From the UHGV virus genome UHGV-0096064: a DNA stretch of 64,000 nt; one strand, written 5' to 3'. The translations under genes and the position numbers were made by a program. Shown here in pieces: positions 1 through 64,000 of this stretch (within the stretch, counting starts at the first letter, position 1; every line of letters starts with the position of its first letter). The notes below the pieces were generated by a model that saw only the letters and a list, made by a program, of their open reading frames with translations, was not told the origin of the DNA and made no database searches. This DNA comes from a virus.

Positions 1-163
1 AGTGGCTGCGGAAGAAGCTCGGCGGCAGCTTGCTCAGGAACAGGGCTTCGGCACGACCATGACGGTTCAGGCCCCGGCGCAGCCCTCGGCAGGAAGTGAA
101 GATGTAAACTCCGCCCTCTCCAATCTGCTGGCGGCGGCTGGCAGCTACGGCGGACAGGCATAA
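1..163 (+). CDS. C-terminal fragment of unknown protein (window edge)
   Basis: Frame 2 is open from the window start to TAA at 161-163; Ala/Gly-rich tail ...LLAAAGSYGGQA. Not in the ORF track because it is truncated. Confidence 0.3.
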   Translation, partial: VAAEEARRQLAQEQGFGTTMTVQAPAQPSAGSEDVNSALSNLLAAAGSYGGQA

Positions 164-188
164 AATGATACGCTAACCTCCAAACAAG

Positions 189-3100
189 TTGGTGGGTATA
201 GTCATGCAACAGAATATCTTCCAGTCTCCAGCATCTCAAATCTCACCAACTGTTTGGCAGACCGCTGTCAACTTCCTGCGGCTGGTCTTGCCTACGGGCG
301 TGGGGTTCTACAGCACCTCCTCGGTGGGGGCGAACCCCGGCTCGTGGCGAGACCAGCCGCATGCCAACATCGAGTCGATGGCCCAAACGGTGCTCTCGCT
401 CTCGGCGCAGCAATGCAACACCTACTTCGCCATGTCCGGCTTCCGTGAAGGACTCCATGAAGAACAGAAGCCGAACGGGAAGACGGCTACAGTCTTCCGC
501 ACGCAGGCCAACGCCATAGCGCAGCGTTGCCTCTGGCTCGACATCGACTGCGGGAAGGCGAACAGCGTCTATCCCAACGATGTCGCCGCCATCAATGCGC
601 TTACAAATTTCCTCAAGCAGACGGGACTCCCTCTTCCTGTCGTCGTCAGCTCCGGCCACGGCCTCCATCTCTACTGGCCTTTCATGGAGTCCGTAAGCAC
701 CACGCAGTGGCTGCAAATGGCCGGGATGCTCAAGTCCCTCTGCACCCACTTCCAGTTCGACGCCGACCACAGCCGGACGATGGATGCCGCCAGCGTCCTG
801 CGCGTGCCCGGCACCTACAACTACGACTTCAAGGGCAAGTATGACGGGCAGCCCAAGCTGTGCCGCATCCTCATCCTGCCCAAGACCATATACCATGTGC
901 TGGATATTGCCGGGACTCTGGTCAAGGCCATCAAGTCCAACCGGATAGCCCCGGCTACCTATACGTCGCCGCGCTCCACCTATCCTCTCCCGTCCGTAGG
1001 AGCCGTGCCTCCCGCTCCCGAAGGGCTGTCCTTCGTCGGGATGGAGGAAGCCTTCAACGGGCCGAAGCGTCATCCCTTCCAGATTATCAGGAAGTGCCGC
1101 CAGATTCAGCAAGCGGGCCTTGGGACGTACACCCAATGGTACAACATGATGCTGGTCATGAAGCACTGCGCCTTCGGCGAGCAGGCCGTCCACGACATCT
1201 CGAAGATGGACAAGGTGCGCTACGACTACAACAACACCCAGACGAAGCTGACGCAGGCCATTGAGGGCGGCTACGGGCCGTGCCGCTGCGACACCTTCAA
1301 CGAGAAAGACCCCGGCATCTGCCAGTCGTGTCCTTTCTGGGGGAAGATTACCTCCCCCCTCCAGTTGGGCGACCCGTATGTGGAACGCAAGCCTGTGAAG
1401 CTGGTCGCCGCCGATGTGAACAGCGACTCGCCCGTGGTCACGGCGTCCCCCTGCGCTCCCGTCATGGAGGTCATGCCCTTCAACAATCAGGAGTTCTCGG
1501 TCGTCCCCGGCAAGGGCGTCATCTGGCACAAGAAGACGCTCGTGTCCGCAGCCGAAGCCGGGGCCAACGATGATGAAGACCACTACATCACCAAGGACAT
1601 CCTCATTTGCGATGTGGAAATTTATGTCCATAGCGTCTGCATTGACGACACCGGGCCGGACTTGCAGCGCAGCTACCTCGTGCGCAAGCAGGCTCCGGGG
1701 AAGGCACCGGAAGAACTGCGGCTTAACGTGACCTCGGACTTGGGAACGCAGAAGCTCTGGAACTGGCTGGCGAACAATGCGATGCTGCCTGTACACCCCC
1801 GTTACAACAAGCAGTTGAGTGACTTTATGAGCACATATCTAGCGTCCATTCAGAACAAGCTGCCGGAAGTTTTTGTCCGCGACACGTTCGGTTGGGTGAC
1901 GAACCATGACGGCGTGACTGGAGAGTCCTATCCCGGCTTCATCGTCGGGCCTGAGATGTTCACGTCCCGTGGCGTCAAGCCTGTCAAGCTCACGCCCCGC
2001 GCCGCACAGGTGGCCGAGTCCTTCTCCCGTGTCGGGAATCTGGAGAAGTGGAAGATGGTACCGCAGATGTACCGCATCCTCGAACAACCCTTCTCTCAGC
2101 TCATGATGCTGACCGGGTTTGGCGCTCCGTTTATGAAGAACGGCGTCGGCACGGCCACCAACGTGGCCTACTCCCTCTGGGATGTGAAGGGCGGGAAGGG
2201 CAAGTCCACCGTCCTTGAAGCCGTCTCCAGCATATGGGGCTGCCCGAAGCATCTCCTCCAGACGAAGAACGATACCGTCTCGTCCCGTTTCCAGAAGTAC
2301 GCGGTTCACAAGAACCTGCCCATCTTCATCGACGAGGTGACGAACATCAGGGAAGCCGACCTCTCCGACCTTATCTACGACATCGTGAACGGACGGGAAA
2401 AGAGCCGTTCGCTTGGCTCCGGTACGGCGCTGGCCCGCTCCGGGTCATGGTCGACCACGACTCTGTTCACCTCGAACAAGTCTCTTTACGAGATGCTCAA
2501 GAGCAGCCACATCCAGTCTGACGCCACCTGCATGCGCGTGGTCGAGCACCAGTGCGACTTCAAGGACTATACGGGCACGCCCTACCAGAAGTACATCGCC
2601 AGCGTGCAGAACGTGATGCACACCAACTATGGGCTCGCTGGCCCGGCGTTCCTCCAGTATTGTTTCGACCATCCCGAAGTGATGGACGAGATTACCCATA
2701 AGGCCAAGGCTTTCGCCCAGACCTATACCGTCCAGTCCGACGAACGGTTCTGGATGTACGGCATCGGCATCCCGCTGGCGGCTGGTGAAATCGCCGTCCG
2801 CGCCGGACTCATCGACTACGACATCCCGTACCTGCGCGAGTGGTGCGTCAAGGTGCTCCTGCCCTCGCTCCGCGAAAAGATTCGCGACACGAAGTCCAGC
2901 GGCGACAACCTGCTGTCCGAGTTCCTCAACGAGAACATCAGCCACACCCTGTCCGTGAGCTCGGCCAAGCGCCCCTCCAGCCAGAAAGACCCCGGCATCC
3001 AGTCCGGCCTCGACACCTACGTCAAGTTTTACCCGGTCGGCGCTCTCTATATCCGCCACGAACAGGACACGAACACCTACTACGTCAGCACGAAGCGGCT

Positions 3101-3278
3101 GCAATACTGGTGCCGGGACAACCGAATCTCGATGGACGTCATGCTTCAAGAGCTGCGGAACAAGGGCGTCTACCAGAAGAACGACAAGATTCAATACGCC
3201 CTCGGCAAGTGGGTGTCGGCTCTTGACCATAGCAGGTCGACGGTCTTCCGGTTCGTCATCCCGCAGGATAAGGAATAG
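189..3278 (+). CDS. DNA primase-helicase (AEP prim-pol domain + P4/D5-type SF3 helicase)
   Basis: 1029 aa. N-terminal region has the AEP primase-polymerase signature (LWLDIDCG ... SSGHGLHLYWPF). C-terminal region has a P4-alpha-type Walker A (DVKGGKGKST). This arrangement is common in phage and plasmid primases. Confidence 0.8.
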   Translation: MVGIVMQQNIFQSPASQISPTVWQTAVNFLRLVLPTGVGFYSTSSVGANPGSWRDQPHANIESMAQTVLSLSAQQCNTYFAMSGFREGLHEEQKPNGKTATVFRTQANAIAQRCLWLDIDCGKANSVYPNDVAAINALTNFLKQTGLPLPVVVSSGHGLHLYWPFMESVSTTQWLQMAGMLKSLCTHFQFDADHSRTMDAASVLRVPGTYNYDFKGKYDGQPKLCRILILPKTIYHVLDIAGTLVKAIKSNRIAPATYTSPRSTYPLPSVGAVPPAPEGLSFVGMEEAFNGPKRHPFQIIRKCRQIQQAGLGTYTQWYNMMLVMKHCAFGEQAVHDISKMDKVRYDYNNTQTKLTQAIEGGYGPCRCDTFNEKDPGICQSCPFWGKITSPLQLGDPYVERKPVKLVAADVNSDSPVVTASPCAPVMEVMPFNNQEFSVVPGKGVIWHKKTLVSAAEAGANDDEDHYITKDILICDVEIYVHSVCIDDTGPDLQRSYLVRKQAPGKAPEELRLNVTSDLGTQKLWNWLANNAMLPVHPRYNKQLSDFMSTYLASIQNKLPEVFVRDTFGWVTNHDGVTGESYPGFIVGPEMFTSRGVKPVKLTPRAAQVAESFSRVGNLEKWKMVPQMYRILEQPFSQLMMLTGFGAPFMKNGVGTATNVAYSLWDVKGGKGKSTVLEAVSSIWGCPKHLLQTKNDTVSSRFQKYAVHKNLPIFIDEVTNIREADLSDLIYDIVNGREKSRSLGSGTALARSGSWSTTTLFTSNKSLYEMLKSSHIQSDATCMRVVEHQCDFKDYTGTPYQKYIASVQNVMHTNYGLAGPAFLQYCFDHPEVMDEITHKAKAFAQTYTVQSDERFWMYGIGIPLAAGEIAVRAGLIDYDIPYLREWCVKVLLPSLREKIRDTKSSGDNLLSEFLNENISHTLSVSSAKRPSSQKDPGIQSGLDTYVKFYPVGALYIRHEQDTNTYYVSTKRLQYWCRDNRISMDVMLQELRNKGVYQKNDKIQYALGKWVSALDHSRSTVFRFVIPQDKE

Positions 3279-3288
3279 GATAAAAGAA

Positions 3289-3320
3289 GGGTGCCCCTCC
3301 AGTCTCATAAAGGGGCACCC
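3289..3320. terminator. bidirectional hairpin between convergent genes
   Basis: Perfect 10-bp stem GGGTGCCCCT/AGGGGCACCC with a 12-nt loop. A-tract on the plus-strand 5' side gives a U-tract for the minus-strand transcript of gene 3388..4101. Sits 11 nt after the primase stop. Confidence 0.6.
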
Positions 3321-3387
3321 CGGCGGTGGGTAGCGTCCTGCAACAAGACACCGGGCCAACCATAGGCCAAGTGGCCCGGTGTGTCAA

Positions 3388-4101
3388 TTACGCCTTTTTA
3401 CGGCGCGGACGTACCGTGGGCGACTCATCCATCGCGTCAGGCTGGAAAAGGTCTACAGAGGCCGTTTCTGTCGCATTGGCGGCCACGCTGGAGGTGGACG
3501 CAGCCGCTGCCTTGGCGACCTTGACCTTCACTTCCTCGACCACGATGCTGTTGCCCATGCAGTTGGTGGCGGCGACGGACACGTTGAACGTCCCGGACGC
3601 GGTCGGCGTACCGGAGAGGCGAACCAAATCCTGCTCATACTCGGCGCTCATCCAGTCGGGCATCCCGGTCACATCGTAGTTGATGGGGAGCGTGCCGTCG
3701 AAGGTGACGCGCCCTTCCCATTCCTCATTCACGAGGGCAGTGGGGGAAACGGTCTGCTTGTGGGTCACTTCGACGCACTCGCAGTCGCCGCCCTCGCAAC
3801 AGTTGTAATTGCAGATGAGCCACTTGATGACGGGCACGCTGGTCTCGAAGAAGAGGCAGGTGCCGCGAGGGAACTTGCGTGCCTCGCTCCCGCCGTAGCC
3901 CCGCTCCATGACGAGGGTGCCGCACTGGTTCTCAATGTACACCCACTCGGTATACAGGTTGTCCCGCAGGGACAGGATGGTGGAGTCACCGTCCGGGATG
4001 TGGGCCAGCAACCGGGCGTAGTCCCGTGGCGTCAGCGGGAGAAACGAGTCATCGGCATAGAGTACATCGTGGAGCGTGGCGGAAAATGGTTTGAGAATCA
4101 T
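3388..4101 (-). CDS. hypothetical Cys-rich protein (last gene of late block)
   Basis: 237-aa ORF with a Cys cluster (CNYNCCEGGDCEC). No recognisable family. Confidence 0.45.
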   Translation of the reverse strand: MILKPFSATLHDVLYADDSFLPLTPRDYARLLAHIPDGDSTILSLRDNLYTEWVYIENQCGTLVMERGYGGSEARKFPRGTCLFFETSVPVIKWLICNYNCCEGGDCECVEVTHKQTVSPTALVNEEWEGRVTFDGTLPINYDVTGMPDWMSAEYEQDLVRLSGTPTASGTFNVSVAATNCMGNSIVVEEVKVKVAKAAAASTSSVAANATETASVDLFQPDAMDESPTVRPRRKKA

Positions 4102-4111
4102 GGTGTCTCCT

Positions 4112-4594
4112 TTAGCAGTCGTCGCTGTTGCAGGGGGTTTGCGTCACCGAAACGGAGTCAATCAGGACAGGGGTCGTGCAAAGGTCGATGTCCAGTTTGG
4201 CGATGAGCCGCCCGTCATTGAACTCAAGGATGCCCCAATACCGTCCGGGCGGAAGGTGCCAGAGCTGGTCGTCAAACCGGAAGACCGTCTCCCCCTTGTC
4301 GTTGGTGTCGAAGGCGGGATACACCAGCGCCGGAAGCTCATGAGGGTAGACGGCGTCCGTCCACGGCGTCTCGTATCCGGGCCAGCATCCTGTGAAAATC
4401 AGTTCTGACTTGAGGCGGCACTTGCAATGGGGCGCTTGGATGACAAGGCGCACATGCTCATAGTCGATAAGCTGCCCGCCGTTGCACCCCGGCTGTACCA
4501 GCTTGACCGCGAGCTCCGGCTGCCCCCAACAGATTCGGGTGATGGTCGATTTCATATCCTTACCTTGACTTCCGATAGTGAGTGTCGTAAACAA
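4112..4594 (-). CDS. hypothetical protein
   Basis: 160-aa ORF packed 10 nt upstream of gene 3388..4101 on the same strand. Confidence 0.45.
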   Translation of the reverse strand: MFTTLTIGSQGKDMKSTITRICWGQPELAVKLVQPGCNGGQLIDYEHVRLVIQAPHCKCRLKSELIFTGCWPGYETPWTDAVYPHELPALVYPAFDTNDKGETVFRFDDQLWHLPPGRYWGILEFNDGRLIAKLDIDLCTTPVLIDSVSVTQTPCNSDDC

Positions 4595-4665
4595 CCTAGG
4601 TCATGTCTCACCATTTGGCAATCCCGAATGGCGTACCACTCTGACATGACACATCACCTGCCACG

Positions 4666-4707
4666 CCCTCCCGGTCTTGCCTTCGTACCGGGAGGGTTTC
4701 TCTTTTT
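4666..4707 (+). terminator. intrinsic-terminator-like hairpin (U-tract on plus strand)
   Basis: Perfect 10-bp stem CCCTCCCGGT/ACCGGGAGGG with an 11-nt loop, followed by TTTCTCTTTTT on the plus strand. Lies immediately 3' of the giant minus-strand gene (stop at 4709-4711). Confidence 0.5.
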
Positions 4708-4708
4708 C

Positions 4709-7700
4709 CTAGTTCATGTACAAGTCCGCTTGATCATCGTGCAGCGCAATGGCGGCCTTCTCCGCAGCCTCCAAGGTGCGGAACTTGCCGAGATGCTCAC
4801 CCGTCAACAGGTAGTGCTGCCACGCCTGTTCCGGCGACCACCGCTCCCCATTGGGGCCGATGGACGGGAAGTTGACCCAGAGGCCGTCCCCATCCTGTTC
4901 GGTCATGGTGGCTACCGTACTGATTGTCCCGTCCGCGTTCTTCACCACGGGCCGATTGTAGAGGTCGATGTTGCCGGGGATGACCGGGGCGTTGGGCACC
5001 TCATGACGCAGCGCCGCCGACGCATCCTCATCCGGTACGTCGAACCGACCACGGTAGCCGCGGTTGAAGTAGTTCAGGCCGTTCACCGTGTTCTCCTGCA
5101 CCGCATTGCGGGCAATGCTCCAGTCCGTATACACTTGGCGGATGGCGTCCTCGTCCATGTCTGGGCCGAACAGCGCATCCAGCGTCTTCCGCGTCTCGCT
5201 GTTCAAATCGGACAACTGCCTGTCCGCCACGTAGATGGAGATGTAGTCGTCGGCTTCTTCCTGAGTGAACCCGGCGGACAGGAGGATGTCCTTCTTCTCG
5301 CCCACCGTCCCCTTCAAGGCGTTGCCGATGCCAGCCCTGCGGATGAGGTTCTCGTAGTGCTCACGCGCATTGTAGAAGGAGGTCTGGGTCACGTTCATGC
5401 CCGTGGCGTAGATGGACGTGGCACCGAGCGCCGACCAGAACGGCCCCAATTGCTCCCGTGTGGACTGGTAGATGGGGTTCTTGTAGAGCGGGTCGTGTTC
5501 AATCCAAGCCATGACGCCCTGCAACACGCCGCCCAGATACCCGTTGGCGAGGGCGCGGATTTCTTCCGGGGCCATGTCCACGCCGATGGCGTCGTAAAGA
5601 CCCTTGGCGATGTTCACCCATGTCCTGTCTGTCGTCAGGTTGTAGTGGTCGGACTGGCGCGCCGTCCTGTTGTACGAGTCGTAGGACAGCTTGGCACCGG
5701 AATAGGAGTACCCTGTAGCCACCTGAACGGCAGGCTGCATAATCATGGGCGACATGGTCTGGATGATGAACTGCATCGGGTTCTGCTTGAACTCGAACGC
5801 AGGCATCGAGTTGGGCACGAGCGACTTGCCGAAGACGACCATCATGGTAGCCATGAGGTCGCCGCAGCTCATCTTCCCCCGCTCCACCCGGTCGAAGCCG
5901 TAGGCCGCAAGCGCGCCGAGCATGGCCGGGCCGAAGCCTGTGGGCCACTTCACGTAAGCGCCGCCGCCCGTGCCGACCGGGATGAAGGTGCAAACCTGCG
6001 ACAGCGGCATCATGTCGAGGATGCGCTCGCCTTCTTCCCCTTCTCCGAGGCTGTCCTGAATCAACGGGATGAGCGCCCGGATGGAGGCGTAGGATGCGAA
6101 CAGGACGGCCCATCCACGGATGGCCTTCATCCTGAGCTGCCTCGCCTGCGGATGGTTGCCGAACGTCATGGTGTGCAGGCCGAGTGCGCCGAGAAGGTTG
6201 CTTGCCGTCTGTCCTATCGAGTTGGTGAACGGGAACAGGGGCGAGAGGTAACGGGACGTGAACCGCCCACGCTGCGCCATGTTCATCAGGGTCGACACCC
6301 CGCTCACGGTGTCGCGCATGTTGATGCCGTTCTCCCGCATCTTGATGAACTGCGCGAACGTGGGCAGAGCATAGAAGAAGTTGCCCCACTCCGTGATGGT
6401 GTTGATGGCCTTGCCGATGGTGCCGCTTCCAAGTTTCTTCAACGAGTTGGGGATGACGGCGCGCACATCGGTGGCCGTCCGGCGCTTGTTCAGACGCAGA
6501 AGCTCGTTGTAGTTGGAGGAGGAGTCCACCCCGCTGGCCTTGAAGTCCTGCATCATCCGGTCGATGTAGGCGTTGCCTGACGTGCCCGTCGACCAGTACC
6601 GCGCAAGCCGGATGAAGTTCATCGGGTTCAGGGCGAAGCCCACCATCTGGCAGGCGATGCGCGCACCCGGCACATTCTCCCCGCGCTCGTTGGTGAAGTT
6701 CCTCGTCGGCAGATAGGACACACGTTCCGTGAAGTCGCGCACGCTGGTCAGGACGGGGAAGTATGGTTTGAACCTCGTATAGACGCTGGCATAGGAGCGC
6801 GTCACCGTCGCCAAAGCCGACAAGACCTTGTCCGGTGCCGCAGCGTAGAACGGGTTGCGGACGGACTCGTGAACCTTGGGGTCATCGAACATCACCCGGT
6901 AGGCTTGGATGACGCTCTGCCCACTCTCGTCCACATCCAGTACGCGGATGACCACGTCCGTGCTGTCCTCGACGTTGCGCGCCCATTGCTCCGCCTGCTT
7001 CGTGTGCTGGCCCGTGCCGTATCGGATACCGTTCACGATGTTCTCAGGCACCATCGCCATGCCGTTGTAGAACTTGGTGTTCCCCGCCTCGCTCGTGACG
7101 TTGCCCTGTTTCTCGAACATGAGGTAGGCTTGGCGCAGGTAGGAGCCGAACTCGGACATCCCGACGCTGCGCGACGCCCGCGTCCCGTATTGGACAAGCG
7201 CCGTCCATGCGTCCTGTGCAGGGGTGCGGGAACCGTAACGGTGGAAGTTCTGCCGGGGGGCATAGTAGGAGATGTCGTTGATGCCCCCAGTGCCAGCTTG
7301 CTTGTCCGTGGTCATGGCGCAGTAGTAGAGCCACTCGTCGAACCGGGCGAAGTCGGCATCGGAGAGCTGCCCATTCTCAAACAGGAATCTTGTTACCCAT
7401 GAGTAACCATTGCCGAGCATGGCAAGGCCCGCGTTGCACTTCTCCTGTCCATACCGGGCCACGACCTCGGCGATTTCCGCCTGAGCCTCGGCTACCGTCC
7501 GACCGCCGTACAGGTTCACGTCCACATCCTCGCCCGCTTGCCGGGCCAAGTACGCGGAGAGTGCGCTCTTGGCGGCCTTCACAGCGTCAATCTTCTCCTG
7601 TCCGTTGGGCAGCATGTACGCTTCCTGAACGGCGCGCTCTAGTTCAATCTGCTGCTTCGGCGCGGCCTCAAGCGTATGCTGCGCCGTGCGGTAGCGGCCC

Positions 7701-10700
7701 ATATCGGACATGAACTTGTCCACGTCCACGGACTTGCCGTCGATGTCGTAGGCGTTCTCATTGGCCCACTTCATAATGGGCTCGTAGACGTTGTTCATGA
7801 AGAGCCGTGCGGCACCCGTGATGCGATTCTGCAACGTGTTGAACGACTGGAGGAGAGGAGTCTCGTCCGGGTTCGTCCTGCTGTTCGACAGATGCTTCAA
7901 GCAGTACAGCCGGAAGTCGGCCCCGCCGTCGACGAAGTTGCGCCGGATGCTGGTGGCGAACGACGCCCAACGCCCGGCCCGCCACTCAGGAGAATAGGCC
8001 GTCTCAATGAACCCCTTGCGGCGGTACGCCTCCATCTCCTTGCCCTTGCGCAAGGACTCGGCGTTCTCCCGTGCGATGGTGCTGACAAGCTCGGCGGCGC
8101 GGGCAAGCCCATCCTCCTCGACGTCGCCAAGGGGGGCGTACTCGTTCACGTCGAAGGTGCCGTCAGGATTGGCCGTCTCGCCTGCGTCGCCGGGGGCCAT
8201 GCCCTCGGACAGCTCGGCGTTGATGGCGTCGCCGAGTTCAATCTTCTCGGCGGCAATCTCTTCCGGCGTGCGGATGACGGGAGGCTCGGACGCAGTCTCG
8301 GCCCCGCGCACCACATCGGAAGTGGAGTCCAGCATGTTGCCGTTCTGCATCCCGTTCACGGACGTGTCGGCCTGCGGAGTCAGGAGACCGGAGACAAGCT
8401 GCTGCGTCACGTAGGTGGGCGTGTTGCCGAGCGTCGCCAGCGGAGAGGTCATGTTCTGCGGGTCGACCATCGCCTCGTTGATGGCGTTGTTGTAGAGGCT
8501 GTCCGGTGCGGCGTCCGCCATCTCCATCGTCTGCGCGGCGTAGTCGATGGAGGTGTCCAGTGCATTGTCCTGTTCCAGATTGATTTGCTCTCTGGGGGAA
8601 GCGGTCTGCATGCCGACTGCGTCGCGCATGTAGTCGGCGGCGAAAGTGTACGCGGCACGCGGGTCATAGCCAGCCTGCATCATGCTGGTCATGACGTTGG
8701 TGAACTGGACATCCAGAGCCACGCGGGTTTGCAGGTCGACATCCAGACGCAGCGCGTCGATGATGTCGTTGACCGGAGTGTTCAGGCCCGTGAGCTGGCG
8801 GTCGAAAGCATCCCGCACCTCGACGGGAAGCACGGCATTGTAGATGTCGTTGCGCAGCTCGTAAGCCACCGAGTCCTTCTTGAGCTGGCGGAAGGAAGAG
8901 TATCTCAGGTATTGGTCAATAACCTCCCGAACCTGCACATACCACCGGAGAATGAACTCCTTCACGCGCTCGAAGATGGGCTGCAATCCGGAGTTCTTGG
9001 GCACCGTGCCGTCCATCATGTACCGCTCGAAGGCCGTGGTGATGGACTCATGCGCCCGTGAGCCCCATGTCGGCGGGTTGAAGAAGTTGGCTTCGGGTAC
9101 GCCAGCGTACCGGGCCAGCGTCTTCAAGTCCGCAAGAAGCTGCGACGCCATCGGGTTGGACTGGATTTCAGCCTGAGACATCCGGGACAGGACAAGCACG
9201 CCCTCGTAGATGAAGTAGTGCTCGAACTCGTGCAGGATGGTGTTGACGTCAGCGTCGGGGCGGACGCGGACGGCGCGGTTCGCAAGGTTGTAGTTCGGGT
9301 CGTAGATTCTCTCCGCGACGAAAGACCCACGCTGGTTCTCACTCCGGGTAGTGGGAAGAAGCGTAATCTCGTCGAGCATCTGGCGCACCGTCTTCTGCGA
9401 CACCTGCGCCAAGGTGTTGAGCATCCGGTACACAAGGACGGCGGCTGTGTTGGCAGACTGCTCATCCCTTTTCAGTTCCTTGCGGAAACGGTCGAGGAGA
9501 TGCTGGAGGTCATTGAAGGCGTCCATAGACTCCGCAGAGTTGCGGATGTCTTGGAGGAAGGCGTTGATGGTGTTGGCGGTAGCCATGTCCATCTCGGCCT
9601 GACGCAACGCCTCGGCATCCGAGTAGCCGCTGCTCTTGTAATACTGCTGACGGTCTCTGCGGAACTGCTCAAGGATGCTGGTCGTGGACTCTACAGAATC
9701 CCCGGATTCCGCAAGGCGGCCAAGGACTCCTGTGAATCGACCATCGCTTGAGCGTTGCTCTGTCGTGCTTGGATAGCCTCCATCGCCAACAGCCTGTCCC
9801 GCGCCTGCGGTATCATCTGGGCGACCACTTCGTCCGCTGTCGGCTCCGTCTCCGGCCTGCGGCCCCATTGGTTGATTAGGCTGAACATCGCCAGCAACCG
9901 TTCCGGGGTTCGCGTATGCGGCCCCACCAGCCCCTGCGCCTTGAGTTGTTCCACCAGCGCCAACAACATCTTGAGGGCTTCCGGCGACAACGCCTGCACC
10001 ATCTGCGGGTTGAGCGGCTGCTGTTTGGCGATTTGCCGCAACGCCGCCTGCACCAGCTTCCGTTGCTGTTCCGGCGTTAGTTCTAAGAAGTCTGTCATGT
10101 TCTACCTTCTTCCATTGCTCAAAGCGGTTCTTGATGTCCTGTCCGGAAAGCTGCGACAAGTTCGCGTCCACGTTGTCGATGACGGACTGGACGCTTGCAC
10201 GCATGCGCTCATCCGGGGCAATCTGGTACGCCCGCGCCAAAAGGGACAGAAGTTCTTCCGTCTTGTCGTAGAAGGACAACCCATACTCGGATGTCCACGA
10301 GGCGGGCGGTTGGCTGCTGGCGATGTCGCGCATGACTTCCCGCGCACGGTTGACCAGCGCGTTGAAGTCTGCGGTACTGGACACGGGCACGGTCGGGCGC
10401 GGCGCTTCCGGCACAGGCGAAATGGTGGGCTCTACCGGAGTGCTGACAGGCTCGACAGTGGGCTCGACGGTAGGCTCAACACGGGGCTCGGTCTGGACTG
10501 GAGCAGGCGTCGGGTTCACGGGCGTAAGCGGCGTCACCGGGCGGCCCGTGTTGTTCATCTTCCAGTCCGTATACGCATTGACGGCGTTCACCGTCACCAT
10601 CGGGTTCCGGTTCAGGTAGCCCTGCAACCGGACGAAGACAGGCTCAAGGCGCTTGATGTCGAGGCCAGCGGCTTCGGCGCGCTGCATGTTCTCGAACATG

Positions 10701-12259
10701 GGCGTGAGGTCGGCGATGGACACGGGCGCTTCGGATGCGTCTATCCTGTCCATCTCCTCACTGACCCCGGCGAGGGCCGCAGTAATCTCACTCTCCCTCG
10801 CAGCCTGCTCAGGAGTGTACTTCTGGTTGACGACGCCGCCGGGCAATGCAGGGGCCTGAGAGGGCTCAGGAACGTTGAAGCCGCCGACCGTACCTTCCGG
10901 TTCGGGAGTGCGCGTTCCGCGTCCGGGAGGGGGCGTTGTGGGGCCGGAATCGGCATCCCCTCCACGCAGCCCACCGATGCCGCCGAGGAACCCGCCGACT
11001 GCGGCACCAGTGACGCCCGCTTCAAGCGCACCCTCGGTCAAGGGTCGGGCGTCACCAGTCGCCGCATTGTATGCGTAGTTCTGGGAGACCTGTTCCGCAT
11101 ACTCGGAAGGGAACTCCTCAGCCGCGCCGAGGGCGACGCCGGAACCGAGGCGGCGGATGATGCCGCCGCGAATGAGCGGGGCCAGCACACTGGAGCGGGC
11201 GATGAGGGCTTCCGGCCCAAGGACGCCGGATGCGGCACCGATGCCCGATGCGATGGGCAGGGCGGCGGCAGCGGCGTCGCGGGCCATCACAGCGCGGATG
11301 TCCGCGTCGCTCATGCCCTGTGCGGCGAGGGCCTGATACTGCGGCACACGGGACAACTTCTCCGTGGGCGCGTCAAAAATCTCCTGTGCGACCTGAGCGA
11401 CCACACCTGTGGCAGACTGGACGGCACCAGCCGCAGCCGCGCCTGTAGCCGCGCCGACTGCGGAACCCACGGGGCCGCCCACGGAACCGACAGCGGCACC
11501 GCCACCTGCGGCACCGATGCTGGTCAGGACATTGGGCCACTGCTCAAGCACGAGGTTCAGGAGAGGACGAAGGCTCCTGTCCTCATACATGCGGCGGAAG
11601 ACGACCCAAGAGTCCGAGTCGGCGGCACGCAGCTCCTGTTCGCGGCGGTAGTCGTTAAGGCGCTGCGCATTCTCCGAACGGCGCTGCACCTCGTTGGCCG
11701 CGCTCTGGGAAAGCTCTCTGGCAAGCGCGTCGGCAGACTCGCGCAAGTCCGCGCCTTCGGTCTTGGACATGGCGTCGGCAAGCAACGGGATGGTGTACCC
11801 TTGGTCAATGGCCGTGTCCAACCCCTTCTGCATACTGGCGTAGAAGTTGGACATCATGGCAGGGAACCCGGTAGCTGCCGCTTCCTGTTCCTCGGCTTCC
11901 CGGCGCAAGGGCTGGAGGATGCCGTTCTTGAAACGGTTCGCCGCCGTGGTGTCCTGACCAAACCGCTGCTTGGCGTATTCGGGCCACACCTGATTCTCGT
12001 ACTGGTCGAGAATCTCGTACTTCCTCTGGTACGACGCCTCCTGCCACCACGGTTGCCCACGGAGTTCATCAATGACCCGCCGGGTCTCCTCCATCATGTA
12101 GTTCTGCTCAAGTTTCTGAGCGAGCTTGGCCTCCTCTTTCTTGTTGAGTGAGGGGGCCTTGGGAGTGGCGGGGAGCGGCGCGTGCCTGTAACCCTGCAAG
12201 GGGTCGATGGGTTCGGTAAGGATGGAGCCGCTAGGAAGACCCATGTTGTTGCGTGCCAT
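4709..12259 (-). CDS. giant virion-associated/ejected protein (2516 aa) with internal HExxH (zincin-like) motif
   Basis: Uninterrupted 7.5-kb ORF. Gly/Ala-rich and Pro/Thr/Val-rich (TVEPTVEPTVEP) low-complexity linkers. Motif NTILHEFEHYFIYEG (HExxH) near the middle. C-terminal NIDLYNRPVV...DGTISTV segment. Position at the 3' end of the structural operon next to a lytic-transglycosylase virion protein. No polymerase or other enzymatic motif confidently recognised. Confidence 0.55.
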   Translation of the reverse strand: MARNNMGLPSGSILTEPIDPLQGYRHAPLPATPKAPSLNKKEEAKLAQKLEQNYMMEETRRVIDELRGQPWWQEASYQRKYEILDQYENQVWPEYAKQRFGQDTTAANRFKNGILQPLRREAEEQEAAATGFPAMMSNFYASMQKGLDTAIDQGYTIPLLADAMSKTEGADLRESADALARELSQSAANEVQRRSENAQRLNDYRREQELRAADSDSWVVFRRMYEDRSLRPLLNLVLEQWPNVLTSIGAAGGGAAVGSVGGPVGSAVGAATGAAAAGAVQSATGVVAQVAQEIFDAPTEKLSRVPQYQALAAQGMSDADIRAVMARDAAAAALPIASGIGAASGVLGPEALIARSSVLAPLIRGGIIRRLGSGVALGAAEEFPSEYAEQVSQNYAYNAATGDARPLTEGALEAGVTGAAVGGFLGGIGGLRGGDADSGPTTPPPGRGTRTPEPEGTVGGFNVPEPSQAPALPGGVVNQKYTPEQAARESEITAALAGVSEEMDRIDASEAPVSIADLTPMFENMQRAEAAGLDIKRLEPVFVRLQGYLNRNPMVTVNAVNAYTDWKMNNTGRPVTPLTPVNPTPAPVQTEPRVEPTVEPTVEPVSTPVEPTISPVPEAPRPTVPVSSTADFNALVNRAREVMRDIASSQPPASWTSEYGLSFYDKTEELLSLLARAYQIAPDERMRASVQSVIDNVDANLSQLSGQDIKNRFEQWKKVEHDRLLRTNAGTATEAGAGGVAANRQTAAAQPADGAGVVAGSPQDVVGAGGTTQGAGAGGAAYANPGTVAGDVQPNQPMGPQAGDGADSGRSGRPDDTAGAGQAVGDGGYPSTTEQRSSDGRFTGVLGRLAESGDSVESTTSILEQFRRDRQQYYKSSGYSDAEALRQAEMDMATANTINAFLQDIRNSAESMDAFNDLQHLLDRFRKELKRDEQSANTAAVLVYRMLNTLAQVSQKTVRQMLDEITLLPTTRSENQRGSFVAERIYDPNYNLANRAVRVRPDADVNTILHEFEHYFIYEGVLVLSRMSQAEIQSNPMASQLLADLKTLARYAGVPEANFFNPPTWGSRAHESITTAFERYMMDGTVPKNSGLQPIFERVKEFILRWYVQVREVIDQYLRYSSFRQLKKDSVAYELRNDIYNAVLPVEVRDAFDRQLTGLNTPVNDIIDALRLDVDLQTRVALDVQFTNVMTSMMQAGYDPRAAYTFAADYMRDAVGMQTASPREQINLEQDNALDTSIDYAAQTMEMADAAPDSLYNNAINEAMVDPQNMTSPLATLGNTPTYVTQQLVSGLLTPQADTSVNGMQNGNMLDSTSDVVRGAETASEPPVIRTPEEIAAEKIELGDAINAELSEGMAPGDAGETANPDGTFDVNEYAPLGDVEEDGLARAAELVSTIARENAESLRKGKEMEAYRRKGFIETAYSPEWRAGRWASFATSIRRNFVDGGADFRLYCLKHLSNSRTNPDETPLLQSFNTLQNRITGAARLFMNNVYEPIMKWANENAYDIDGKSVDVDKFMSDMGRYRTAQHTLEAAPKQQIELERAVQEAYMLPNGQEKIDAVKAAKSALSAYLARQAGEDVDVNLYGGRTVAEAQAEIAEVVARYGQEKCNAGLAMLGNGYSWVTRFLFENGQLSDADFARFDEWLYYCAMTTDKQAGTGGINDISYYAPRQNFHRYGSRTPAQDAWTALVQYGTRASRSVGMSEFGSYLRQAYLMFEKQGNVTSEAGNTKFYNGMAMVPENIVNGIRYGTGQHTKQAEQWARNVEDSTDVVIRVLDVDESGQSVIQAYRVMFDDPKVHESVRNPFYAAAPDKVLSALATVTRSYASVYTRFKPYFPVLTSVRDFTERVSYLPTRNFTNERGENVPGARIACQMVGFALNPMNFIRLARYWSTGTSGNAYIDRMMQDFKASGVDSSSNYNELLRLNKRRTATDVRAVIPNSLKKLGSGTIGKAINTITEWGNFFYALPTFAQFIKMRENGINMRDTVSGVSTLMNMAQRGRFTSRYLSPLFPFTNSIGQTASNLLGALGLHTMTFGNHPQARQLRMKAIRGWAVLFASYASIRALIPLIQDSLGEGEEGERILDMMPLSQVCTFIPVGTGGGAYVKWPTGFGPAMLGALAAYGFDRVERGKMSCGDLMATMMVVFGKSLVPNSMPAFEFKQNPMQFIIQTMSPMIMQPAVQVATGYSYSGAKLSYDSYNRTARQSDHYNLTTDRTWVNIAKGLYDAIGVDMAPEEIRALANGYLGGVLQGVMAWIEHDPLYKNPIYQSTREQLGPFWSALGATSIYATGMNVTQTSFYNAREHYENLIRRAGIGNALKGTVGEKKDILLSAGFTQEEADDYISIYVADRQLSDLNSETRKTLDALFGPDMDEDAIRQVYTDWSIARNAVQENTVNGLNYFNRGYRGRFDVPDEDASAALRHEVPNAPVIPGNIDLYNRPVVKNADGTISTVATMTEQDGDGLWVNFPSIGPNGERWSPEQAWQHYLLTGEHLGKFRTLEAAEKAAIALHDDQADLYMN

Positions 12260-12263
12260 ATGC

Positions 12264-13481
12264 TTATCCTAATGCCGTTACGGGTACGGCGTCGATTAAC
12301 GCCAACAATTCATTCTTGTACGGACTGTTCAGGGCATCCACATGGAGGAAGTCCGCCGTGCCGAAGGCGTTGGTGCGGCGAAGCTCGTTCTCCAAATACT
12401 CCAGAGGCGTCGGCTGCGCCGGGGCTGCCGCGACCGGGACAACGTTGCGCGGGTCGGCCAAGAGGTCGGCCATCCCCTGTTCAAACGAGGTGCCCTTCGG
12501 CTGGATGACGTTCCCGTTCGCATCCATAGGCAGGGTCTGGAACTGAGTGGGTGCCGCCGCCATCTGCTGCGGCGGGGCGAGAAGGAACTCAGGAGTATCC
12601 AGAGGGCCGACCGCAACTGGAGCTGGAGCCTGCTGAGGGATAATCTCTACGCCCGTGCTCGTCCTGTCAACATTGGGCTGCTGGACAAGGGTCGGCTCGT
12701 CGATGTGGTACGAGGGATAGGTGTGCCGGGGCGTGAGCGGCGTCGGCGCACGCAGCACGCTGTCGAGCGCGGCGAAGGTATCGGGAGTCAGCGGGCCGGG
12801 AGCGATGGCAAGAGGCCGCCTCCTGTTGTACCGGGCGTTGAGGGCGTCGCGCACGGAGCTGCGGTTGTAGGCGGGGATGGGGCCGACCGAGACCTTGGGC
12901 ATCGGGCGGGCCATAGGCGCAGGCTGCGTCGCTCCGCCGGGCAGGGTGGGATACTTCACATCCTGTCCGTTCGCCCACCGCTTGAGCGCGGTGTTATAGG
13001 CGGTATAGGCGAAGTCGGAAGTCCGTGTGCCGTGCCGTCCTTTTGCGAGGCTGGAGGATGGGAGAGCAGCCCAACGCTGTGCGAGCTTGGGGAGGGCCGC
13101 GTCGAAGTCGCCGCGCATCAACGGGTCGAGGGCACCCGTGTCCATCATGAGCGCAATCGCCATCCTGTCCTGCGCTTCGGGAGAGAACCCGGAGATGTTG
13201 TACCGCTTGGCGAGGTCATCGGCTGTGGACTTGAGAATCTGGTAGCGGCCCGCAGCCGTGGACTTCTGCTGTTTCCCACGCAGGTCGGTATATGTCCCGG
13301 CGACGTTGGGGTGCGCGGAGAAATCGGACATCCGCCCGGCACCGAACAGGGCGTCGTAGCCCTGCCCGGCGGCGTAGGCGTCCTTGCCGACTTCCGCTTC
13401 GGCAATCATGTCCAGAGCGGCACGCACGTAAGGGTTGCGTAACGCCTCTTCCATCCGTGTTGTACGTGACGATGCGGCCAT
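12264..13481 (-). CDS. virion protein with N-terminal lambda-R-like lytic transglycosylase (GH104) domain
   Basis: STAAGRYQILKSTADDLAKRYNISGFSPEAQDRMAIALMMDTGALDPLMRGDFDAALPKLAQRWAALPSS aligns residue-for-residue with phage lambda R (STGAGRYQLLSRWWDAYRKQLGLKDFSPKSQDAVALQQIKERGALPMIDRGDIRQAIDRCSNIWASLPG). Has a ~250-aa Pro-rich C-terminal extension. Confidence 0.8.
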   Translation of the reverse strand: MAASSRTTRMEEALRNPYVRAALDMIAEAEVGKDAYAAGQGYDALFGAGRMSDFSAHPNVAGTYTDLRGKQQKSTAAGRYQILKSTADDLAKRYNISGFSPEAQDRMAIALMMDTGALDPLMRGDFDAALPKLAQRWAALPSSSLAKGRHGTRTSDFAYTAYNTALKRWANGQDVKYPTLPGGATQPAPMARPMPKVSVGPIPAYNRSSVRDALNARYNRRRPLAIAPGPLTPDTFAALDSVLRAPTPLTPRHTYPSYHIDEPTLVQQPNVDRTSTGVEIIPQQAPAPVAVGPLDTPEFLLAPPQQMAAAPTQFQTLPMDANGNVIQPKGTSFEQGMADLLADPRNVVPVAAAPAQPTPLEYLENELRRTNAFGTADFLHVDALNSPYKNELLALIDAVPVTALG

Positions 13482-14635
13482 TATTTCTTCCCTTGCTGCT
13501 GCGCGGCTCCGGTATCAATAAGGAACTGAGTCGTGGCGTTGCCCATCTCTGCGTTGATGGGAAACATCCGGTACTGTCCCTCTTGCGTGCGCAGGACAAT
13601 GTTGTTGCCAGCGATGACCATGTTGCCGGGGGTGATGCCGTCAAGGACATCCTGAGTCACGCCGATGTTCGCCAAATCGTCGATGGTGGCGAAGCTGTCG
13701 GCCTGCAACGGGTCACGCTCATAGGGCTGCCGCGTCGCATAGGAGGAGACCGGGAGACCCAAAAGGTTGTTGTAGTAGTCCTCGTTCGAGAACGGCGTCA
13801 GGTTGTCCGTGGCCCGGTACTGCCACTTCCCATCGACCATCGTCGGGTTCAGGTTGGGCAGGGCATAGGACGACCGAGTGCTCGGAGTAATCCCATAGTC
13901 CCGATAGAGCTGCTCGACGCGGGCGTTGTAGGCGTTGATGTCCCTCTGCTCCGAGTCGTAGGCCGCACGCTGCTCAGGAGAAAGCGCCTGATTCGCGTCG
14001 ATGGTGGGCGTCCGGCGAGGCAGCCCACGGTATTCCGGTTGCTGCTGAGTCGGGACGGTGGCGGCAGTGGGCTTCTGCGTCGAGGTCGGCGCAGTGGTCG
14101 AAGGCTGCGTCGGCTGTCCGCCCGGCTTGAAGTTCGGGATGGACGGGATGGAAGGTATCGTCTGCTGCGGGGAACCCGTCAGGCTCGGCGTGGTCGCGCC
14201 GCCCGGAACAGGATTGCCGTACTTGTCGCGGGGGATGCCCACGTTGTTGGCCGCCCAATCGTAAGCGCGGGTGTCGTACCCATATCTGGACAGAGCCGCA
14301 TTCAGGGCGGCGAGCTCCCCGGTCGCCCGGTCATTGGCGTACTGCGGGGCCACGCTGGTGCGCGCCTGCGAGAGTGCGGACTCCTGAGCGAAACGCCCCG
14401 GCATGGCCGCTTCTTCCAGAATGTCCTGCCGCTCAAGGGAACGGTTGTTCAGGGCGTGCTTGTCGGTAATCTCGAACTCCCGGTTGACGCGGGGGGAGAA
14501 AGTAGCCAAGGCTTCAAGGTTGTCCAGTTGGCCCTTCTGGACGGTGTTGTATTTCTGCAAGTCATCCCAATTGGCTTTGCGGGCAAGCTCGGTGCCTTCA
14601 ATCCAAGGGGTGAACAAATCGGGAATAATCAGCAT
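13481..14635 (-). CDS. hypothetical virion protein (Pro/Thr/Gln-rich middle)
   Basis: 384-aa ORF in the structural operon. No recognised family. Confidence 0.45.
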   Translation of the reverse strand: MLIIPDLFTPWIEGTELARKANWDDLQKYNTVQKGQLDNLEALATFSPRVNREFEITDKHALNNRSLERQDILEEAAMPGRFAQESALSQARTSVAPQYANDRATGELAALNAALSRYGYDTRAYDWAANNVGIPRDKYGNPVPGGATTPSLTGSPQQTIPSIPSIPNFKPGGQPTQPSTTAPTSTQKPTAATVPTQQQPEYRGLPRRTPTIDANQALSPEQRAAYDSEQRDINAYNARVEQLYRDYGITPSTRSSYALPNLNPTMVDGKWQYRATDNLTPFSNEDYYNNLLGLPVSSYATRQPYERDPLQADSFATIDDLANIGVTQDVLDGITPGNMVIAGNNIVLRTQEGQYRMFPINAEMGNATTQFLIDTGAAQQQGKK

Positions 14636-14657
14636 ACCAGCCCCCTCACTTCATTAT

Positions 14658-15494
14658 TTAGTTTGCAATCGGCCCCATTGCCAATACCGTTCCTAAAGAG
14701 GAGGACTGCCCCGTCAATGGGGATGCCGACGAGAACTGCGCCGGGTATCGCGTCTCCCGTGCGGTGCTCAGGTATCCGAGAAGTTTCATAGCACCTTGGG
14801 CACCGGAGTCAAGCAAGCCGCCGAGCTGCGCCAAGGCGTCGTTTGCGGCACCAGCGTAGCTTGCGGAAATCTGCTGGATGCCGCGACCTAGGTTGAGTAT
14901 CTGCGTCCTGCGGTTCCAACGCTGGTCGCTCTTGATGTACGACCAGAACGCTTCGTCCCGCAGGTTGTAGTTGATGGTGTCGTCACGGGAGATGGCTTCG
15001 GCGTAGTCCATGTCGTTCAGGAGGGACGTATCCACGCAGAGCGCATACTTCTTCGCGAGGTCGGCCATAATCTCATCGGCCCACCGGAACGCGGAGTTGT
15101 TGTAGGAGTTGCCCCGTTCCCGTGCTCCGGGATAGTCCGGTTCATGCTCCTCGGCGTTGCCCGCCTCGTTCAGCATGGCCCGCTCCAGCGGCGCATAGTT
15201 GTCCTTGAAGCGGTTCCATCTGTCCTCGGCTATGTTGGCGTAGTCCTTGGCGATATCATACCGCTTCTCCATGATGGAGATTTGCGCGATGGTGTTGGCC
15301 GTAGCCACGGCGATAAGCGCCGCCTTCCACAGCATCTTCTCCCACGACTCGCCCGCGTCCCCATATTCCGGCTGCGCCCAATTGCACATCTGCTCACGGA
15401 TGATGGCGATGTCGGCAGCCTGTTGCTGCTGGTAGCCGTCGATGGATGTGGACGATACGGTGACGTTCCCGTTCGGGATGCAATGGCAGCTCAT
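14658..15494 (-). CDS. hypothetical virion protein, paralog A of tandem pair
   Basis: 278 aa. Shares two conserved blocks with neighbour 15498..16319 (AALIAVATANTIAQISIMEKRYDIAKDYANIAEDRWNRF vs AAAVAVAGINTAAAIKIADWQYEIAKQYLDIAKWWRNYY; RWNRRTQILNLGRG vs RWKRRTEVMNRGRG ... RYP/QYP). Confidence 0.5.
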   Translation of the reverse strand: MSCHCIPNGNVTVSSTSIDGYQQQQAADIAIIREQMCNWAQPEYGDAGESWEKMLWKAALIAVATANTIAQISIMEKRYDIAKDYANIAEDRWNRFKDNYAPLERAMLNEAGNAEEHEPDYPGARERGNSYNNSAFRWADEIMADLAKKYALCVDTSLLNDMDYAEAISRDDTINYNLRDEAFWSYIKSDQRWNRRTQILNLGRGIQQISASYAGAANDALAQLGGLLDSGAQGAMKLLGYLSTARETRYPAQFSSASPLTGQSSSLGTVLAMGPIAN

Positions 15495-15497
15495 GGC

Positions 15498-16319
15498 TTA
15501 TCCTCCTAAAGCATTGCCCCCGGCGGCCTGCATCGAGCCGTCAGGGTTCACGACGACGCCCGACCGGATGGTGGGTTCCGGCGCAGGCTCAGGAGCGGGC
15601 GCGGCGGCAGGGGCCGCCATCGGCATGGGGGCCATCATCTGCTGCGTCCGGCCACGCATCAGGGTGGGATACTGCGTCTCATTCTTGTTCCACGAGTAGC
15701 CCAGATAGCGAAGGGCTCCGGCGGCACCCTTGCCAGCCTGCTTGCCCAAGTCGCCGAAGATGCCGAACGACAACTGAGAGAACTGGATGTTGTTCGCCAT
15801 CATGCCCCGGCCCCGGTTCATCACCTCGGTGCGCCGCTTCCAGCGCACGTCATTGCGCGCCTCAATGAACGCCCGCTCGTTGCGGTAGCCGAGACCGGAC
15901 AGAGCAGCCAAGGTAGTGGCTTCCGAGTTCAGCACGTCCTTGAGGAGCGCCTCACGCAACCCGGTGCAATACTCGCTCGTACACTGGATGGACTTCTCAG
16001 CCAGCCCCTTGAACTGGAGTCTGCCGTATGTCCGGGAACGACCAACGGCGATGTCGTAGAGAGGCTTCTCTTCCTCCAGCGCCCACGCTTCTTCCAGTTC
16101 CTTGTCTTCCCAAGGCTTGTAGGCAGAGTTGTAATAGTTGCGCCACCACTTGGCGATGTCCAGATATTGCTTGGCGATCTCATACTGCCAGTCCGCTATC
16201 TTGATGGCAGCCGCCGTATTGATGCCAGCAACGGCGACAGCCGCCGCCTCCATAATCGTATTGACTAGGTTCTTGTTGGAGTCCGTCTGTCCATGACGGC
16301 AAGTGAGTGACGTAGCCAT
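15498..16319 (-). CDS. hypothetical virion protein, paralog B of tandem pair
   Basis: 273 aa. See paralog A. Poly-Ala/Pro C-terminal tail. Confidence 0.5.
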   Translation of the reverse strand: MATSLTCRHGQTDSNKNLVNTIMEAAAVAVAGINTAAAIKIADWQYEIAKQYLDIAKWWRNYYNSAYKPWEDKELEEAWALEEEKPLYDIAVGRSRTYGRLQFKGLAEKSIQCTSEYCTGLREALLKDVLNSEATTLAALSGLGYRNERAFIEARNDVRWKRRTEVMNRGRGMMANNIQFSQLSFGIFGDLGKQAGKGAAGALRYLGYSWNKNETQYPTLMRGRTQQMMAPMPMAAPAAAPAPEPAPEPTIRSGVVVNPDGSMQAAGGNALGG

Positions 16320-16329
16320 AGCAACCTAC

Positions 16330-16788
16330 CTAGGCTTTTACATGACGGTCTACGGTAAACGAGTGCTTCTTGGGCCACGGCACCGTGGCGTCGCCCGGCA
16401 CCTCGGAACTAATCCATATCTCATTGATGCCCATGAACCCGATAATGTTCATGAGATACTTGAACAGGCCGTCCTGAATCTCCCGCGTCCGGCCATAATA
16501 AACTTCGGCCTGTACCGCCGTGGCGTTGTACAGGAGGGGGACGAACCGGACGCCGATGAAGAACCCGACAGGCTTGTCGTCCTCATAGGCAATGATGATG
16601 AGGAGACTCCCCATAATCCACATCTGGGTGAACGTGAGCACGTTGAAGCTCATGTCGCACCCGTACATGGACTTGCCCCGTTGAGCCCAATACTCATTGA
16701 GCATCGGCATCAACGTCTTCTGCATGAACTCGATGGCGTCCGAGTGTTCCCTCGGCTCCTCAATGTACTTGTATACAACCTTGGACAT
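16330..16788 (-). CDS. hypothetical protein
   Basis: 152-aa ORF, tight spacing within the operon. Confidence 0.4.
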   Translation of the reverse strand: MSKVVYKYIEEPREHSDAIEFMQKTLMPMLNEYWAQRGKSMYGCDMSFNVLTFTQMWIMGSLLIIIAYEDDKPVGFFIGVRFVPLLYNATAVQAEVYYGRTREIQDGLFKYLMNIIGFMGINEIWISSEVPGDATVPWPKKHSFTVDRHVKA

Positions 16789-16801
16789 GCTACCCTACCT
16801 T

Positions 16802-18445
16802 TTATCGTCCTGAGTTTACGGTCATTTCCGTCATGCCAATATCGACATAATCAACATCGCCAGTCCCATACAGGCCCACTCTATAATTAAGATGTCGGCC
16901 CACTCGTCCAAGTCGCACAGGTTCTTCATCATGGATGTAACACGCATAAGCCAAATCCGGGTGAGGTGTGAGAAGTTTAAACAGCGTCCCTTGCGTCCGT
17001 ACCTTGGCGGTCGTGGGGGATGCCTTGCCGCCGAACGACAGCTCCCGGCTCTCCCAAATGTAGGGGCGCAGCGTGTCCCCGGCGTTCCACTGGTAAATCA
17101 ACCTGTCCGTCTCCAGCATCATAAGCTCACCCGTGCTCGTTGTCACCATGTCCACAGGCTGGTCGCTGATAGTGGAGAGGGCACCCAACCGGAAGTCGGT
17201 GTAAGTATCCCCATCAATCTCCAGCATGAACGAGATGATGTCGGTGACGCAGATGAGGTACCCGCGCCAGTAGGCAAGGCGCACCGTGTCCGGGCGAATC
17301 TTTATCCAGTCGTCCGTACTGAACCACTGCGAGGTGATAATCTGGAACTTGGCATTTGGCATGACAAGGACAAGCCCATCCTTGGAACTGTACACCATCC
17401 CGAACGGCGTGGCGATGGCGGAGTTGGGATAGCCGCAGGCGATGTCCGGGAGAGGGATGTCGGCCTCTTCCGTGTTCCGGCACTTGCGGGGCTCGCAGCT
17501 CGGCCCCCCGTCGATGACGTAGGGGTAGCCATCCGTCGAGACGAACACCGTCGAGTCCACCGTCACCATATGGACGATGTTATACGGCAGAGTCATGTCG
17601 TACTCGGCGGGCCAGTTGTACGGCTGGAAGGCGGCGGAGAAGTGTACCTCGTTGTCGGTCACTCCAGTCAGCACGCCCGTTCCCCGCATGTACCGGATGT
17701 ACCGGAGATTCTTCGGGGGCACCCTGACCTCACGGGTGTTGCACACGGGGCCAAGGTACATCTCTTTCAGCGTGTCCGTATAGGAGTTGGTCGGCAACTG
17801 AATCTCGGCCACTTTCAGGAAGTCGGTGGCGGGTTCCTGTTCCTTCGTATGGTCATCCCGGTAGGCCGTCGCCGTCCGGTAAATCCATATCTCCGTGATA
17901 CCGTACCCATCCGGGGGAAGCGCCATGTTGCTGACGACCACCGGGTCGCCGTCCTTCACGGTGACGGACGTGCTGATAGGACTGGGAGCGGACTCCTCCC
18001 CGAAGATGTTCACGTAGGTGTACATATAGCTTCGGGAGGAACAGTCGCGCCCATCCTTCTCCGTGGCGGATACGGTCGGTGCCGACACCGGGGCCGGGAC
18101 GCCGAGGAAGTAGTAGGTCGGGATGCAGTCATCCAGCACCATCGTCTCCGGTTGGTCGACGCGCCCGGTGAGGAACAGCCGCCCGTAGTCGGTGACATAC
18201 TCGGCGACGGTGACGCACTCGGCCCACGTCAGGGCGTAGCACCCCTTGTAGTACAGGGTCTTGGCATCATTGACCGCCATGTCCACGGCCTTGCGTTCAC
18301 GCCATGCCTGCACCTTGCTGTTCCGCAGCTTCACATCATGGGCGACGGTCGCCTCGTTCTCACGCAACAGATGCCACGGGGTACGCGGTACGATGCCGCC
18401 GAAGTTCTGGATGATGGGCATAATGACTCCTACGATGCGCAGCAC
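16802..18445 (-). CDS. putative tail structural protein
   Basis: 547-aa ORF in the tail region. Beta-rich composition. No family recognised. Confidence 0.4.
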   Translation of the reverse strand: MLRIVGVIMPIIQNFGGIVPRTPWHLLRENEATVAHDVKLRNSKVQAWRERKAVDMAVNDAKTLYYKGCYALTWAECVTVAEYVTDYGRLFLTGRVDQPETMVLDDCIPTYYFLGVPAPVSAPTVSATEKDGRDCSSRSYMYTYVNIFGEESAPSPISTSVTVKDGDPVVVSNMALPPDGYGITEIWIYRTATAYRDDHTKEQEPATDFLKVAEIQLPTNSYTDTLKEMYLGPVCNTREVRVPPKNLRYIRYMRGTGVLTGVTDNEVHFSAAFQPYNWPAEYDMTLPYNIVHMVTVDSTVFVSTDGYPYVIDGGPSCEPRKCRNTEEADIPLPDIACGYPNSAIATPFGMVYSSKDGLVLVMPNAKFQIITSQWFSTDDWIKIRPDTVRLAYWRGYLICVTDIISFMLEIDGDTYTDFRLGALSTISDQPVDMVTTSTGELMMLETDRLIYQWNAGDTLRPYIWESRELSFGGKASPTTAKVRTQGTLFKLLTPHPDLAYACYIHDEEPVRLGRVGRHLNYRVGLYGTGDVDYVDIGMTEMTVNSGR

Positions 18446-19776
18446 ATTTCCAGAACGCTCTGGTTCTCGAATGCGGTCTCATCCACCTTGGTGACGCTAA
18501 TGGTGTAGGTACCCGGCTGCTGGTTGTCCAGCTTGCACCGGACTTCAACGAGGGCAATCTCAATGCTCTTCAACACGCCAGCGGCGGTGAAAGTGTAGTC
18601 CTTGCGGAAGATGCCCATGTAGTCGTTGGTCTCCTGTTCATTCACCGTGACATTGATGTACGCCTTGCACTTGTCGGTGTACTTGTTATAGTCCAAATCG
18701 GGAAGAACAGGTTCGGTGCCGGAAGTGCCGCCGATGGTAATCGTCGAGATGACCTCGTACCCAAACCACGACACGTAGATGGAACCACTCCGGTCGGTGT
18801 TGAAGGAATCGGAAACAGTCGTCTGGCCCACGGAGTGCGTATGGTGCCGCCCGATGTTCGCCGTCTCCCGGACAACCGGAGTGACCGCCGTGATAGAGCC
18901 GAGCCCATTCACGGTGATGGCGTTGTCGTAGGGGTCGAAGGTCTGCTCGGTGATGTCGATGATTTGGTCGACGCCGATGACGCGCCCGGCAAGGTCAAGG
19001 CTCAGGTCATAGCCGCCGCAGACGTAGTGCCCGGCATCAATCCCGGACTCGGACAGGGACACGGTGACGATGCCAGCCGTGTTCACCGCTTCGATGCCGG
19101 GGCCAGCCACCACACCGAGCACAGAGGTGGAACCATCCGGTGCCGCGTACTTCGTGATTTGCCCGTACTCGTTCACGGTGAACCCTACATAAGTGCCGGG
19201 GTTCGCCATCACGGGAACAAGGCCGAGGATGTAGGGGTCAGTCAGGCTACCCTGTCCAGTTACGGTGAGCGCGCCCGTGTCCTCGGACTGGACATAGGTC
19301 TTCGACGCCTCGACGGGATTGGAGGAAATGACCAGCGGACTGCTCGTGCTGCCGCACCCGGAGATGTTGATGCCGCTGCCAGCCGTTACCGAGAGGTAGG
19401 TGCCGAGACGCCCCGCCCCGTCGAGCGAGGAGAGGTTGCAGGCATTGGGTTGCAGGTCGATGGAGCCGCCGCCGGAACCCCCTCCAGAATCGCCGCAGGA
19501 GGCCGCTGCTGGCGCGCAAGGGCCGGGGGTATACTCGAACACGGGATTGGGGCGTGCGCTCACGATACAGCCGTTCTCGACGACAATGACGCCATATTCC
19601 CCATCCGGGATGTTGGCGTCGCCCTCGACCGACAGGCACTCCCCATTGTACACCAGCGACCGACCGAACGGCAGGCATACGCTGAACGGTTCGCAGACAG
19701 GTTTGGTGTGCTCGCCCCCAAGCGACGTGGGCTCGCATTGGGTCACACGCTTCTGTTTCCTACAAAGGTCATTCAT
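18430..19776 (-). CDS. putative tail/fiber-like protein
   Basis: 448 aa. Gly/Ser-rich (GDSGGGSGGGS) and Thr/Val-rich beta-type composition typical of fibers. Overlaps the downstream gene by 16 nt. Confidence 0.4.
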   Translation of the reverse strand: MNDLCRKQKRVTQCEPTSLGGEHTKPVCEPFSVCLPFGRSLVYNGECLSVEGDANIPDGEYGVIVVENGCIVSARPNPVFEYTPGPCAPAAASCGDSGGGSGGGSIDLQPNACNLSSLDGAGRLGTYLSVTAGSGINISGCGSTSSPLVISSNPVEASKTYVQSEDTGALTVTGQGSLTDPYILGLVPVMANPGTYVGFTVNEYGQITKYAAPDGSTSVLGVVAGPGIEAVNTAGIVTVSLSESGIDAGHYVCGGYDLSLDLAGRVIGVDQIIDITEQTFDPYDNAITVNGLGSITAVTPVVRETANIGRHHTHSVGQTTVSDSFNTDRSGSIYVSWFGYEVISTITIGGTSGTEPVLPDLDYNKYTDKCKAYINVTVNEQETNDYMGIFRKDYTFTAAGVLKSIEIALVEVRCKLDNQQPGTYTISVTKVDETAFENQSVLEMCCAS

Positions 19777-19785
19777 ATCAGCTCC

Positions 19786-20439
19786 CTACAGGACACGGGG
19801 GCGTTTCGCCCGGAGTGCGCCGCGCTGCCCGTTCATCATTGCTTGTACCGACGCCGTGCGGATGCCCTGAATAAACCGGGCCTCTGACTCCTGTGCCCGG
19901 TTGACGCTCGACCACGGCTTCGACGCCATACTGTACAGGTAGAACTTCGTCCCGTCCATTATGACATCATAGAAAGTGGTGAGCAATACGGAGTCCACCT
20001 CGCAGGCGTCATAGGTAGGAGCCACGGACATCGTCACCTTGAACACGTCCTTGCATTTCACAGGGCTGAAATGGATGACGTTGGGTTCCTCGAACCACGA
20101 GTAGGTGCCGCAGGGCAGGCGGCACGGCTCAGACGTCACGCGCACGACAGGACTGGAGCAGATGCAATGGCTGGTCTGGCACACGCTCAGAACGGCCACG
20201 ATGTCCATACAGTCCTGCGGCTCCAGCAAATAGTTCTCCACGCAGGGCTGCGCGAAGATGGTGGCCGTGCGCCGCAGGGCGTTGCTGTTCCTAGCGAAGC
20301 GATTGATGGCCCTAAGCAGGAAATGGGGGAAGGCATCGGACGGCATCTCGTTGAACTCGAAGGCCAGCTCCGGGACGAACTCCTGTAGGGACACCTTGGG
20401 GTAGGCGTCGAACACGACACTAGTTTGAGGGTCTTGCAT
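19786..20439 (-). CDS. hypothetical structural protein
   Basis: 217-aa ORF. Confidence 0.4.
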   Translation of the reverse strand: MQDPQTSVVFDAYPKVSLQEFVPELAFEFNEMPSDAFPHFLLRAINRFARNSNALRRTATIFAQPCVENYLLEPQDCMDIVAVLSVCQTSHCICSSPVVRVTSEPCRLPCGTYSWFEEPNVIHFSPVKCKDVFKVTMSVAPTYDACEVDSVLLTTFYDVIMDGTKFYLYSMASKPWSSVNRAQESEARFIQGIRTASVQAMMNGQRGALRAKRPRVL

Positions 20440-21082
20440 CGTCCTTCTCCGCGATGATGTCCTTGCTGTTTACCTGCGCATTGAGCAGTTCCCAGAACGC
20501 CGTCCGGTGGTCTTTGGCTACGGAGATGATGTTGGTGTTGTTCTCCCCATCCACCATCTTTGCCCGGTACAGAACCCACTGGACGACTGCGGCCCTAATC
20601 TCGATGGGCACGTCAAAATCCCCACCAAAATCCTTCGGCATCACGGCACATTCCACAGAGACGTAGACGTCCACACCAGCCGGGACTTGAGGATAAACCC
20701 AGAGCTTGTCGGTCACGTTGTCGATGGAATACTCGGTAAGCTCGAAGTCCTTGGGAGACCGGAGACATTTCCTCCCCGTCCACTGGAGCTTGTCGTCATT
20801 CTTCCTCGGACGCAGGGGACGGATGAGCCGTCCGTCTTTGGTAGTCTGGCCGATGACCCGGCGCACATGCGTGCAATCGCATGTATCATGCACCACGGTG
20901 CAAGGTTGCAGCTTAATGACGCGAATCTCCGTAAACAAATCAGGGCGCTCTATGAAGGCGGTTTGAATCGCCTCTTCCAGATACGCCCTAAGTTGCGCCC
21001 GTGACCATGTGGTAAACTCATGGCCCGGAGCCGCGTCGTTCAAGTCTACTGCAATCTCGTAAAGCAGCGACTCAACACTCAT
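20420..21082 (-). CDS. hypothetical structural protein
   Basis: 220-aa ORF with a 20-nt overlap to the neighbour (translational coupling). Confidence 0.4.
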   Translation of the reverse strand: MSVESLLYEIAVDLNDAAPGHEFTTWSRAQLRAYLEEAIQTAFIERPDLFTEIRVIKLQPCTVVHDTCDCTHVRRVIGQTTKDGRLIRPLRPRKNDDKLQWTGRKCLRSPKDFELTEYSIDNVTDKLWVYPQVPAGVDVYVSVECAVMPKDFGGDFDVPIEIRAAVVQWVLYRAKMVDGENNTNIISVAKDHRTAFWELLNAQVNSKDIIAEKDDARPSN

Positions 21083-21091
21083 TATATACTC

Positions 21092-21724
21092 CTAGCAGCG
21101 GTTCTGTCTGGTGAAAAATTCCTTAATGGCATCCCCGACCGGGGCGTTGGATGTCCCTACGGCGGACAAGGGCATGGCCGCCTGTACAGCCGAAGCCTCG
21201 GCATAATTCTGCGTGAAGTCCTGCGGGATGCCAAGCGTCGCGCTTGCCATCGTCATATCGGGAACCGCGCCCTGCGTGTCGCCAAGACTGAACTGCTCAG
21301 GGTAAAAGCACAGGCCGGGAGGAGTAGGAGGCAGAGGGGCCGAAGGTTCCTGTTCCGCCCGCTTGGGCAGAGGCTTTTCCTCCTTCGGCTCCTCATCAAC
21401 CTTCTTCGCGTCGATGGAGAGCTTCACCCTCTGGATGTCGTCAAGGGTAGCCGGGGAACGGCCACGCCAAGCAGATGGCTCCGTGTTCCCCTGCTCATCA
21501 CAGTTCTCGCAAAGGTCAGGACGGCTGGCGAAGAACTCAGACCAGACATGGATTTCTCCGGTCGCCTTCACCCGCACACATGGAGACACGGGAAGAGGGG
21601 GCTGTTCCCAATTCTTGGCCCCCATCTTCCTCAAGTCTGCCATGCGTTCCTCATAGTCCTCAGAGAAGGAGAAGTTCCCCATGATGCGGTCTTGTTGCAT
21701 TTGTCTAACCACCGGATGTTGCAT
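21092..21724 (-). CDS. hypothetical protein (Pro/Glu/Lys-rich middle)
   Basis: 210-aa ORF. Confidence 0.4.
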   Translation of the reverse strand: MQHPVVRQMQQDRIMGNFSFSEDYEERMADLRKMGAKNWEQPPLPVSPCVRVKATGEIHVWSEFFASRPDLCENCDEQGNTEPSAWRGRSPATLDDIQRVKLSIDAKKVDEEPKEEKPLPKRAEQEPSAPLPPTPPGLCFYPEQFSLGDTQGAVPDMTMASATLGIPQDFTQNYAEASAVQAAMPLSAVGTSNAPVGDAIKEFFTRQNRC

Positions 21725-21732
21725 GTGTATAT

Positions 21733-21912
21733 CCTAACGGCGCGAGGCGCGGGTTCCGCGAACCTTACGTTCGCCGTTGCCGCCCACGGTCGACTCGTTG
21801 CTCATGGAAGTCGTCGCATGGAGGCGCAGCTTCGAGGGACGGGTCGTGGTGTCGCGGGCGATGTCGCCGACAGGGGGCTTCGGGAAGCCGTTGAAAGTAC
21901 GAGAGTCAGCCA
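21733..21912 (-). CDS. small basic protein (59 aa) missed by the ORF track cutoff
   Basis: ATG preceded by AAGGAGG at 7 nt spacing. Exactly fills the gap between genes 21926..22633 and 21092..21724. Arg/Lys-rich (MADSRTFNGFPKPPVGDIARDTTTRPSKLRLHATTSMSNESTVGGNGERKVRGTRASRR). Coordinates +/-1. Confidence 0.5.
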
Positions 21913-21925
21913 TTATGGGCCTCCT

Positions 21926-22633
21926 TTAGTAATGGGTCGGGCACTCGAACGCCTGCGTCTTGGCGGACAGGTACCACCCGTTCTGCGCCATCCAAATCTT
22001 CACGTTGCTGTTGGAGGGCAGGGACACAATCTTGAGTCCGAGGTAGATGGTACGACCCGGAACCAGAGAACCGGAGTCGTCCGCCGGGGGCAGGGTCGGG
22101 TTGGCATACAGCGGCACGGCGTAGCCGCCCGTCACCTTCGTCAGAGAGACAAAAGCGTTATAGGGCTTGTCCACGGGAATGGGAGTGGTGATGGCCTGCG
22201 CGGTCACGGCATCGTCCACGTCATTGATTTCAGTGAAGGTGAAGGAACCGGAGTCCTCATCGTAGGACACGGCGCGGGCGGTCAGGGCCACCGTGCAGCC
22301 AGCAAGCTGCGGATCAGGCTCGACAATCTTGAAGTTGATGCCAGTGACGAAGTGGTCTTCGGGCACGGCAATCAGGTCGATGATGTTGTCCACCTGCGGG
22401 TTCTTGTCCCGCAGCATATCGCGCTGCCAGAACATGCCGACGCCGTTCGGACGGAAAGGCATCCCAAGGGTGAAGTAGCCGAGGTTGTAGGCCCCGTCAG
22501 AGTGGGAGTCGTAGGGCGGCGATTTCAGGATATTGTGTTCGGAGTGGGGCGGGAGGAACTGCGGATAGTCCCCTTCACACCACATATAACGGACGACAGG
22601 AGTACCGCCACGGATGAAAGAAACGTCTGCCAT
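21926..22633 (-). CDS. hypothetical head/decoration-like protein
   Basis: 235-aa ORF immediately downstream of the candidate capsid gene. Confidence 0.4.
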   Translation of the reverse strand: MADVSFIRGGTPVVRYMWCEGDYPQFLPPHSEHNILKSPPYDSHSDGAYNLGYFTLGMPFRPNGVGMFWQRDMLRDKNPQVDNIIDLIAVPEDHFVTGINFKIVEPDPQLAGCTVALTARAVSYDEDSGSFTFTEINDVDDAVTAQAITTPIPVDKPYNAFVSLTKVTGGYAVPLYANPTLPPADDSGSLVPGRTIYLGLKIVSLPSNSNVKIWMAQNGWYLSAKTQAFECPTHY

Positions 22634-22645
22634 GAGAATGTCTCC

Positions 22646-23605
22646 TTAGTTGGTCTTGAAAGTCCAGTACGCCACGGCCATCGCTTCGGGGTACAGCATC
22701 TTGCCGCCCCAAACGGCCAGCATCTGGTACTCGACGCCGAAGGTACGGGGCGAGGGCATGATGCGACCGTCGATGATGTCGGAAGCGTAGGCGAACGCAC
22801 CACGGTGGCCCGCGATGACATAGAAGCACACACGCCCATCCGGTTCGACAACGTAAGGAGCATGGGTGGTTTCGATGACGTTGAAGCCGCCAAGGGGCAC
22901 ATTCCAGAGGCCGTCGATGCCGAAGCTGCACGGCTTGCAGGAACCCGTCCAAGCGGCGTTGGCGAAGTTGGACATGGACAGGACAGGACGGAAGGCCACG
23001 GGCATGACGACGAACATCTCGCCGTCCTTCCACATGAGCTGTTCAGTCAGCACCTGCTGGAGCTGCGCCATACGCAGGGGGATGTTGTCCTTGTCCACGA
23101 CCACCGGGTTGCCACGGGAGCCGAGGTCGACGGTGCCGAACTTGCCAGCGGCGGAACCCTTGTTCTGGGTGCTGGCTTCGAGAATCATGGCGGTGAGAAC
23201 CCATTCGCGCTGCATGGCGACGTAGGTTTCATATACGCTGTCGAGGAACTTTTCTTCCCAAGCGGCCCAACGCTCGCAGGCGAAATGGATGTCCGTCTGG
23301 TCAATCTTGATGGCGTTGTAGGCCGCGTTGCAGATGGACAGACAGATGGCCTGCGCACTGACCTGATTGGGCACCATCTCCTGATTCTTCTGGTAGGCAC
23401 GCCACGGGCCGACTTCGGGAGCTTTCAGAATCTGCACCTGCTGGTTGCATTGCAGGATGCGTTCGTCAATCTCGGAGTTGGTGATTTCCGGCAGGAAGTC
23501 ACGTTCGTACACCCGTGCGATGATTTCATTGTAATAGCCGGGACGTGCAAGCGGGGTAGCCTCAAGACCACCATACCCGGAGGAAGACTGCAAAATCATA
23601 GACAC
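22646..23605 (-). CDS. candidate major capsid protein
   Basis: 319-aa ORF directly downstream of the scaffold-like gene. Call is by position only; no motif recognised. Confidence 0.4.
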   Translation of the reverse strand: MSMILQSSSGYGGLEATPLARPGYYNEIIARVYERDFLPEITNSEIDERILQCNQQVQILKAPEVGPWRAYQKNQEMVPNQVSAQAICLSICNAAYNAIKIDQTDIHFACERWAAWEEKFLDSVYETYVAMQREWVLTAMILEASTQNKGSAAGKFGTVDLGSRGNPVVVDKDNIPLRMAQLQQVLTEQLMWKDGEMFVVMPVAFRPVLSMSNFANAAWTGSCKPCSFGIDGLWNVPLGGFNVIETTHAPYVVEPDGRVCFYVIAGHRGAFAYASDIIDGRIMPSPRTFGVEYQMLAVWGGKMLYPEAMAVAYWTFKTN

Positions 23606-23625
23606 CTCTACAAAGTTTACGGACG

Positions 23626-24711
23626 CTATCTAAGAGCGTCGCGATGTTTCTTCATGACAGACCGGAAATCCTCACGGCTCATCTGTCCCGTCTGCACCAT
23701 GAACTTATACTGTGCAATCTGGTCACTCGTCAAACGCCCACCTTCCTCAGCCGCAGGCGCGGGGGCAGTGGTTGCCGCAGCCGGACTCACGCTCGCAACA
23801 TTGGCGAGGTCGGGCACCGACTGCTTCACCTGATTCAAGACGTTGATGACGTAGTCGGCATTACCCCGCTGGTACTCGGCAGCCACAAGCTGACCGACGA
23901 GAAGCCCCGCGTTGCCGCCGATGGGCGACATCATCATCTGCTGGTAGGCCGGAGTCTTCTGGAGGGACTCCAAATCGGGATGGGCTTTGAGGATAGCATC
24001 CCGCGTTTTATTGAGACGGGCCGTGAACTTCTCGTCATCCAGCTTGCGGAACCGCTCTTGCAGCTCCTGCTCAAGCTGCTGGACACGAGCTTCGGAATCC
24101 TTCACGGCACGGTTGGCTTGTTCCCGCACGGTACGAACAATAGGAGCAAGCAGCTTCTTCGCGTCTTCCTTGTCGATGGTGGTAAATTCAGTTTCGGACG
24201 AAGACAGGAGCTGCTCAATCTCCCGTTCTTCCTTCATCCGAGCCAGCTCATCAGGAAGGCGACGCGCTTCCTCAAGCTGCCTACGAGCCTCCTCCAGTTC
24301 GCGGCGAAGCGCCACGTTGTCGTCCGGCTCCGTGTGAGTAGGCGCGGCCTGACGCTGCTGTTCAAGGTTGGGATGCGCGTTCGTGTTGGAGTGGCCCATA
24401 ACCACGGACAGGGCATCCACATAATTCTCCGGCAGCTTCACGGAAGCGACAGGAGTGAGCGTAGGCTCCGTACTGTTCTGAGCGGTTTGGACAGGTTCCG
24501 TGATGGGTGGGATGGGCGGCACCACGGGAGGCTGAACCGGAGGCTGGACGACAGGCTGCGGGTTCGCCACAGCGGTCGTCTGCGCCGGGTTGCCGCCGCG
24601 CAGGTGGGCCGTCTCTTCACGGAACTTGGCAGCCGCAGCCGCAGCGGGATGCGGGTGCCGTACTTTCGGTTGTACCACAGGAGCCTGTGGCTGGATTGGC
24701 ATCGTCGACAT
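23626..24711 (-). CDS. candidate scaffolding protein
   Basis: 361 aa. Pro-rich N-terminus (PVVQPPVQPPVVPPIPP), then a long charged coiled-coil segment (ELEEARRQLEEARRLPDELARMKEEREIEQLL). Sits between the portal-side genes and the capsid candidate. Confidence 0.5.
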   Translation of the reverse strand: MSTMPIQPQAPVVQPKVRHPHPAAAAAAKFREETAHLRGGNPAQTTAVANPQPVVQPPVQPPVVPPIPPITEPVQTAQNSTEPTLTPVASVKLPENYVDALSVVMGHSNTNAHPNLEQQRQAAPTHTEPDDNVALRRELEEARRQLEEARRLPDELARMKEEREIEQLLSSSETEFTTIDKEDAKKLLAPIVRTVREQANRAVKDSEARVQQLEQELQERFRKLDDEKFTARLNKTRDAILKAHPDLESLQKTPAYQQMMMSPIGGNAGLLVGQLVAAEYQRGNADYVINVLNQVKQSVPDLANVASVSPAAATTAPAPAAEEGGRLTSDQIAQYKFMVQTGQMSREDFRSVMKKHRDALR

Positions 24712-24726
24712 GGAGCTACCCTCTCA

Positions 24727-25002
24727 TTATTTGGCTGTAGACCTAAGCTGTACAAGCCTTGTAAAAAGCATCTCGACCCCTTTCTTGATGCCATGCTTAT
24801 GCACTGCATCCATTCTGGCGTCAGGGTCGAATGCGGCTTTTCTCGCGGCTTTATCGAAGTCTTGATCTGCTTTCTGCACCGCCGTTTCCAAAAAGTCAAT
24901 CAACCCTTGCAGGGCTGCGGCGTCGGCAAGCAACGGACGGAGCTGGCTTGTCTCCATCTGTTCCGCTGCTTGCCTGATAGCGACGCTACTTTTTGGGAGC
25001 AT
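24727..25002 (-). CDS. hypothetical protein
   Basis: 91-aa ORF. Confidence 0.35.
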   Translation of the reverse strand: MLPKSSVAIRQAAEQMETSQLRPLLADAAALQGLIDFLETAVQKADQDFDKAARKAAFDPDARMDAVHKHGIKKGVEMLFTRLVQLRSTAK

Positions 25003-25153
25003 ACGTCAGGCCCGTGATGCGGCTACGCTGGTCGCCGGAACCGGAAGTCCCGGACTGGGCGCGCCCATTGCCGGGGGCGACGGTCGTCCCCGCAGGCGGC
25101 GTGATGATGGAAGGCTTACGGTACGTCCTCGGCTTACGGCAAGTAGAACACAT
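24986..25153 (-). CDS. small protein (55 aa) below track cutoff
   Basis: Fills the gap between 25159..25359 and 24727..25002 with short overlaps. N-terminus MCSTCRKPRTYRKP. Hand-derived coordinates +/-1. Confidence 0.3.
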   Translation of the reverse strand: MCSTCRKPRTYRKPSIITPPAGTTVAPGNGRAQSGTSGSGDQRSRITGLTYAPKK

Positions 25154-25158
25154 AGTCC

Positions 25159-25359
25159 TCACCTCTTATCGTAGCGCAGTTCGTCCAACTTCTCGAAACC
25201 GGGGCGGCGTCTGCGCAATTCACACCGCCTCGCTTCCTCCTCAAAACGCCTGTCCTCATCCTGTTGCTTGAGGTAGTCCATCCGGGAGCAGGACTCGCCG
25301 TCAAAGAGACGCCCAAGCATGGGGAACTGAGGACGCTTTCTCACAGGGCCAGTGTACAT
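25159..25359 (-). CDS. small charged protein (66 aa)
   Basis: Starts 10 nt after the stop of gene 25369..25842. Arg/Glu-rich. Confidence 0.35.
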   Translation of the reverse strand: MYTGPVRKRPQFPMLGRLFDGESCSRMDYLKQQDEDRRFEEEARRCELRRRRPGFEKLDELRYDKR

Positions 25360-25368
25360 AGGCTCTTC

Positions 25369-25842
25369 CTATTCGGCGGTATACGCCGGGATAAGGTACT
25401 TCCCTACCTTGAGGTACGCGGCAGGGCGGCCAAGGAGCTGGTCACGGAAGGAACCCACAATCGTGGTGGGCACATCATTCTCCACGGTGGCTTCCGTGAC
25501 CTGCGGCGATTCAGAAGCTACCACAGGCTCAACGGCCTCGGCAATAGCTTCCTGCATCTCGGCGCAGGTGGGCACTTGGGCATTCGGCACATGGGCCTTG
25601 CCAGCGCAGTCCTTGAATACGGCAGCCACATCCTCGGCGGGGAACTCGACGCAGCCCTTGACGTATTCGCAAAGGAACTGCGCAAGCTGTTTCGCCACGG
25701 CATCGTCCACTTTCACGGAACCCGTGAGGGACACGCCCGACAACTCGGAACCAGTGACGGTGCCGCCGCTGACATCCGGCGTCTTGATAATCGGGTCAAC
25801 CCAAGTTCCGCCGTCGAAAGGCCCGGTATTGGTGCAACTCAT
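25369..25842 (-). CDS. hypothetical protein
   Basis: 157-aa ORF. Confidence 0.4.
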   Translation of the reverse strand: MSCTNTGPFDGGTWVDPIIKTPDVSGGTVTGSELSGVSLTGSVKVDDAVAKQLAQFLCEYVKGCVEFPAEDVAAVFKDCAGKAHVPNAQVPTCAEMQEAIAEAVEPVVASESPQVTEATVENDVPTTIVGSFRDQLLGRPAAYLKVGKYLIPAYTAE

Positions 25843-25844
25843 AG

Positions 25845-26309
25845 TTACTCCCCAAGAAGAAATTTAGAGTCCCAAGGGAACTCATCCTTTGTAACGATGC
25901 GCAGATAAATCCGTGCATCCCCTACAGCCGTCTGGTCATTCAGGATGAACCTGTATGAACCGGGGATATGCAGCAACATGATGTTGTTGCACTTCGACAG
26001 TTCGTAAGTGCAGTCATTATGCCGCATGGTTTCTTTCGCAAGAAGCTGCGTCTGGTACTGGCGCAAATCCCACACAGGGCAGGTCTCGGCCTTGCGCTTG
26101 GGGATGACCCCTTCTTTGAACAGGAGCATCTCAAGGCAGGCCACCTGCGGGGCAAGCAACTCGGACTTGTCCGCACGTTCCTTGTAGTCCTTGAAGCCGA
26201 ACGCCTGAATGATAGCCACTTCACCGGGGAACACATGGAAGAAGGGGCTTTCCACGGACAAAGACGTTTCCGTCATGATAGGGACATAAATACTCTTGTC
26301 GATAGCCAT
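25845..26309 (-). CDS. hypothetical protein
   Basis: 154-aa ORF, 3-nt spacing to the neighbour. Confidence 0.4.
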   Translation of the reverse strand: MAIDKSIYVPIMTETSLSVESPFFHVFPGEVAIIQAFGFKDYKERADKSELLAPQVACLEMLLFKEGVIPKRKAETCPVWDLRQYQTQLLAKETMRHNDCTYELSKCNNIMLLHIPGSYRFILNDQTAVGDARIYLRIVTKDEFPWDSKFLLGE

Positions 26310-26312
26310 GAC

Positions 26313-26981
26313 TTAATTCGCCACCTTGTAATTACCGGGATAGTAGAATGCAGGCATGTGCATGATGGAAGCCAACGGAACGACCATGTATTCCACTTCC
26401 ATATCCCCAAGCATGTCGGTATCACTCAATTCCAACTCATACGTGCCGGGAATCATGACAATCAACTGGAGGATGGGCTGCTGTACAATACCGAGAAAGT
26501 GCTTTCCCAAACCCCAATATTGTCCGCCAAGCGTCATCTTTTCACGGAACAGAATACGGCCATCGGTGCCGTAGGCACCATCCATAGCGCAAGGGTCGCA
26601 AGTGTCCCCGGTCGTCGGCCCGGTCGTAGACTTCACCAGACGATTCACCCAAATCATACCGTTATCCGGCATGTTGTAGGTGTCGATGATGATGGCCTCA
26701 CCGGGATTCACAGTGAAACTGCGAGAATAGATGGTGCCATGCCGGGTCTCCGGACTGAACAGGATAACCTTCCCCGGTGCCGCCATGAGCGCCGTATCGT
26801 CCGGGCCACAACGCATGGGATTGATGGGATACCCGGTAGAGATTTTACTTCCGCACTTCATACAATACCCCAAAGCCAACTGCCCGCCACCCCAAGGATA
26901 ACCCCGTAGATGACGCCGCGCACCGACGCGCAGCACCAGCAAGGGTCTTCCATCCACGGGATAGGCCAGAACAGCCAACAC
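26313..26981 (-). CDS. hypothetical protein (start uncertain; possibly internal M at ~26861)
   Basis: 222-aa ORF. Confidence 0.4.
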   Translation of the reverse strand: MLAVLAYPVDGRPLLVLRVGARRHLRGYPWGGGQLALGYCMKCGSKISTGYPINPMRCGPDDTALMAAPGKVILFSPETRHGTIYSRSFTVNPGEAIIIDTYNMPDNGMIWVNRLVKSTTGPTTGDTCDPCAMDGAYGTDGRILFREKMTLGGQYWGLGKHFLGIVQQPILQLIVMIPGTYELELSDTDMLGDMEVEYMVVPLASIMHMPAFYYPGNYKVAN

Positions 26982-27068
26982 CAGAAGTCATAGAACAACG
27001 AGGGTTCTTTCGTCTGACCATTGCTCAACACCGGATGGCACCAGTTGATATGGTCGAGGAAAAAATCC

Positions 27069-27386
27069 TTAGCCTTTTTCCACAGCTTTTCCAGCATCTT
27101 CATCCTCGCCCAACTTGTAGAACACGGACACTTGGCTGAACAGAGCTTGCGCCACCTTGACGAAAGCACGCCACAGGCGGCGGTTCTTGGGCGGAACGAC
27201 AATCATCGGGTCGGCCCAATAAACGCGGCGCTGATTGCCCACGTATCCGCCGGAACGGTAGTAGGCTTCACCATTCCCGGTACGGACGGTGAACCCGCCA
27301 TCGTTGTTGACGGCGACCACATTGCCCGTCCCGATGCCAAGCACGTATACGGTGTCGCCAAGCTCTACAGGATAACCATCAATCAT
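27069..27386 (-). CDS. hypothetical small protein
   Basis: 105-aa Gly-rich ORF just downstream of the portal candidate. Confidence 0.4.
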   Translation of the reverse strand: MIDGYPVELGDTVYVLGIGTGNVVAVNNDGGFTVRTGNGEAYYRSGGYVGNQRRVYWADPMIVVPPKNRRLWRAFVKVAQALFSQVSVFYKLGEDEDAGKAVEKG

Positions 27387-27402
27387 CTCTCATACCTCTT
27401 GG

Positions 27403-29373
27403 TTACATGCTACCCGCAGGCAGTTGCGCGGCATCCTGCGATGGGGCGGCTGCCGCAGCCGACATATCTCCTGCATCCCCTGCGGGCAACGCCGTCGCCC
27501 CGTTGGGGCCGGGCGTACTGGATGGAACGGGCGAAACAGGCGTGAGGAACTCTTTCGGAACACCCATATTGCCAAGCACGTTATTCAAAGCCCACGCCAT
27601 AATCGCCATCCCATTCGGCATCTGGGCAAGCTGCTGCCCGGCGGAAGCAGTCAACTGCAAAATCTCATACGAATTTTGACGGTCTATTTCCCGTTGTAAC
27701 AGACCAGTTGCCCCCTGTGCAAGCACCTTGCAGTCGCCCTTCACGGACGGGTCTTTGCTGTAGACCATGTTGTAGTTGTACAACAACTGGCCCAACGGAG
27801 CGAATACGGACTGGTCGATGTTGGCGACGGCGGCCTGCAATGCTTTCTCCGCATTGCCTTGAAGCATCGCGGCACCACGGAAGGTACGGTTCACACCGGA
27901 ACCCTGCGCCGTCCCGTGCAGCGCCGCCGGGATATTGGACACTCTGTCCACCAAAGCCATAAAGTATTCAAGGACTTGGAGGTAGGAACCCATGACGCTT
28001 GGGATGTCGTAGAACCGCAGGGCCGGGTTGTTTCCGCTGACCTCCCCATCCGCCAAGTAGACGGTGTTGGGGACAAGCCGGGCGATGTCCTCGTCCGTCA
28101 TGTACTTGCTCAAGCGGGCGTAATCGGCTTCCACGATGGGGCCGGATGAACTGGCCGCGTTCATCACCAGATACCGCAGAACCGTGAGGTAGCAACGCTC
28201 CACGTCCCGGATACGCTGCGGGATGCTGAAACTTGGGATGCGGTCATGGGTCTTGTAAAAGCTCGCCGTGAACACCGGACGGACATTCAGATTCGGATTC
28301 GGCTGGACAACCACCTGAACCGTATGTCCTTTGATGACCGTCACCATCGCGTTGTAAAATTCCAAATCCTCAACGTGGGTGATGCCATACGTCCGCAGCT
28401 CCTTACCGCTGAAATACCCATAGTGGATGAGCACGTCGATGGTGGCAGAGCAGTTGGCCCACAGGACAAGGCGGTTATCCGGCTGGTCGGGGTTCTCGGA
28501 CAACCACTGGAACTCATAGTTGCTGTCCTTCTCCGCTTCCTCCAGAACCTTGATGATGTTCTCCTTGATGTAACTGTTCATCCGGGCAGCTTCCATCAAC
28601 TTCTGCCGCGTCCACCGCTGGCGAAGGAAGATGCCCGTGCCCCGCTGTGTGTCGGGACTGTCAGGAGAATACCAGAAATCCCACGGGGATACGGAGTGGA
28701 ACTCGTAGAACGTCTCCAGTTTGGTGGCGAGCTTGTCCCCATCCCACTGGAGGCGCGGCCTGCGAGTCGGCACCGGGCCATGCAGGACAGCGAACGGGTA
28801 GACGGTGAAGTCCGTGGCGAACCCATACATCGCCGTATTCCATCCGCCCTCAATGCACTGGTCGGTCATGAGCTTTTCCATGCCGTCAGCCGCACGCTTG
28901 GCGAAGTCGTACTCCTTCCGCATCACCGCAGTCTTCAACGACCGGACAAGTTCAGTAAGGTCGCCCGTATACTGGTTGTTGAAGATTTCATTCTGCAACT
29001 GAGAGAGCACCTCGTACCGCCCGGACTCGGACAGGGACGGGATGGGAGTAGGCTGAATCGTCCAAGGCAAGGCGTTGCCCTGAACCAACGTCTCGGTAAG
29101 ATACGACTGGACAAGACCGGACTTCATCGCCGTGATGTTGACGTAGGCATCCACCCCAATCTCATCGGCAATCTGCCTGTCCGGGCCGGAAAGGTTCCCA
29201 TTGAACTGGTCGTAGCATTCGCGCAAAACCTGACGAAGAGGCTTGTCGCCCACAAGTTCCTGCGACTGCCAACGGATGGCCTCATTGAACCGCGTGAGCG
29301 TGATGTGGGCCAGAGGGTCGCGAGCTTTCGGCGGCACTTCTATGGTTTTTGCATAATTATATACATCTGCCAT
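27403..29373 (-). CDS. candidate portal protein
   Basis: 656-aa ORF immediately downstream of the large terminase, start overlapping the terminase stop. Size and position are typical of portals; no motif-level confirmation. Confidence 0.5.
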   Translation of the reverse strand: MADVYNYAKTIEVPPKARDPLAHITLTRFNEAIRWQSQELVGDKPLRQVLRECYDQFNGNLSGPDRQIADEIGVDAYVNITAMKSGLVQSYLTETLVQGNALPWTIQPTPIPSLSESGRYEVLSQLQNEIFNNQYTGDLTELVRSLKTAVMRKEYDFAKRAADGMEKLMTDQCIEGGWNTAMYGFATDFTVYPFAVLHGPVPTRRPRLQWDGDKLATKLETFYEFHSVSPWDFWYSPDSPDTQRGTGIFLRQRWTRQKLMEAARMNSYIKENIIKVLEEAEKDSNYEFQWLSENPDQPDNRLVLWANCSATIDVLIHYGYFSGKELRTYGITHVEDLEFYNAMVTVIKGHTVQVVVQPNPNLNVRPVFTASFYKTHDRIPSFSIPQRIRDVERCYLTVLRYLVMNAASSSGPIVEADYARLSKYMTDEDIARLVPNTVYLADGEVSGNNPALRFYDIPSVMGSYLQVLEYFMALVDRVSNIPAALHGTAQGSGVNRTFRGAAMLQGNAEKALQAAVANIDQSVFAPLGQLLYNYNMVYSKDPSVKGDCKVLAQGATGLLQREIDRQNSYEILQLTASAGQQLAQMPNGMAIMAWALNNVLGNMGVPKEFLTPVSPVPSSTPGPNGATALPAGDAGDMSAAAAAPSQDAAQLPAGSM

Positions 29374-30980
29374 TACATTACCTTTCGCAAAATTTTGCGG
29401 CGTTGCGCCAACCTACGGACGACTTGCGAAGCCTTTACGTCATTGGCTGTTTCTTCCCGGCAAATATACATGGCCCCATACTGGACGGCGTCTGCGATGT
29501 GGGAGTACATATTTTTCTCAGGCTTGGCATCATATGCCGCGCCCACGGAACCCATAACCCGCAAACGCTTATACCTATACCCACCCTGAAACGCCTTGAT
29601 TGTCAAGCTGCAATGTGGCGATATGATGATGCCGCCAGCATTTTTGTTCAAGAGCTGGTCGACGGCACGGATACGAGTCTTCGGGTCATTGGTCTTCGGC
29701 ATATACACCTCGAACCCTTTCTGCTCAAGGTGGGTACTTGGAGCCAATCCCGTATAGGCGTCCTTGGCGTTGGCCGGGTCACAGGCAACAATGATGTTGC
29801 ACTTCGGATACTTGGACAGGATAAGGGGCATGAACGCCTGTTCAATGAACGCCTCCATCCCAAGGCCCTCACCATACAGCTCATCGACAATAGCCCACCG
29901 TCCCTGATTCTGTTGGAAGAAAACCGCGCCCGGATGGATGCCGGAAGTGTCGTACCCGATAATGGTGGTGCTGTACGGAATGGGCTCAATCTCGTTCCGG
30001 GCGACATGGGTGTCGTACTTGAACATGGGCCACACGGGTTTACCATCCCTCATCGGGACGTCGAGCATACAGAACAGGGAGTCGATTTTATCCGTCCGGC
30101 CTTCAAGCTGCCACGCCGCCATCTGGTTCCGGTAGTAGTCCATCCCCTTCTCACGAAGAAACTCTTCCTGTTTCTCGACGGGCCATTCGTTGAAATCGTC
30201 CGGCTTCGCCTTGGCTCCGAGATTCCGCAGGTTCTCGGCGTTGGGGTTCGTCTCGTACCGGACATTACCCAAGTCGTCTTCAATCTTGAACGCTGCCGGG
30301 GGCTGCTCGAATATCTCCCAATTCGGCTCAGGGTGAGCTTTCATGTGCAGGAGGAAGTGACCCTGCGGCGGCTGGTTGGTATCAATCAGGAGGCCAGCAT
30401 AGGAGCAACCGCCCATGTCATCAGAAGGATAACGACCCACACGGCCCAGAGCACTGACGAGGATTTCATAGTCGATACTGGTCGCTTCGTTGATGATGGC
30501 GAATGACCAGTTCTTTGACTTTAATTTTTCAGCATCCTCGGCAGCTTGGAGGGCAATCAGCTCGAACTCGACCTGCGCGATTGTCCCCATTCCCGGCTGC
30601 CACGGCTGGTGGAATTGCAGCCACTCATAGGAACCATCACCCACCGGGAAACGATAGACCCCCTTGATGGGAGAACCACCGAGACGGATGGTGCCGAACT
30701 TCGACGGAAAAACCTCCAGAATGCTCTCTCGCGTCGTGGAAACGAGTTCAGGATATGTACCACGGATAACCCCGATTCGTGTGTACCTGACCCCATCAGG
30801 GGCCGGATTTTGGGCAAGACAATAAAACTTCGCGTCGTTCATAATCATGCAGGTCTTGCCCGAACCATACGGCCCGAAAATCAACTTCACGACTGCATCC
30901 GAGTCGTGGAACTTTATCCCCGTAGGAGAGGGTATGTAATTGAAATCAGGAATAAACATGAGGTTACTCCGTATAATCAA
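29373..30980 (-). CDS. terL: terminase large subunit
   Basis: 535 aa. Walker A GPYGSGKT near the N-terminus. ATPase/nuclease-sized. Preceded by a small subunit candidate with a 17-nt overlap. Confidence 0.85.
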   Translation of the reverse strand: MIIRSNLMFIPDFNYIPSPTGIKFHDSDAVVKLIFGPYGSGKTCMIMNDAKFYCLAQNPAPDGVRYTRIGVIRGTYPELVSTTRESILEVFPSKFGTIRLGGSPIKGVYRFPVGDGSYEWLQFHQPWQPGMGTIAQVEFELIALQAAEDAEKLKSKNWSFAIINEATSIDYEILVSALGRVGRYPSDDMGGCSYAGLLIDTNQPPQGHFLLHMKAHPEPNWEIFEQPPAAFKIEDDLGNVRYETNPNAENLRNLGAKAKPDDFNEWPVEKQEEFLREKGMDYYRNQMAAWQLEGRTDKIDSLFCMLDVPMRDGKPVWPMFKYDTHVARNEIEPIPYSTTIIGYDTSGIHPGAVFFQQNQGRWAIVDELYGEGLGMEAFIEQAFMPLILSKYPKCNIIVACDPANAKDAYTGLAPSTHLEQKGFEVYMPKTNDPKTRIRAVDQLLNKNAGGIIISPHCSLTIKAFQGGYRYKRLRVMGSVGAAYDAKPEKNMYSHIADAVQYGAMYICREETANDVKASQVVRRLAQRRKILRKVM

Positions 30981-31536
30981 TCACATTGGTCTGCGGCTGC
31001 GCCATGATGTGCGCCAACTTCTTGTTGGTCGGCAGCTTCGGGATATTGAAAGAAATGTTCACAGCCGTCTGGTTCACGTTCCCGCCCTCGTTCTTGTTCT
31101 CGACAGGAGCATCCATGCCCGCGCTCCGCATCAGGATGGACAAGAGCTGGAGCATGGCCTTGTCTTCCATCTCGCCGCTCTTGGCCCGGAGATACAGGCG
31201 CTCCTGCAAGTCGCTGACCAATGACTCGGTACGGATACGGTAGCTGGCGAACGGCCCAAGTTCCCGCAGCCTAGCCATCTCGGACTTCACGAGGTCGACG
31301 AAGACCGGGAGCTTCATCAGGTGGACGAAGTCCTCAGCCGGGATGTCATAAGACTTGGCGATGTCCGAGGCCGTATATACGGTGCCCGATTGCGGTTGGG
31401 ACATCAGAGCGATGTCCCGCGCAATCATGGGCCACTGATGCTGCTTTTTCAACAGCAACGGCGATAAATCCAAGGGTGTATTCATTGCAGGCATAACCAA
31501 CCACCTAGGGAGAAAGGGGGCCTTTCGACCCCCCAT
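30964..31536 (-). CDS. candidate terminase small subunit
   Basis: 190-aa ORF directly upstream of and overlapping terL. Called by position only. Confidence 0.4.
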   Translation of the reverse strand: MGGRKAPFLPRWLVMPAMNTPLDLSPLLLKKQHQWPMIARDIALMSQPQSGTVYTASDIAKSYDIPAEDFVHLMKLPVFVDLVKSEMARLRELGPFASYRIRTESLVSDLQERLYLRAKSGEMEDKAMLQLLSILMRSAGMDAPVENKNEGGNVNQTAVNISFNIPKLPTNKKLAHIMAQPQTNVIDYTE

Positions 31537-31540
31537 TTGC

Positions 31541-34500
31541 TTACTTGAACCGGATGAGGGCCGCAGCTGCAGTCTGGTTCGTGTTACCGGACACGCTAAT
31601 CTTCACAGCCTTGCCAGCCAGCGCGGAGATGGCGGTGGCGCGGGTGCCAATCGTCACCGCAGAACCCGAAGAGAACTCAGGCTCAATGGAGAACGTCAGC
31701 GCATTGGCCCCGGCACCGTCCGCTTCCTTGGCGATAAGCTGCACCGTGGAGCGATCACCCGGAATGAAGGTGTGGATGATCGGAATCGTAGCACTGGACT
31801 CGAAGGTGTAGTACAGCGGCATGTCGGCATAATCAGCCGCATCCACAGCATTCGTGACCTGAGTCTTCAGCCAATCCGCATTCACAGACACCCCGGCAGC
31901 TTCCACCTTGATACCGCCGTTGACCTTGGCATTCACCGCCACAGACTTGGTGCCCGTACCGGAGATGGTCACACCGTTCCCGGCGGCCACCTTATCGCCC
32001 GTGTCCACGTTTTCCGCCAACCATGTGGTGTTGACGGAGATACCGCGGGCGTCGACGGTGATACCACCATCGGCCTTAGCCTTGGCAGTGATGGTCTTCG
32101 TGGTCGTACCGGAAATGATCACACCGTTCCCGGCGGCTACCTTGTCGCCAGTATCCACGTTTTTAGCCAGCCAATCGACGCTGACCGAGATACCCGTGGA
32201 GTCGACCAGAATACCGCCGTCCGGCTTCGCCTTGGCAGCCACGGTCTTCGTCCCGGTTCCGGTCAGGGTGATGCCGTTGCCAGCCGTAACCTTGTCGCCG
32301 ACCTTACCGGCCAGCCAAGATGCATCGACATAAACACCACTGGCATCGACCACGAGACCACTGGCAGCCTTCACCTTGACGGTAATCGTCTTAGTGTCAG
32401 TACCCTTAACGATCACACCGTTACCCGCAGCGACCTTGTCCCCGGCGGTAGTATGTTTGGCAAGCCATGCGGCATCAACAGAGACACCCGTTTCATCAAC
32501 GACAATGCCGCCGTCAGTTTTGGCCTTGACTTGGAAAGTCGAAAGCGCCAGTTCAAGACCATCACCCGCTTCATAATCACGCACATGCTTCTTGAAGAAG
32601 CTATACGTGATAATAGCCTCATTAATGGGATTCTGAGGCGTCATCGGCGCGACACCGTAAGGTGAAGGTGTATCTCGCAATTCCGTAAAAATAGGAAGCA
32701 CAACACCGAGAGAAGCCACTTGGTCATCCGCAGCTCCCTGAACAATATTCATCAGGATAGTGTGGTCTGTGGGAGAGACATTATGGCTAATGCTGGACAG
32801 CAACTTGCCGCCACCAACCCCGTAAGTCGTAACCAGATTGGCCCGGCCTGTTTCCTTAGTCAGAGCCGAACTCACCACAGCAATATGCTGAGTAATAGTC
32901 CCGTCCTGATTCAGCTTACCAGTAAAAGCCTTAAGGTCGGCAATGGTCTGATCACCGGAAGTACGGACAACCGTATCATCCACGGCGATGCCAGCGGCAG
33001 CCACCTCGATACCGTCACCCGCCTTGGCGGAGATAGTATCGGAAGCAATGGCAATACCATTGCCAGCCTTGTAGTTGCTGGCCGCATGCTCAGACAGCCA
33101 CTCGGTGTCCACGGAGATGCCGTCAGCGTCCACGATGATGCCGCCCTCAGCCTTGGCCTTGGCCGCAACCGTCTTGTTCGTCCCGTTCGCCGTGATGGAC
33201 ACGCCGTTACCAGCGACCACGGTGTCACCGCCAGCATGGTCTTTCAACCACTCCTCGTCGATGAACACGCCGTTCTCGTTGACGATAAGGCCGCCATCAG
33301 CACCCGGCTTCACGGAAATGTTTTTGGTGGTATCTTGATCAACGATGGTAACACCGCTACCAGCGGAAACGATGTCACCCTTGTCATGCTGCGCCAGCCA
33401 GTCCGTATCAATGTGGAGGCCATAGCTGTCGACCAACAGGCCCGCATCCAGCTTGACCTTGGCGTTGATGGTGGTGGTGGTGTCAGTCTCGGCACTGAAA
33501 CTGATACCGTCGCCCGGCTTGTACTCCATCACCTTGGGCAAATCGTCGGCAGACAGGTACGCACCCTTGTCAGAGCCTACGTTGATGAGGTTGCCCTCAT
33601 CACTGGAGACCACGTTGACGGTGAACTTCCCTTCGGAGTCGAACGTCAGAGCGTTTTCCTCGTCTTTGGTGGACACCATCGTCGACATATCGACACTCAG
33701 CTCATCAGCTTCGGTGAAGCTCAGGTGTCCATCAGCGGCAGCCTTCACGGAAATCTTGAACCCGTTGAAGATGATACCGTTGCCAGCGACATAATCGCCG
33801 CCCAAGCAGTGTTCCTCAATCCACTTCTCGTCGATGTAAACGCCGGAATCGTCGATGAGGATACCGCCAGCATCCTTCGGCTTGACCGCGATGGACTTGG
33901 CATCCTCGCCCTCGGTCACGGTAATGCCGAGACCAGCGTCGACCTTGTCGCCAAGCTGAGGCGTGAGCCACTCGGTGTCCACACCCACGCCATTCTCGCC
34001 GACAGTCAGGCCGCCTTCGGGGTCAACCTTAACGGAAACGGTCGCATCAGAACCGGACAGGGAGACGTTGATACCATCCCCGGCCACAGGTTTCGGCGCA
34101 TGTTCGCCAAGCCACTCCTCATCCACATAAACGCCATCGGCATCGGTACGGATACCGCCGCCAGCTTTCGTCTTCGTGGCAACGCCATCGGCGTCCTTGC
34201 GCAGACCCCCAAGGGGATTCAGCTTCACGGCCAGACCACCCTGAGAACCTTCGGAAGAGGCACCAGCGGCGAGGCACTCAAGGCCGGACGTGTTGTCGTT
34301 GGCGGCGGTCAAGTCCATCTTCACGGCGATAGTCTTGACGAACTCGTCATCCCCAGTAAGGGCGATACCACAACCCGCCTGAACCTTGTCGGAACGCTTG
34401 GCGAGCCAGTCCTCATCAATACTCAGACCATTGGCCGCGTTGCACAGGATACCACCGTCTTCATGGAGACGGACGATAATCTGCTTCCCGTCCATCTCGA

Positions 34501-35956
34501 TGCCGCAACCGGAAGTGTACGGGTCAACCCGAAGCTGACCGGACTCGTCGACATACAGGTCGTTATCGTCGCCACCAGTACCCACAATCTTGCTGGTGTC
34601 CACGGCGATGCCGCCGTCTTCACCGAGCTTGAGGGTGCCGTCCTCGCTCAGATGCACCATGATGGGAGACACCGACGCACCGGAAATGGTCTGAGCCGCA
34701 CCGAACATGAGGCCGGACTTGGCGATGAGGGGCAGGTCGAGGTACCCATTGTGGCAGGCAAGGCCGTTGTAGGGCTTGCCCGTGGTGCCGTCGCCGCGCA
34801 GGAGCACGGAGATGACATCGTTGGCAACCTTGATGCCGCAGCCACCAGTGTAGTTGTCGATGAAATCATCCACGTTCACATACACATCGACCACGTTGCC
34901 GTTCGACAGGAGATAGACGAAGCGCATATACTTGCCGGGGATGATGCCGACGCCGGGGGTGAAAGTGGCGGAACCCGTCAGCTTCATGCCAGTCAGCGCC
35001 TTCCAGTTGATGGTCAGGAGAGACCCGTCAGCGAACCGGAAGGTGGTCGGCTGCGTGGAGACAACGGCGGACTCACGGTGGTCTTCGAGGAAGGAGGCGC
35101 GGGCCACTTCGGGCCACAGGCCGGAGTGCTCGGCATCAAGCTCATACTCGAAGTCGATGGTCTGTTCGACGTTCAGCTTCGTGTGGAACTTGAGGCCCAT
35201 CCCGCCGTCGAAGTCGTAGTCGCCGTACTTCATCGCGATGGACAGCATGTAGTCGCCTACCGTGTCCTCTTCGCCGGAAGCGTCAGGTTTGCCGTCCACG
35301 ATGTAAACGGCGCGCAGGGAAGAGGTCGAGGTCATGATGGTCACGGTATCAACCACGACCCCATCATGCCCGGTGATGTTGAGCTTGCCAGTGTTGGCAT
35401 CGTACTCAACGCCGACCTCGGAAGAAATCTTCCCGTTGTTCCCCTCGTAGAGAATCTTGTCGTTGCGGTTGACCAGCGAGTCGAAGTCGGCGTAAGCGCC
35501 GCCGTCTTCACCGCGTTCGAGAAGGTTGCCGTCATCCTTGGAGATGACTTCGAGAACCTCGAACACGTCCTCACGGGTCAGCTTGATTTTGCCGTCCACC
35601 TCACTGATTGTCAGAAGGTTGATGACGGCGTTGGACAGGATGTCGTTCCCGTCAATCTTGACGCCGCCATCGGAACCGAAGCCGAGCATGTTGTCCGCGT
35701 CGGCGGAAATCTTCGGTTCGGCGGGCAGGGCGAACAGCTTGCCGTCCACACCGAGCTTGATGATGTTGTTGTCCGTCGCGCTGACGAAATCGTCAGCCTT
35801 CACGGACAGGCCGTCAGCAAGGTTCTTGAGCAGGTTCACGCCGTCCGTGGACACGGGGACGAAAACGGGACTGAGGAGGGAACCCTCGGTCGCCGATACG
35901 TGTTTCTTCCCATCGACAGACAGCGTAACCGGAGTAAAAAAGATAGCCACAGGCAT
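31541..35956 (-). CDS. tail fiber / receptor-binding protein with internal tandem repeats
   Basis: 1471 aa. Many copies of a ~45-48-aa unit (e.g. KVAAGNGVIVKGTDTKTITVKVKAASGLVVDASGVYVDASWLAGKVGD). Gly/Asp/Thr/Val-rich beta-structure composition. Confidence 0.6.
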   Translation of the reverse strand: MPVAIFFTPVTLSVDGKKHVSATEGSLLSPVFVPVSTDGVNLLKNLADGLSVKADDFVSATDNNIIKLGVDGKLFALPAEPKISADADNMLGFGSDGGVKIDGNDILSNAVINLLTISEVDGKIKLTREDVFEVLEVISKDDGNLLERGEDGGAYADFDSLVNRNDKILYEGNNGKISSEVGVEYDANTGKLNITGHDGVVVDTVTIMTSTSSLRAVYIVDGKPDASGEEDTVGDYMLSIAMKYGDYDFDGGMGLKFHTKLNVEQTIDFEYELDAEHSGLWPEVARASFLEDHRESAVVSTQPTTFRFADGSLLTINWKALTGMKLTGSATFTPGVGIIPGKYMRFVYLLSNGNVVDVYVNVDDFIDNYTGGCGIKVANDVISVLLRGDGTTGKPYNGLACHNGYLDLPLIAKSGLMFGAAQTISGASVSPIMVHLSEDGTLKLGEDGGIAVDTSKIVGTGGDDNDLYVDESGQLRVDPYTSGCGIEMDGKQIIVRLHEDGGILCNAANGLSIDEDWLAKRSDKVQAGCGIALTGDDEFVKTIAVKMDLTAANDNTSGLECLAAGASSEGSQGGLAVKLNPLGGLRKDADGVATKTKAGGGIRTDADGVYVDEEWLGEHAPKPVAGDGINVSLSGSDATVSVKVDPEGGLTVGENGVGVDTEWLTPQLGDKVDAGLGITVTEGEDAKSIAVKPKDAGGILIDDSGVYIDEKWIEEHCLGGDYVAGNGIIFNGFKISVKAAADGHLSFTEADELSVDMSTMVSTKDEENALTFDSEGKFTVNVVSSDEGNLINVGSDKGAYLSADDLPKVMEYKPGDGISFSAETDTTTTINAKVKLDAGLLVDSYGLHIDTDWLAQHDKGDIVSAGSGVTIVDQDTTKNISVKPGADGGLIVNENGVFIDEEWLKDHAGGDTVVAGNGVSITANGTNKTVAAKAKAEGGIIVDADGISVDTEWLSEHAASNYKAGNGIAIASDTISAKAGDGIEVAAAGIAVDDTVVRTSGDQTIADLKAFTGKLNQDGTITQHIAVVSSALTKETGRANLVTTYGVGGGKLLSSISHNVSPTDHTILMNIVQGAADDQVASLGVVLPIFTELRDTPSPYGVAPMTPQNPINEAIITYSFFKKHVRDYEAGDGLELALSTFQVKAKTDGGIVVDETGVSVDAAWLAKHTTAGDKVAAGNGVIVKGTDTKTITVKVKAASGLVVDASGVYVDASWLAGKVGDKVTAGNGITLTGTGTKTVAAKAKPDGGILVDSTGISVSVDWLAKNVDTGDKVAAGNGVIISGTTTKTITAKAKADGGITVDARGISVNTTWLAENVDTGDKVAAGNGVTISGTGTKSVAVNAKVNGGIKVEAAGVSVNADWLKTQVTNAVDAADYADMPLYYTFESSATIPIIHTFIPGDRSTVQLIAKEADGAGANALTFSIEPEFSSGSAVTIGTRATAISALAGKAVKISVSGNTNQTAAAALIRFK
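31800..32540. repeat. ~144-bp tandem coding repeats (about 5 near-identical copies) inside tail-fiber gene
   Basis: Repeated nucleotide blocks (...gatcacaccgttcccggcggc(c/t)accttgtcgcc...) corresponding to the C-terminal five 48-aa protein repeats. More divergent copies extend 5' to about 34300. Boundaries approximate. Confidence 0.6.
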
Positions 35957-36136
35957 CTCCTGATACTAAAGGTACGTTACTAGTAAATGACCATATATCA
36001 TTAATCGCCGCTGCAAGCACAACTGCAATCACAGGAACTGTCACACGCACAATCCCCGGCAGTATGGCCTGCATCAGCGACACCATTGGATGCAATCATA
36101 GCGGCGCAAGCTGCAACAGTGAGGGTCACGGTATCG

Positions 36137-36487
36137 TCAGTCGTCCGAAACCGTTCGTACCACAGCTTCTTCGTTTGCCGCTTGGATGAATCTGATTTCC
36201 TCAAACCTGTCATTGGCAACCTCCAGCTTGTCGTCATACTGACGAATGATAAGGAGTAAATCCTCAACCGTACAGATGGTATCACCCACGACAGGATGAG
36301 GAATAGGAGCAAGCAAATACTCCGGCACCCGCGTCGTATTCACCTTACTCACTTTCAGGGAAGGCGTGCAGCCCACGCACAAGCTCAGGAGGGATAACAA
36401 CAGACAGCACGCTGCGAACCTCTTGGCTCTGCGCAGCCATTTTAGACAGACGCTTCTCGAAAGATAGGAACTGTGTCTGGCGTTCAT
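36137..36487 (-). CDS. candidate o-spanin (outer-membrane lipoprotein)
   Basis: Signal peptide with a lipobox-like LLLSLLSLCVGC. Pro-containing ~70-aa mature part. Gene overlaps the 3' part of the i-spanin candidate in another frame (Rz/Rz1-like architecture). Confidence 0.45.
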   Translation of the reverse strand: MNARHSSYLSRSVCLKWLRRAKRFAACCLLLSLLSLCVGCTPSLKVSKVNTTRVPEYLLAPIPHPVVGDTICTVEDLLLIIRQYDDKLEVANDRFEEIRFIQAANEEAVVRTVSDD

Positions 36488-36704
36488 GCTCTCTATTCTC
36501 CAACCGTTGCGTCGCTTCTTCCACCCGTGCCGAACGAGCTATTTCTTCTGTCAACACCATATTCATGTCTTGCAGGGATTCTGTCAACAGCTCGTTGCGC
36601 TCACGCAAACTCTCCAACTCCCTGTACCCAAAATAAACCGCCAAGGCAACGACGCCGACAAACACCGCGCCTATGACGGCGGCAACCTTTTCCACTTCGG
36701 ACAT
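36345..36704 (-). CDS. candidate i-spanin
   Basis: N-terminal TM helix (VAAVIGAVFVGVVALAVYFGY) followed by coiled-coil-prone charged sequence. Located after the holin. Confidence 0.45.
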   Translation of the reverse strand: MSEVEKVAAVIGAVFVGVVALAVYFGYRELESLRERNELLTESLQDMNMVLTEEIARSARVEEATQRLENREHERQTQFLSFEKRLSKMAAQSQEVRSVLSVVIPPELVRGLHAFPESE

Positions 36705-37252
36705 GGCGGCACCTTCCCGTTGAGGGCCTCTTCGACATGGCGGCGCACTTCCGGGTCATTCAACTCCACGCTGATATGCGCGGCCACCCGCTGCCGAAGG
36801 ACGCCCATAATCTTCTCCAGCACCGGATGGATGGGACAGCCGAGGCTCCGCAGGTTGTTGATGATGCTCGCGGCTTCGGTGAGGCAGCAACAGAACAGAC
36901 CCCAATTCACGGCGTAGATGATGACCCCGGAAGTTCGGAAAAAGGCATAGCAAAGAAGCCCCGTGATGACCACCAGCGCCATATAGGTCAGGAACTTGCG
37001 CATCCAGTGGAACAGGTACTTGGGGTCGAACGTCCCGTAGACTCTGGACTTCAACACGCCCAAGACGAGATCGGCGGATGCGAACAGGATGTAGATGCCG
37101 AAGACGTTGACATCACCATAAAGCACCTCGGTGAAGAATGTAGCGACAGCGGCTATAACCATTTTAGCGTAGTAACCAAACATAAGCTGTCCTGCATAAT
37201 ATACGGTGCTGTCCCGAAGGCTCTCCAAGGACTCTATTACTGCATTCTTCAT
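36671..37252 (-). CDS. holin (phage holin 4_1 / LL-H-like family)
   Basis: Multiple TM segments. IYILFASADLVLGVLKSRVYG resembles the DxITG..K..SSKxGxxG core of family-4 holins. Adjacent to endolysin and spanin candidates. Confidence 0.55.
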   Translation of the reverse strand: MKNAVIESLESLRDSTVYYAGQLMFGYYAKMVIAAVATFFTEVLYGDVNVFGIYILFASADLVLGVLKSRVYGTFDPKYLFHWMRKFLTYMALVVITGLLCYAFFRTSGVIIYAVNWGLFCCCLTEAASIINNLRSLGCPIHPVLEKIMGVLRQRVAAHISVELNDPEVRRHVEEALNGKVPPCPKWKRLPPS

Positions 37253-37255
37253 AGA

Positions 37256-37864
37256 TTACCCCTCGAAATCCGAACGCTCAAGCAACGTATACGTAAAAGA
37301 ATTTCCATAGACCGACCGCGCTTTCTCCAATACTTCAATGAACTTCTTGTATTCCGCCGCCCCCGCGCCCACCGTGCAGCCCTCTGACCAGTTGTCCACC
37401 TGAATGGAGGTGTGGGTCTTGGACGACCAGTGAATGTTGATGCCGAACATCCCCCACTGGATGTCCCCATAGTCCATATACAAGTCCATGTTCTTGTCCC
37501 GGTATACGGCCACAGGCTTTATCTGGACGAGAGCCTTCTCCTTGCCCTTGTGCAAGCCCAGAGCATAGGCACCCCTGTATTGCCCCGGCACCATAACGGC
37601 CCGGCCATAGGATGGCGGGCTTATCATCGGCCCCTTGCCGGGGTCGGTGGTGCAGGCGAACCTGTCATCCACCCATTCACCATCCACCTTATATAACAGG
37701 CACAGCGTATCGTCAAATTTGTTGGTGACTTGGCGGCTGTTTCGGATGCCTACCACGTTGGTATTGTAGTCGCCCTCGGTAAACACGGCATACCCCTTGC
37801 GGCGCATGACCGAGAAAATATCGTCAAGGCTGTAGTCGACCATAGGATTCTCCTTTTGGAGCAC
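37256..37864 (-). CDS. putative endolysin (unrecognised fold; likely start at internal ATG ~37843 after AAGGAGA)
   Basis: 195-202-aa soluble protein immediately upstream of the holin. Called by position only. No match to lysozyme, amidase_2, M15, M23 or CHAP signatures by eye. Confidence 0.35.
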   Translation of the reverse strand: MLQKENPMVDYSLDDIFSVMRRKGYAVFTEGDYNTNVVGIRNSRQVTNKFDDTLCLLYKVDGEWVDDRFACTTDPGKGPMISPPSYGRAVMVPGQYRGAYALGLHKGKEKALVQIKPVAVYRDKNMDLYMDYGDIQWGMFGINIHWSSKTHTSIQVDNWSEGCTVGAGAAEYKKFIEVLEKARSVYGNSFTYTLLERSDFEG

Positions 37865-37901
37865 AGGGTAAAATAATTATGGGAAACCCTCAACAAAACC
37901 G

Positions 37902-37930
37902 TTGACATCCGGGACGAATGCGTCTATATA
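37902..37930 (+). promoter_or_regulatory. consensus sigma70-like promoter TTGACA-N17-TATATA
   Basis: TTGACA at 37902-37907, 17-nt spacer, TATATA at 37925-37930, on the plus strand inside a minus-strand block. Confidence 0.5.
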
Positions 37931-37936
37931 TGGCTC

Positions 37937-38136
37937 ACCGAAAAGGGAATGAACCACGAGCGGCCTGCCGAAGCTGGCTGGATTGACGGGGACTCGTAAT
38001 GGAAGACGGTCAGCTTGATGCTTCCCGCAACCGGTTTATATCTCTCTTTCGTAGAACTGCGCGATACCCACTATCAGCAGAACCCCCTTGGAAGGGTTTT
38101 ACCACCAACTTGTTCCTTCCAAGGGGGCTTTCTTTT
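37937..38136 (+). ncRNA. candidate ~200-nt small RNA (promoter to intrinsic terminator)
   Basis: Transcript predicted from the consensus promoter to the terminator at 38083-38136. Only a 58-codon low-complexity ORF (37999-38175) lies inside, and it runs through the terminator stem. Confidence 0.35.
38083..38136 (+). terminator. intrinsic terminator (13-bp stem, 19-nt loop, CTTTCTTTT tract)
   Basis: CCCCCTTGGAAGG ... CCTTCCAAGGGGG followed by a T-rich tract on the plus strand. Also lies 12 nt beyond the 3' end of minus-strand LRR gene 38149..39255. Confidence 0.6.
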
Positions 38137-38148
38137 GCCTATTGGCGC

Positions 38149-39255
38149 CTACCGCCAACTAGCTGGAATGTTTGAATAATTTGCCGCATTGGTACAATTC
38201 ATGAAAGTGAAGTCATGGGTCGGCGTGTTCGGGTACTTCGACCACAAGGCCGGGACGCTCGACGTAATGGCGGCATCATACGAGAACGAATGGGTGAAGT
38301 CCTCGACCGATTTGGTCGTATCGAACAACGATTCCGGCACCGTGATTAACCCTGTACAATTATTGAACACATAGGCGAAGTTGGTCACTTTGGTCGTGGT
38401 GCTGAACAGGCCAGACGGGACGACGATAATCTCAGGACACTCCATGAACGTGCCGTAAAAGCTGGTCGCCTCGGTGTTATTCTTGAAAAGCGTCGACGGG
38501 ACTTGAACCAGATTGCTGCACCGGGCGAACGTCCCGGCGAAAAGCTGCGCCTTGGAGTTGTTGGCGAACAGATTCTGCGGCACCTCACGCAACCCGTCGC
38601 AGCCGTCGAAGCAATAGGAAAAGTCCACGACATTGGGGTTCCCCGCGAACAGGTCAGCCGGAATGTCCGTCACCTTCACCAGCCCATGGAAGCAGTTCTG
38701 GAACCCGGTCGCCGCCTTGCAATTGGCAAACAAATTCTCCGGGATGGATGAAATCAGGGAACAGCCGTTGAAGCTGTTGGAGAACCCGGTACACTCCGTC
38801 CACAGGTCAAAGAGGCCCACCGGGATGGAGCGGAGATGCGAGCAGCCGTAGAAGTGGGAATAGGGGTCGGTCAGCACCGGGGGCAAGCTGTAGGTCTCGG
38901 CACCATCCGGCCCGATGTTGACAAGGGTCTCCCGAAAGAATTGGGTATGCGGGATAGCCGCCCGTTCAGGGTTGCTTCCCACGAACTGGACTTGGCGCAT
39001 GTCCTTTGCCCAGATGCGCATGGTGTAAACGCCGGACTGGTCATAGTCGTGGATGAGCTGGTCGGTATCGCTGCTTCCGGCCTTGACGGTCGTGACCTTG
39101 CCATCTCCCCACTCAATGAAGGTATCAATCAGGAATACCCCCCTCTCGTCTTCCAGATAACCGAGCGGCGCGCTCGTCCGCTTTCCCCCGGATGTGGTGG
39201 CCCCGGTGTCCACGACGAACACCATCGGCATCATATTGTCTCTGTATCCATACAT
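38149..39255 (-). CDS. LRR (BspA-like, LRR_5-type) repeat protein, paralog 1
   Basis: Repeats of F..C..L..I.IP..LF.NN..V..F...F. N-terminus MYGYRDN is shared with the other LRR genes. Start refined to an ATG 93 nt inside the track ORF. Confidence 0.7.
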   Translation of the reverse strand: MYGYRDNMMPMVFVVDTGATTSGGKRTSAPLGYLEDERGVFLIDTFIEWGDGKVTTVKAGSSDTDQLIHDYDQSGVYTMRIWAKDMRQVQFVGSNPERAAIPHTQFFRETLVNIGPDGAETYSLPPVLTDPYSHFYGCSHLRSIPVGLFDLWTECTGFSNSFNGCSLISSIPENLFANCKAATGFQNCFHGLVKVTDIPADLFAGNPNVVDFSYCFDGCDGLREVPQNLFANNSKAQLFAGTFARCSNLVQVPSTLFKNNTEATSFYGTFMECPEIIVVPSGLFSTTTKVTNFAYVFNNCTGLITVPESLFDTTKSVEDFTHSFSYDAAITSSVPALWSKYPNTPTHDFTFMNCTNAANYSNIPASWR

Positions 39256-39269
39256 AACGGCATATCCTA

Positions 39270-39285
39270 TGTGTGTGTGTGTGTG
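39270..39285. repeat. (TG)8 dinucleotide microsatellite in divergent promoter region
   Basis: tgtgtgtgtgtgtgtg lies 15-30 nt upstream of the LRR1 start codon (minus strand) and ~80 nt upstream of plus-strand gene 39366. Confidence 0.8.
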
Positions 39286-39365
39286 CATCCCTTGACGAAT
39301 CTGCCTGGCAGTGCATACTACCCCCAAAGAACACCCATTGTCCAACACCCAATACAGGAGCCAAT

Positions 39366-39953
39366 ATGGACAGACTCATTTGCGGCTACCCGGTCGTGCC
39401 CAAGGCGAAAACGCTCATGGTGTACTCCGACCCCGACTATACCAGCCCCTACCCCGGATATGCTCTGGAAGAAGTCATGAACTTCCGTGCGGACGACAAG
39501 CCCTATGTCGGCCCCGTCGAGTTTGAATACGACGACAGCATCACTGGCCCCGCGTCCGTGACGACCGACAGCAAAGGGAAAGCCACCGTCACCCTCACGC
39601 CGAACAGAGATGGCCTCTCCATCATCACATGCAAATTCGGGGGGGGAGAGTACGAACTCAGGTACAGTGTGCTAAACCATCAGGTGAGGTTCGGCGTCAG
39701 AACCATCTACCAGAACCGGAACACCTCCACAACGCTCTGGGTCAACAATAACTTGCAGGAATACAACGGGACGGTCTCCATCAAGTACCCGGCAGGGCTT
39801 ACCGGGCCGACCAGCGGTAAGATAAGCGCCGGGGCGATGGCAATCACCATCAACGGCTCCACGCTCGGACGCAAACAGGTCGACGTCCAGTTCGGCGTGC
39901 AGACCGCCTACTGCGCCGTGGAAGTCATTAAAGACCCGATGCCTCCTCAGTAA
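39366..39953 (+). CDS. hypothetical secreted/Ig-like protein
   Basis: 196 aa from an ATG preceded by AGGAG. Thr/Gly-rich beta composition (TVTLTPNRDGLSIITCKFGGGEYELRYSV). Confidence 0.45.
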   Translation: MDRLICGYPVVPKAKTLMVYSDPDYTSPYPGYALEEVMNFRADDKPYVGPVEFEYDDSITGPASVTTDSKGKATVTLTPNRDGLSIITCKFGGGEYELRYSVLNHQVRFGVRTIYQNRNTSTTLWVNNNLQEYNGTVSIKYPAGLTGPTSGKISAGAMAITINGSTLGRKQVDVQFGVQTAYCAVEVIKDPMPPQ

Positions 39954-40027
39954 CCCGTACACCCCCTGTCATTCCGGCAGGGGGTTTCGTTTTGAACAGG
40001 ATTGACTATCCATTACCCCCCTTAAAA

Positions 40028-40055
40028 TCCTTTGATAAACCCTATCATCAAAGGA
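40028..40055 (+). promoter_or_regulatory. inverted repeat TCCTTTGAT-N10-ATCAAAGGA overlapping the SD of gene 40063
   Basis: Perfect 9-bp arms. The right arm contains the AAGGA Shine-Dalgarno 8 nt upstream of the ATG at 40063. Confidence 0.5.
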
Positions 40056-40062
40056 TGGAACC

Positions 40063-40695
40063 ATGTACGGATATTTGGAAAACAAGGGCAGGGTCATGGG
40101 AAAACTCGCCTTCTCCTGCTCTTGGAACTTCGTCGGCGACCTCGCCAACAACCCCCGGTACAACGCGCTAGTGACGACGCCGAACCTCCTCTTCCTCTCG
40201 ACGTCCTATGAAGAGCCGGGAGCGGATGACGGGATGGAGTTCACCTCAAACGGCCTTGTCTGCACCGAGGGGTCGATTGCCACGAAGACGCAAACGGATT
40301 CAAGCTGGACAATCTCAGGACTTACGGGGTCACAAATCAACATGGGCGCGGGTTCGGCCAATGCCTTCAACATCATCAACTACCTGACCGCATGGGTCTG
40401 GAGTCCGAAGAAGGAACAGTGGTATTCTCTGGGCACACTCCCCTCGTATGCACCGGGGTCTCCGACTTCCGTCAACACCGACCAGCACCTGTCGATGGAT
40501 AGGCAAGGCGAGGTGAGCTACCTCGAAGCCAAGGAACCCTCTGACGACCACCGCATCATCCGGTGGGAAGACTTCGACTTCCACTTCCAGATGACGGCGG
40601 TCTATACGGACAAGTACGAGAGCTGCAACTTCAAGGAACCCATCGTGAACGTGCGCTTCGGCGCGCCCTACGAGTTCGACCCCGACTACTTCTAG
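40063..40695 (+). CDS. hypothetical protein (N-terminus MYGYLENK resembles the LRR paralog N-termini)
   Basis: 210-aa ORF on the opposite strand to the surrounding LRR genes. Confidence 0.5.
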   Translation: MYGYLENKGRVMGKLAFSCSWNFVGDLANNPRYNALVTTPNLLFLSTSYEEPGADDGMEFTSNGLVCTEGSIATKTQTDSSWTISGLTGSQINMGAGSANAFNIINYLTAWVWSPKKEQWYSLGTLPSYAPGSPTSVNTDQHLSMDRQGEVSYLEAKEPSDDHRIIRWEDFDFHFQMTAVYTDKYESCNFKEPIVNVRFGAPYEFDPDYF

Positions 40696-40801
40696 AAAAG
40701 GCCGGAATGGGGCCTAGGATGGCGATAACGGGTCAAGATAGCGTTGGATAAGGGATGAGGGATTGCGAGGCTCTGGAGGGCGTTTCTGCCCCGGAAAAGG
40801 T

Positions 40802-40834
40802 GAACCCCTCTCAAGTTGCAGTTGAGAGGGGTTC
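40802..40834. terminator. strong hairpin (13-bp perfect stem GAACCCCTCTCAA/TTGAGAGGGGTTC, 7-nt loop)
   Basis: Between convergent genes 40063..40695 (+) and the small membrane ORFs (-). TTTT follows on the minus strand. Confidence 0.5.
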
Positions 40835-40939
40835 GGAGGACTGGTCATGTCCATACGTTGGAGTACGTATACGGCAGGAGACCGAAATCAGGATGTTTCC
40901 TTAATTACCCCGCCAGTATACCCCGGACGGGGCTTGAAG

Positions 40940-41071
40940 TCAACAGCCGCCCCATCGCTCCATCGCGTAGATGAGGATGCAGGCTATCACCCATCCCCAG
41001 AAGATGCCGCTGCACGCGGCCCAGAACGGGACGCACAGGAAGACGAACGTGAGGAACAAGATGTAAGCCAT
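40940..41071 (-). CDS. small hydrophobic membrane peptide (43 aa), below track cutoff
   Basis: MAYILFLTFVFLCVPFWAACSGIFWGWVIACILIYAMERWGGC. Start codon 1 nt after the stop of 41073..41264. Hand-derived. Confidence 0.3.
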   Translation of the reverse strand: MAYILFLTFVFLCVPFWAACSGIFWGWVIACILIYAMERWGGC

Positions 41072-41072
41072 A

Positions 41073-41264
41073 CTAAAGAGTTCTCGTGGCCCAAAGGATG
41101 AAGGCGATGCAGGCCAAAAGGCTCACCAGCACGGCGCAGGCAATCGCGAAATCATCCGAGGGCACGGCCTCCCGGTTCTGGCAGGGGCACTGGACGACGA
41201 TGGTTTGGCACACAGGCTGGCACTGGACAGGCATCGGATACTGAACGGACGGAGAAGCATTCAT
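41073..41264 (-). CDS. small membrane protein (63 aa, C-terminal TM helix)
   Basis: Cys/Pro/Gln-rich N-terminus, hydrophobic C-terminus (AIACAVLVSLLACIAFILWA). Confidence 0.35.
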   Translation of the reverse strand: MNASPSVQYPMPVQCQPVCQTIVVQCPCQNREAVPSDDFAIACAVLVSLLACIAFILWATRTL

Positions 41265-41304
41265 ATCGAGGACTCCTTTGGGTTAAATGGTTCGAGAACG
41301 GATG

Positions 41305-42916
41305 TTACTTCCAATCGTCGGGAATGTCAACGTAGTTGGAAGCACTGGTCACGTTGCGGAAACACCTGCCATGGTCGGCGACATCAGGGTATGTCGTCCA
41401 TAGCGTGGGTACGGCGCTTGTTACCTGTGAGCAACCGAGGAATGTACTTACAAAACTTTCCACTTTGCTCTTATTGTCAAACAACCCGGACGGGATGCTC
41501 TTTAGAACCTGCCAATTCGCGAACGTATTCTGGAAAGATGTGACATCCGGCTGGTTCCTGAACAGTCCGGCGGGAATCTCCACACCAGCCCACCACTCGG
41601 AAAAGGCGTTATAGAAGTTGGTCGCCTTGATATTGTTGGCAAATATGTCTTCCGGTATATGCGTCATCTTGGACAAACCGGCAAACACGCTGCCGAAGTT
41701 AGTAACCTTGGTGTTCTTAGCGAAAAGGTTCGCAGGGATTTCTCCCACGATACTCTGACATCCGCTGAACGTGGCGAAGAACACCGTGGCATCCGGCTAG
41801 TTGTCGAACAGTCCTTCGGGTATCCCCGTTATCAGGCTGCAATCGGAGAACACATAGGAGAAATCGGTAATCTTGGGATTGTTGGCGAACAATTCCGCCG
41901 GGATAGTACCCGTCACCTTGTAGCAGCTTTCAAACAGATACTCGACATCCACGAGTTCCGTCATGGCGCTCAGGAGATTGCCCGGAATGGAACCCGTGAG
42001 GTTCCTGCAATTGTCGAACAGATGGGCCACGGTGGTGACTTTCGTATGCTTGGAGAACATGGAGGGCATGGGATTGGCCCAACTCGAACAATTTTGGAAG
42101 GTCGATGCAAACGAAGTCACTTCGAGATTGGTGTCGAATAATGTCGTGGGCACCGAAACCAGCGAGGTGCAACCATAGAACGTGTTGGTGAAGTCGACGA
42201 CTCTGGTGTTCTTGGCGAAAAGTCTGGACGGGATGGTGGTGATGCCGCACGTTGAGAATGTACCGTAAAAAAGTCGTGACGTCCGGGCAATTATCAAAGA
42301 GGTTGTTGGGAATGGCCTTGATGCCGAGGCATCCATAAAAACAATCGGAAAAACTGTTGACCTTGACGGTCTTGTCGAAGAGACCGGATGGGATTTCCGT
42401 CAAACCGGAACAGGTGTGGAACGTGGAGTTGAAGGTCTCGGTGTTCGGATTGCCGTCGAAAATCCCGGCGGGGATGGCCTTCAATTTGGAGCAGCCGTAG
42501 AACGCGCCCTTGAACGCGGTCGGGACAAGTTCCGGAAAGCTGTATCCGGTAGGGTCTTTCGGCACGATGCCGACAAGCGTGTCCTGCCACAAGTCCATGT
42601 TCTTTATGGCGTTCGTAAACGAGCACTTGCCGAGGTCGTCCGCCGTCACTCCTATGACGTACTCGCCCGGCGTCGCGTAAGTATGCGTGGCGTACTCGTC
42701 GAAATAGGCATCACTATACTCGATGCCCTTGGGGATGGTCGTAATGGTGCCGTCGCCCCAATCCACTTGTACGGCAGTCTGCGTTTTATAACCAGACATC
42801 ATATTCTCGAACGCATGGATGGAGCTCATGGCTTTCGTATTGCCCGATGTCGTAGCCTCGGTATTCACGACACAATAGACGTATTCCCTATCCTTATGAT
42901 TCAAATAAGCATACAT
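41305..42916 (-). pseudogene. LRR (BspA-like) paralog 2, disrupted by in-frame TAG (41797-41799) and a +1 frameshift in an A6/T6 run (42267-42272)
   Basis: Three track ORFs (41930..42940, 41797..42336, 41305..41784) are one continuous LRR reading frame. It reads DVTTF|YGTFSTCGITTIP across the homopolymer if one T is removed, and GLFDN-TAG-PDATVFFATFSGC across the stop. Confidence 0.65.
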
Positions 42917-42938
42917 AATGATACTCTCCTTATTTTCC

Positions 42939-42948
42939 ATATATATAT
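42939..42948. repeat. (AT)5 dinucleotide repeat upstream of LRR2 start
   Basis: atatatatat lies 23-32 nt upstream of the SD-preceded ATG (42914-42916) on the minus strand. Confidence 0.6.
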
Positions 42949-42992
42949 GGGGATTCAGTCAAAGAGCGACGCCATGTGAGGTCAGGAGGGGA

Positions 42993-44708
42993 CTACTTCC
43001 AGTCGTCAGGAATGTCGGCGTAGTTGGTCAACTTGCTGCAATTTCTGAAACATTTAGTTCCATTGGCGTCAGGATGAGTGACCCACAAGTCGGGAGCTGT
43101 TCCAACCAGCTTGTAACAATTCTCGAATATCTGGTGGAAATCCTTGATATTCGGATTGTTCACGAAGAGGTTCGTTGGCAGCGTCGTCAAATTGGTGCAT
43201 CCATTAAACATCATCTCCACGTCATCCAGAGCAGGATTGTTGTCAAACAACCCTTCCGGGATGGCACCCTCCAACGTGTTCAAACTATAGAAAGCGTAAG
43301 CCAAATTCTTTAACTTGGGGTTGTTGGCGAACAGCTTGGCGGGAATGGAGCCGTTGAAATCACAACCGTAGAACACGCTGTCGAGATACGTTAGCTCCGG
43401 GCAATTGGCAAAAAGATTCTCAGGAATGGGGCCGTTCAAATTGCATACCCTGAACAAACCGGAAAAAATCTCGGCAAGCGGGTTATGAGCGAACAACCCT
43501 TCCGGAATGGGGCCCACCAAACCATCACAACCATAGAAACAGCCGGAGAAGTTCGTCACTTCGGGGCAATTGGCAAAAAGGTTTTCAGGGATAGTTCCTG
43601 TGAGTCCCTCGCAGAACCGGAAGGTATCCGAAAACGTCTGCACCTTCGTGCAATTGGCAAAGAAGTTCTCAGGAATGGCACCAGTGAGCTTCTCACATTC
43701 ATAGAACGTCGCCTCGAAAGAAATAACTTCGGGGCAATTGGCGAACAAACCCGCAGGCAGGGAACCCGTCAGGCCCTTGCAACCGTAGAATGCAGAGACA
43801 AAGGTACCCGCCTTCCGGTTATTGGCGAAAAGATTCTCAGGAATGGAGCCAGTGATATTTTCGTCAAAATAGAACAATCGGTCAAAAGTGTAAGCTATGG
43901 TGTTGTGGGCAAAAAGGTTTTCAGGGATAGGCCCTGTCAATCCAGGGCAGTGGCTGAATACATAGGCGAACGATGTCACATTGGGATTGTTGGCGAAGAG
44001 ATTCTCAGGAATTTCAGTCAGTCCCTCACAACCATTGAACACGCTGTCAAACTTGTAAACTTTTGGACAATTGGCAAAAAGGTTTTCAGGGATAGACGTG
44101 ATATTTTCACAGCTATAGAATGTGGAAGCAAACGACTCGACCTTGGTGTTCTTGGTGAAAAGGTCTTCGGGAAGCGCACCCGTAAGTCCAAGACAATAAT
44201 AGAACGTATTTTCAAAAGTGGTGGCGTCTACGTTTTTGTAGAATATGCCTTTAGGAACCTGCGTCAACTTCTTGCAACTATAAAAGGCATAAGCAAGTCC
44301 GTCATGCCGGAAAACAGGCAGCGAATAGGACTCGGCACCCTTGGGGCCAATCCCGATAAGAGTTCTTCTATAGACATTCCATTCACTCTGGTTGATGTCA
44401 TAACCATGCAACTTGCAGACGCTGAAATCATCAGCGTAAACAGTCACAGTATATTCGCCGGGGGTGGCATAGTCATGCGTGGAATATTTATCCCAATACT
44501 GTGAATAAAACTCCGTACCCTTGGGAATTTCGGAAATTGAACCATCACCCCAATCAATAGTAATTGCCGTCAGGGATTGCTCATCAAGACCAAAGCTATT
44601 GAATGAATATACTGGAACCACAAACTCGGTATCACCCTCGTTGGTGGCCTCGGTATTTATAAGAAAGATAAGGCTTTCACGCGGCTCATTGTCACGATAA
44701 CCATACAT
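42993..44708 (-). CDS. LRR (BspA-like) repeat protein, paralog 3 (571 aa)
   Basis: About 18 LRR_5-type repeats (FxxCxxLTGxIPExLFANxP.V..F). Start refined to the MYGYRDNEP ATG with AAAGGAGA upstream. The track ORF extends a further 234 nt upstream. Confidence 0.7.
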   Translation of the reverse strand: MYGYRDNEPRESLIFLINTEATNEGDTEFVVPVYSFNSFGLDEQSLTAITIDWGDGSISEIPKGTEFYSQYWDKYSTHDYATPGEYTVTVYADDFSVCKLHGYDINQSEWNVYRRTLIGIGPKGAESYSLPVFRHDGLAYAFYSCKKLTQVPKGIFYKNVDATTFENTFYYCLGLTGALPEDLFTKNTKVESFASTFYSCENITSIPENLFANCPKVYKFDSVFNGCEGLTEIPENLFANNPNVTSFAYVFSHCPGLTGPIPENLFAHNTIAYTFDRLFYFDENITGSIPENLFANNRKAGTFVSAFYGCKGLTGSLPAGLFANCPEVISFEATFYECEKLTGAIPENFFANCTKVQTFSDTFRFCEGLTGTIPENLFANCPEVTNFSGCFYGCDGLVGPIPEGLFAHNPLAEIFSGLFRVCNLNGPIPENLFANCPELTYLDSVFYGCDFNGSIPAKLFANNPKLKNLAYAFYSLNTLEGAIPEGLFDNNPALDDVEMMFNGCTNLTTLPTNLFVNNPNIKDFHQIFENCYKLVGTAPDLWVTHPDANGTKCFRNCSKLTNYADIPDDWK

Positions 44709-44738
44709 ATTGGTTCTCCTTTTTGTCCTTTCTATACA

Positions 44739-44748
44739 AGAGAGAGAG
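44739..44748. repeat. (AG)5 dinucleotide repeat upstream of LRR3 start
   Basis: agagagagag lies ~31-40 nt upstream of the ATG at 44706-44708 (minus strand). Confidence 0.55.
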
Positions 44749-45255
44749 CTGGCAAGGACTGGAGCGGGACAGGGTGTGGGCCGGGAACTGGACTGGAAAT
44801 TTCTCCGAAAAAATTTTGGAGGGGGTGAATGCTGTGGATTCAGACGGGGGTCAACGAAGCCCCCACCCCCCCTCGGACTGGACTCATCTACGAACTCGGC
44901 GTCGACGGTGTCGCGCAATGTAGGTTGGCACAGGAATTGCATAGGAAAAGTTGCTCGAAGTCGCGAGCGTTCCTATATATGGAGTGGCCGGGGCGCGCCA
45001 AGTCCTTCGTCCAAATCCCCCGCCGGGCCGTCCCTACCCTCGACGCCCTCGACGCCCTCGACGCCCTCCCGCCCGCCTCACTCCATCACCTTGATGAAGC
45101 GGCCTGACGCGCCGCCTGCTCCACGTTCGCGGCTCATCCCTACCTTATATATACCCTGACCTTTTCGCCGCAAGCTGACGCGCTTCCCGTCCTGCTATGT
45201 CATCAGCTCCATCCAGTCCCGCCAGTCCCGCCAGTCCTACCAGACAACCAAGTGC

Positions 45256-45548
45256 ACAATGTAATATCAACAAACCTATATTACATTGTTACCTACACTG
45301 TAGTATTACACTGTTACAGGTGTTATATTGTAGCATTACACTGTAACGCGCAATGTACTTTTACAATGTAACACCTGTTACAATGTAATGTTATTGTAAA
45401 TTACATTGCACACTTGCTTACATTGTTATGGCATTGTTTTTTACATTGTTGCAGGTGTTACATTGTTTTTTACAATGTAAGTTACACTGTAAGTGTAATT
45501 ACATTGCATGTAACATTGCGTCGCGCAATGTAAATTTTTACAATGTAA
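45256..45548. repeat. dense array of 11-bp palindrome TTACAnTGTAA (about 17 copies in 300 bp; about 24 in 45250-46250) - putative iterons/operator array
   Basis: For example TTACAATGTAA at about 45361, 45378, 45470, 45538, 45817; TTACATTGTAA at about 45686 and 46119; TTACACTGTAA at about 45336 and 45482. Includes a perfect 12-bp IR ACAATGTAATAT-N10-ATATTACATTGT at 45256-45289. Confidence 0.75.
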
Positions 45549-45571
45549 TTACACACAGCGCGGGTTCCTTA

Positions 45572-45589
45572 TTGATAATGGATTATCAA
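45572..45589. promoter_or_regulatory. perfect palindrome TTGATAAT-GG-ATTATCAA (operator-like)
   Basis: 8-bp arms with a 2-bp spacer, immediately followed by CTTGCAACTTTTGCAA. Confidence 0.5.
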
Positions 45590-45752
45590 CTTGCAACTTT
45601 TGCAAAAAACGAGATTCCGTAAGTTGTTGAATTTGTTGACCCGGAAAAATTTTCGCAAACCCCAAAAAGTGGTGAAAAAATTACACAGGGAGAAAGTTAC
45701 ATTGTAAAAACGGGGACGAACGGGAGGACAGGAAGAGTAGAAAAATCAAGGG

Positions 45753-45811
45753 TTTATATATATTATTTTTTAAAAAAGAATAAAATATATATATGTACTA
45801 TGTAACTTTTT
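45753..45811. other. AT-rich stretch (~59 bp, 3-4 G/C) - candidate DNA-unwinding element
   Basis: tttatatatattattttttaaaaaagaataaaatatatatatgtactatgtaactttttacc in an otherwise ~60% GC genome. Flanked by iteron-like repeats. Confidence 0.45.
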
Positions 45812-46429
45812 ACCCCCTTACAATGTAACGGCCTATCCTAGTCGGCAAAAATGCAAAATGCTTTTTTCCAAATCGCCGAACTTGATTGTGAAAATTTTCA
45901 CCACTCAGGCGGCCTCGATTTACATAAGCTGCTATGTAACTTTTTGCGGAACCCCCCAAAAAAAACTTGCAAATTTGCATACCCCCTTGAAAATCAGCGT
46001 AACACTTCAACGATTTCAACAACTTGCAACCAATTTTAAAATGCAAGTGAATTTTTTCACACTTGCAACTAGTTGGAATATATTAGGATACATCTTGCAA
46101 GTCAATTTGCAACCCCATTTTTACATTGTAAAAAGTAAAATCGTGTTACTCGTTTACATTGCGCAACACCGTCGACGCCGCCTTACACTGCATAACGCAA
46201 TGTAAAAACAATGCAACAATCCTCACTATGTAATTACATTGTTCTGCCCCTTGTCCAGTTCTGAGCGCGACACACGCGACGCCGTCCCCAAGTCCTGAGC
46301 TCCGCCCTGTCGCCTCTGCCTTCCGAATCCGGTTTCACTATCCCCAATAATCCAGTTCACCTTAACATCTTGATATTCCTACTCAATCCAGTTCAACAAA
46401 AATAATTCCGAAAATTTTCGCTACAACTC

Positions 46430-46458
46430 TTGACAACATTTCAGTAACTCCTTATCTT
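46430..46458 (+). promoter_or_regulatory. sigma70-like promoter TTGACA-N17-TATCTT for the early operon
   Basis: TTGACA at 46430-46435 and TATCTT at 46453-46458, ~85 nt upstream of the first early gene (46544). Confidence 0.45.
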
Positions 46459-46543
46459 GGCATCAACAACGGCGAACAACGCCGCCGGTTGCTACCGTAG
46501 CAACCCGATAACTTCACCTAATCCTATTCAAAGGAGTTCCCCA

Positions 46544-46894
46544 ATGGCTATGAGCTTTATGCTTTCCGTCCAGTCCACGTTCGCGCCTGAGCCCATTACG
46601 GGCATCGTCAAGGGTGATCTTGTCGTCTACCATCATGACGGCACGGTTGTCGCCGTCTATCACAAGGGCTCTGTCCTGTTCGCTCCGGTCTATTCGGATT
46701 CCCATATCGAGGCCGTGAACTTCTTGATGCACCTGTTCGCCATCCCCTTTTTTGTCCGGAACATGAACGGGACGAACTGGATAACGTCCCGGCTCACGGG
46801 GGAAACCCGGTATACCGTGAAGCCATACCTTGTCGCTCTTGCCGACTATCAGCTTGAGTTCCTCGACAACCTTGAAGCAATCGTCAACGCGTGA
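46544..46894 (+). CDS. small early protein, paralog family member P1
   Basis: 116 aa. ATG preceded by AAGGAG. Weakly shares a Y.G..(V/I)A.Y core with the downstream paralogs. Confidence 0.5.
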   Translation: MAMSFMLSVQSTFAPEPITGIVKGDLVVYHHDGTVVAVYHKGSVLFAPVYSDSHIEAVNFLMHLFAIPFFVRNMNGTNWITSRLTGETRYTVKPYLVALADYQLEFLDNLEAIVNA

Positions 46895-46905
46895 GGAATC
46901 CAGTC

Positions 46906-47316
46906 ATGAGAACAAACATCCCCGATAGAATTATCAGGGCTATCCACGCTTATTCCCCGTGGGCTTGCGAGACTGTGCAAGTTGTCGTCGAATGCCGTCG
47001 ACTGGCGAACGGACGAATTGTTTCATCTCTCACTGTCCGGTATAAGGGGTTCGCCATTGCTTGCTATGATTCCGAAACCGGAACGCTTTCCATTATCCGG
47101 TGCCACAACTTTGACGGGATGGCGGCGGCTCGAATCAATTCCGTACTGCGTGCCTTCAAGTTGAATGAACGGCTGGCATATCATAAGGGGGAATGCCTGA
47201 TTCTTACCAGTGACGCCAACGTCCCTATGGAACCTTATGACGTATTCAACTTGTACGTCCCTATTGACAACCGTCCTGTTGTCCCTTACTATGGATTACA
47301 GTTGACCGACAACTGA
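46906..47316 (+). CDS. small early protein, paralog family member P2
   Basis: Core LTVRYKGFAIACYDSETGTLSIIRCHNFDGMAAARINSVLRAFKLN. Confidence 0.55.
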   Translation: MRTNIPDRIIRAIHAYSPWACETVQVVVECRRLANGRIVSSLTVRYKGFAIACYDSETGTLSIIRCHNFDGMAAARINSVLRAFKLNERLAYHKGECLILTSDANVPMEPYDVFNLYVPIDNRPVVPYYGLQLTDN

Positions 47317-47330
47317 CTTGCAACTATCCA
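47302..47330 (+). promoter_or_regulatory. promoter-like TTGACC-N17-TATCCA
   Basis: The -10-like TATCCA is part of the recurrent ATCCAGTTCAACC motif (47326-47338). ~35 nt upstream of the ATG at 47365. Confidence 0.35.
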
Positions 47331-47364
47331 GTTCAACCACACTGGCACCAAAGGAGTGTGTACC

Positions 47365-47757
47365 ATGCGGCAGATTACTAAGGAAATGGTGGAAGCGATA
47401 CGAGCCCCCCGGCGGTACTGGAAGGACAACACGCTTGTTTCCGTCATACACAACGAGGCAACCGGACTGTTCAGCTTGTCCGTCTACCTCCATGACCACC
47501 TGATTGCCCGGTACGTCAACACCGACAACACCTTGTGCATATCCACGGCGGGGTGGTCTACCATGACCACAAGGGAGAGGCTCAACGGCGTCCTTCACGC
47601 TTTCGGACTCCCGCACTATACCCGCCGCATTTGCCATAACCTTTGGCTGTTCGACGAGAACGAGAACCGGGAGGTGATGAAGGGCAATAACTTCTATGAC
47701 ATTCCCATTGACCGGGACAAGTGCCCCGTCAACCTCCCCCCGCTCGTCAAGCCCTGA
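47365..47757 (+). CDS. small early protein, paralog family member P3
   Basis: Core LSVYLHDHLIARYVNTDNTLCISTAGWSTMTTRERLNGVLHAFGLP. ATG preceded by AAGGAG. Confidence 0.55.
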   Translation: MRQITKEMVEAIRAPRRYWKDNTLVSVIHNEATGLFSLSVYLHDHLIARYVNTDNTLCISTAGWSTMTTRERLNGVLHAFGLPHYTRRICHNLWLFDENENREVMKGNNFYDIPIDRDKCPVNLPPLVKP

Positions 47758-47859
47758 CCCCGAACTTTCATCCAGTCCAGTACCCGGCGGACAAGCGGAC
47801 TCTACATCCGCCCGCCGTCACGCGAACCCTAACGCCCATGCCAAGCATGGAGGTACATC

Positions 47860-48666
47860 ATGCAACAAGTTATCCGCCACTCCGTCCAGTCCTTCATGGC
47901 CTGCACCCCCTACCGTCACCGGGATACCGAGATTGCCGTTTCCCATGACGACAACGGCACCCCGTCCGTCCGCCTCAACTACTACGGCAACCGCGTAGCC
48001 CTCTACTCTCAGGGCGTGCTCATGGTTTCCCCATGCGGATACGCCACCCGCTCGACTGTCGTCCGCATCAACGCCGTGCTTGACGCTTGCGGCATCCCCG
48101 CCCGCTTCATCCTTAAGCGCACCCCCTCCAATCGGAACCAGCTCCATATCAGCCACAAGGGGAAGACCTCCCTTGTCGGGAACCTCCACGCATCCCACGC
48201 TTTCAACGTCCCTGACGGCTATCAGCCGGGGTTCAACGGCTACTCCCATTCAAGCCCTGACCCCCTCCCTACCCGTGAACAGCCCACGCCCAACCGTTCC
48301 TATTCGTCCATGAAGACGTGGCGCATGGCCGCACAAGCCCTCTCCGCTTTCCGGGAGTACGACTCCCGCCATGTCCATGTCCGATACGTCGACTACGACA
48401 CGCCCGCTCAACAGGCGCGCCTCTATATGCACAAGACGAACCTTGTCTATCTTACCCACGGTTCCGTTGGCTTCTTCCCTCCCGAATCCAAGACGCAAGC
48501 TGAGTGCCTGTCCGTTGTCCTCCCCATCATCGACGTACCCGCCACCGTCCGGTGGAACGGCGGGCATCCTGTCGTCGTACCGAATGACGTCGACCAGCCG
48601 CCATTCCATTTCCCCGACAAGCAAGCCCCTGTCGTCTTTGTCAGGGCTTCCCAAATTTTCGTCTAG
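47860..48666 (+). CDS. early protein, paralog family member P4 (longer, 268 aa)
   Basis: Core VRLNYYGNRVALYSQGVLMVSPCGYATRSTVVRINAVLDACGIP. Pro/Ser-rich middle. Confidence 0.55.
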   Translation: MQQVIRHSVQSFMACTPYRHRDTEIAVSHDDNGTPSVRLNYYGNRVALYSQGVLMVSPCGYATRSTVVRINAVLDACGIPARFILKRTPSNRNQLHISHKGKTSLVGNLHASHAFNVPDGYQPGFNGYSHSSPDPLPTREQPTPNRSYSSMKTWRMAAQALSAFREYDSRHVHVRYVDYDTPAQQARLYMHKTNLVYLTHGSVGFFPPESKTQAECLSVVLPIIDVPATVRWNGGHPVVVPNDVDQPPFHFPDKQAPVVFVRASQIFV

Positions 48667-48716
48667 CCCTCGTCCAGTCCATCCCTTGAACCCATACCCA
48701 GACAGGAGAATACCCA

Positions 48717-49139
48717 ATGGAAGACCAGCGACTTGACCTGTCCCTGTGGGAGTGCCGCCACTTCCCGAACATCTTCAACGCTCTGAGGAATCGCGAATGG
48801 CGGTACGCCGCCGCCGACTACCTCGTTGCCACCGACAACGACAGGATACAGGTGACCCGCGCTCTCTATGACGGCTTCACCATCCTGTCCCTGTCGAACG
48901 GGAATACCCTGCACTTTCCCAACCCCCAACCCCCGGCGGATTCCGTCCCGTTCATCCGGTTTACGCTCATGCAATGCCGCGTTCCGTTCGCCGTCGAACT
49001 CCTCCCGTCCGGGCAACTGGAGTTCAGGACGAAAAACAACATGCGGATTGACCCGTCCGGGTTGCCCCTCGTGCTGAACTCCGAGTTCCGCATGTCCCGC
49101 AATACCTTTGTTCAAACCATGTTGAAGGCGTGGAGGTAG
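48717..49139 (+). CDS. small early protein P5 (divergent family member?)
   Basis: 140 aa, weaker similarity (RYAAADYLVATDNDRIQVTRALYDGFTILSLSNGNTLHF). Confidence 0.45.
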   Translation: MEDQRLDLSLWECRHFPNIFNALRNREWRYAAADYLVATDNDRIQVTRALYDGFTILSLSNGNTLHFPNPQPPADSVPFIRFTLMQCRVPFAVELLPSGQLEFRTKNNMRIDPSGLPLVLNSEFRMSRNTFVQTMLKAWR

Positions 49140-49140
49140 C

Positions 49141-49497
49141 ATGTCACACAAGCCGCCAGTCATTGCGCCATATGTCGACGCCTTCATCAAGCGCCATATC
49201 CTACGGCATCGGCAAGTGGTCATACAGAACTTCACCAGCGAGGAAGGACAACGGACGACTTGGCTATACAACAAGGGCAATCTTGTCCTTATGTTATCCA
49301 ACTTCCAGTTGTCCATCCATACTTATCACCTGACCGAATTTACTGAGGCACTTGCCAACGGCGTGCTGAAAGCCTATGATATGGGTATCCATATTCATGC
49401 TACCGACAGGTATGTTTATATTCAGTATGACAATGGGCATACCGTGAAGAAAGATAAAGGCAATATTTTTTCCGTCTTTGTCCCGTTAAAGGATTGA
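49141..49497 (+). CDS. small early protein P6 (family member; noticeably AT-richer coding sequence)
   Basis: Core TTWLYNKGNLVLMLSNFQLSIHTYHLTEFTEALANGVLKAYDMGIH. Start 1 nt after the P5 stop (GGAGG inside P5). Confidence 0.5.
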   Translation: MSHKPPVIAPYVDAFIKRHILRHRQVVIQNFTSEEGQRTTWLYNKGNLVLMLSNFQLSIHTYHLTEFTEALANGVLKAYDMGIHIHATDRYVYIQYDNGHTVKKDKGNIFSVFVPLKD

Positions 49498-49567
49498 CAA
49501 CCACAAGCCGTTGTGCCATAACCGAGACAAGGCAAGCAACCAAACCTTTATTACAGGAGTTTCCGTT

Positions 49568-49909
49568 ATGTATATGACTCTTTCTGTTGACGATTTCCTG
49601 GATGCGTTCAATGACGCCGGGCGTGGCAACCAGTTTTCCAGTCAGGGCTTGCGCGCCATGTTCGATTACTTCACGGACTTGGAAGACCAGACAGGCGAAC
49701 CGATGGAACTGGATGTTGTGGCTATCTGCTGCGACTATACCGAGTATGATAGCGCCCTCGACGCCGCTTCCGAATACGGATTCGAGCCGGAAGAAGACGA
49801 CTCCCCCGAAGACGTCGAAGATTCCGCTTTCGACTGGTTGCAGGAAAGGACGATGGTCATTCCTGTCGGCGAGGAGACAAGCGGGGGCGTGATTATCGCC
49901 GCGTTCTAG
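49568..49909 (+). CDS. small strongly acidic protein (candidate DNA mimic / anti-restriction)
   Basis: 113 aa, very Asp/Glu-rich (EPEEDDSPEDVEDSAFDW). Promoter-like TTGACA(49494)-N17-CATAAC upstream. Confidence 0.45.
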   Translation: MYMTLSVDDFLDAFNDAGRGNQFSSQGLRAMFDYFTDLEDQTGEPMELDVVAICCDYTEYDSALDAASEYGFEPEEDDSPEDVEDSAFDWLQERTMVIPVGEETSGGVIIAAF

Positions 49910-50003
49910 TTGTGGCCTCTACCCTATCCCGTTCATCCCGGACGGGGTAGGCTGTGAGTTCACAACAACCCGTCAACCAAAGGAGAAACCCCTGTTCAAC
50001 CTG

Positions 50004-50300
50004 TTGGCTCACACAATCGACGAGACTATGCTTGAGCTTATCGACAAGCAAATCAAGCGATTCGTTTCCGGGAAGTGCGACGCCGTCCACGCTATGGTTG
50101 TCATTGAAAATCTTGTGGACAAGTACGCCAACTATCGGACGGCGCAACGGGTGGCGGATGAAGCCAAGACCACCGTCGACGAACTGAACGCGCAAGCTGA
50201 GGCCACCGCTGTTGCCTACGACAAGGCGCGGACTGATGCAGAACTGCATTATGGCTTGTTGCTCAAGGGCTTGTCCCAAGCCAACGACCTGAACAATTAA
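50004..50300 (+). CDS. hypothetical small helical protein
   Basis: 98-aa ORF (start may be internal). Confidence 0.35.
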   Translation: MAHTIDETMLELIDKQIKRFVSGKCDAVHAMVVIENLVDKYANYRTAQRVADEAKTTVDELNAQAEATAVAYDKARTDAELHYGLLLKGLSQANDLNN

Positions 50301-50327
50301 CCATCCAATCACAAGTGAGGTATCGCC

Positions 50328-50957
50328 ATGAGGACTGAACAGATTACCCGTACATGGTACAAGTTCGAGGAACTTCCGGAAGACGACCAGCAAAAGATTA
50401 TGGATGATATGTTGCTGCGTTCTGATCTTGCTCAAAGAGAAATGGAATACGTGCAGGATAGGGATTTTTGGAGTGACCTTGAAAAGCAATTCCATTTGGG
50501 TGTACAGGTTGACCAGCATATATACTATGACGTTGCCCGTTACGTGGATGTTGTCGCCTACCATCGGGAAGATTTCTATGAGCATGTCCTGTCTTTGTAC
50601 GCCCGCAAGTTTACGGACGATGAACGCAAGTTTATCAATCAGCTCATTGATGCGGATGTTCTGTCGTTTTCTATCGACCGTCGCCATAAGTATTCTTGTA
50701 GCGGCGTCCGCGTCGAGTGTGCTCTCCGGTACATGAGCGAACTTACGGAGTTTGAAGATAACTATGACGAGGCCGTGGACATGGCGGACAAGTTCCTGTC
50801 TGTCGTCGAGGAATACGCTGAGGACTTTCTTGAGGAAGCGCGCCTCGCCATCCGCCGCCTCTATGAGTACGCCACAAGCGAGGAATATATCCGGGACTGC
50901 TGCATCAACTTGGATAGCGAATACACCTATGACGATCAGGGGAGGCTTGTCTTATGA
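50328..50957 (+). CDS. acidic protein (209 aa), candidate anti-restriction-like
   Basis: Asp/Glu/Tyr-rich. Contains YYDVARYVD, reminiscent of the YDVARYY segment in ArdA. Similarity is weak and by eye only. Confidence 0.4.
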   Translation: MRTEQITRTWYKFEELPEDDQQKIMDDMLLRSDLAQREMEYVQDRDFWSDLEKQFHLGVQVDQHIYYDVARYVDVVAYHREDFYEHVLSLYARKFTDDERKFINQLIDADVLSFSIDRRHKYSCSGVRVECALRYMSELTEFEDNYDEAVDMADKFLSVVEEYAEDFLEEARLAIRRLYEYATSEEYIRDCCINLDSEYTYDDQGRLVL

Positions 50958-51331
50958 GCCACGTACTTGGTTCCTTCTTCCGGGGCATCCCATGCACTGA
51001 CGGCACCCTGACTTGTTCCGTTGACGGGTTCTCCGTTCTCGACAGGAAAGACGTCACGCTTGCCTATTGCAAGGACGGTTGCGTTACCGTCTTTACCAGC
51101 CCCTCCATCCTTAACGATTTCAGGAACCGCGCCGCCGTCAACCGGATGTTGGCTTACGCTAGGACTAAGTACAACTGGAAGGTATCCTACATTTTCCACG
51201 GTATGCGTCCTTTCAACAATTACCTGAGTTCCGTTAGGGACGACAACACCGAGTCCTCTTGTTTCAGGATGGACGGCATAAGCTCCATCAAGTTCAGTCT
51301 TCAAACGGGTGACATTTACATCTTCAACTAA
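50954..51331 (+). CDS. hypothetical protein
   Basis: 125-aa ORF overlapping the upstream stop (ATGA). Confidence 0.4.
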   Translation: MSHVLGSFFRGIPCTDGTLTCSVDGFSVLDRKDVTLAYCKDGCVTVFTSPSILNDFRNRAAVNRMLAYARTKYNWKVSYIFHGMRPFNNYLSSVRDDNTESSCFRMDGISSIKFSLQTGDIYIFN

Positions 51332-51541
51332 CTGATTGTTCCTCACCTATCCCGGTCATGTTCCGGGGTAGGGCATGGAGCAGGCAGAAATGGCCCGCTG
51401 AGGCGCTTTCCTGTCCGTCCCCAACCCAGACAAGGGGACAGGAGAGAATGCCCCGGAGAATCCGTCTACGGCGGAACAAGTACGGGCCGTTGACAGGCCG
51501 CCGGATGCGGCGCAATCTTTCAAACACGGAGGCAAGAAGTC

Positions 51542-51883
51542 ATGGCGAGAAGACAACTCTTTGAAACGGGCGGCATCCCCAAGCATATTAGGGTTTACGA
51601 CAACGGCGGGGAGACTACCGACAGGTATACTATCGTATTCACCTACGCCCACAGGATAGGGTTCAAGGGCCGCGTCCCGTTCATGGGTAGCGGCGTTGAC
51701 CCACGGGGCATGTCCTACTTCACCGACTTGGCGCGGGAGATGTTCGCTCTGGAGAAGGGGAACAAGCGCATCCGGTTTACGGATTTGCCCGACGCCGTGC
51801 AGCGTGAGGTTCTCCACCTGTACCGGGAGTTGTGGAACGTGAAGCCTGACGTTACCCTTATGGACGGGGAAGCGGACGCATGA
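51542..51883 (+). CDS. hypothetical protein (YDNGGETTDRYT motif)
   Basis: 113-aa ORF. Confidence 0.4.
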   Translation: MARRQLFETGGIPKHIRVYDNGGETTDRYTIVFTYAHRIGFKGRVPFMGSGVDPRGMSYFTDLAREMFALEKGNKRIRFTDLPDAVQREVLHLYRELWNVKPDVTLMDGEADA

Positions 51884-51957
51884 CGTGGCTTACAGCCATT
51901 ATCCTGTGCATGCTCATTGCGCTTTCCGAACGCTAACTTTCAACGGTAGGTGTACAA

Positions 51958-52470
51958 GTGATGATAGGGCTATTCATTCAAGCAACCAGCATGGAGGGGA
52001 CGCGCAACGTCCTGCTTGTCCTGACCGGACAACAGGAGAAAGTCCTGAACCTTCAAGGCAACGAGTCGTTGATTGCCACGGTTATCAACGGTATGGACTT
52101 GGCTTTGCCTGAGACTCCTCCTGTTCCAGACAACGGGATGGGAGAGCCCCGGCAAGTCTGCATTCCTCATACCCTGTCTGAGCTTACGCCAACGGACAAG
52201 TTCAAGCTGGTCATGAGCAACCCCCCCCTGTATGCGGACGGGGAAGACGTCGACTTGCTGGACGTGGACTGGTCATGGGTTATCCCCCATCCCATACGGG
52301 CATCCCGGTTTGTTCGTATCTTGCAGAAGCTAGGCATCCATACCGTGGCGGATATGTCCATCCCGTCCCGTGCCGACTACATGCACACGCCGGGGATTGG
52401 GAGGATAAGCCTCATGGCTATCGAGGGCGTGCTCCATATGTACGGCTACACCTTGAGCGCGGGGGATTGA
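51958..52470 (+). CDS. protein with C-terminal RNA polymerase alpha-subunit CTD-like helix-hairpin-helix domain
   Basis: RASRFVRILQKLGIHTVADMSIPSRADYMHTPGIGRISLMAIEGVLHMYGYTL follows the alpha-CTD pattern (L.LSVR..N.L....I..VGDL......LL...N.G.KSL.EI...L...GL). Start uncertain. Confidence 0.5.
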   Translation: MMIGLFIQATSMEGTRNVLLVLTGQQEKVLNLQGNESLIATVINGMDLALPETPPVPDNGMGEPRQVCIPHTLSELTPTDKFKLVMSNPPLYADGEDVDLLDVDWSWVIPHPIRASRFVRILQKLGIHTVADMSIPSRADYMHTPGIGRISLMAIEGVLHMYGYTLSAGD

Positions 52471-52471
52471 T

Positions 52472-52795
52472 ATGAGAGAGCCCATTAAGCACGCCGTCGC
52501 CTCGTTGCGTAAGGACAAGGAGAAATACTTTGCCCAACTTAGACAGGCGCAAGACAGGTACGAGGCCAGCGCCCGGCTGTTGGCTGTAGCCGCTTCCCCG
52601 TACCAGATTGGGGACAGGCTCCGCTATTACCGTCCCGACATCGGAGACGAGGCCGCCGGGATTGTGGTCGACATTATTGCCCCTGCTGTGGGCAAGGGTG
52701 ACTTCTGCCTGACCGTGCGCCGCCGTCTCCGCAACGGCGCGTTCTACCCATACGTCGAGTTCGTCCACAAGGAGGACATTATATGCGAGAAGTAA
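52472..52795 (+). CDS. hypothetical protein, tandem paralog 1 (coiled N-terminus + GDxxRY beta domain)
   Basis: PYQIGDRLRYYRPDIGDEAAGIVVDII matches PYEVGDVVRYREKHTQRTLIGRIIKVV in the next gene. Confidence 0.45.
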   Translation: MREPIKHAVASLRKDKEKYFAQLRQAQDRYEASARLLAVAASPYQIGDRLRYYRPDIGDEAAGIVVDIIAPAVGKGDFCLTVRRRLRNGAFYPYVEFVHKEDIICEK

Positions 52796-53127
52796 ATGTA
52801 GAGGAAGCCATCCAGTCTATGGTTGGCGTACAGCGCATGGCGGACAGGCTGAACCGTGCCCGTCAGGACTACAGCGTGGTCGTCCATGAGTTTCTGGATA
52901 AGTTCTGCCCTTACGAGGTGGGAGATGTTGTCCGGTACAGGGAGAAGCATACCCAACGCACTCTGATAGGACGCATTATCAAGGTCGTCCCGAACCTGTC
53001 GGGCAACATCAATCAGGGGCTCTACAAACTGGAGATATGCAAGCGGACGGGCATCGGCACCTATCGCCGGGTGCCGGATATTGTGGACATGGGATATGTC
53101 ATGGAGGTTTTCAATGGCGGTTACTGA
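52783..53127 (+). CDS. hypothetical protein, tandem paralog 2
   Basis: Same architecture as 52472..52795. Confidence 0.45.
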   Translation: MREVNVEEAIQSMVGVQRMADRLNRARQDYSVVVHEFLDKFCPYEVGDVVRYREKHTQRTLIGRIIKVVPNLSGNINQGLYKLEICKRTGIGTYRRVPDIVDMGYVMEVFNGGY

Positions 53128-53461
53128 TTATCTCCGTCCGGTGAAACACCACACTTGCGGCATCCCGCCTCTCGTGATGATGAGCTTGCGCAACTTCTCC
53201 CTCGCCGCTCCCAAGCGGCTGGTGGACTTGGCACGGGAGACCTATGACAACCTGTGCGGACGGATAGAGGACTGCCTGTCCGGTCGTGGGGTGCCCGTCG
53301 ACAAGGAGGAACTCGCCGCCGAGATTGCGGCGCACCTTATCATTGACGCCGCCTATCTCCACGACAGGCTCAGGGTGGCGGGTGCCCTCGTCGGGCCATT
53401 CCCCTATGACTACCTCGCCGACCGTATCATGCCGAGGAAAGACAAGGAGATAATCCAATGA
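53114..53461 (+). CDS. hypothetical protein
   Basis: ATG preceded by GGAGG. 115 aa. Confidence 0.4.
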   Translation: MAVTDYLRPVKHHTCGIPPLVMMSLRNFSLAAPKRLVDLARETYDNLCGRIEDCLSGRGVPVDKEELAAEIAAHLIIDAAYLHDRLRVAGALVGPFPYDYLADRIMPRKDKEIIQ

Positions 53462-53904
53462 CTTACTATGTGTTGGGATTCGTCCTCGACCTTGAGCGCA
53501 ACAAGGCGTGGCTCATTGAGAAGCGCCGCCCGGAGTGGCAGTGCGGGAAACTGAACGGCATCGGCGGACACGTCGAGCCGGGGGAGGCACCCCTCGCCGC
53601 CATGCAGCGGGAGTGTTACGAAGAATCAGGATATGACACGGGAGACTGGGTAAATGTAGGCGTACTGGAAGGTAACAACTTTGTTATCAACGTCTATTAT
53701 ACCCTTGTAAATCCAGAGGTTAAGCTGAGGACAGCGACGGATGAGAACATTCATCTCGTCGATATGTACAAGGTAATGACCATCGGTTCCCGTGGGGTTG
53801 AACATCTCCCCCTCTGCTTGGGGTTGTGCTTGGCGCATATCCAAACTGGCGGGGCTGTTGATGCCCACATAACTTTTTCCGATTTTTATCCGCATAACGG
53901 TTGA
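53458..53904 (+). CDS. Nudix hydrolase
   Basis: Canonical Nudix box GHVEPGEAPLAAMQRECYEESGY (G-x5-E-x7-REUxEExGU). Confidence 0.8.
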   Translation: MTYYVLGFVLDLERNKAWLIEKRRPEWQCGKLNGIGGHVEPGEAPLAAMQRECYEESGYDTGDWVNVGVLEGNNFVINVYYTLVNPEVKLRTATDENIHLVDMYKVMTIGSRGVEHLPLCLGLCLAHIQTGGAVDAHITFSDFYPHNG

Positions 53905-53929
53905 CATTAGGTTCCCGTTCCAGTATCCA
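53901..53929 (+). promoter_or_regulatory. promoter-like TTGACA-N17-TATCCA with duplicated CCAGT motif
   Basis: Overlaps the Nudix gene stop, ~55 nt upstream of the MucR-like gene start. Confidence 0.35.
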
Positions 53930-53983
53930 GTACGTAAGGGTGGGCACTGCCACCAGCAACAAAACACTTTAAGGAGAAACGTC

Positions 53984-54427
53984 ATGTCTGACTATCGTGA
54001 AATGGCTCTGGACTTCATGAACAAGCAGGCTACCATTCGTGAAATGACTCCCGCCGAATACGTCGCCGGGGTTAAGGAAGCCGAGAAGCAGTTCGAGCTG
54101 CTCGATCAGGTCGAGGAGGAATCCTCTGACCAGACCATGCTCGTCGCTGACCCCGCCACTGCCATCAAGGAACGCACCATCACTTGCTGCTGCTGCGGGA
54201 ACCAGTACCGCCTGCTGACCCGCAAGCACCTTGCCAGCCACGGGTTGGACTATGAACAATACCGCCAGCTTTGCGGCTACAAGCCTGACCTTCCCCTTAT
54301 CGCCAAGTCCTTGCAGCGTGAGCGCCGCAACCGCATGCGCGAGATGCGCCTGTGGCAGAAGAAGGAAGGCGCTCAGGGTCATGAGCAGGCTCAGGTTCTC
54401 CCCAAGCCCAAGGCTTTAGAGGACTAG
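53984..54427 (+). CDS. Ros/MucR-family zinc-finger transcriptional regulator
   Basis: ERTITCCCCGNQYRLLTRKHLASHGLDYEQYRQLCGYKPDLPLIAKSLQRERRNRMREM aligns with the Ros/MucR core ([56 protein letters not shown]). Confidence 0.65.
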   Translation: MSDYREMALDFMNKQATIREMTPAEYVAGVKEAEKQFELLDQVEEESSDQTMLVADPATAIKERTITCCCCGNQYRLLTRKHLASHGLDYEQYRQLCGYKPDLPLIAKSLQRERRNRMREMRLWQKKEGAQGHEQAQVLPKPKALED

Positions 54428-54437
54428 GAGGCTGGTC

Positions 54438-55301
54438 ATGGAACAGCAAGAACTTGAACAGCGGATAGTCCAGTTGGAGGCTACCGTAAACGCTCTGGTC
54501 ACGCAGTTCCTTCCCCCCGTCACGGAACGGCTCGCCGCCTTGGAACGCATCGTCCGGGTTATCAAGCCGGAAGGGACAGAGGGAGAGGAGAAGCCAGCGG
54601 CTGAACCGCGCAAGCGTTCCGCCCTGTCCTACCGGATGTACCAGATGGTGAAGCTCCTGCATGAGCAGGGCGCTCCCGTGAAGGAAATCGTCAGTCGGTG
54701 CGACTTGCCCTATACGACCGTGCGGGCGTACATCAATCTCTCTCCCGAACGTGTCGAGCAGCTTCGGCAGAAGCAGGAGAAGAAGGATGCGGAAGCGGCG
54801 GAACGTGCGCTGCGTGCGATGCGCAAGCAGGCGAAAGAGATGGGCAACGACATGCCCGTACCTCCTCCGCCCGCTGGTGCCGATGCTGACGTGGACGCTC
54901 CGGCTGGCGTGGTGGTAGGCACGGTCGACCCGAAGACGCCTCGTGAGGAGGCGTATGTGGCGGCCCAGAACCAGTCCGTCCTGTCTGCCGAGGGGACGCT
55001 CGCCAACCCCACGGTGGCGGCGGAACCCGTGCCGACCGAGGCCGTAGCCGAGGACAGCTATCAGGTCGAGTGCCCCCGTTCGATGGAGCCCTACGGTTCC
55101 GCCGGATGGTATGACTGGACGCATGAGCTGCGGACGTTCGCTCAGTCTCACCAGTTCCCCGATGGGTTCCCTCGTTTCTATCCCGTCGACAGGGGTACGC
55201 TGGTCTACGTCCAGTACATGAACGAGCAGGTGGAGCCGACGCCTGTCGCCGCTGGCGCGGTCGATTGGGCCTTCTCCGTACTGCGTTGGAAGTTGGTATA
55301 G
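54438..55301 (+). CDS. HTH-containing putative transcription regulator
   Basis: Leu-zipper-like N-terminus. HTH-like YRMYQMVKLLHEQGAPVKEIVSRCDLPYTTVRAYIN. Poly-Pro/Ala linker. Confidence 0.45.
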   Translation: MEQQELEQRIVQLEATVNALVTQFLPPVTERLAALERIVRVIKPEGTEGEEKPAAEPRKRSALSYRMYQMVKLLHEQGAPVKEIVSRCDLPYTTVRAYINLSPERVEQLRQKQEKKDAEAAERALRAMRKQAKEMGNDMPVPPPPAGADADVDAPAGVVVGTVDPKTPREEAYVAAQNQSVLSAEGTLANPTVAAEPVPTEAVAEDSYQVECPRSMEPYGSAGWYDWTHELRTFAQSHQFPDGFPRFYPVDRGTLVYVQYMNEQVEPTPVAAGAVDWAFSVLRWKLV

Positions 55302-55348
55302 TTTTATCGGTGGCGGCACACGCTGCCGCTACCCATTAAAATTGTGCG

Positions 55349-57457
55349 GTGGGTACAATGCGTTGCGTCTATCTGGACATCGAGACTTACTACGACTCCG
55401 AGTATACGCTCAAGAAGCTGTCGATGGAGTCCTATATCCGAGACCCACGGTTCGAGCTGTACCTTCTCGGCGTCGCCGTGGACGACTATCCTGTCCATAT
55501 GGTCGACGCGGCACAGGTGCCAGCCGCATTGAAGGCTCTTGCCCTCGACGCCCCGGACTGCATCACCTTCATCCAGAACGCCAAGTTCGACGCGAGCGCC
55601 CTCGTGTGGAGGTACGGCGTAAGGATAGCCAACCCCGTATGCACGCGGGCAATGGCCCGGTGGGTGGGCATCAGCCGCCTTACGCAGGAGTCGCTGGCGG
55701 CGCAGTGCGAGTTCCTCGGCACGGGCGTCAAGGGAGACTTCATCCAGAACATGCAGGGCAAGCGCGTCGCCGACCTCACAGCCGACGAGTACGCCGCCTA
55801 CAAGCTGTACTGCACGCATGACGTGGAGCAGCTCAGGTCGAACGTGAAGAAGATGCTCCCGTTCATGACGGTCGACGCGCTCCGGTTCATCATCCTGACC
55901 ACCAAGATGTACACCGACCTCGTGTTCGACTTGGACAGGAACCTGCTCTCCAAGTATTACCAACAGTTGAAGGACAACCACAGGCGGGCGCAACAGGAGC
56001 TCCAGCGCCTGTTCCGGTTCGACTCGCCGGAAGAATTTCTCAAGGCCATCCGCAGCAAGAAGAAGTTCTGCGAGATGCTGGAGTCCATCGGCGGCGTAGT
56101 GCCCTACAAGGAGAGTGAGAAGAAGACGGCGACGAGGCTCAAGCAACTCCAGCTTGAACTGGAGGCGCTCCCTCAAGGCTCGCCGGAAGCCGCCGCCATC
56201 AACCGGACGATTGAGGAAGGGACGTATGTGGTCATGGAACCAGCCCTCGCCAAGAATGACTTGGCTTTCATCGAGCTCATGAACTCTCCCAATCCCGACA
56301 TCGCCGCGCTTGCCACGGCACGGGCGGAGAACAACAGCTCCATCTCCATGTCCCGTGCGGCGACGTTCCTCGACGTGTCCACACGGGGCAAGCTCCCCGT
56401 TCCGCTTGAAGCGTTCCACGCATGGACGGGACGCTACGCTGCGGGGAGTGGCGAGGATGCCAAGTCCGATGGGCTGAACCTCCAGAACCTAGCCAAGAGG
56501 ACGGGAGACAAGACGCTTCGCAAGTGTGTCCGTGCGCCGCAGGGCTGCAAGATTGTGGCTGCCGACTCCTCCCAGATTGAGGCCCGTACCTTGGCATGGC
56601 TTGCCAACGAGAATGACCTCTTGGAAGACTTCCGTTCCGGTGCCGACCCGTACTGCCGCATGGCTGCGGTCGCCTACTCCGAACCGTATGACACCATCCT
56701 GTATTGGGCCAAGGGTGCCGGGGCCAAAGACCCTGACGGAGACCCGGAGCTGAAAGCTAAGTACAAGCAGTACCGCAACATAGGCAAGACGATGGTGCTC
56801 CAGCTTGGGTACTACAGCGGCGGGGCCAAGCTCTCCCTGTACATGATGCAGAGCGGCATCCAGTTGAAGCCTACCAAAGAGGAACACGATGCCGAATGCA
56901 AGCGCCTCGTCCAGACTTATCGGCAGACCAACCGTGCCATCCGCGCCTTCTGGACTATATGCGATGACGTCATCGTCCAGTTGGTGAACGGGAACACGGG
57001 ATACTTCGGCGGCCCGGAAGGGAAGACGTACTACTATGACGGGCGGCATCAGGTCTTCGGGCGGACGGTGCCCGGCATCCTGTTCCCTGACGGGTACTGG
57101 TTGCTCTATCCCAACTTGCGGACATCCATAGACGAGAACACGCAGCGGCCCATTTACGTTTACGACAAGATGGAAAAAGGTCGCAAGGTAACTGTACAAT
57201 TGCATAGCGGTGTGTTATGTAACAACATCACGCAAGGGCTGGCGTTCTCATTGATGCGTTGGCAGGCGCTTCTCATTAACGAGAAGTATCCAGTTCGTAT
57301 CAACATCCATGACGCATGGGGCGTTGTGGTTGAGGAAGCGGAAGCTGACGAGGCCGTGGCCTATATGCGCAAGTGTATGAAGTCCCTGCCTGATTGGGCC
57401 AATGGGTTGCCTGTCAACTGCGACGTTGAAATGGGCGATGATTTCACCATAGTATAG
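55349..57457 (+). CDS. DNA polymerase, family A, with N-terminal 3'-5' exonuclease domain
   Basis: Exo I YLDIETYYD. Pol motif A DSSQIEARTLAWL, motif B KQYRNIGKTMVLQLGYYSGGAKL, motif C-like INIHDAWGVVVEE. ATG at 55358 is an alternative start. Confidence 0.8.
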   Translation: MGTMRCVYLDIETYYDSEYTLKKLSMESYIRDPRFELYLLGVAVDDYPVHMVDAAQVPAALKALALDAPDCITFIQNAKFDASALVWRYGVRIANPVCTRAMARWVGISRLTQESLAAQCEFLGTGVKGDFIQNMQGKRVADLTADEYAAYKLYCTHDVEQLRSNVKKMLPFMTVDALRFIILTTKMYTDLVFDLDRNLLSKYYQQLKDNHRRAQQELQRLFRFDSPEEFLKAIRSKKKFCEMLESIGGVVPYKESEKKTATRLKQLQLELEALPQGSPEAAAINRTIEEGTYVVMEPALAKNDLAFIELMNSPNPDIAALATARAENNSSISMSRAATFLDVSTRGKLPVPLEAFHAWTGRYAAGSGEDAKSDGLNLQNLAKRTGDKTLRKCVRAPQGCKIVAADSSQIEARTLAWLANENDLLEDFRSGADPYCRMAAVAYSEPYDTILYWAKGAGAKDPDGDPELKAKYKQYRNIGKTMVLQLGYYSGGAKLSLYMMQSGIQLKPTKEEHDAECKRLVQTYRQTNRAIRAFWTICDDVIVQLVNGNTGYFGGPEGKTYYYDGRHQVFGRTVPGILFPDGYWLLYPNLRTSIDENTQRPIYVYDKMEKGRKVTVQLHSGVLCNNITQGLAFSLMRWQALLINEKYPVRINIHDAWGVVVEEAEADEAVAYMRKCMKSLPDWANGLPVNCDVEMGDDFTIV

Positions 57458-57467
57458 GAGTGGTAAC

Positions 57468-58220
57468 GTGGCTGAAAAGAAGCAATACGGTATCGGCATG
57501 GGTGTCTTGTCGCCTACGGCGTTGAAGACATTCGCCACTTGTCCGAGGAAATATCAGGCAATGTACATCACCAAAGAGGTGAAGTATACGCAATCTCCCG
57601 CCGCCGTCCGAGGCGACAAGCTCCACACCTTGATGGAAGCGGCGTGCCGGGAAGGATGGAACACCATCCAGTGGCCCGAAGCGGGCAACATGCAGCATGC
57701 CCGTGGGTTCGTTCAGGCCGTCGCCAACTTGAAGGCCGCCGGGTGGCTTGTCCGTCCCGAACTCCAGACCGCCGTCAGCCGTGACGGGAAGACGAAGGAC
57801 TGGTTCGACAAGGCACCGGAAAGTTTCCTTCGCAGCCGCATCGACATCTGCGCCACCAACCCGGCGTTCCCCTACGCCATCGTCATCGACTGGAAGACGG
57901 GGAAGAAGTACGATGTGGACACCATCCAGTTGGCTATCAACGCCATGTGCTTGCAGCCCCAAACTGGAATCTCCGATTACAAGATGATGTTCGCCTACCT
58001 CGACAGCGGGGATGTGGTCGAACACTCTTGCCACCTCCCCCCTGTCCCTTTCTCCCGGTATGGGGAGGTGGTTCATCAGCTCCATCCTGACGTGGCGAAA
58101 GTGTACGAGCTCATCGGCACGTTGGAGGAACAATACAAGGTCGACGTGTGGCCTGAGAAGGCCAACCGTTTCTGTGACTGGTGCGATGTCCAGTCGTGCC
58201 CCAAAAAACAAGGCAGGTGA
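57468..58220 (+). CDS. PD-(D/E)XK nuclease, Cas4/RecB-like with Fe-S cysteines
   Basis: IVIDWKTGKK (D-x-K) core. N-terminal Cys (FATCPRKY) plus C-terminal CDWCDVQSC, a four-Cys pattern typical of Cas4/AddB nucleases. Confidence 0.65.
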   Translation: MAEKKQYGIGMGVLSPTALKTFATCPRKYQAMYITKEVKYTQSPAAVRGDKLHTLMEAACREGWNTIQWPEAGNMQHARGFVQAVANLKAAGWLVRPELQTAVSRDGKTKDWFDKAPESFLRSRIDICATNPAFPYAIVIDWKTGKKYDVDTIQLAINAMCLQPQTGISDYKMMFAYLDSGDVVEHSCHLPPVPFSRYGEVVHQLHPDVAKVYELIGTLEEQYKVDVWPEKANRFCDWCDVQSCPKKQGR

Positions 58221-58222
58221 TA

Positions 58223-58510
58223 ATGGCTATAGTGGATGTAGTTTACGTCCCCGGTACCAATGGAGTGGCAACGACCCCGTTGGCTGCGATGTTCGATAAT
58301 GTGTACAATATCATGCGCTCGTTGAACGGAACCACGCAGCCCATTGAACGAGTTCAGTTCAACACGGAGGTTCATAGTTTCTACATCACGACGCATGTGA
58401 ACGGTGAGAAACTTCGTATCCAGATGGATATGACCGACCTCGTCGTGGTTCAGATAGACAGCGAGCTGACGCGGAACCTTTTCAAGCAGTATTACAAACA
58501 GTTCAATTAG
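58223..58510 (+). CDS. hypothetical protein
   Basis: 95 aa from an internal ATG of track ORF 58181..58510. Confidence 0.35.
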   Translation: MAIVDVVYVPGTNGVATTPLAAMFDNVYNIMRSLNGTTQPIERVQFNTEVHSFYITTHVNGEKLRIQMDMTDLVVVQIDSELTRNLFKQYYKQFN

Positions 58511-58519
58511 GAGGACATT

Positions 58520-58831
58520 ATGACTCATAACGTGCTTATCGAAATTCACATGGATGAACCCAAGACCCTGCTGGACAAATGCTTCATTGATTTGAAAAGG
58601 GGGTTCGACGCCATCTGCACGGACGTGGACGGCTTTGGCGACATCCTGCTCGACACGGGTACCCATATCCTCCAGATTCCGCTGGTGATGGGCAACAATA
58701 CCCGGACGCTTGCCATCAACGTGGCGCTCTTGGCGCAGCTCACCATCGACTTCGATGAACTGTGCCGCATCCTCAAGCGGTATATGGAGTGGCGAGACGA
58801 AAAGGAGGGTAAGGGTTGTGGCAATCAGTAG
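58520..58831 (+). CDS. hypothetical protein
   Basis: 103-aa ORF. Confidence 0.35.
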   Translation: MTHNVLIEIHMDEPKTLLDKCFIDLKRGFDAICTDVDGFGDILLDTGTHILQIPLVMGNNTRTLAINVALLAQLTIDFDELCRILKRYMEWRDEKEGKGCGNQ

Positions 58832-59210
58832 TCTGTATGATGAAGAAACCCGGATGTACAACATCTATGGGGAGAACCTCTCCAACCGGGCCATCGAGTT
58901 TCTTGAGTTCGCCACCGAGGTGTTGCGTCATATCGAACATTATACGGTGCCTCAGTATGGAGACGCTCCTAGCGACCAGATGAGCACGGCGACGGAACAG
59001 GATGCCAAGTTCAGCATCCAGCGGTACTTGAACCGGATGGGGCAGAACAGCCGGGGCGCTGGCGAACAGGCCCGTGACCTGCTCAAGATAGCCCACTACG
59101 CTGCCATCATCTGGGGAATGCGTGGCCTCAATTCCATTAACCCCGTCATCTATCAGGGCGTCAATGAACTGGAACCCCTGACTATGGAGGATGCACATGC
59201 CCGTTCTTAA
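58818..59210 (+). CDS. hypothetical protein (probable GTG start after AAAAGGAGGG)
   Basis: In-frame part of track ORF 58710..59210. Confidence 0.35.
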   Translation: MAISSLYDEETRMYNIYGENLSNRAIEFLEFATEVLRHIEHYTVPQYGDAPSDQMSTATEQDAKFSIQRYLNRMGQNSRGAGEQARDLLKIAHYAAIIWGMRGLNSINPVIYQGVNELEPLTMEDAHARS

Positions 59211-59688
59211 CACTCCCGAAGGTAAGGTAAAGCGCGCTGGTCGTGCCATTTGCAAGGAAGTCGGCGTCTACCATTTCCCCGTCCAACAGGGCGGCACCAG
59301 CAACGCGGGCATCCCTGACGATGTGGTGTGCGCTTGGGGCCTCTTCCTCCAGATTGAGTACAAGCACCACATGGTCTGGGACAAGCGTACCGTGACGGCC
59401 TACCGCTCCCTCCCCTCTGACCGTCAGGTCTGGATGATGGAGAAGTGCCGCCGGGGTCTGGGCGTGACGTGGGTCATCGACGATACCAACCTGCACCTTC
59501 TCGAACCGAGCCTGCGGGCCATTGAGGAAGTGGCTGGCGAACCCGTCGCCTTTATCTGGCAGACGGCGATGAACGCTCCGGTGGTGTGGGATTGGTCGTA
59601 TGCCGACTTCGCCATGTACAAGAAGGGCATAGGCTCCGTCGAGCGCTGCCTCGGACGCAGCATTCCCGTCTACGTCAAGGGGATGTAA
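59191..59688 (+). CDS. VRR-NUC domain nuclease
   Basis: GIPDDVVCAWGLFLQIEYK fits the VRR-NUC PD-(D/E)XK core (G.PD...G...IE.K). Confidence 0.6.
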   Translation: MHMPVLNTPEGKVKRAGRAICKEVGVYHFPVQQGGTSNAGIPDDVVCAWGLFLQIEYKHHMVWDKRTVTAYRSLPSDRQVWMMEKCRRGLGVTWVIDDTNLHLLEPSLRAIEEVAGEPVAFIWQTAMNAPVVWDWSYADFAMYKKGIGSVERCLGRSIPVYVKGM

Positions 59689-59690
59689 TC

Positions 59691-60359
59691 ATGCCAAGCA
59701 GTCTCTTGCCAGCAAATGAATACTTTGTCGAGTTCATCCCGCAGGCCGGGAGTTCCGCTCATGTCGTCATTGACCTTGAGACCTTGGATACGAAGCCGTC
59801 CGCTGCCGTCATCGCCGTGGGCGCAGCCGCCGTCATCCCGGATTCACGCAAGACGTACCTCTTCTACTATCCGGTCACGCTCGACTCCAACCTTGAGGTC
59901 GGACGCACCATCAACGGCGACACGCTCGGCTGGTGGATGCGGCTGGTTCCTCAAAGCCCCGAAGCCGCCAAGCTCATGGAAGTGGTCAGCCTGTCCGGGG
60001 AGGAGAACACCCATTACGGATTGGGGCATGTGCTCATCAAGCTCTTCGACTGGTTGCATAATCTCGTAAAGGATAAGTCCAACCTGTACGTGTGGGGCAA
60101 CGGTGCCGACTTCGACATCGCCATCCTGAACAGCGCCTTTGCTGGCTGCGGTCTGGACATCCCGTGGTACTACGGGAATGTACGATGCTTGCGTACACTT
60201 CGGTTCGTGTCCGGATTCCACGACAAGTGGCCTGACTACTACGATATGGTCAAGCCTATGGTTCCCCATCACGCCATGTATGATGCACTAGCCGAGGCCC
60301 TGTGGCTCGACGTCATCCTCGACAACCTCAACCACCAGAAGTTCCAACATGCTGATTGA
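59691..60359 (+). CDS. DEDDh 3'-5' exonuclease (DnaQ/RNase T-like)
   Basis: Exo I VIDLETLDT, Exo II WGNGADFDIAIL, Exo III HHAMYDALAEA. Confidence 0.75.
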   Translation: MPSSLLPANEYFVEFIPQAGSSAHVVIDLETLDTKPSAAVIAVGAAAVIPDSRKTYLFYYPVTLDSNLEVGRTINGDTLGWWMRLVPQSPEAAKLMEVVSLSGEENTHYGLGHVLIKLFDWLHNLVKDKSNLYVWGNGADFDIAILNSAFAGCGLDIPWYYGNVRCLRTLRFVSGFHDKWPDYYDMVKPMVPHHAMYDALAEALWLDVILDNLNHQKFQHAD

Positions 60360-60759
60360 CAGATACAACGAAGACGACCTCACCATATCTTTCGATGCGG
60401 CCTATGATGTCTTCAAGAAGGCTACCGAGTATTGGCTGAACAAATTCGGTATGCACGATTGGGAAGTGTACATCGACTGCAAGAACCAGCCGGGGTACTA
60501 CGCCCACTTCGACATCAATTGGGAAGGGAAGATGGTTCAGATTGACATCTCCAATGCCCCGGAAACGGTATGGACTGAGGAGCGCGCCAAGCAGACGGCG
60601 TTCCATGAAGTGCTTGAGGTACTCCTGTTCGAGCAGAAGCACATCATGGAGACCATCAAGGACGAGGACGCCCGGCTGGAGGCTCTGGAAGCCAACCGCC
60701 ACGAGCTCATCCACAGGTTGATGCCCATCTGCCTGACGGCAAAAGCTGCGGGATACTAG
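60349..60759 (+). CDS. hypothetical protein
   Basis: 136 aa. Contains HELIH (HExxH) near the C-terminus; significance unknown. Confidence 0.35.
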   Translation: MLIDRYNEDDLTISFDAAYDVFKKATEYWLNKFGMHDWEVYIDCKNQPGYYAHFDINWEGKMVQIDISNAPETVWTEERAKQTAFHEVLEVLLFEQKHIMETIKDEDARLEALEANRHELIHRLMPICLTAKAAGY

Positions 60760-60760
60760 T

Positions 60761-61051
60761 ATGCAGGGCCGTTTCTTTTTCCGGGTTGAGCCAAGGGTAG
60801 GCAAGGACATGGTGGTGTATGCTTACCACATCAGCCATGCCGTGCTTATCTTCCGGGAAGTGGTAACGCATAACTTCTACTGCGACATCGACAGCGCCGT
60901 GCTGCGGAAGATTGAACTGGATGACCCCGTAAACTTCGCCTATCGTACCATAACCCGTGTCTCGTTGAAGCAGCTCCCCAACGATACGACGATATGGGCC
61001 GTGGACGATGACGACAACGTGTTGAGATTCAAGCCTGACGAGTGGGTATAG
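60761..61051 (+). CDS. hypothetical protein
   Basis: 96-aa ORF. Confidence 0.35.
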   Translation: MQGRFFFRVEPRVGKDMVVYAYHISHAVLIFREVVTHNFYCDIDSAVLRKIELDDPVNFAYRTITRVSLKQLPNDTTIWAVDDDDNVLRFKPDEWV

Positions 61052-61052
61052 C

Positions 61053-62741
61053 ATGGATGCCATGAACGATTTGTTGGTTGTGCCTGATACTGGCGTCATC
61101 ATCGACAAGGCTCACAACAACTACATCCTGAACATCACCGACCCTGCCATCACAGCGCAGATTAAGGAGGCTGTTCCGTTTGTAATGACGCGAGCTTACG
61201 ACAAGGGGGAACTCGTCCTTCTCCCTGTCCATGATGACACGCTCCGGTTGCTCCGTAACATGAAGCTCCCCACGGCGGGGATGGAGCCGCTCCGGTGGCA
61301 GTACCATGCCCCGTTGATTGAGGGTGAGTTTAAAGCTATGGTGCATCAGGTCACATCGGCTGCGTTCATGGCATCCCATAATCGGTGCTTCAATACCAGT
61401 ACCATGCGAACAGGCAAGACTGGCAGCGTTATAATGTGTACCGATTATCTCCAGTCGGTAAAGGGAGTTACTGGAGCTGTCCTTATCGTGGCTACAGTTT
61501 CTAACTTGACAGGCGTGTGGAAGCGGACTATAGATAAGACACTGCCGAATAGAATAGCGGTAGTGGTTCATGGTGGTACAGGCAAGGCCGACCGTGTTCG
61601 TCGGCTTAATACTCCGGCTGATTATTATATCATTAACTACGATGGGGTTAAGATTGCTCATGATGAAATTAAGGCGATGGTACTTGACGGACGCATCAAC
61701 ATTGTTGTAGTGGATGAATTAACCCATTACGGCAACCCCGACTCCGGCAGGTTTATCGCTATGAACGACATCGTGAACAAAGGCCCCCGCACCCCGGACT
61801 ATGTCTACGGACTCACCGGGTCTCCGGGAAAGAACCCCATCCCCATCTTCGGGTTCGTCAAGCTCATCAACCCGGAGAAGCTCCCGTGCAAGCGGCTCAG
61901 TGTGTGGCAAGACTACACACAGTACCGCTTCGGTCGGGAGACGTGGCAGTGGAGGAACCGCCCCGGCTGCGACAAGATTATCTTCGAGACCATGCAGCCC
62001 AACATCCGGTTCGACAAGGCCGACATCATGGACTTGCCCCCGGTCGTCCGTCAGACGCGGGACTGCGACCTGTCGAAAGAACAGAAGGTCGCCTACAAGA
62101 AGATGCGGGAAGACATGATGGCTCTGACCCAAGACGGGACGGTCATCGAAGCCGTCCACAAGGCGAGCCTCACCCACAAGCTGTTCCAGATTGCGCTCGG
62201 TACGGCGATTGGCGCGGACAAGAAGGCCCTCATCCAGTTGGACAACGGCCCCCGGATTGCCACCATCGTCGAGGTCATCAAGGAAGCGGCTGCCAAGGTC
62301 GTCATCTTCTGCACCTACACCGGAGTCATCGACAGGCTGGCGAAACAGCTCAAGGACAAGGGCTATACGGTCGGCGTCGTGGATGGGCGCGTCACCGGGA
62401 AGAAGCGGGACACCCTGTTCCACGACTTCCAGAACAGGAAAGACCCCCACATCCTGATTGTCCACCCCCAGACGGTGGCGTTCGGTGTGGAGCTGGCGGC
62501 GGCGGACACCATGATATTCAACGGCCCGCCCCTGTCCGGGGACTTCATATACGAGCAGGCGCTTGAACGGCTGTCGAGCCTGAAACAGAAGGCGAGGCAA
62601 ATATCCATCATCCAGATAGTTGCAACGGAAGAAGAACGGAACTTCTTTTCGGGTCTGGATATGGGGGTCAAGTCGAGCAAGCTGGTCAACGACCTCTTCG
62701 CCGAGGTCACGAAGGCAGGAAACAAGGGAGGTTCCCAATGA
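61053..62741 (+). CDS. SNF2-family (SF2) helicase
   Basis: Motif I MRTGKTGS, motif II VVDELTHY (DExH). C-terminal helicase domain with HPQTVAFGVELAAADTMIFNGP. Confidence 0.8.
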   Translation: MDAMNDLLVVPDTGVIIDKAHNNYILNITDPAITAQIKEAVPFVMTRAYDKGELVLLPVHDDTLRLLRNMKLPTAGMEPLRWQYHAPLIEGEFKAMVHQVTSAAFMASHNRCFNTSTMRTGKTGSVIMCTDYLQSVKGVTGAVLIVATVSNLTGVWKRTIDKTLPNRIAVVVHGGTGKADRVRRLNTPADYYIINYDGVKIAHDEIKAMVLDGRINIVVVDELTHYGNPDSGRFIAMNDIVNKGPRTPDYVYGLTGSPGKNPIPIFGFVKLINPEKLPCKRLSVWQDYTQYRFGRETWQWRNRPGCDKIIFETMQPNIRFDKADIMDLPPVVRQTRDCDLSKEQKVAYKKMREDMMALTQDGTVIEAVHKASLTHKLFQIALGTAIGADKKALIQLDNGPRIATIVEVIKEAAAKVVIFCTYTGVIDRLAKQLKDKGYTVGVVDGRVTGKKRDTLFHDFQNRKDPHILIVHPQTVAFGVELAAADTMIFNGPPLSGDFIYEQALERLSSLKQKARQISIIQIVATEEERNFFSGLDMGVKSSKLVNDLFAEVTKAGNKGGSQ

Positions 62742-63199
62742 CGTTCGACATTACCGAGGCCGTCGAGAAGTGGCGCGAATACCGCAAGTCCCGGCTCGAA
62801 CTGGAAGACCTCGCCAAGAAGATCAAGAATGGCCCCGAAGCGCAGATGCGTGCCGCCATCCTCATGTACCTTGACTCGCAGGGCATGAATGGGTCAAAGA
62901 CAGCGGCTGGCACCGTGTCGAAGACGAGCAAGGATCACCTTGAAGTGGTCGACACCGAGGCCTTGCTCCGCTTCATGCTCTCCAATATGATAACCGCGCT
63001 CAAGGAAGGACGCCCGCTGGCGGATGCCCTCATCCTCCAGAAGACGCCCCTCAAGAGCGGCATCACGGAACTGGTTCGCCAACGTCTCGACGTGGATGGG
63101 GGCACTCCCCTGACCGACGAACAGTTCAACGGTATCGCGGCGCAGTTCGGAATCAAGCGCGTTTCCGAACCGGACATCAGTTTCTCAAAGAACTCTTAA
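62738..63199 (+). CDS. hypothetical protein
   Basis: 153-aa ORF overlapping the helicase stop. Confidence 0.4.
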   Translation: MTFDITEAVEKWREYRKSRLELEDLAKKIKNGPEAQMRAAILMYLDSQGMNGSKTAAGTVSKTSKDHLEVVDTEALLRFMLSNMITALKEGRPLADALILQKTPLKSGITELVRQRLDVDGGTPLTDEQFNGIAAQFGIKRVSEPDISFSKNS

Positions 63200-63212
63200 A
63201 GGAGAATGAGTT

Positions 63213-64000
63213 ATGACTCAGGACAACAACACCCCGGCTGTCATCCCTTCCGCCATGCAGAACCTCATCATGTCCCCGCCTGCTGAACTCATGGGGATGC
63301 TTGCCTCGAACTTCGACGGGGCCTATGCCGACTTCGGCGGCGTGTTCCGCTCCATCTCGTTTAAGGGGTTCCAGTTCACGTTGAAGGAATCCGGTTCGTC
63401 CACCGTTCATCCTCTGCAATACCTGCCCATCGTCATCCTCGGCATGGCCCACGACAACCACTGCGTGTGGTACGGCAAGGCTTACGGTTCCGCGACCGAA
63501 GGCGAACGTCCTGACGCCGTGTGGTGGGAGAAGCAGGGCGCTCCGGCGAACGTCCCCGCTTCCGCTCTCGTGAAGGATGCCAATGGCCGCAACCAGTATC
63601 AGATTCAGCGCCGCCTTGCCGTGGCTCTGCTTCGCCAGAACCACAATGACGGCTCCATGTTCATCGACCTTGAGAATCCCTTCGTCATGGACATCGGTGC
63701 CATGTCCATCTTCGGTGCCGACATGCCGAACCAGTGGGCTTTCTCCCTCGCCGGACTCATCCGCTTCTGCTCCCGCAGCCGCGTGATGCCGCTCCATTTC
63801 GTCACCAATGTGATTTTCGACCGGAGCCAGTCCGTGCCTTCCGTCCGCTTCGTCCCGGCGAACCAGAATGGTCAGCTCGTGTTCCTTGACTCTTTCTCAC
63901 TTGAACAGGTATACCGGGTTGCGGCGTCCACGGAAATCCGCGACCTGCTGAATGTCCGTGTGACCTCGACCCAGAACCCGGCGGGCAACCCGCAGTCTCA
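63213..64000 (+). CDS. hypothetical protein, 3'-truncated at window end
   Basis: ATG preceded by AAAGGAGA. Open to the end of the window (>262 codons). Not in the ORF track because no stop is present. The antisense track ORF 63177..63797 is judged spurious. Confidence 0.5.
   Translation, partial: MTQDNNTPAVIPSAMQNLIMSPPAELMGMLASNFDGAYADFGGVFRSISFKGFQFTLKESGSSTVHPLQYLPIVILGMAHDNHCVWYGKAYGSATEGERPDAVWWEKQGAPANVPASALVKDANGRNQYQIQRRLAVALLRQNHNDGSMFIDLENPFVMDIGAMSIFGADMPNQWAFSLAGLIRFCSRSRVMPLHFVTNVIFDRSQSVPSVRFVPANQNGQLVFLDSFSLEQVYRVAASTEIRDLLNVRVTSTQNPAGNPQS

What the first reader, a model, noticed from the sequence alone, without database searches (positions are those of the whole stretch)
46544..49497. 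Tandem array of six small paralogous early genes immediately downstream of the origin-like region: candidate diversifying anti-defence or host-takeover family
Genes at 46544, 46906, 47365, 47860, 48717 and 49141 (116-268 aa) share a core readable by eye: hydrophobic-x-(V/L)-x-Y-x-G-x-x-(I/V)-A-x-Y-...-L-x-I-...-G-(W/Y)-x-T-x-T-T-x-x-R-(I/L)-N-x-V-L-x-A-x-G. P2, P3 and P4 are the clearest; P1, P5 and P6 are more divergent. I do not recognise the family. The genes are the first transcribed from the early promoter next to the iteron region, so they enter and are expressed first. The last member has much lower GC than its neighbours, suggesting recent acquisition or turnover. Multi-copy, rapidly diverging, leading-region small proteins are the typical signature of anti-restriction or anti-defence loci.
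Basis: partly seen in the sequence, partly recalled or inferred. Interest (0 to 1): 0.75.

Follow-up and report, generated by a model that had tools for sequence, protein, structure and literature searches.

The report
Tandem PF23790 early-gene paralog array
The first six genes of an uncultivated 64-kb phage's early operon are diverged tandem copies of a widespread phage-only protein family (Pfam PF23790) that is catalogued but uncharacterised; the high copy number is real and unusual, but an anti-defence role is untested.

Summary
All six ORFs are real. Each has a Shine-Dalgarno site and is under purifying selection between strains.

**Family membership**
- P3 is a canonical member of Pfam PF23790 (Kyano_Gp96) / PHROG 554.
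- The P4 N-terminal domain and P2 are clear divergent members.
- P1, P6 and a second, degenerate domain in the P4 C-terminus pass leave-one-out profile and shuffle tests.
- P5 has no sequence support. Only a moderate-confidence fold model resembles the family.

**The family**
- It is large: 4,107 clusters at 50% identity.
- It is confined to phages, basic (median pI 9.1), and has no solved structural relative.
- It is almost always single-copy, so this array is a lineage-specific expansion.
- In T7-like phages it sits 1.4-3.8 kb from the left genome end, which fits early expression.

**Evolution of the array**
- Only P3 keeps the family's conserved polar cluster (23 of 27 conserved columns). 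The other copies keep 4-11.
- Strains 93-97% identical differ by whole-gene cassettes: P1-P2-P3, P1-P1b-P2-P3 or P1-P3.
- Residue-level evolution is purifying (pN/pS 0.02-0.44), not diversifying.

**Function**
No link to any known anti-defence family was found, and function remains unknown. My best guess is a set of early accessory binder proteins derived from a scaffold that binds a phosphate-bearing ligand.

The parts
45257..46241 (.). Context. Non-coding field holding 20 copies, in both orientations, of the half-site CA(A/C)TGTAA.
   Evidence: All 20 copies lie here and none elsewhere in the 64 kb. TACAATGTA with up to 1 mismatch gives 33 matches against 5.3 expected. The contig of strain L083 begins 58 nt before the position matching 45257.
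46430..46458 (+). Sigma-70-like promoter candidate TTGACA-17-TATCTT, followed by a 5' leader with two hairpins and the P1 ribosome-binding site.
   Evidence: Consensus scan, 10 of 12 positions. Both hexamers and the spacing are identical in strains L002 and L083, and the substitutions fall in the spacer. Function is inferred, not shown.
46544..46894 (+). P1, 116 aa, acidic (pI 5.6). A divergent paralog that lacks the N-terminal part of the domain and is closest to the P4 C-terminal domain.
   Evidence: BLASTP to P3 and to P4 residues 188-231, both E = 0.003 in a small database and in register. Leave-one-out HMM 18.0 bits against a shuffle maximum of 6.0. Not detected by the general family HMM. 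pN/pS 0.08-0.09.
46906..47316 (+). P2, 136 aa. A divergent PF23790 member that is an optional cassette: absent in strain L083 and accompanied by an extra P2-like gene (P1b, 123 aa) in strain L002.
   Evidence: Family HMM E = 3.1e-5. hhalign probability 94.7%. Keeps 10 of 27 conserved family columns. Indels described.
47365..47757 (+). P3, 130 aa. The canonical PF23790 / PHROG 554 member.
   Evidence: Pfam 51.6 bits (gathering threshold 27), E = 1.2e-13. phrog_554 E = 1.3e-16. Family HMM E = 2.4e-32. Keeps 23 of 27 conserved columns. AlphaFold mean pLDDT 84, with the core above 93.
47860..48666 (+). P4, 268 aa. It has an N-terminal PF23790 domain (residues 1-86, 47860-48117), a Pro/Ser-rich linker, and a probable second degenerate domain (residues 147-268, 48298-48666).
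   Evidence: N-terminal domain: family HMM E = 3.1e-15, BLASTP to P3 E = 2.7e-8. C-terminal domain: 5.5-6.2 bits against family HMMs, above all 500 shuffles; leave-one-out 12.9 bits against 11.2; hhalign aligned 78 columns in register.
48717..49139 (+). P5, 140 aa. Membership is unproven. It is an ORFan by sequence but compatible with the family fold.
   Evidence: No significant profile score. No homologue found in IMG/VR or cultured phages. AlphaFold with a 7-row alignment of window sequences gave core pLDDT 65-84 and an alpha / four-strand / alpha / two-strand topology. Its top four BFVD hits are also hits of the P3 model. It is a real gene: ribosome-binding site present and pN/pS 0.12-0.23.
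49141..49497 (+). P6, 118 aa, low GC (45.7%). A divergent member.
   Evidence: Family HMM E = 0.043, the best hit after the clear members, aligned over HMM positions 35-100. Beats all shuffles with three HMMs at 8.6, 12.2 and 16.3 bits. Leave-one-out 11.6 bits against 8.5. GC.

Best explanation
The locus is a lineage-specific tandem expansion of one small phage protein family, Pfam PF23790 (Kyano_Gp96) / PHROG 554.

**Shown**
- One copy (P3) is canonical.
- P2, both halves of P4, P6 and P1, plus the strain-specific P1b, are diverged duplicates. P5 is probably one too.
- The diverged copies keep the scaffold (N-terminal helix, four- to five-strand antiparallel meander, C-terminal helix) but have lost most of the family's conserved polar residues.
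- Whole-gene cassettes are still being gained and lost between close strains, at 4-bp microhomologies. The retained genes are under purifying selection.

**Inferred**
- The genes are co-transcribed as the promoter-proximal part of the early operon.
- The conserved polar residues are N22-T23, H43, G63-W64, T66, T68-T69-K70, R72 and N74. They sit in alternate turns of the meander and at the N-terminus of helix 2, so they fall on one edge of the fold. With the basic pI, this looks like a site for a phosphate-bearing ligand (nucleic acid or nucleotide).
- P3 would retain that activity. The degenerate copies would be re-purposed binders with other targets. Together they would form a set of individually dispensable early proteins that act on the host (takeover or counter-defence).

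Identity and evolutionary history: confidence about 0.9. Biochemical mechanism: about 0.3. The single figure given (0.6) is a blend of the two.
For: **Family identity:** (4,107 representatives at E <= 1e-3).

**Divergent paralogs:**

**Single copy elsewhere**
- 78 of 81 metagenomic loci, even at a threshold of 8 bits.
- 388 places in 385 cultured-phage records.

**Confined to phages**
- One plasmid record.
- Three MAG contigs among 185,579 species genomes.

**Early location**
- RSJ2 ORF4 at 3.76 kb.
- 1.4-1.9 kb from the left end in Pseudomonas phages CHF7 and CHF33 and Vibrio phage R25D.
- Upstream of DnaB and PolA in L001.
- In a cluster of small ORFs in Syn9.

**Other points**
- Promoter-like site conserved in three strains, and no + strand terminator-like site within the array.
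- Fold and position of the conserved residues.
- Family median pI 9.1.
- Cassette gain and loss with GAGG and CAAC junctions.
- Purifying selection, pN/pS 0.02-0.44, against 0.10 for the DNA polymerase.
Against: - No experiment or annotated homologue gives a function. Every database name is 'hypothetical'.
- The ligand-site argument rests on predicted topology only. Coordinates could not be inspected.
- P5 has no sequence support, and its model was built with paralogs in the alignment.
- Informative domain fusions are absent, and there is no conserved neighbour.
- Early transcription is inferred from position and a consensus match, not measured.
Confidence: 0.6

Rival explanations
1. Anti-defence array. 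Each paralog would inhibit a different host defence system or allele by direct protein binding. Copy number and cassette content would track the defence repertoire of local hosts.
For: - The genes occupy the first-entering, first-expressed position.
- Cassettes are present or absent among near-identical strains.
- P6 has deviant GC.
- The paralogs have lost the ancestral conserved site, as expected for re-targeted binders.
- Strongly acidic small proteins lie immediately downstream.
Against: - No similarity to any known anti-defence protein by sequence or fold.
- The family is very broadly conserved and single-copy, with an invariant polar motif, which is unlike most inhibitor families.
- There is no diversifying selection between strains.
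- It is absent from plasmid leading regions.
- It has no consistent partner genes.
Confidence: 0.25
2. Phage-directed DNA-binding proteins. The canonical copy, and perhaps its paralogs, would bind the adjacent field of 20 CA(A/C)TGTAA sites or other phage DNA. They would control early transcription, replication initiation or genome ends, rather than acting on the host.
For: - The proteins are basic.
- The conserved Thr/Lys/Arg/Asn cluster sits at a helix N-terminus.
- A unique repeat field lies directly upstream, and it coincides with a contig end in one strain.
Against: - The family occurs in very different phages (T4-like cyanophages, T7-like, jumbo) with no consistent repeat array nearby. 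The median of the best 8-mer multiplicity was 5 per locus.
- No known DNA-binding fold matched.
- The cassettes are individually dispensable.
Confidence: 0.12
3. Mixed array. Only P2, P3, P4 and perhaps P6 would be paralogs. P5, and possibly P1, would be unrelated ORFans that happen to be interleaved. The eye-readable motif in them would be chance similarity between small beta-rich proteins.
For: - P5 scores in the noise with every profile.
- P1 is not detected by the general family HMM.
- P5 keeps only 4 of 27 conserved columns.
Against: - P1 passes the leave-one-out test clearly, at 18 bits.
- The P5 model has the family's order of elements and retrieves the same BFVD targets as P3.
- Gene size, operon position and register in the multiple alignment all agree.
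Confidence: 0.2

Closest known systems
Pfam PF23790 (Kyano_Gp96) / PHROG 554. Examples are Synechococcus phage Syn9 gp90, S-RIM8 gp90 and Ralstonia phage RSJ2 ORF4.
   Same: P3 matches above the Pfam gathering score along its full length. It has the same motif (LHG-N-x-IA ... G-W-x-T-x-T-T-K/R-E-R-L-N-G), the same size and the same location in a region of small early ORFs.
   Different: Elsewhere the family is a single gene of about 100-120 aa. Here there are six to seven tandem genes, one of them a two-domain fusion, and all but one have lost most of the conserved polar residues. The family has no known function.
Gene-copy expansion of host-interaction genes in viruses, such as the poxvirus K3L 'gene accordion'. 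This comparison comes from my own knowledge and was not tested here.
   Same: Both show tandem duplication of a small early gene, with copy-number differences between close relatives.
   Different: The copies here are ancient and highly diverged (12-30% identity), not recent identical amplifications. Each is under purifying selection. No selective agent is known.
First-entering anti-restriction genes: T7 gene 0.3 (Ocr) and ArdA or KlcA in plasmid leading regions. The comparison of position comes from my own knowledge.
   Same: They occupy the same promoter-proximal, first-entering position and are small proteins.
   Different: Ocr and ArdA are strongly acidic DNA mimics, whereas these proteins are mostly basic. 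There is no sequence or fold match to anything in PDB. The family is essentially absent from plasmids.
Phage 'sponge' proteins that bind immune signalling nucleotides (Tad1, Tad2, Acb2). This is a functional analogy only, from my own knowledge.
   Same: They are also small phage proteins of about 100 aa, widely distributed, with a conserved ligand pocket.

Membership tests
Pfam PF23790 (Kyano_Gp96) / PHROG 554 | Scores above Pfam's curated gathering threshold (27 bits) | tested here: met
   Met for P3 only, at 51.6 bits. P4 scores 19.8 bits, below the threshold. P1, P2, P5 and P6 have no Pfam hit. phrog_554: P3 E = 1.3e-16, P4 E = 6.7e-5.
Pfam PF23790 (Kyano_Gp96) / PHROG 554 | Significant match to an independent profile of 147 family representatives | tested here: met
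   P3 E = 2.4e-32, P4 N-terminal domain E = 9.3e-17, P2 E = 3.1e-5. P6 is borderline at E = 0.043. P1 and P5 are not detected. P6 and the P4 C-terminal domain beat all shuffles.
Pfam PF23790 (Kyano_Gp96) / PHROG 554 | Conserved polar motif (N22-T23, L-H-G-N-x-I-A, G-W-x-T-x-T-T-K-E-R-L-N) | tested here: not met
   Met by P3, which keeps 23 of 27 columns conserved at 70% or more. Not met by the others: P4 N-terminal domain 11, P2 10, P6 8, P1 7, P4 C-terminal domain 7, P5 4.
Pfam PF23790 (Kyano_Gp96) / PHROG 554 | Fold: helix, four- to five-strand antiparallel meander, helix | tested here: inconclusive
   The P3 model is confident: pLDDT 84, pTM 0.80. The P5 model is moderate (pLDDT 62.8, core 65-84), has the same order of elements and shares BFVD hits with P3. 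However, the alignment used for it contained paralogs. P1, P2, P4 and P6 were not modelled.
Pfam PF23790 (Kyano_Gp96) / PHROG 554 | Single-copy gene of about 100-120 aa in phage genomes | tested here: not met
   Size is met, except for P4 at 268 aa. Copy number is not met: six to seven tandem genes here, against one copy in 78 of 81 loci and 388 places in 385 records.
Known anti-defence protein families | Sequence or structural homology to a characterised anti-defence protein | tested here: not met
Known anti-defence protein families | Embedded among recognised anti-defence genes or regulators | tested here: not met
   The downstream neighbours match only PHROGs of unknown function. No neighbour recurs in more than 8 of 78 family loci.
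Known anti-defence protein families | Signs of an arms race: diversifying selection and rapid turnover | tested here: inconclusive
   Cassette gain and loss between strains is seen. pN/pS is 0.02-0.44, similar to the DNA polymerase, so there is no positive selection at residue level.
Known anti-defence protein families | Inhibits a defence system in vivo | not testable with these tools
   This needs expression in hosts that carry defined defence systems.
Early genes driven by a virion RNA polymerase (as in phage N4) | Phage encodes a virion RNA polymerase, and its early promoters are hairpins with a short loop | tested here: inconclusive
   A 2,516-aa protein matches the virion RNA polymerase phrog_2206 over only about 350 residues, E = 1.1e-13. 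Hairpins exist in the P1 leader and in the repeat field, but no promoter consensus was established. The closest cultured relatives by DNA polymerase are Pseudomonas phages phiR18 and KPP25, at 28% identity.

The most novel reading that the evidence does not exclude
PF23790 could be a new, very widespread class of early phage proteins that bind a nucleotide or nucleic-acid signal of host immunity, acting as a sponge or shield. Binding would use the invariant Thr/Lys/Arg/Asn/Trp edge site. In that case this phage lineage has expanded the scaffold into a panel of six to eight re-targeted binders that are swapped as cassettes between strains. That would make it a natural library for mapping the family's targets.
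Probability: 0.1. Interest if true: 0.8.

Novelty: new variant of a known kind. Interest (0 to 1): 0.45.

Why it matters
PF23790 is one of the larger phage-only families with no known function. It has at least 4,107 clusters at 50% identity and occurs in T4-like cyanophages, T7-like phages, jumbo phages and this podophage. It has a highly conserved polar site and no solved structural relative.

This lineage is the only one seen here in which the family has expanded. The array contains one canonical copy, several copies that have lost the site, and an internal two-domain fusion. Natural strains differ by single cassettes. That gives a ready-made comparison of canonical against degenerate copies, and of presence against absence, for finding what the family does.

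If the function turns out to be host takeover or counter-defence, it would annotate thousands of early phage genes at once.

Tried and rejected
1. **DNA similarity to cultured phages:** none, in either near or distant mode.
2. **Concatenated protein query:** I joined P1, P5, P6 and the P4 C-terminus into one query to recover their homologues in a single search. The candidate list saturated at 8,000 and nothing scored, so that search was wasted.
3. **Relatives of the divergent genes:**
   - P5 and P6 have no relatives in IMG/VR.
   - P5 and P4 have none in cultured phages.
   - P4 in JGI metagenomes gave only one more fragment, 98% identical.
5. **Literature:** searches for PF23790, Kyano_Gp96, phrog_554 and DUF8033 found nothing. 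The Syn9 transcriptome paper was not in the library.
6. **Domain fusions:** longer family members carried no informative partner domain.
7. **Neighbour clustering:** in 78 loci no partner was conserved.
8. **Repeat arrays near family genes in other phages:** not consistent.
9. **Apparent truncation of P3 in a JGI contig (L093):** this is a run of N in the record, not a pseudogene.
10. **Gene 50954-51331 as a seventh member:** only 4 bits, E = 1.5 in the window scan. Not accepted.
11. **Non-coding RNAs:** Rfam and tRNA scans of the window found nothing.
Full report
**Setting**

The window is an uncultivated podophage genome of about 64 kb. A 64,226-bp ENA scaffold is 99.99% identical to it over the region compared.

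It encodes a primase/helicase, a 2,516-aa protein whose N-terminal part matches the virion RNA polymerase PHROG, a portal and a large terminase. It has no DNA match among 50,697 cultured phage records. Its DNA polymerase is only 28% identical to the nearest cultured relatives, Pseudomonas phages phiR18 and KPP25.

Late genes on the - strand end at 44942. A 1.6-kb non-coding stretch follows. A long + strand operon of small genes then starts at 46544.

**The observation**

The six ORFs are at the stated coordinates: 116, 136, 130, 268, 140 and 118 aa. Each has a GGAG-type ribosome-binding site. Each is under purifying selection between strains, with pN/pS of 0.02-0.44 against 0.10 for the DNA polymerase. 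They are therefore real genes.

Paralogy was tested in several ways.

- *Pairwise BLASTP* is clear only for P3 against P4 (E = 2.7e-8). It is weak but in register for P2-P3, P2-P4, P1-P3, P1-P4 C-terminus and P4-P6.
- *A family HMM* was built from 147 metagenomic representatives, excluding this phage, and run against all 516 window ORFs. It gave P3 E = 2.4e-32, P4 residues 1-86 E = 9.3e-17, P2 E = 3.1e-5 and P6 E = 0.043 in register. Noise began at E = 2.7, and P1 and P5 were in the noise.
- *Shuffle tests:* P6 and P4 residues 147-268 exceeded all 500 shuffles.
- *Leave-one-out HMMs* built from the putative paralogs gave P1 18.0 bits (shuffle maximum 6.0), P6 11.6 (8.5), P4 C-terminus 12.9 (11.2) and P5 0.2 (p about 0.06). 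Nine neighbouring early proteins used as controls did not pass.
- *A structure model of P5:* AlphaFold with only the seven window sequences as alignment gave pLDDT 65-84 over residues 31-120. The order of elements was helix, four strands, helix, two strands, the same as in P3. The top four BFVD matches of the P5 model (K7XYR9, A0A6G5XVG1, A0A2I7RPM6, A7IYF8) are all matches of the P3 model too. This is supportive but partly circular.

The verdict is that five of six genes are paralogs by sequence statistics and P5 is probable only. P4 carries two copies of the domain. P6 does have low GC, 45.7% against 59-60% for P4 and P5.

**What the family is**

P3 is a full-length member of Pfam PF23790 'Kyano_Gp96' (51.6 bits against a threshold of 27) and of PHROG 554. 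Both are of unknown function.

An exhaustive profile search found 4,107 cluster representatives at 50% identity with E <= 1e-3, and 1,060 with E <= 1e-10. They are typically 100-120 aa. Of 80 aligned members, 79 hit PF23790 and nothing else.

The family is basic, with median pI 9.1. It is essentially restricted to phages:
- 385 cultured-phage records. Most are T4-like cyanophages, with some T7-like Pseudomonas, Vibrio and Ralstonia phages and a few others.
- One plasmid record.
- Three MAG contigs among 185,579 species genomes.

Every annotation is 'hypothetical', and no paper in the library mentions the family.

**Where family members sit**

In Autographiviridae, where gene order follows entry and timing (established for T7-like phages), the gene lies at the far left:
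- 1.4-1.9 kb from the end in Pseudomonas phages CHF7 and CHF33 and in Vibrio phage R25D.
- 3.76 kb from the end in Ralstonia phage RSJ2, as ORF4.

A metagenomic relative has it in a block of small genes upstream of DnaB and PolA. In Syn9 it is gp90, within a run of tiny ORFs after a helicase.

No neighbour is conserved; the best recurs in 8 of 78 loci. No informative domain fusion was found.

**What is special here**

The family is almost always single-copy. That holds in 78 of 81 loci even at a lax 8-bit threshold, and there are 388 places in 385 cultured records. This lineage has six to seven genes and seven to eight domains.

Only P3 keeps the conserved residues. Of 27 columns conserved at 70% or more, the copies keep:

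| Copy | Conserved columns kept (of 27) |
|---|---|
| P3 | 23 |
| P4 N-terminal domain | 11 |
| P2 | 10 |
| P6 | 8 |
| P1 | 7 |
| P4 C-terminal domain | 7 |
| P5 | 4 |

Several paralogs share a C-terminal (I/V)-P-x-D motif in the window-paralog alignment, which fits duplication within the lineage.

Strains that are 93-97% identical in DNA differ by exact cassettes:
- The window has P1-P2-P3.
- L002 has an extra 123-aa P2-like gene (P1b) inserted between GAGG repeats.
- L083 lacks P2, with the junction at CAAC.

Turnover is therefore in gene content, not in residues.

**Transcription**

A TTGACA-17-TATCTT site at 46430-46458 lies 85 nt upstream of P1. Both hexamers are unchanged in three strains, although the surrounding non-coding region is only 85-87% identical. 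No + strand terminator-like site lies within or after the array. Early co-transcription is thus plausible but inferred.

**Mechanism**

The conserved residues are N22-T23, H43-G44, G63-W64-x-T66 and T68-T69-K70-E71-R72-L73-N74. They lie in the beta1-beta2 turn, the beta3-beta4 turn and the beta5-to-helix-2 loop with the helix N-terminus. In a beta-meander these alternate turns share one edge. The residues should therefore cluster into one polar site next to a helix dipole, which is typical of phosphate or nucleic-acid binding. With the basic pI, this is my best inference for the canonical protein. I could not inspect coordinates.

The degenerate paralogs would be re-purposed binders. Their individual dispensability and first-in position fit accessory functions that act on the host.

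The anti-defence reading remains possible (I give it about 0.25), but it has no positive evidence beyond position and cassette turnover. A role on the adjacent repeat field is a further rival (about 0.12).

**Novelty**

The family is catalogued, so this is not a new kind of thing. The tandem expansion, with one canonical copy and many site-degenerate copies, an internal two-domain fusion and strain-level cassette variation, is a new variant of it. It is also a useful handle on a very large family of unknown function. Interest is moderate (0.45).

Noticed in passing
window 45257-46241: The half-site CA(A/C)TGTAA occurs 20 times, in both orientations, and often forms TACA(A/C/T)TGTA palindromes. 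All copies lie inside this 1-kb non-coding stretch and none elsewhere in the 64 kb. The 66.5-kb contig of strain L083 begins 58 nt before the matching position. This may be a genome terminus, an origin or a regulatory array.
   Followed up: partly
window, genome-wide; cluster at 44756-48680: The octamer TCCAGTYC occurs 38 times against 4.7 expected. Fourteen copies lie in the 4 kb around the array. They include the P2-P3, P3-P4 and P4-P5 spacers and sites upstream of P1. Function unknown.
   Followed up: partly
window 45590-46115 and 47313-47320: The palindrome-containing motif CTTGCAA recurs about eight times between the repeat field and P1, and once in the P2-P3 spacer. This was seen by eye in the sequence and not tested statistically.
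   Followed up: no
window 49568-49909 and 50328-50957: Two strongly acidic small proteins lie directly downstream of the array: pI 4.05 with net charge -26, and pI 4.43 with net charge -25. They match only PHROGs of unknown function. The second, together with 51991-52470, is the fastest-evolving gene between strains (88-90% nt identity, pN/pS 0.4-0.56). On charge alone they look more like DNA-mimic or anti-restriction candidates than the array does.
   Followed up: partly
window 50954-51331: This 125-aa protein weakly resembles the lineage paralog profile: 4.0 bits, p about 0.004 against its own shuffles, but E = 1.5 in the window-wide scan. It could be a very distant seventh member. Not accepted.
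   Followed up: partly
window 41317-44694 (- strand genes, including the 649-aa repeat protein at 42993-44942): This block includes a protein with many IPENLFAN-type leucine-rich repeats. In strain L002 an unrelated 885-aa gene replaces the block, while the flanks stay 87-96% identical. It is probably a swapped host-recognition cassette.
   Followed up: partly
window 4709-12259 (- strand): A 2,516-aa protein whose residues 82-429 match the virion RNA polymerase PHROG 2206 (E = 1.1e-13). By DNA polymerase, the closest cultured phages are Pseudomonas phiR18 and KPP25, at only 28% identity. The phage therefore represents a deep, uncultivated lineage.
   Followed up: partly
window 46459-46510 (P1 leader): Two conserved hairpins lie between the promoter-like site and the P1 ribosome-binding site: CGGCG-AACAA-CGCCG and GGTTGCT-ACCGT-AGCAACC. 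One strain has a base change at the foot of the second stem.
   Followed up: no
L002 12516-12959 and L083 8138-8581 (equivalent to window about 53984-54427): A Ros/MucR-family (PF05443) protein and a NUDIX hydrolase are encoded further down the same early operon. Ros/MucR may hint at an alphaproteobacterial host (precomputed Pfam hits).
   Followed up: no
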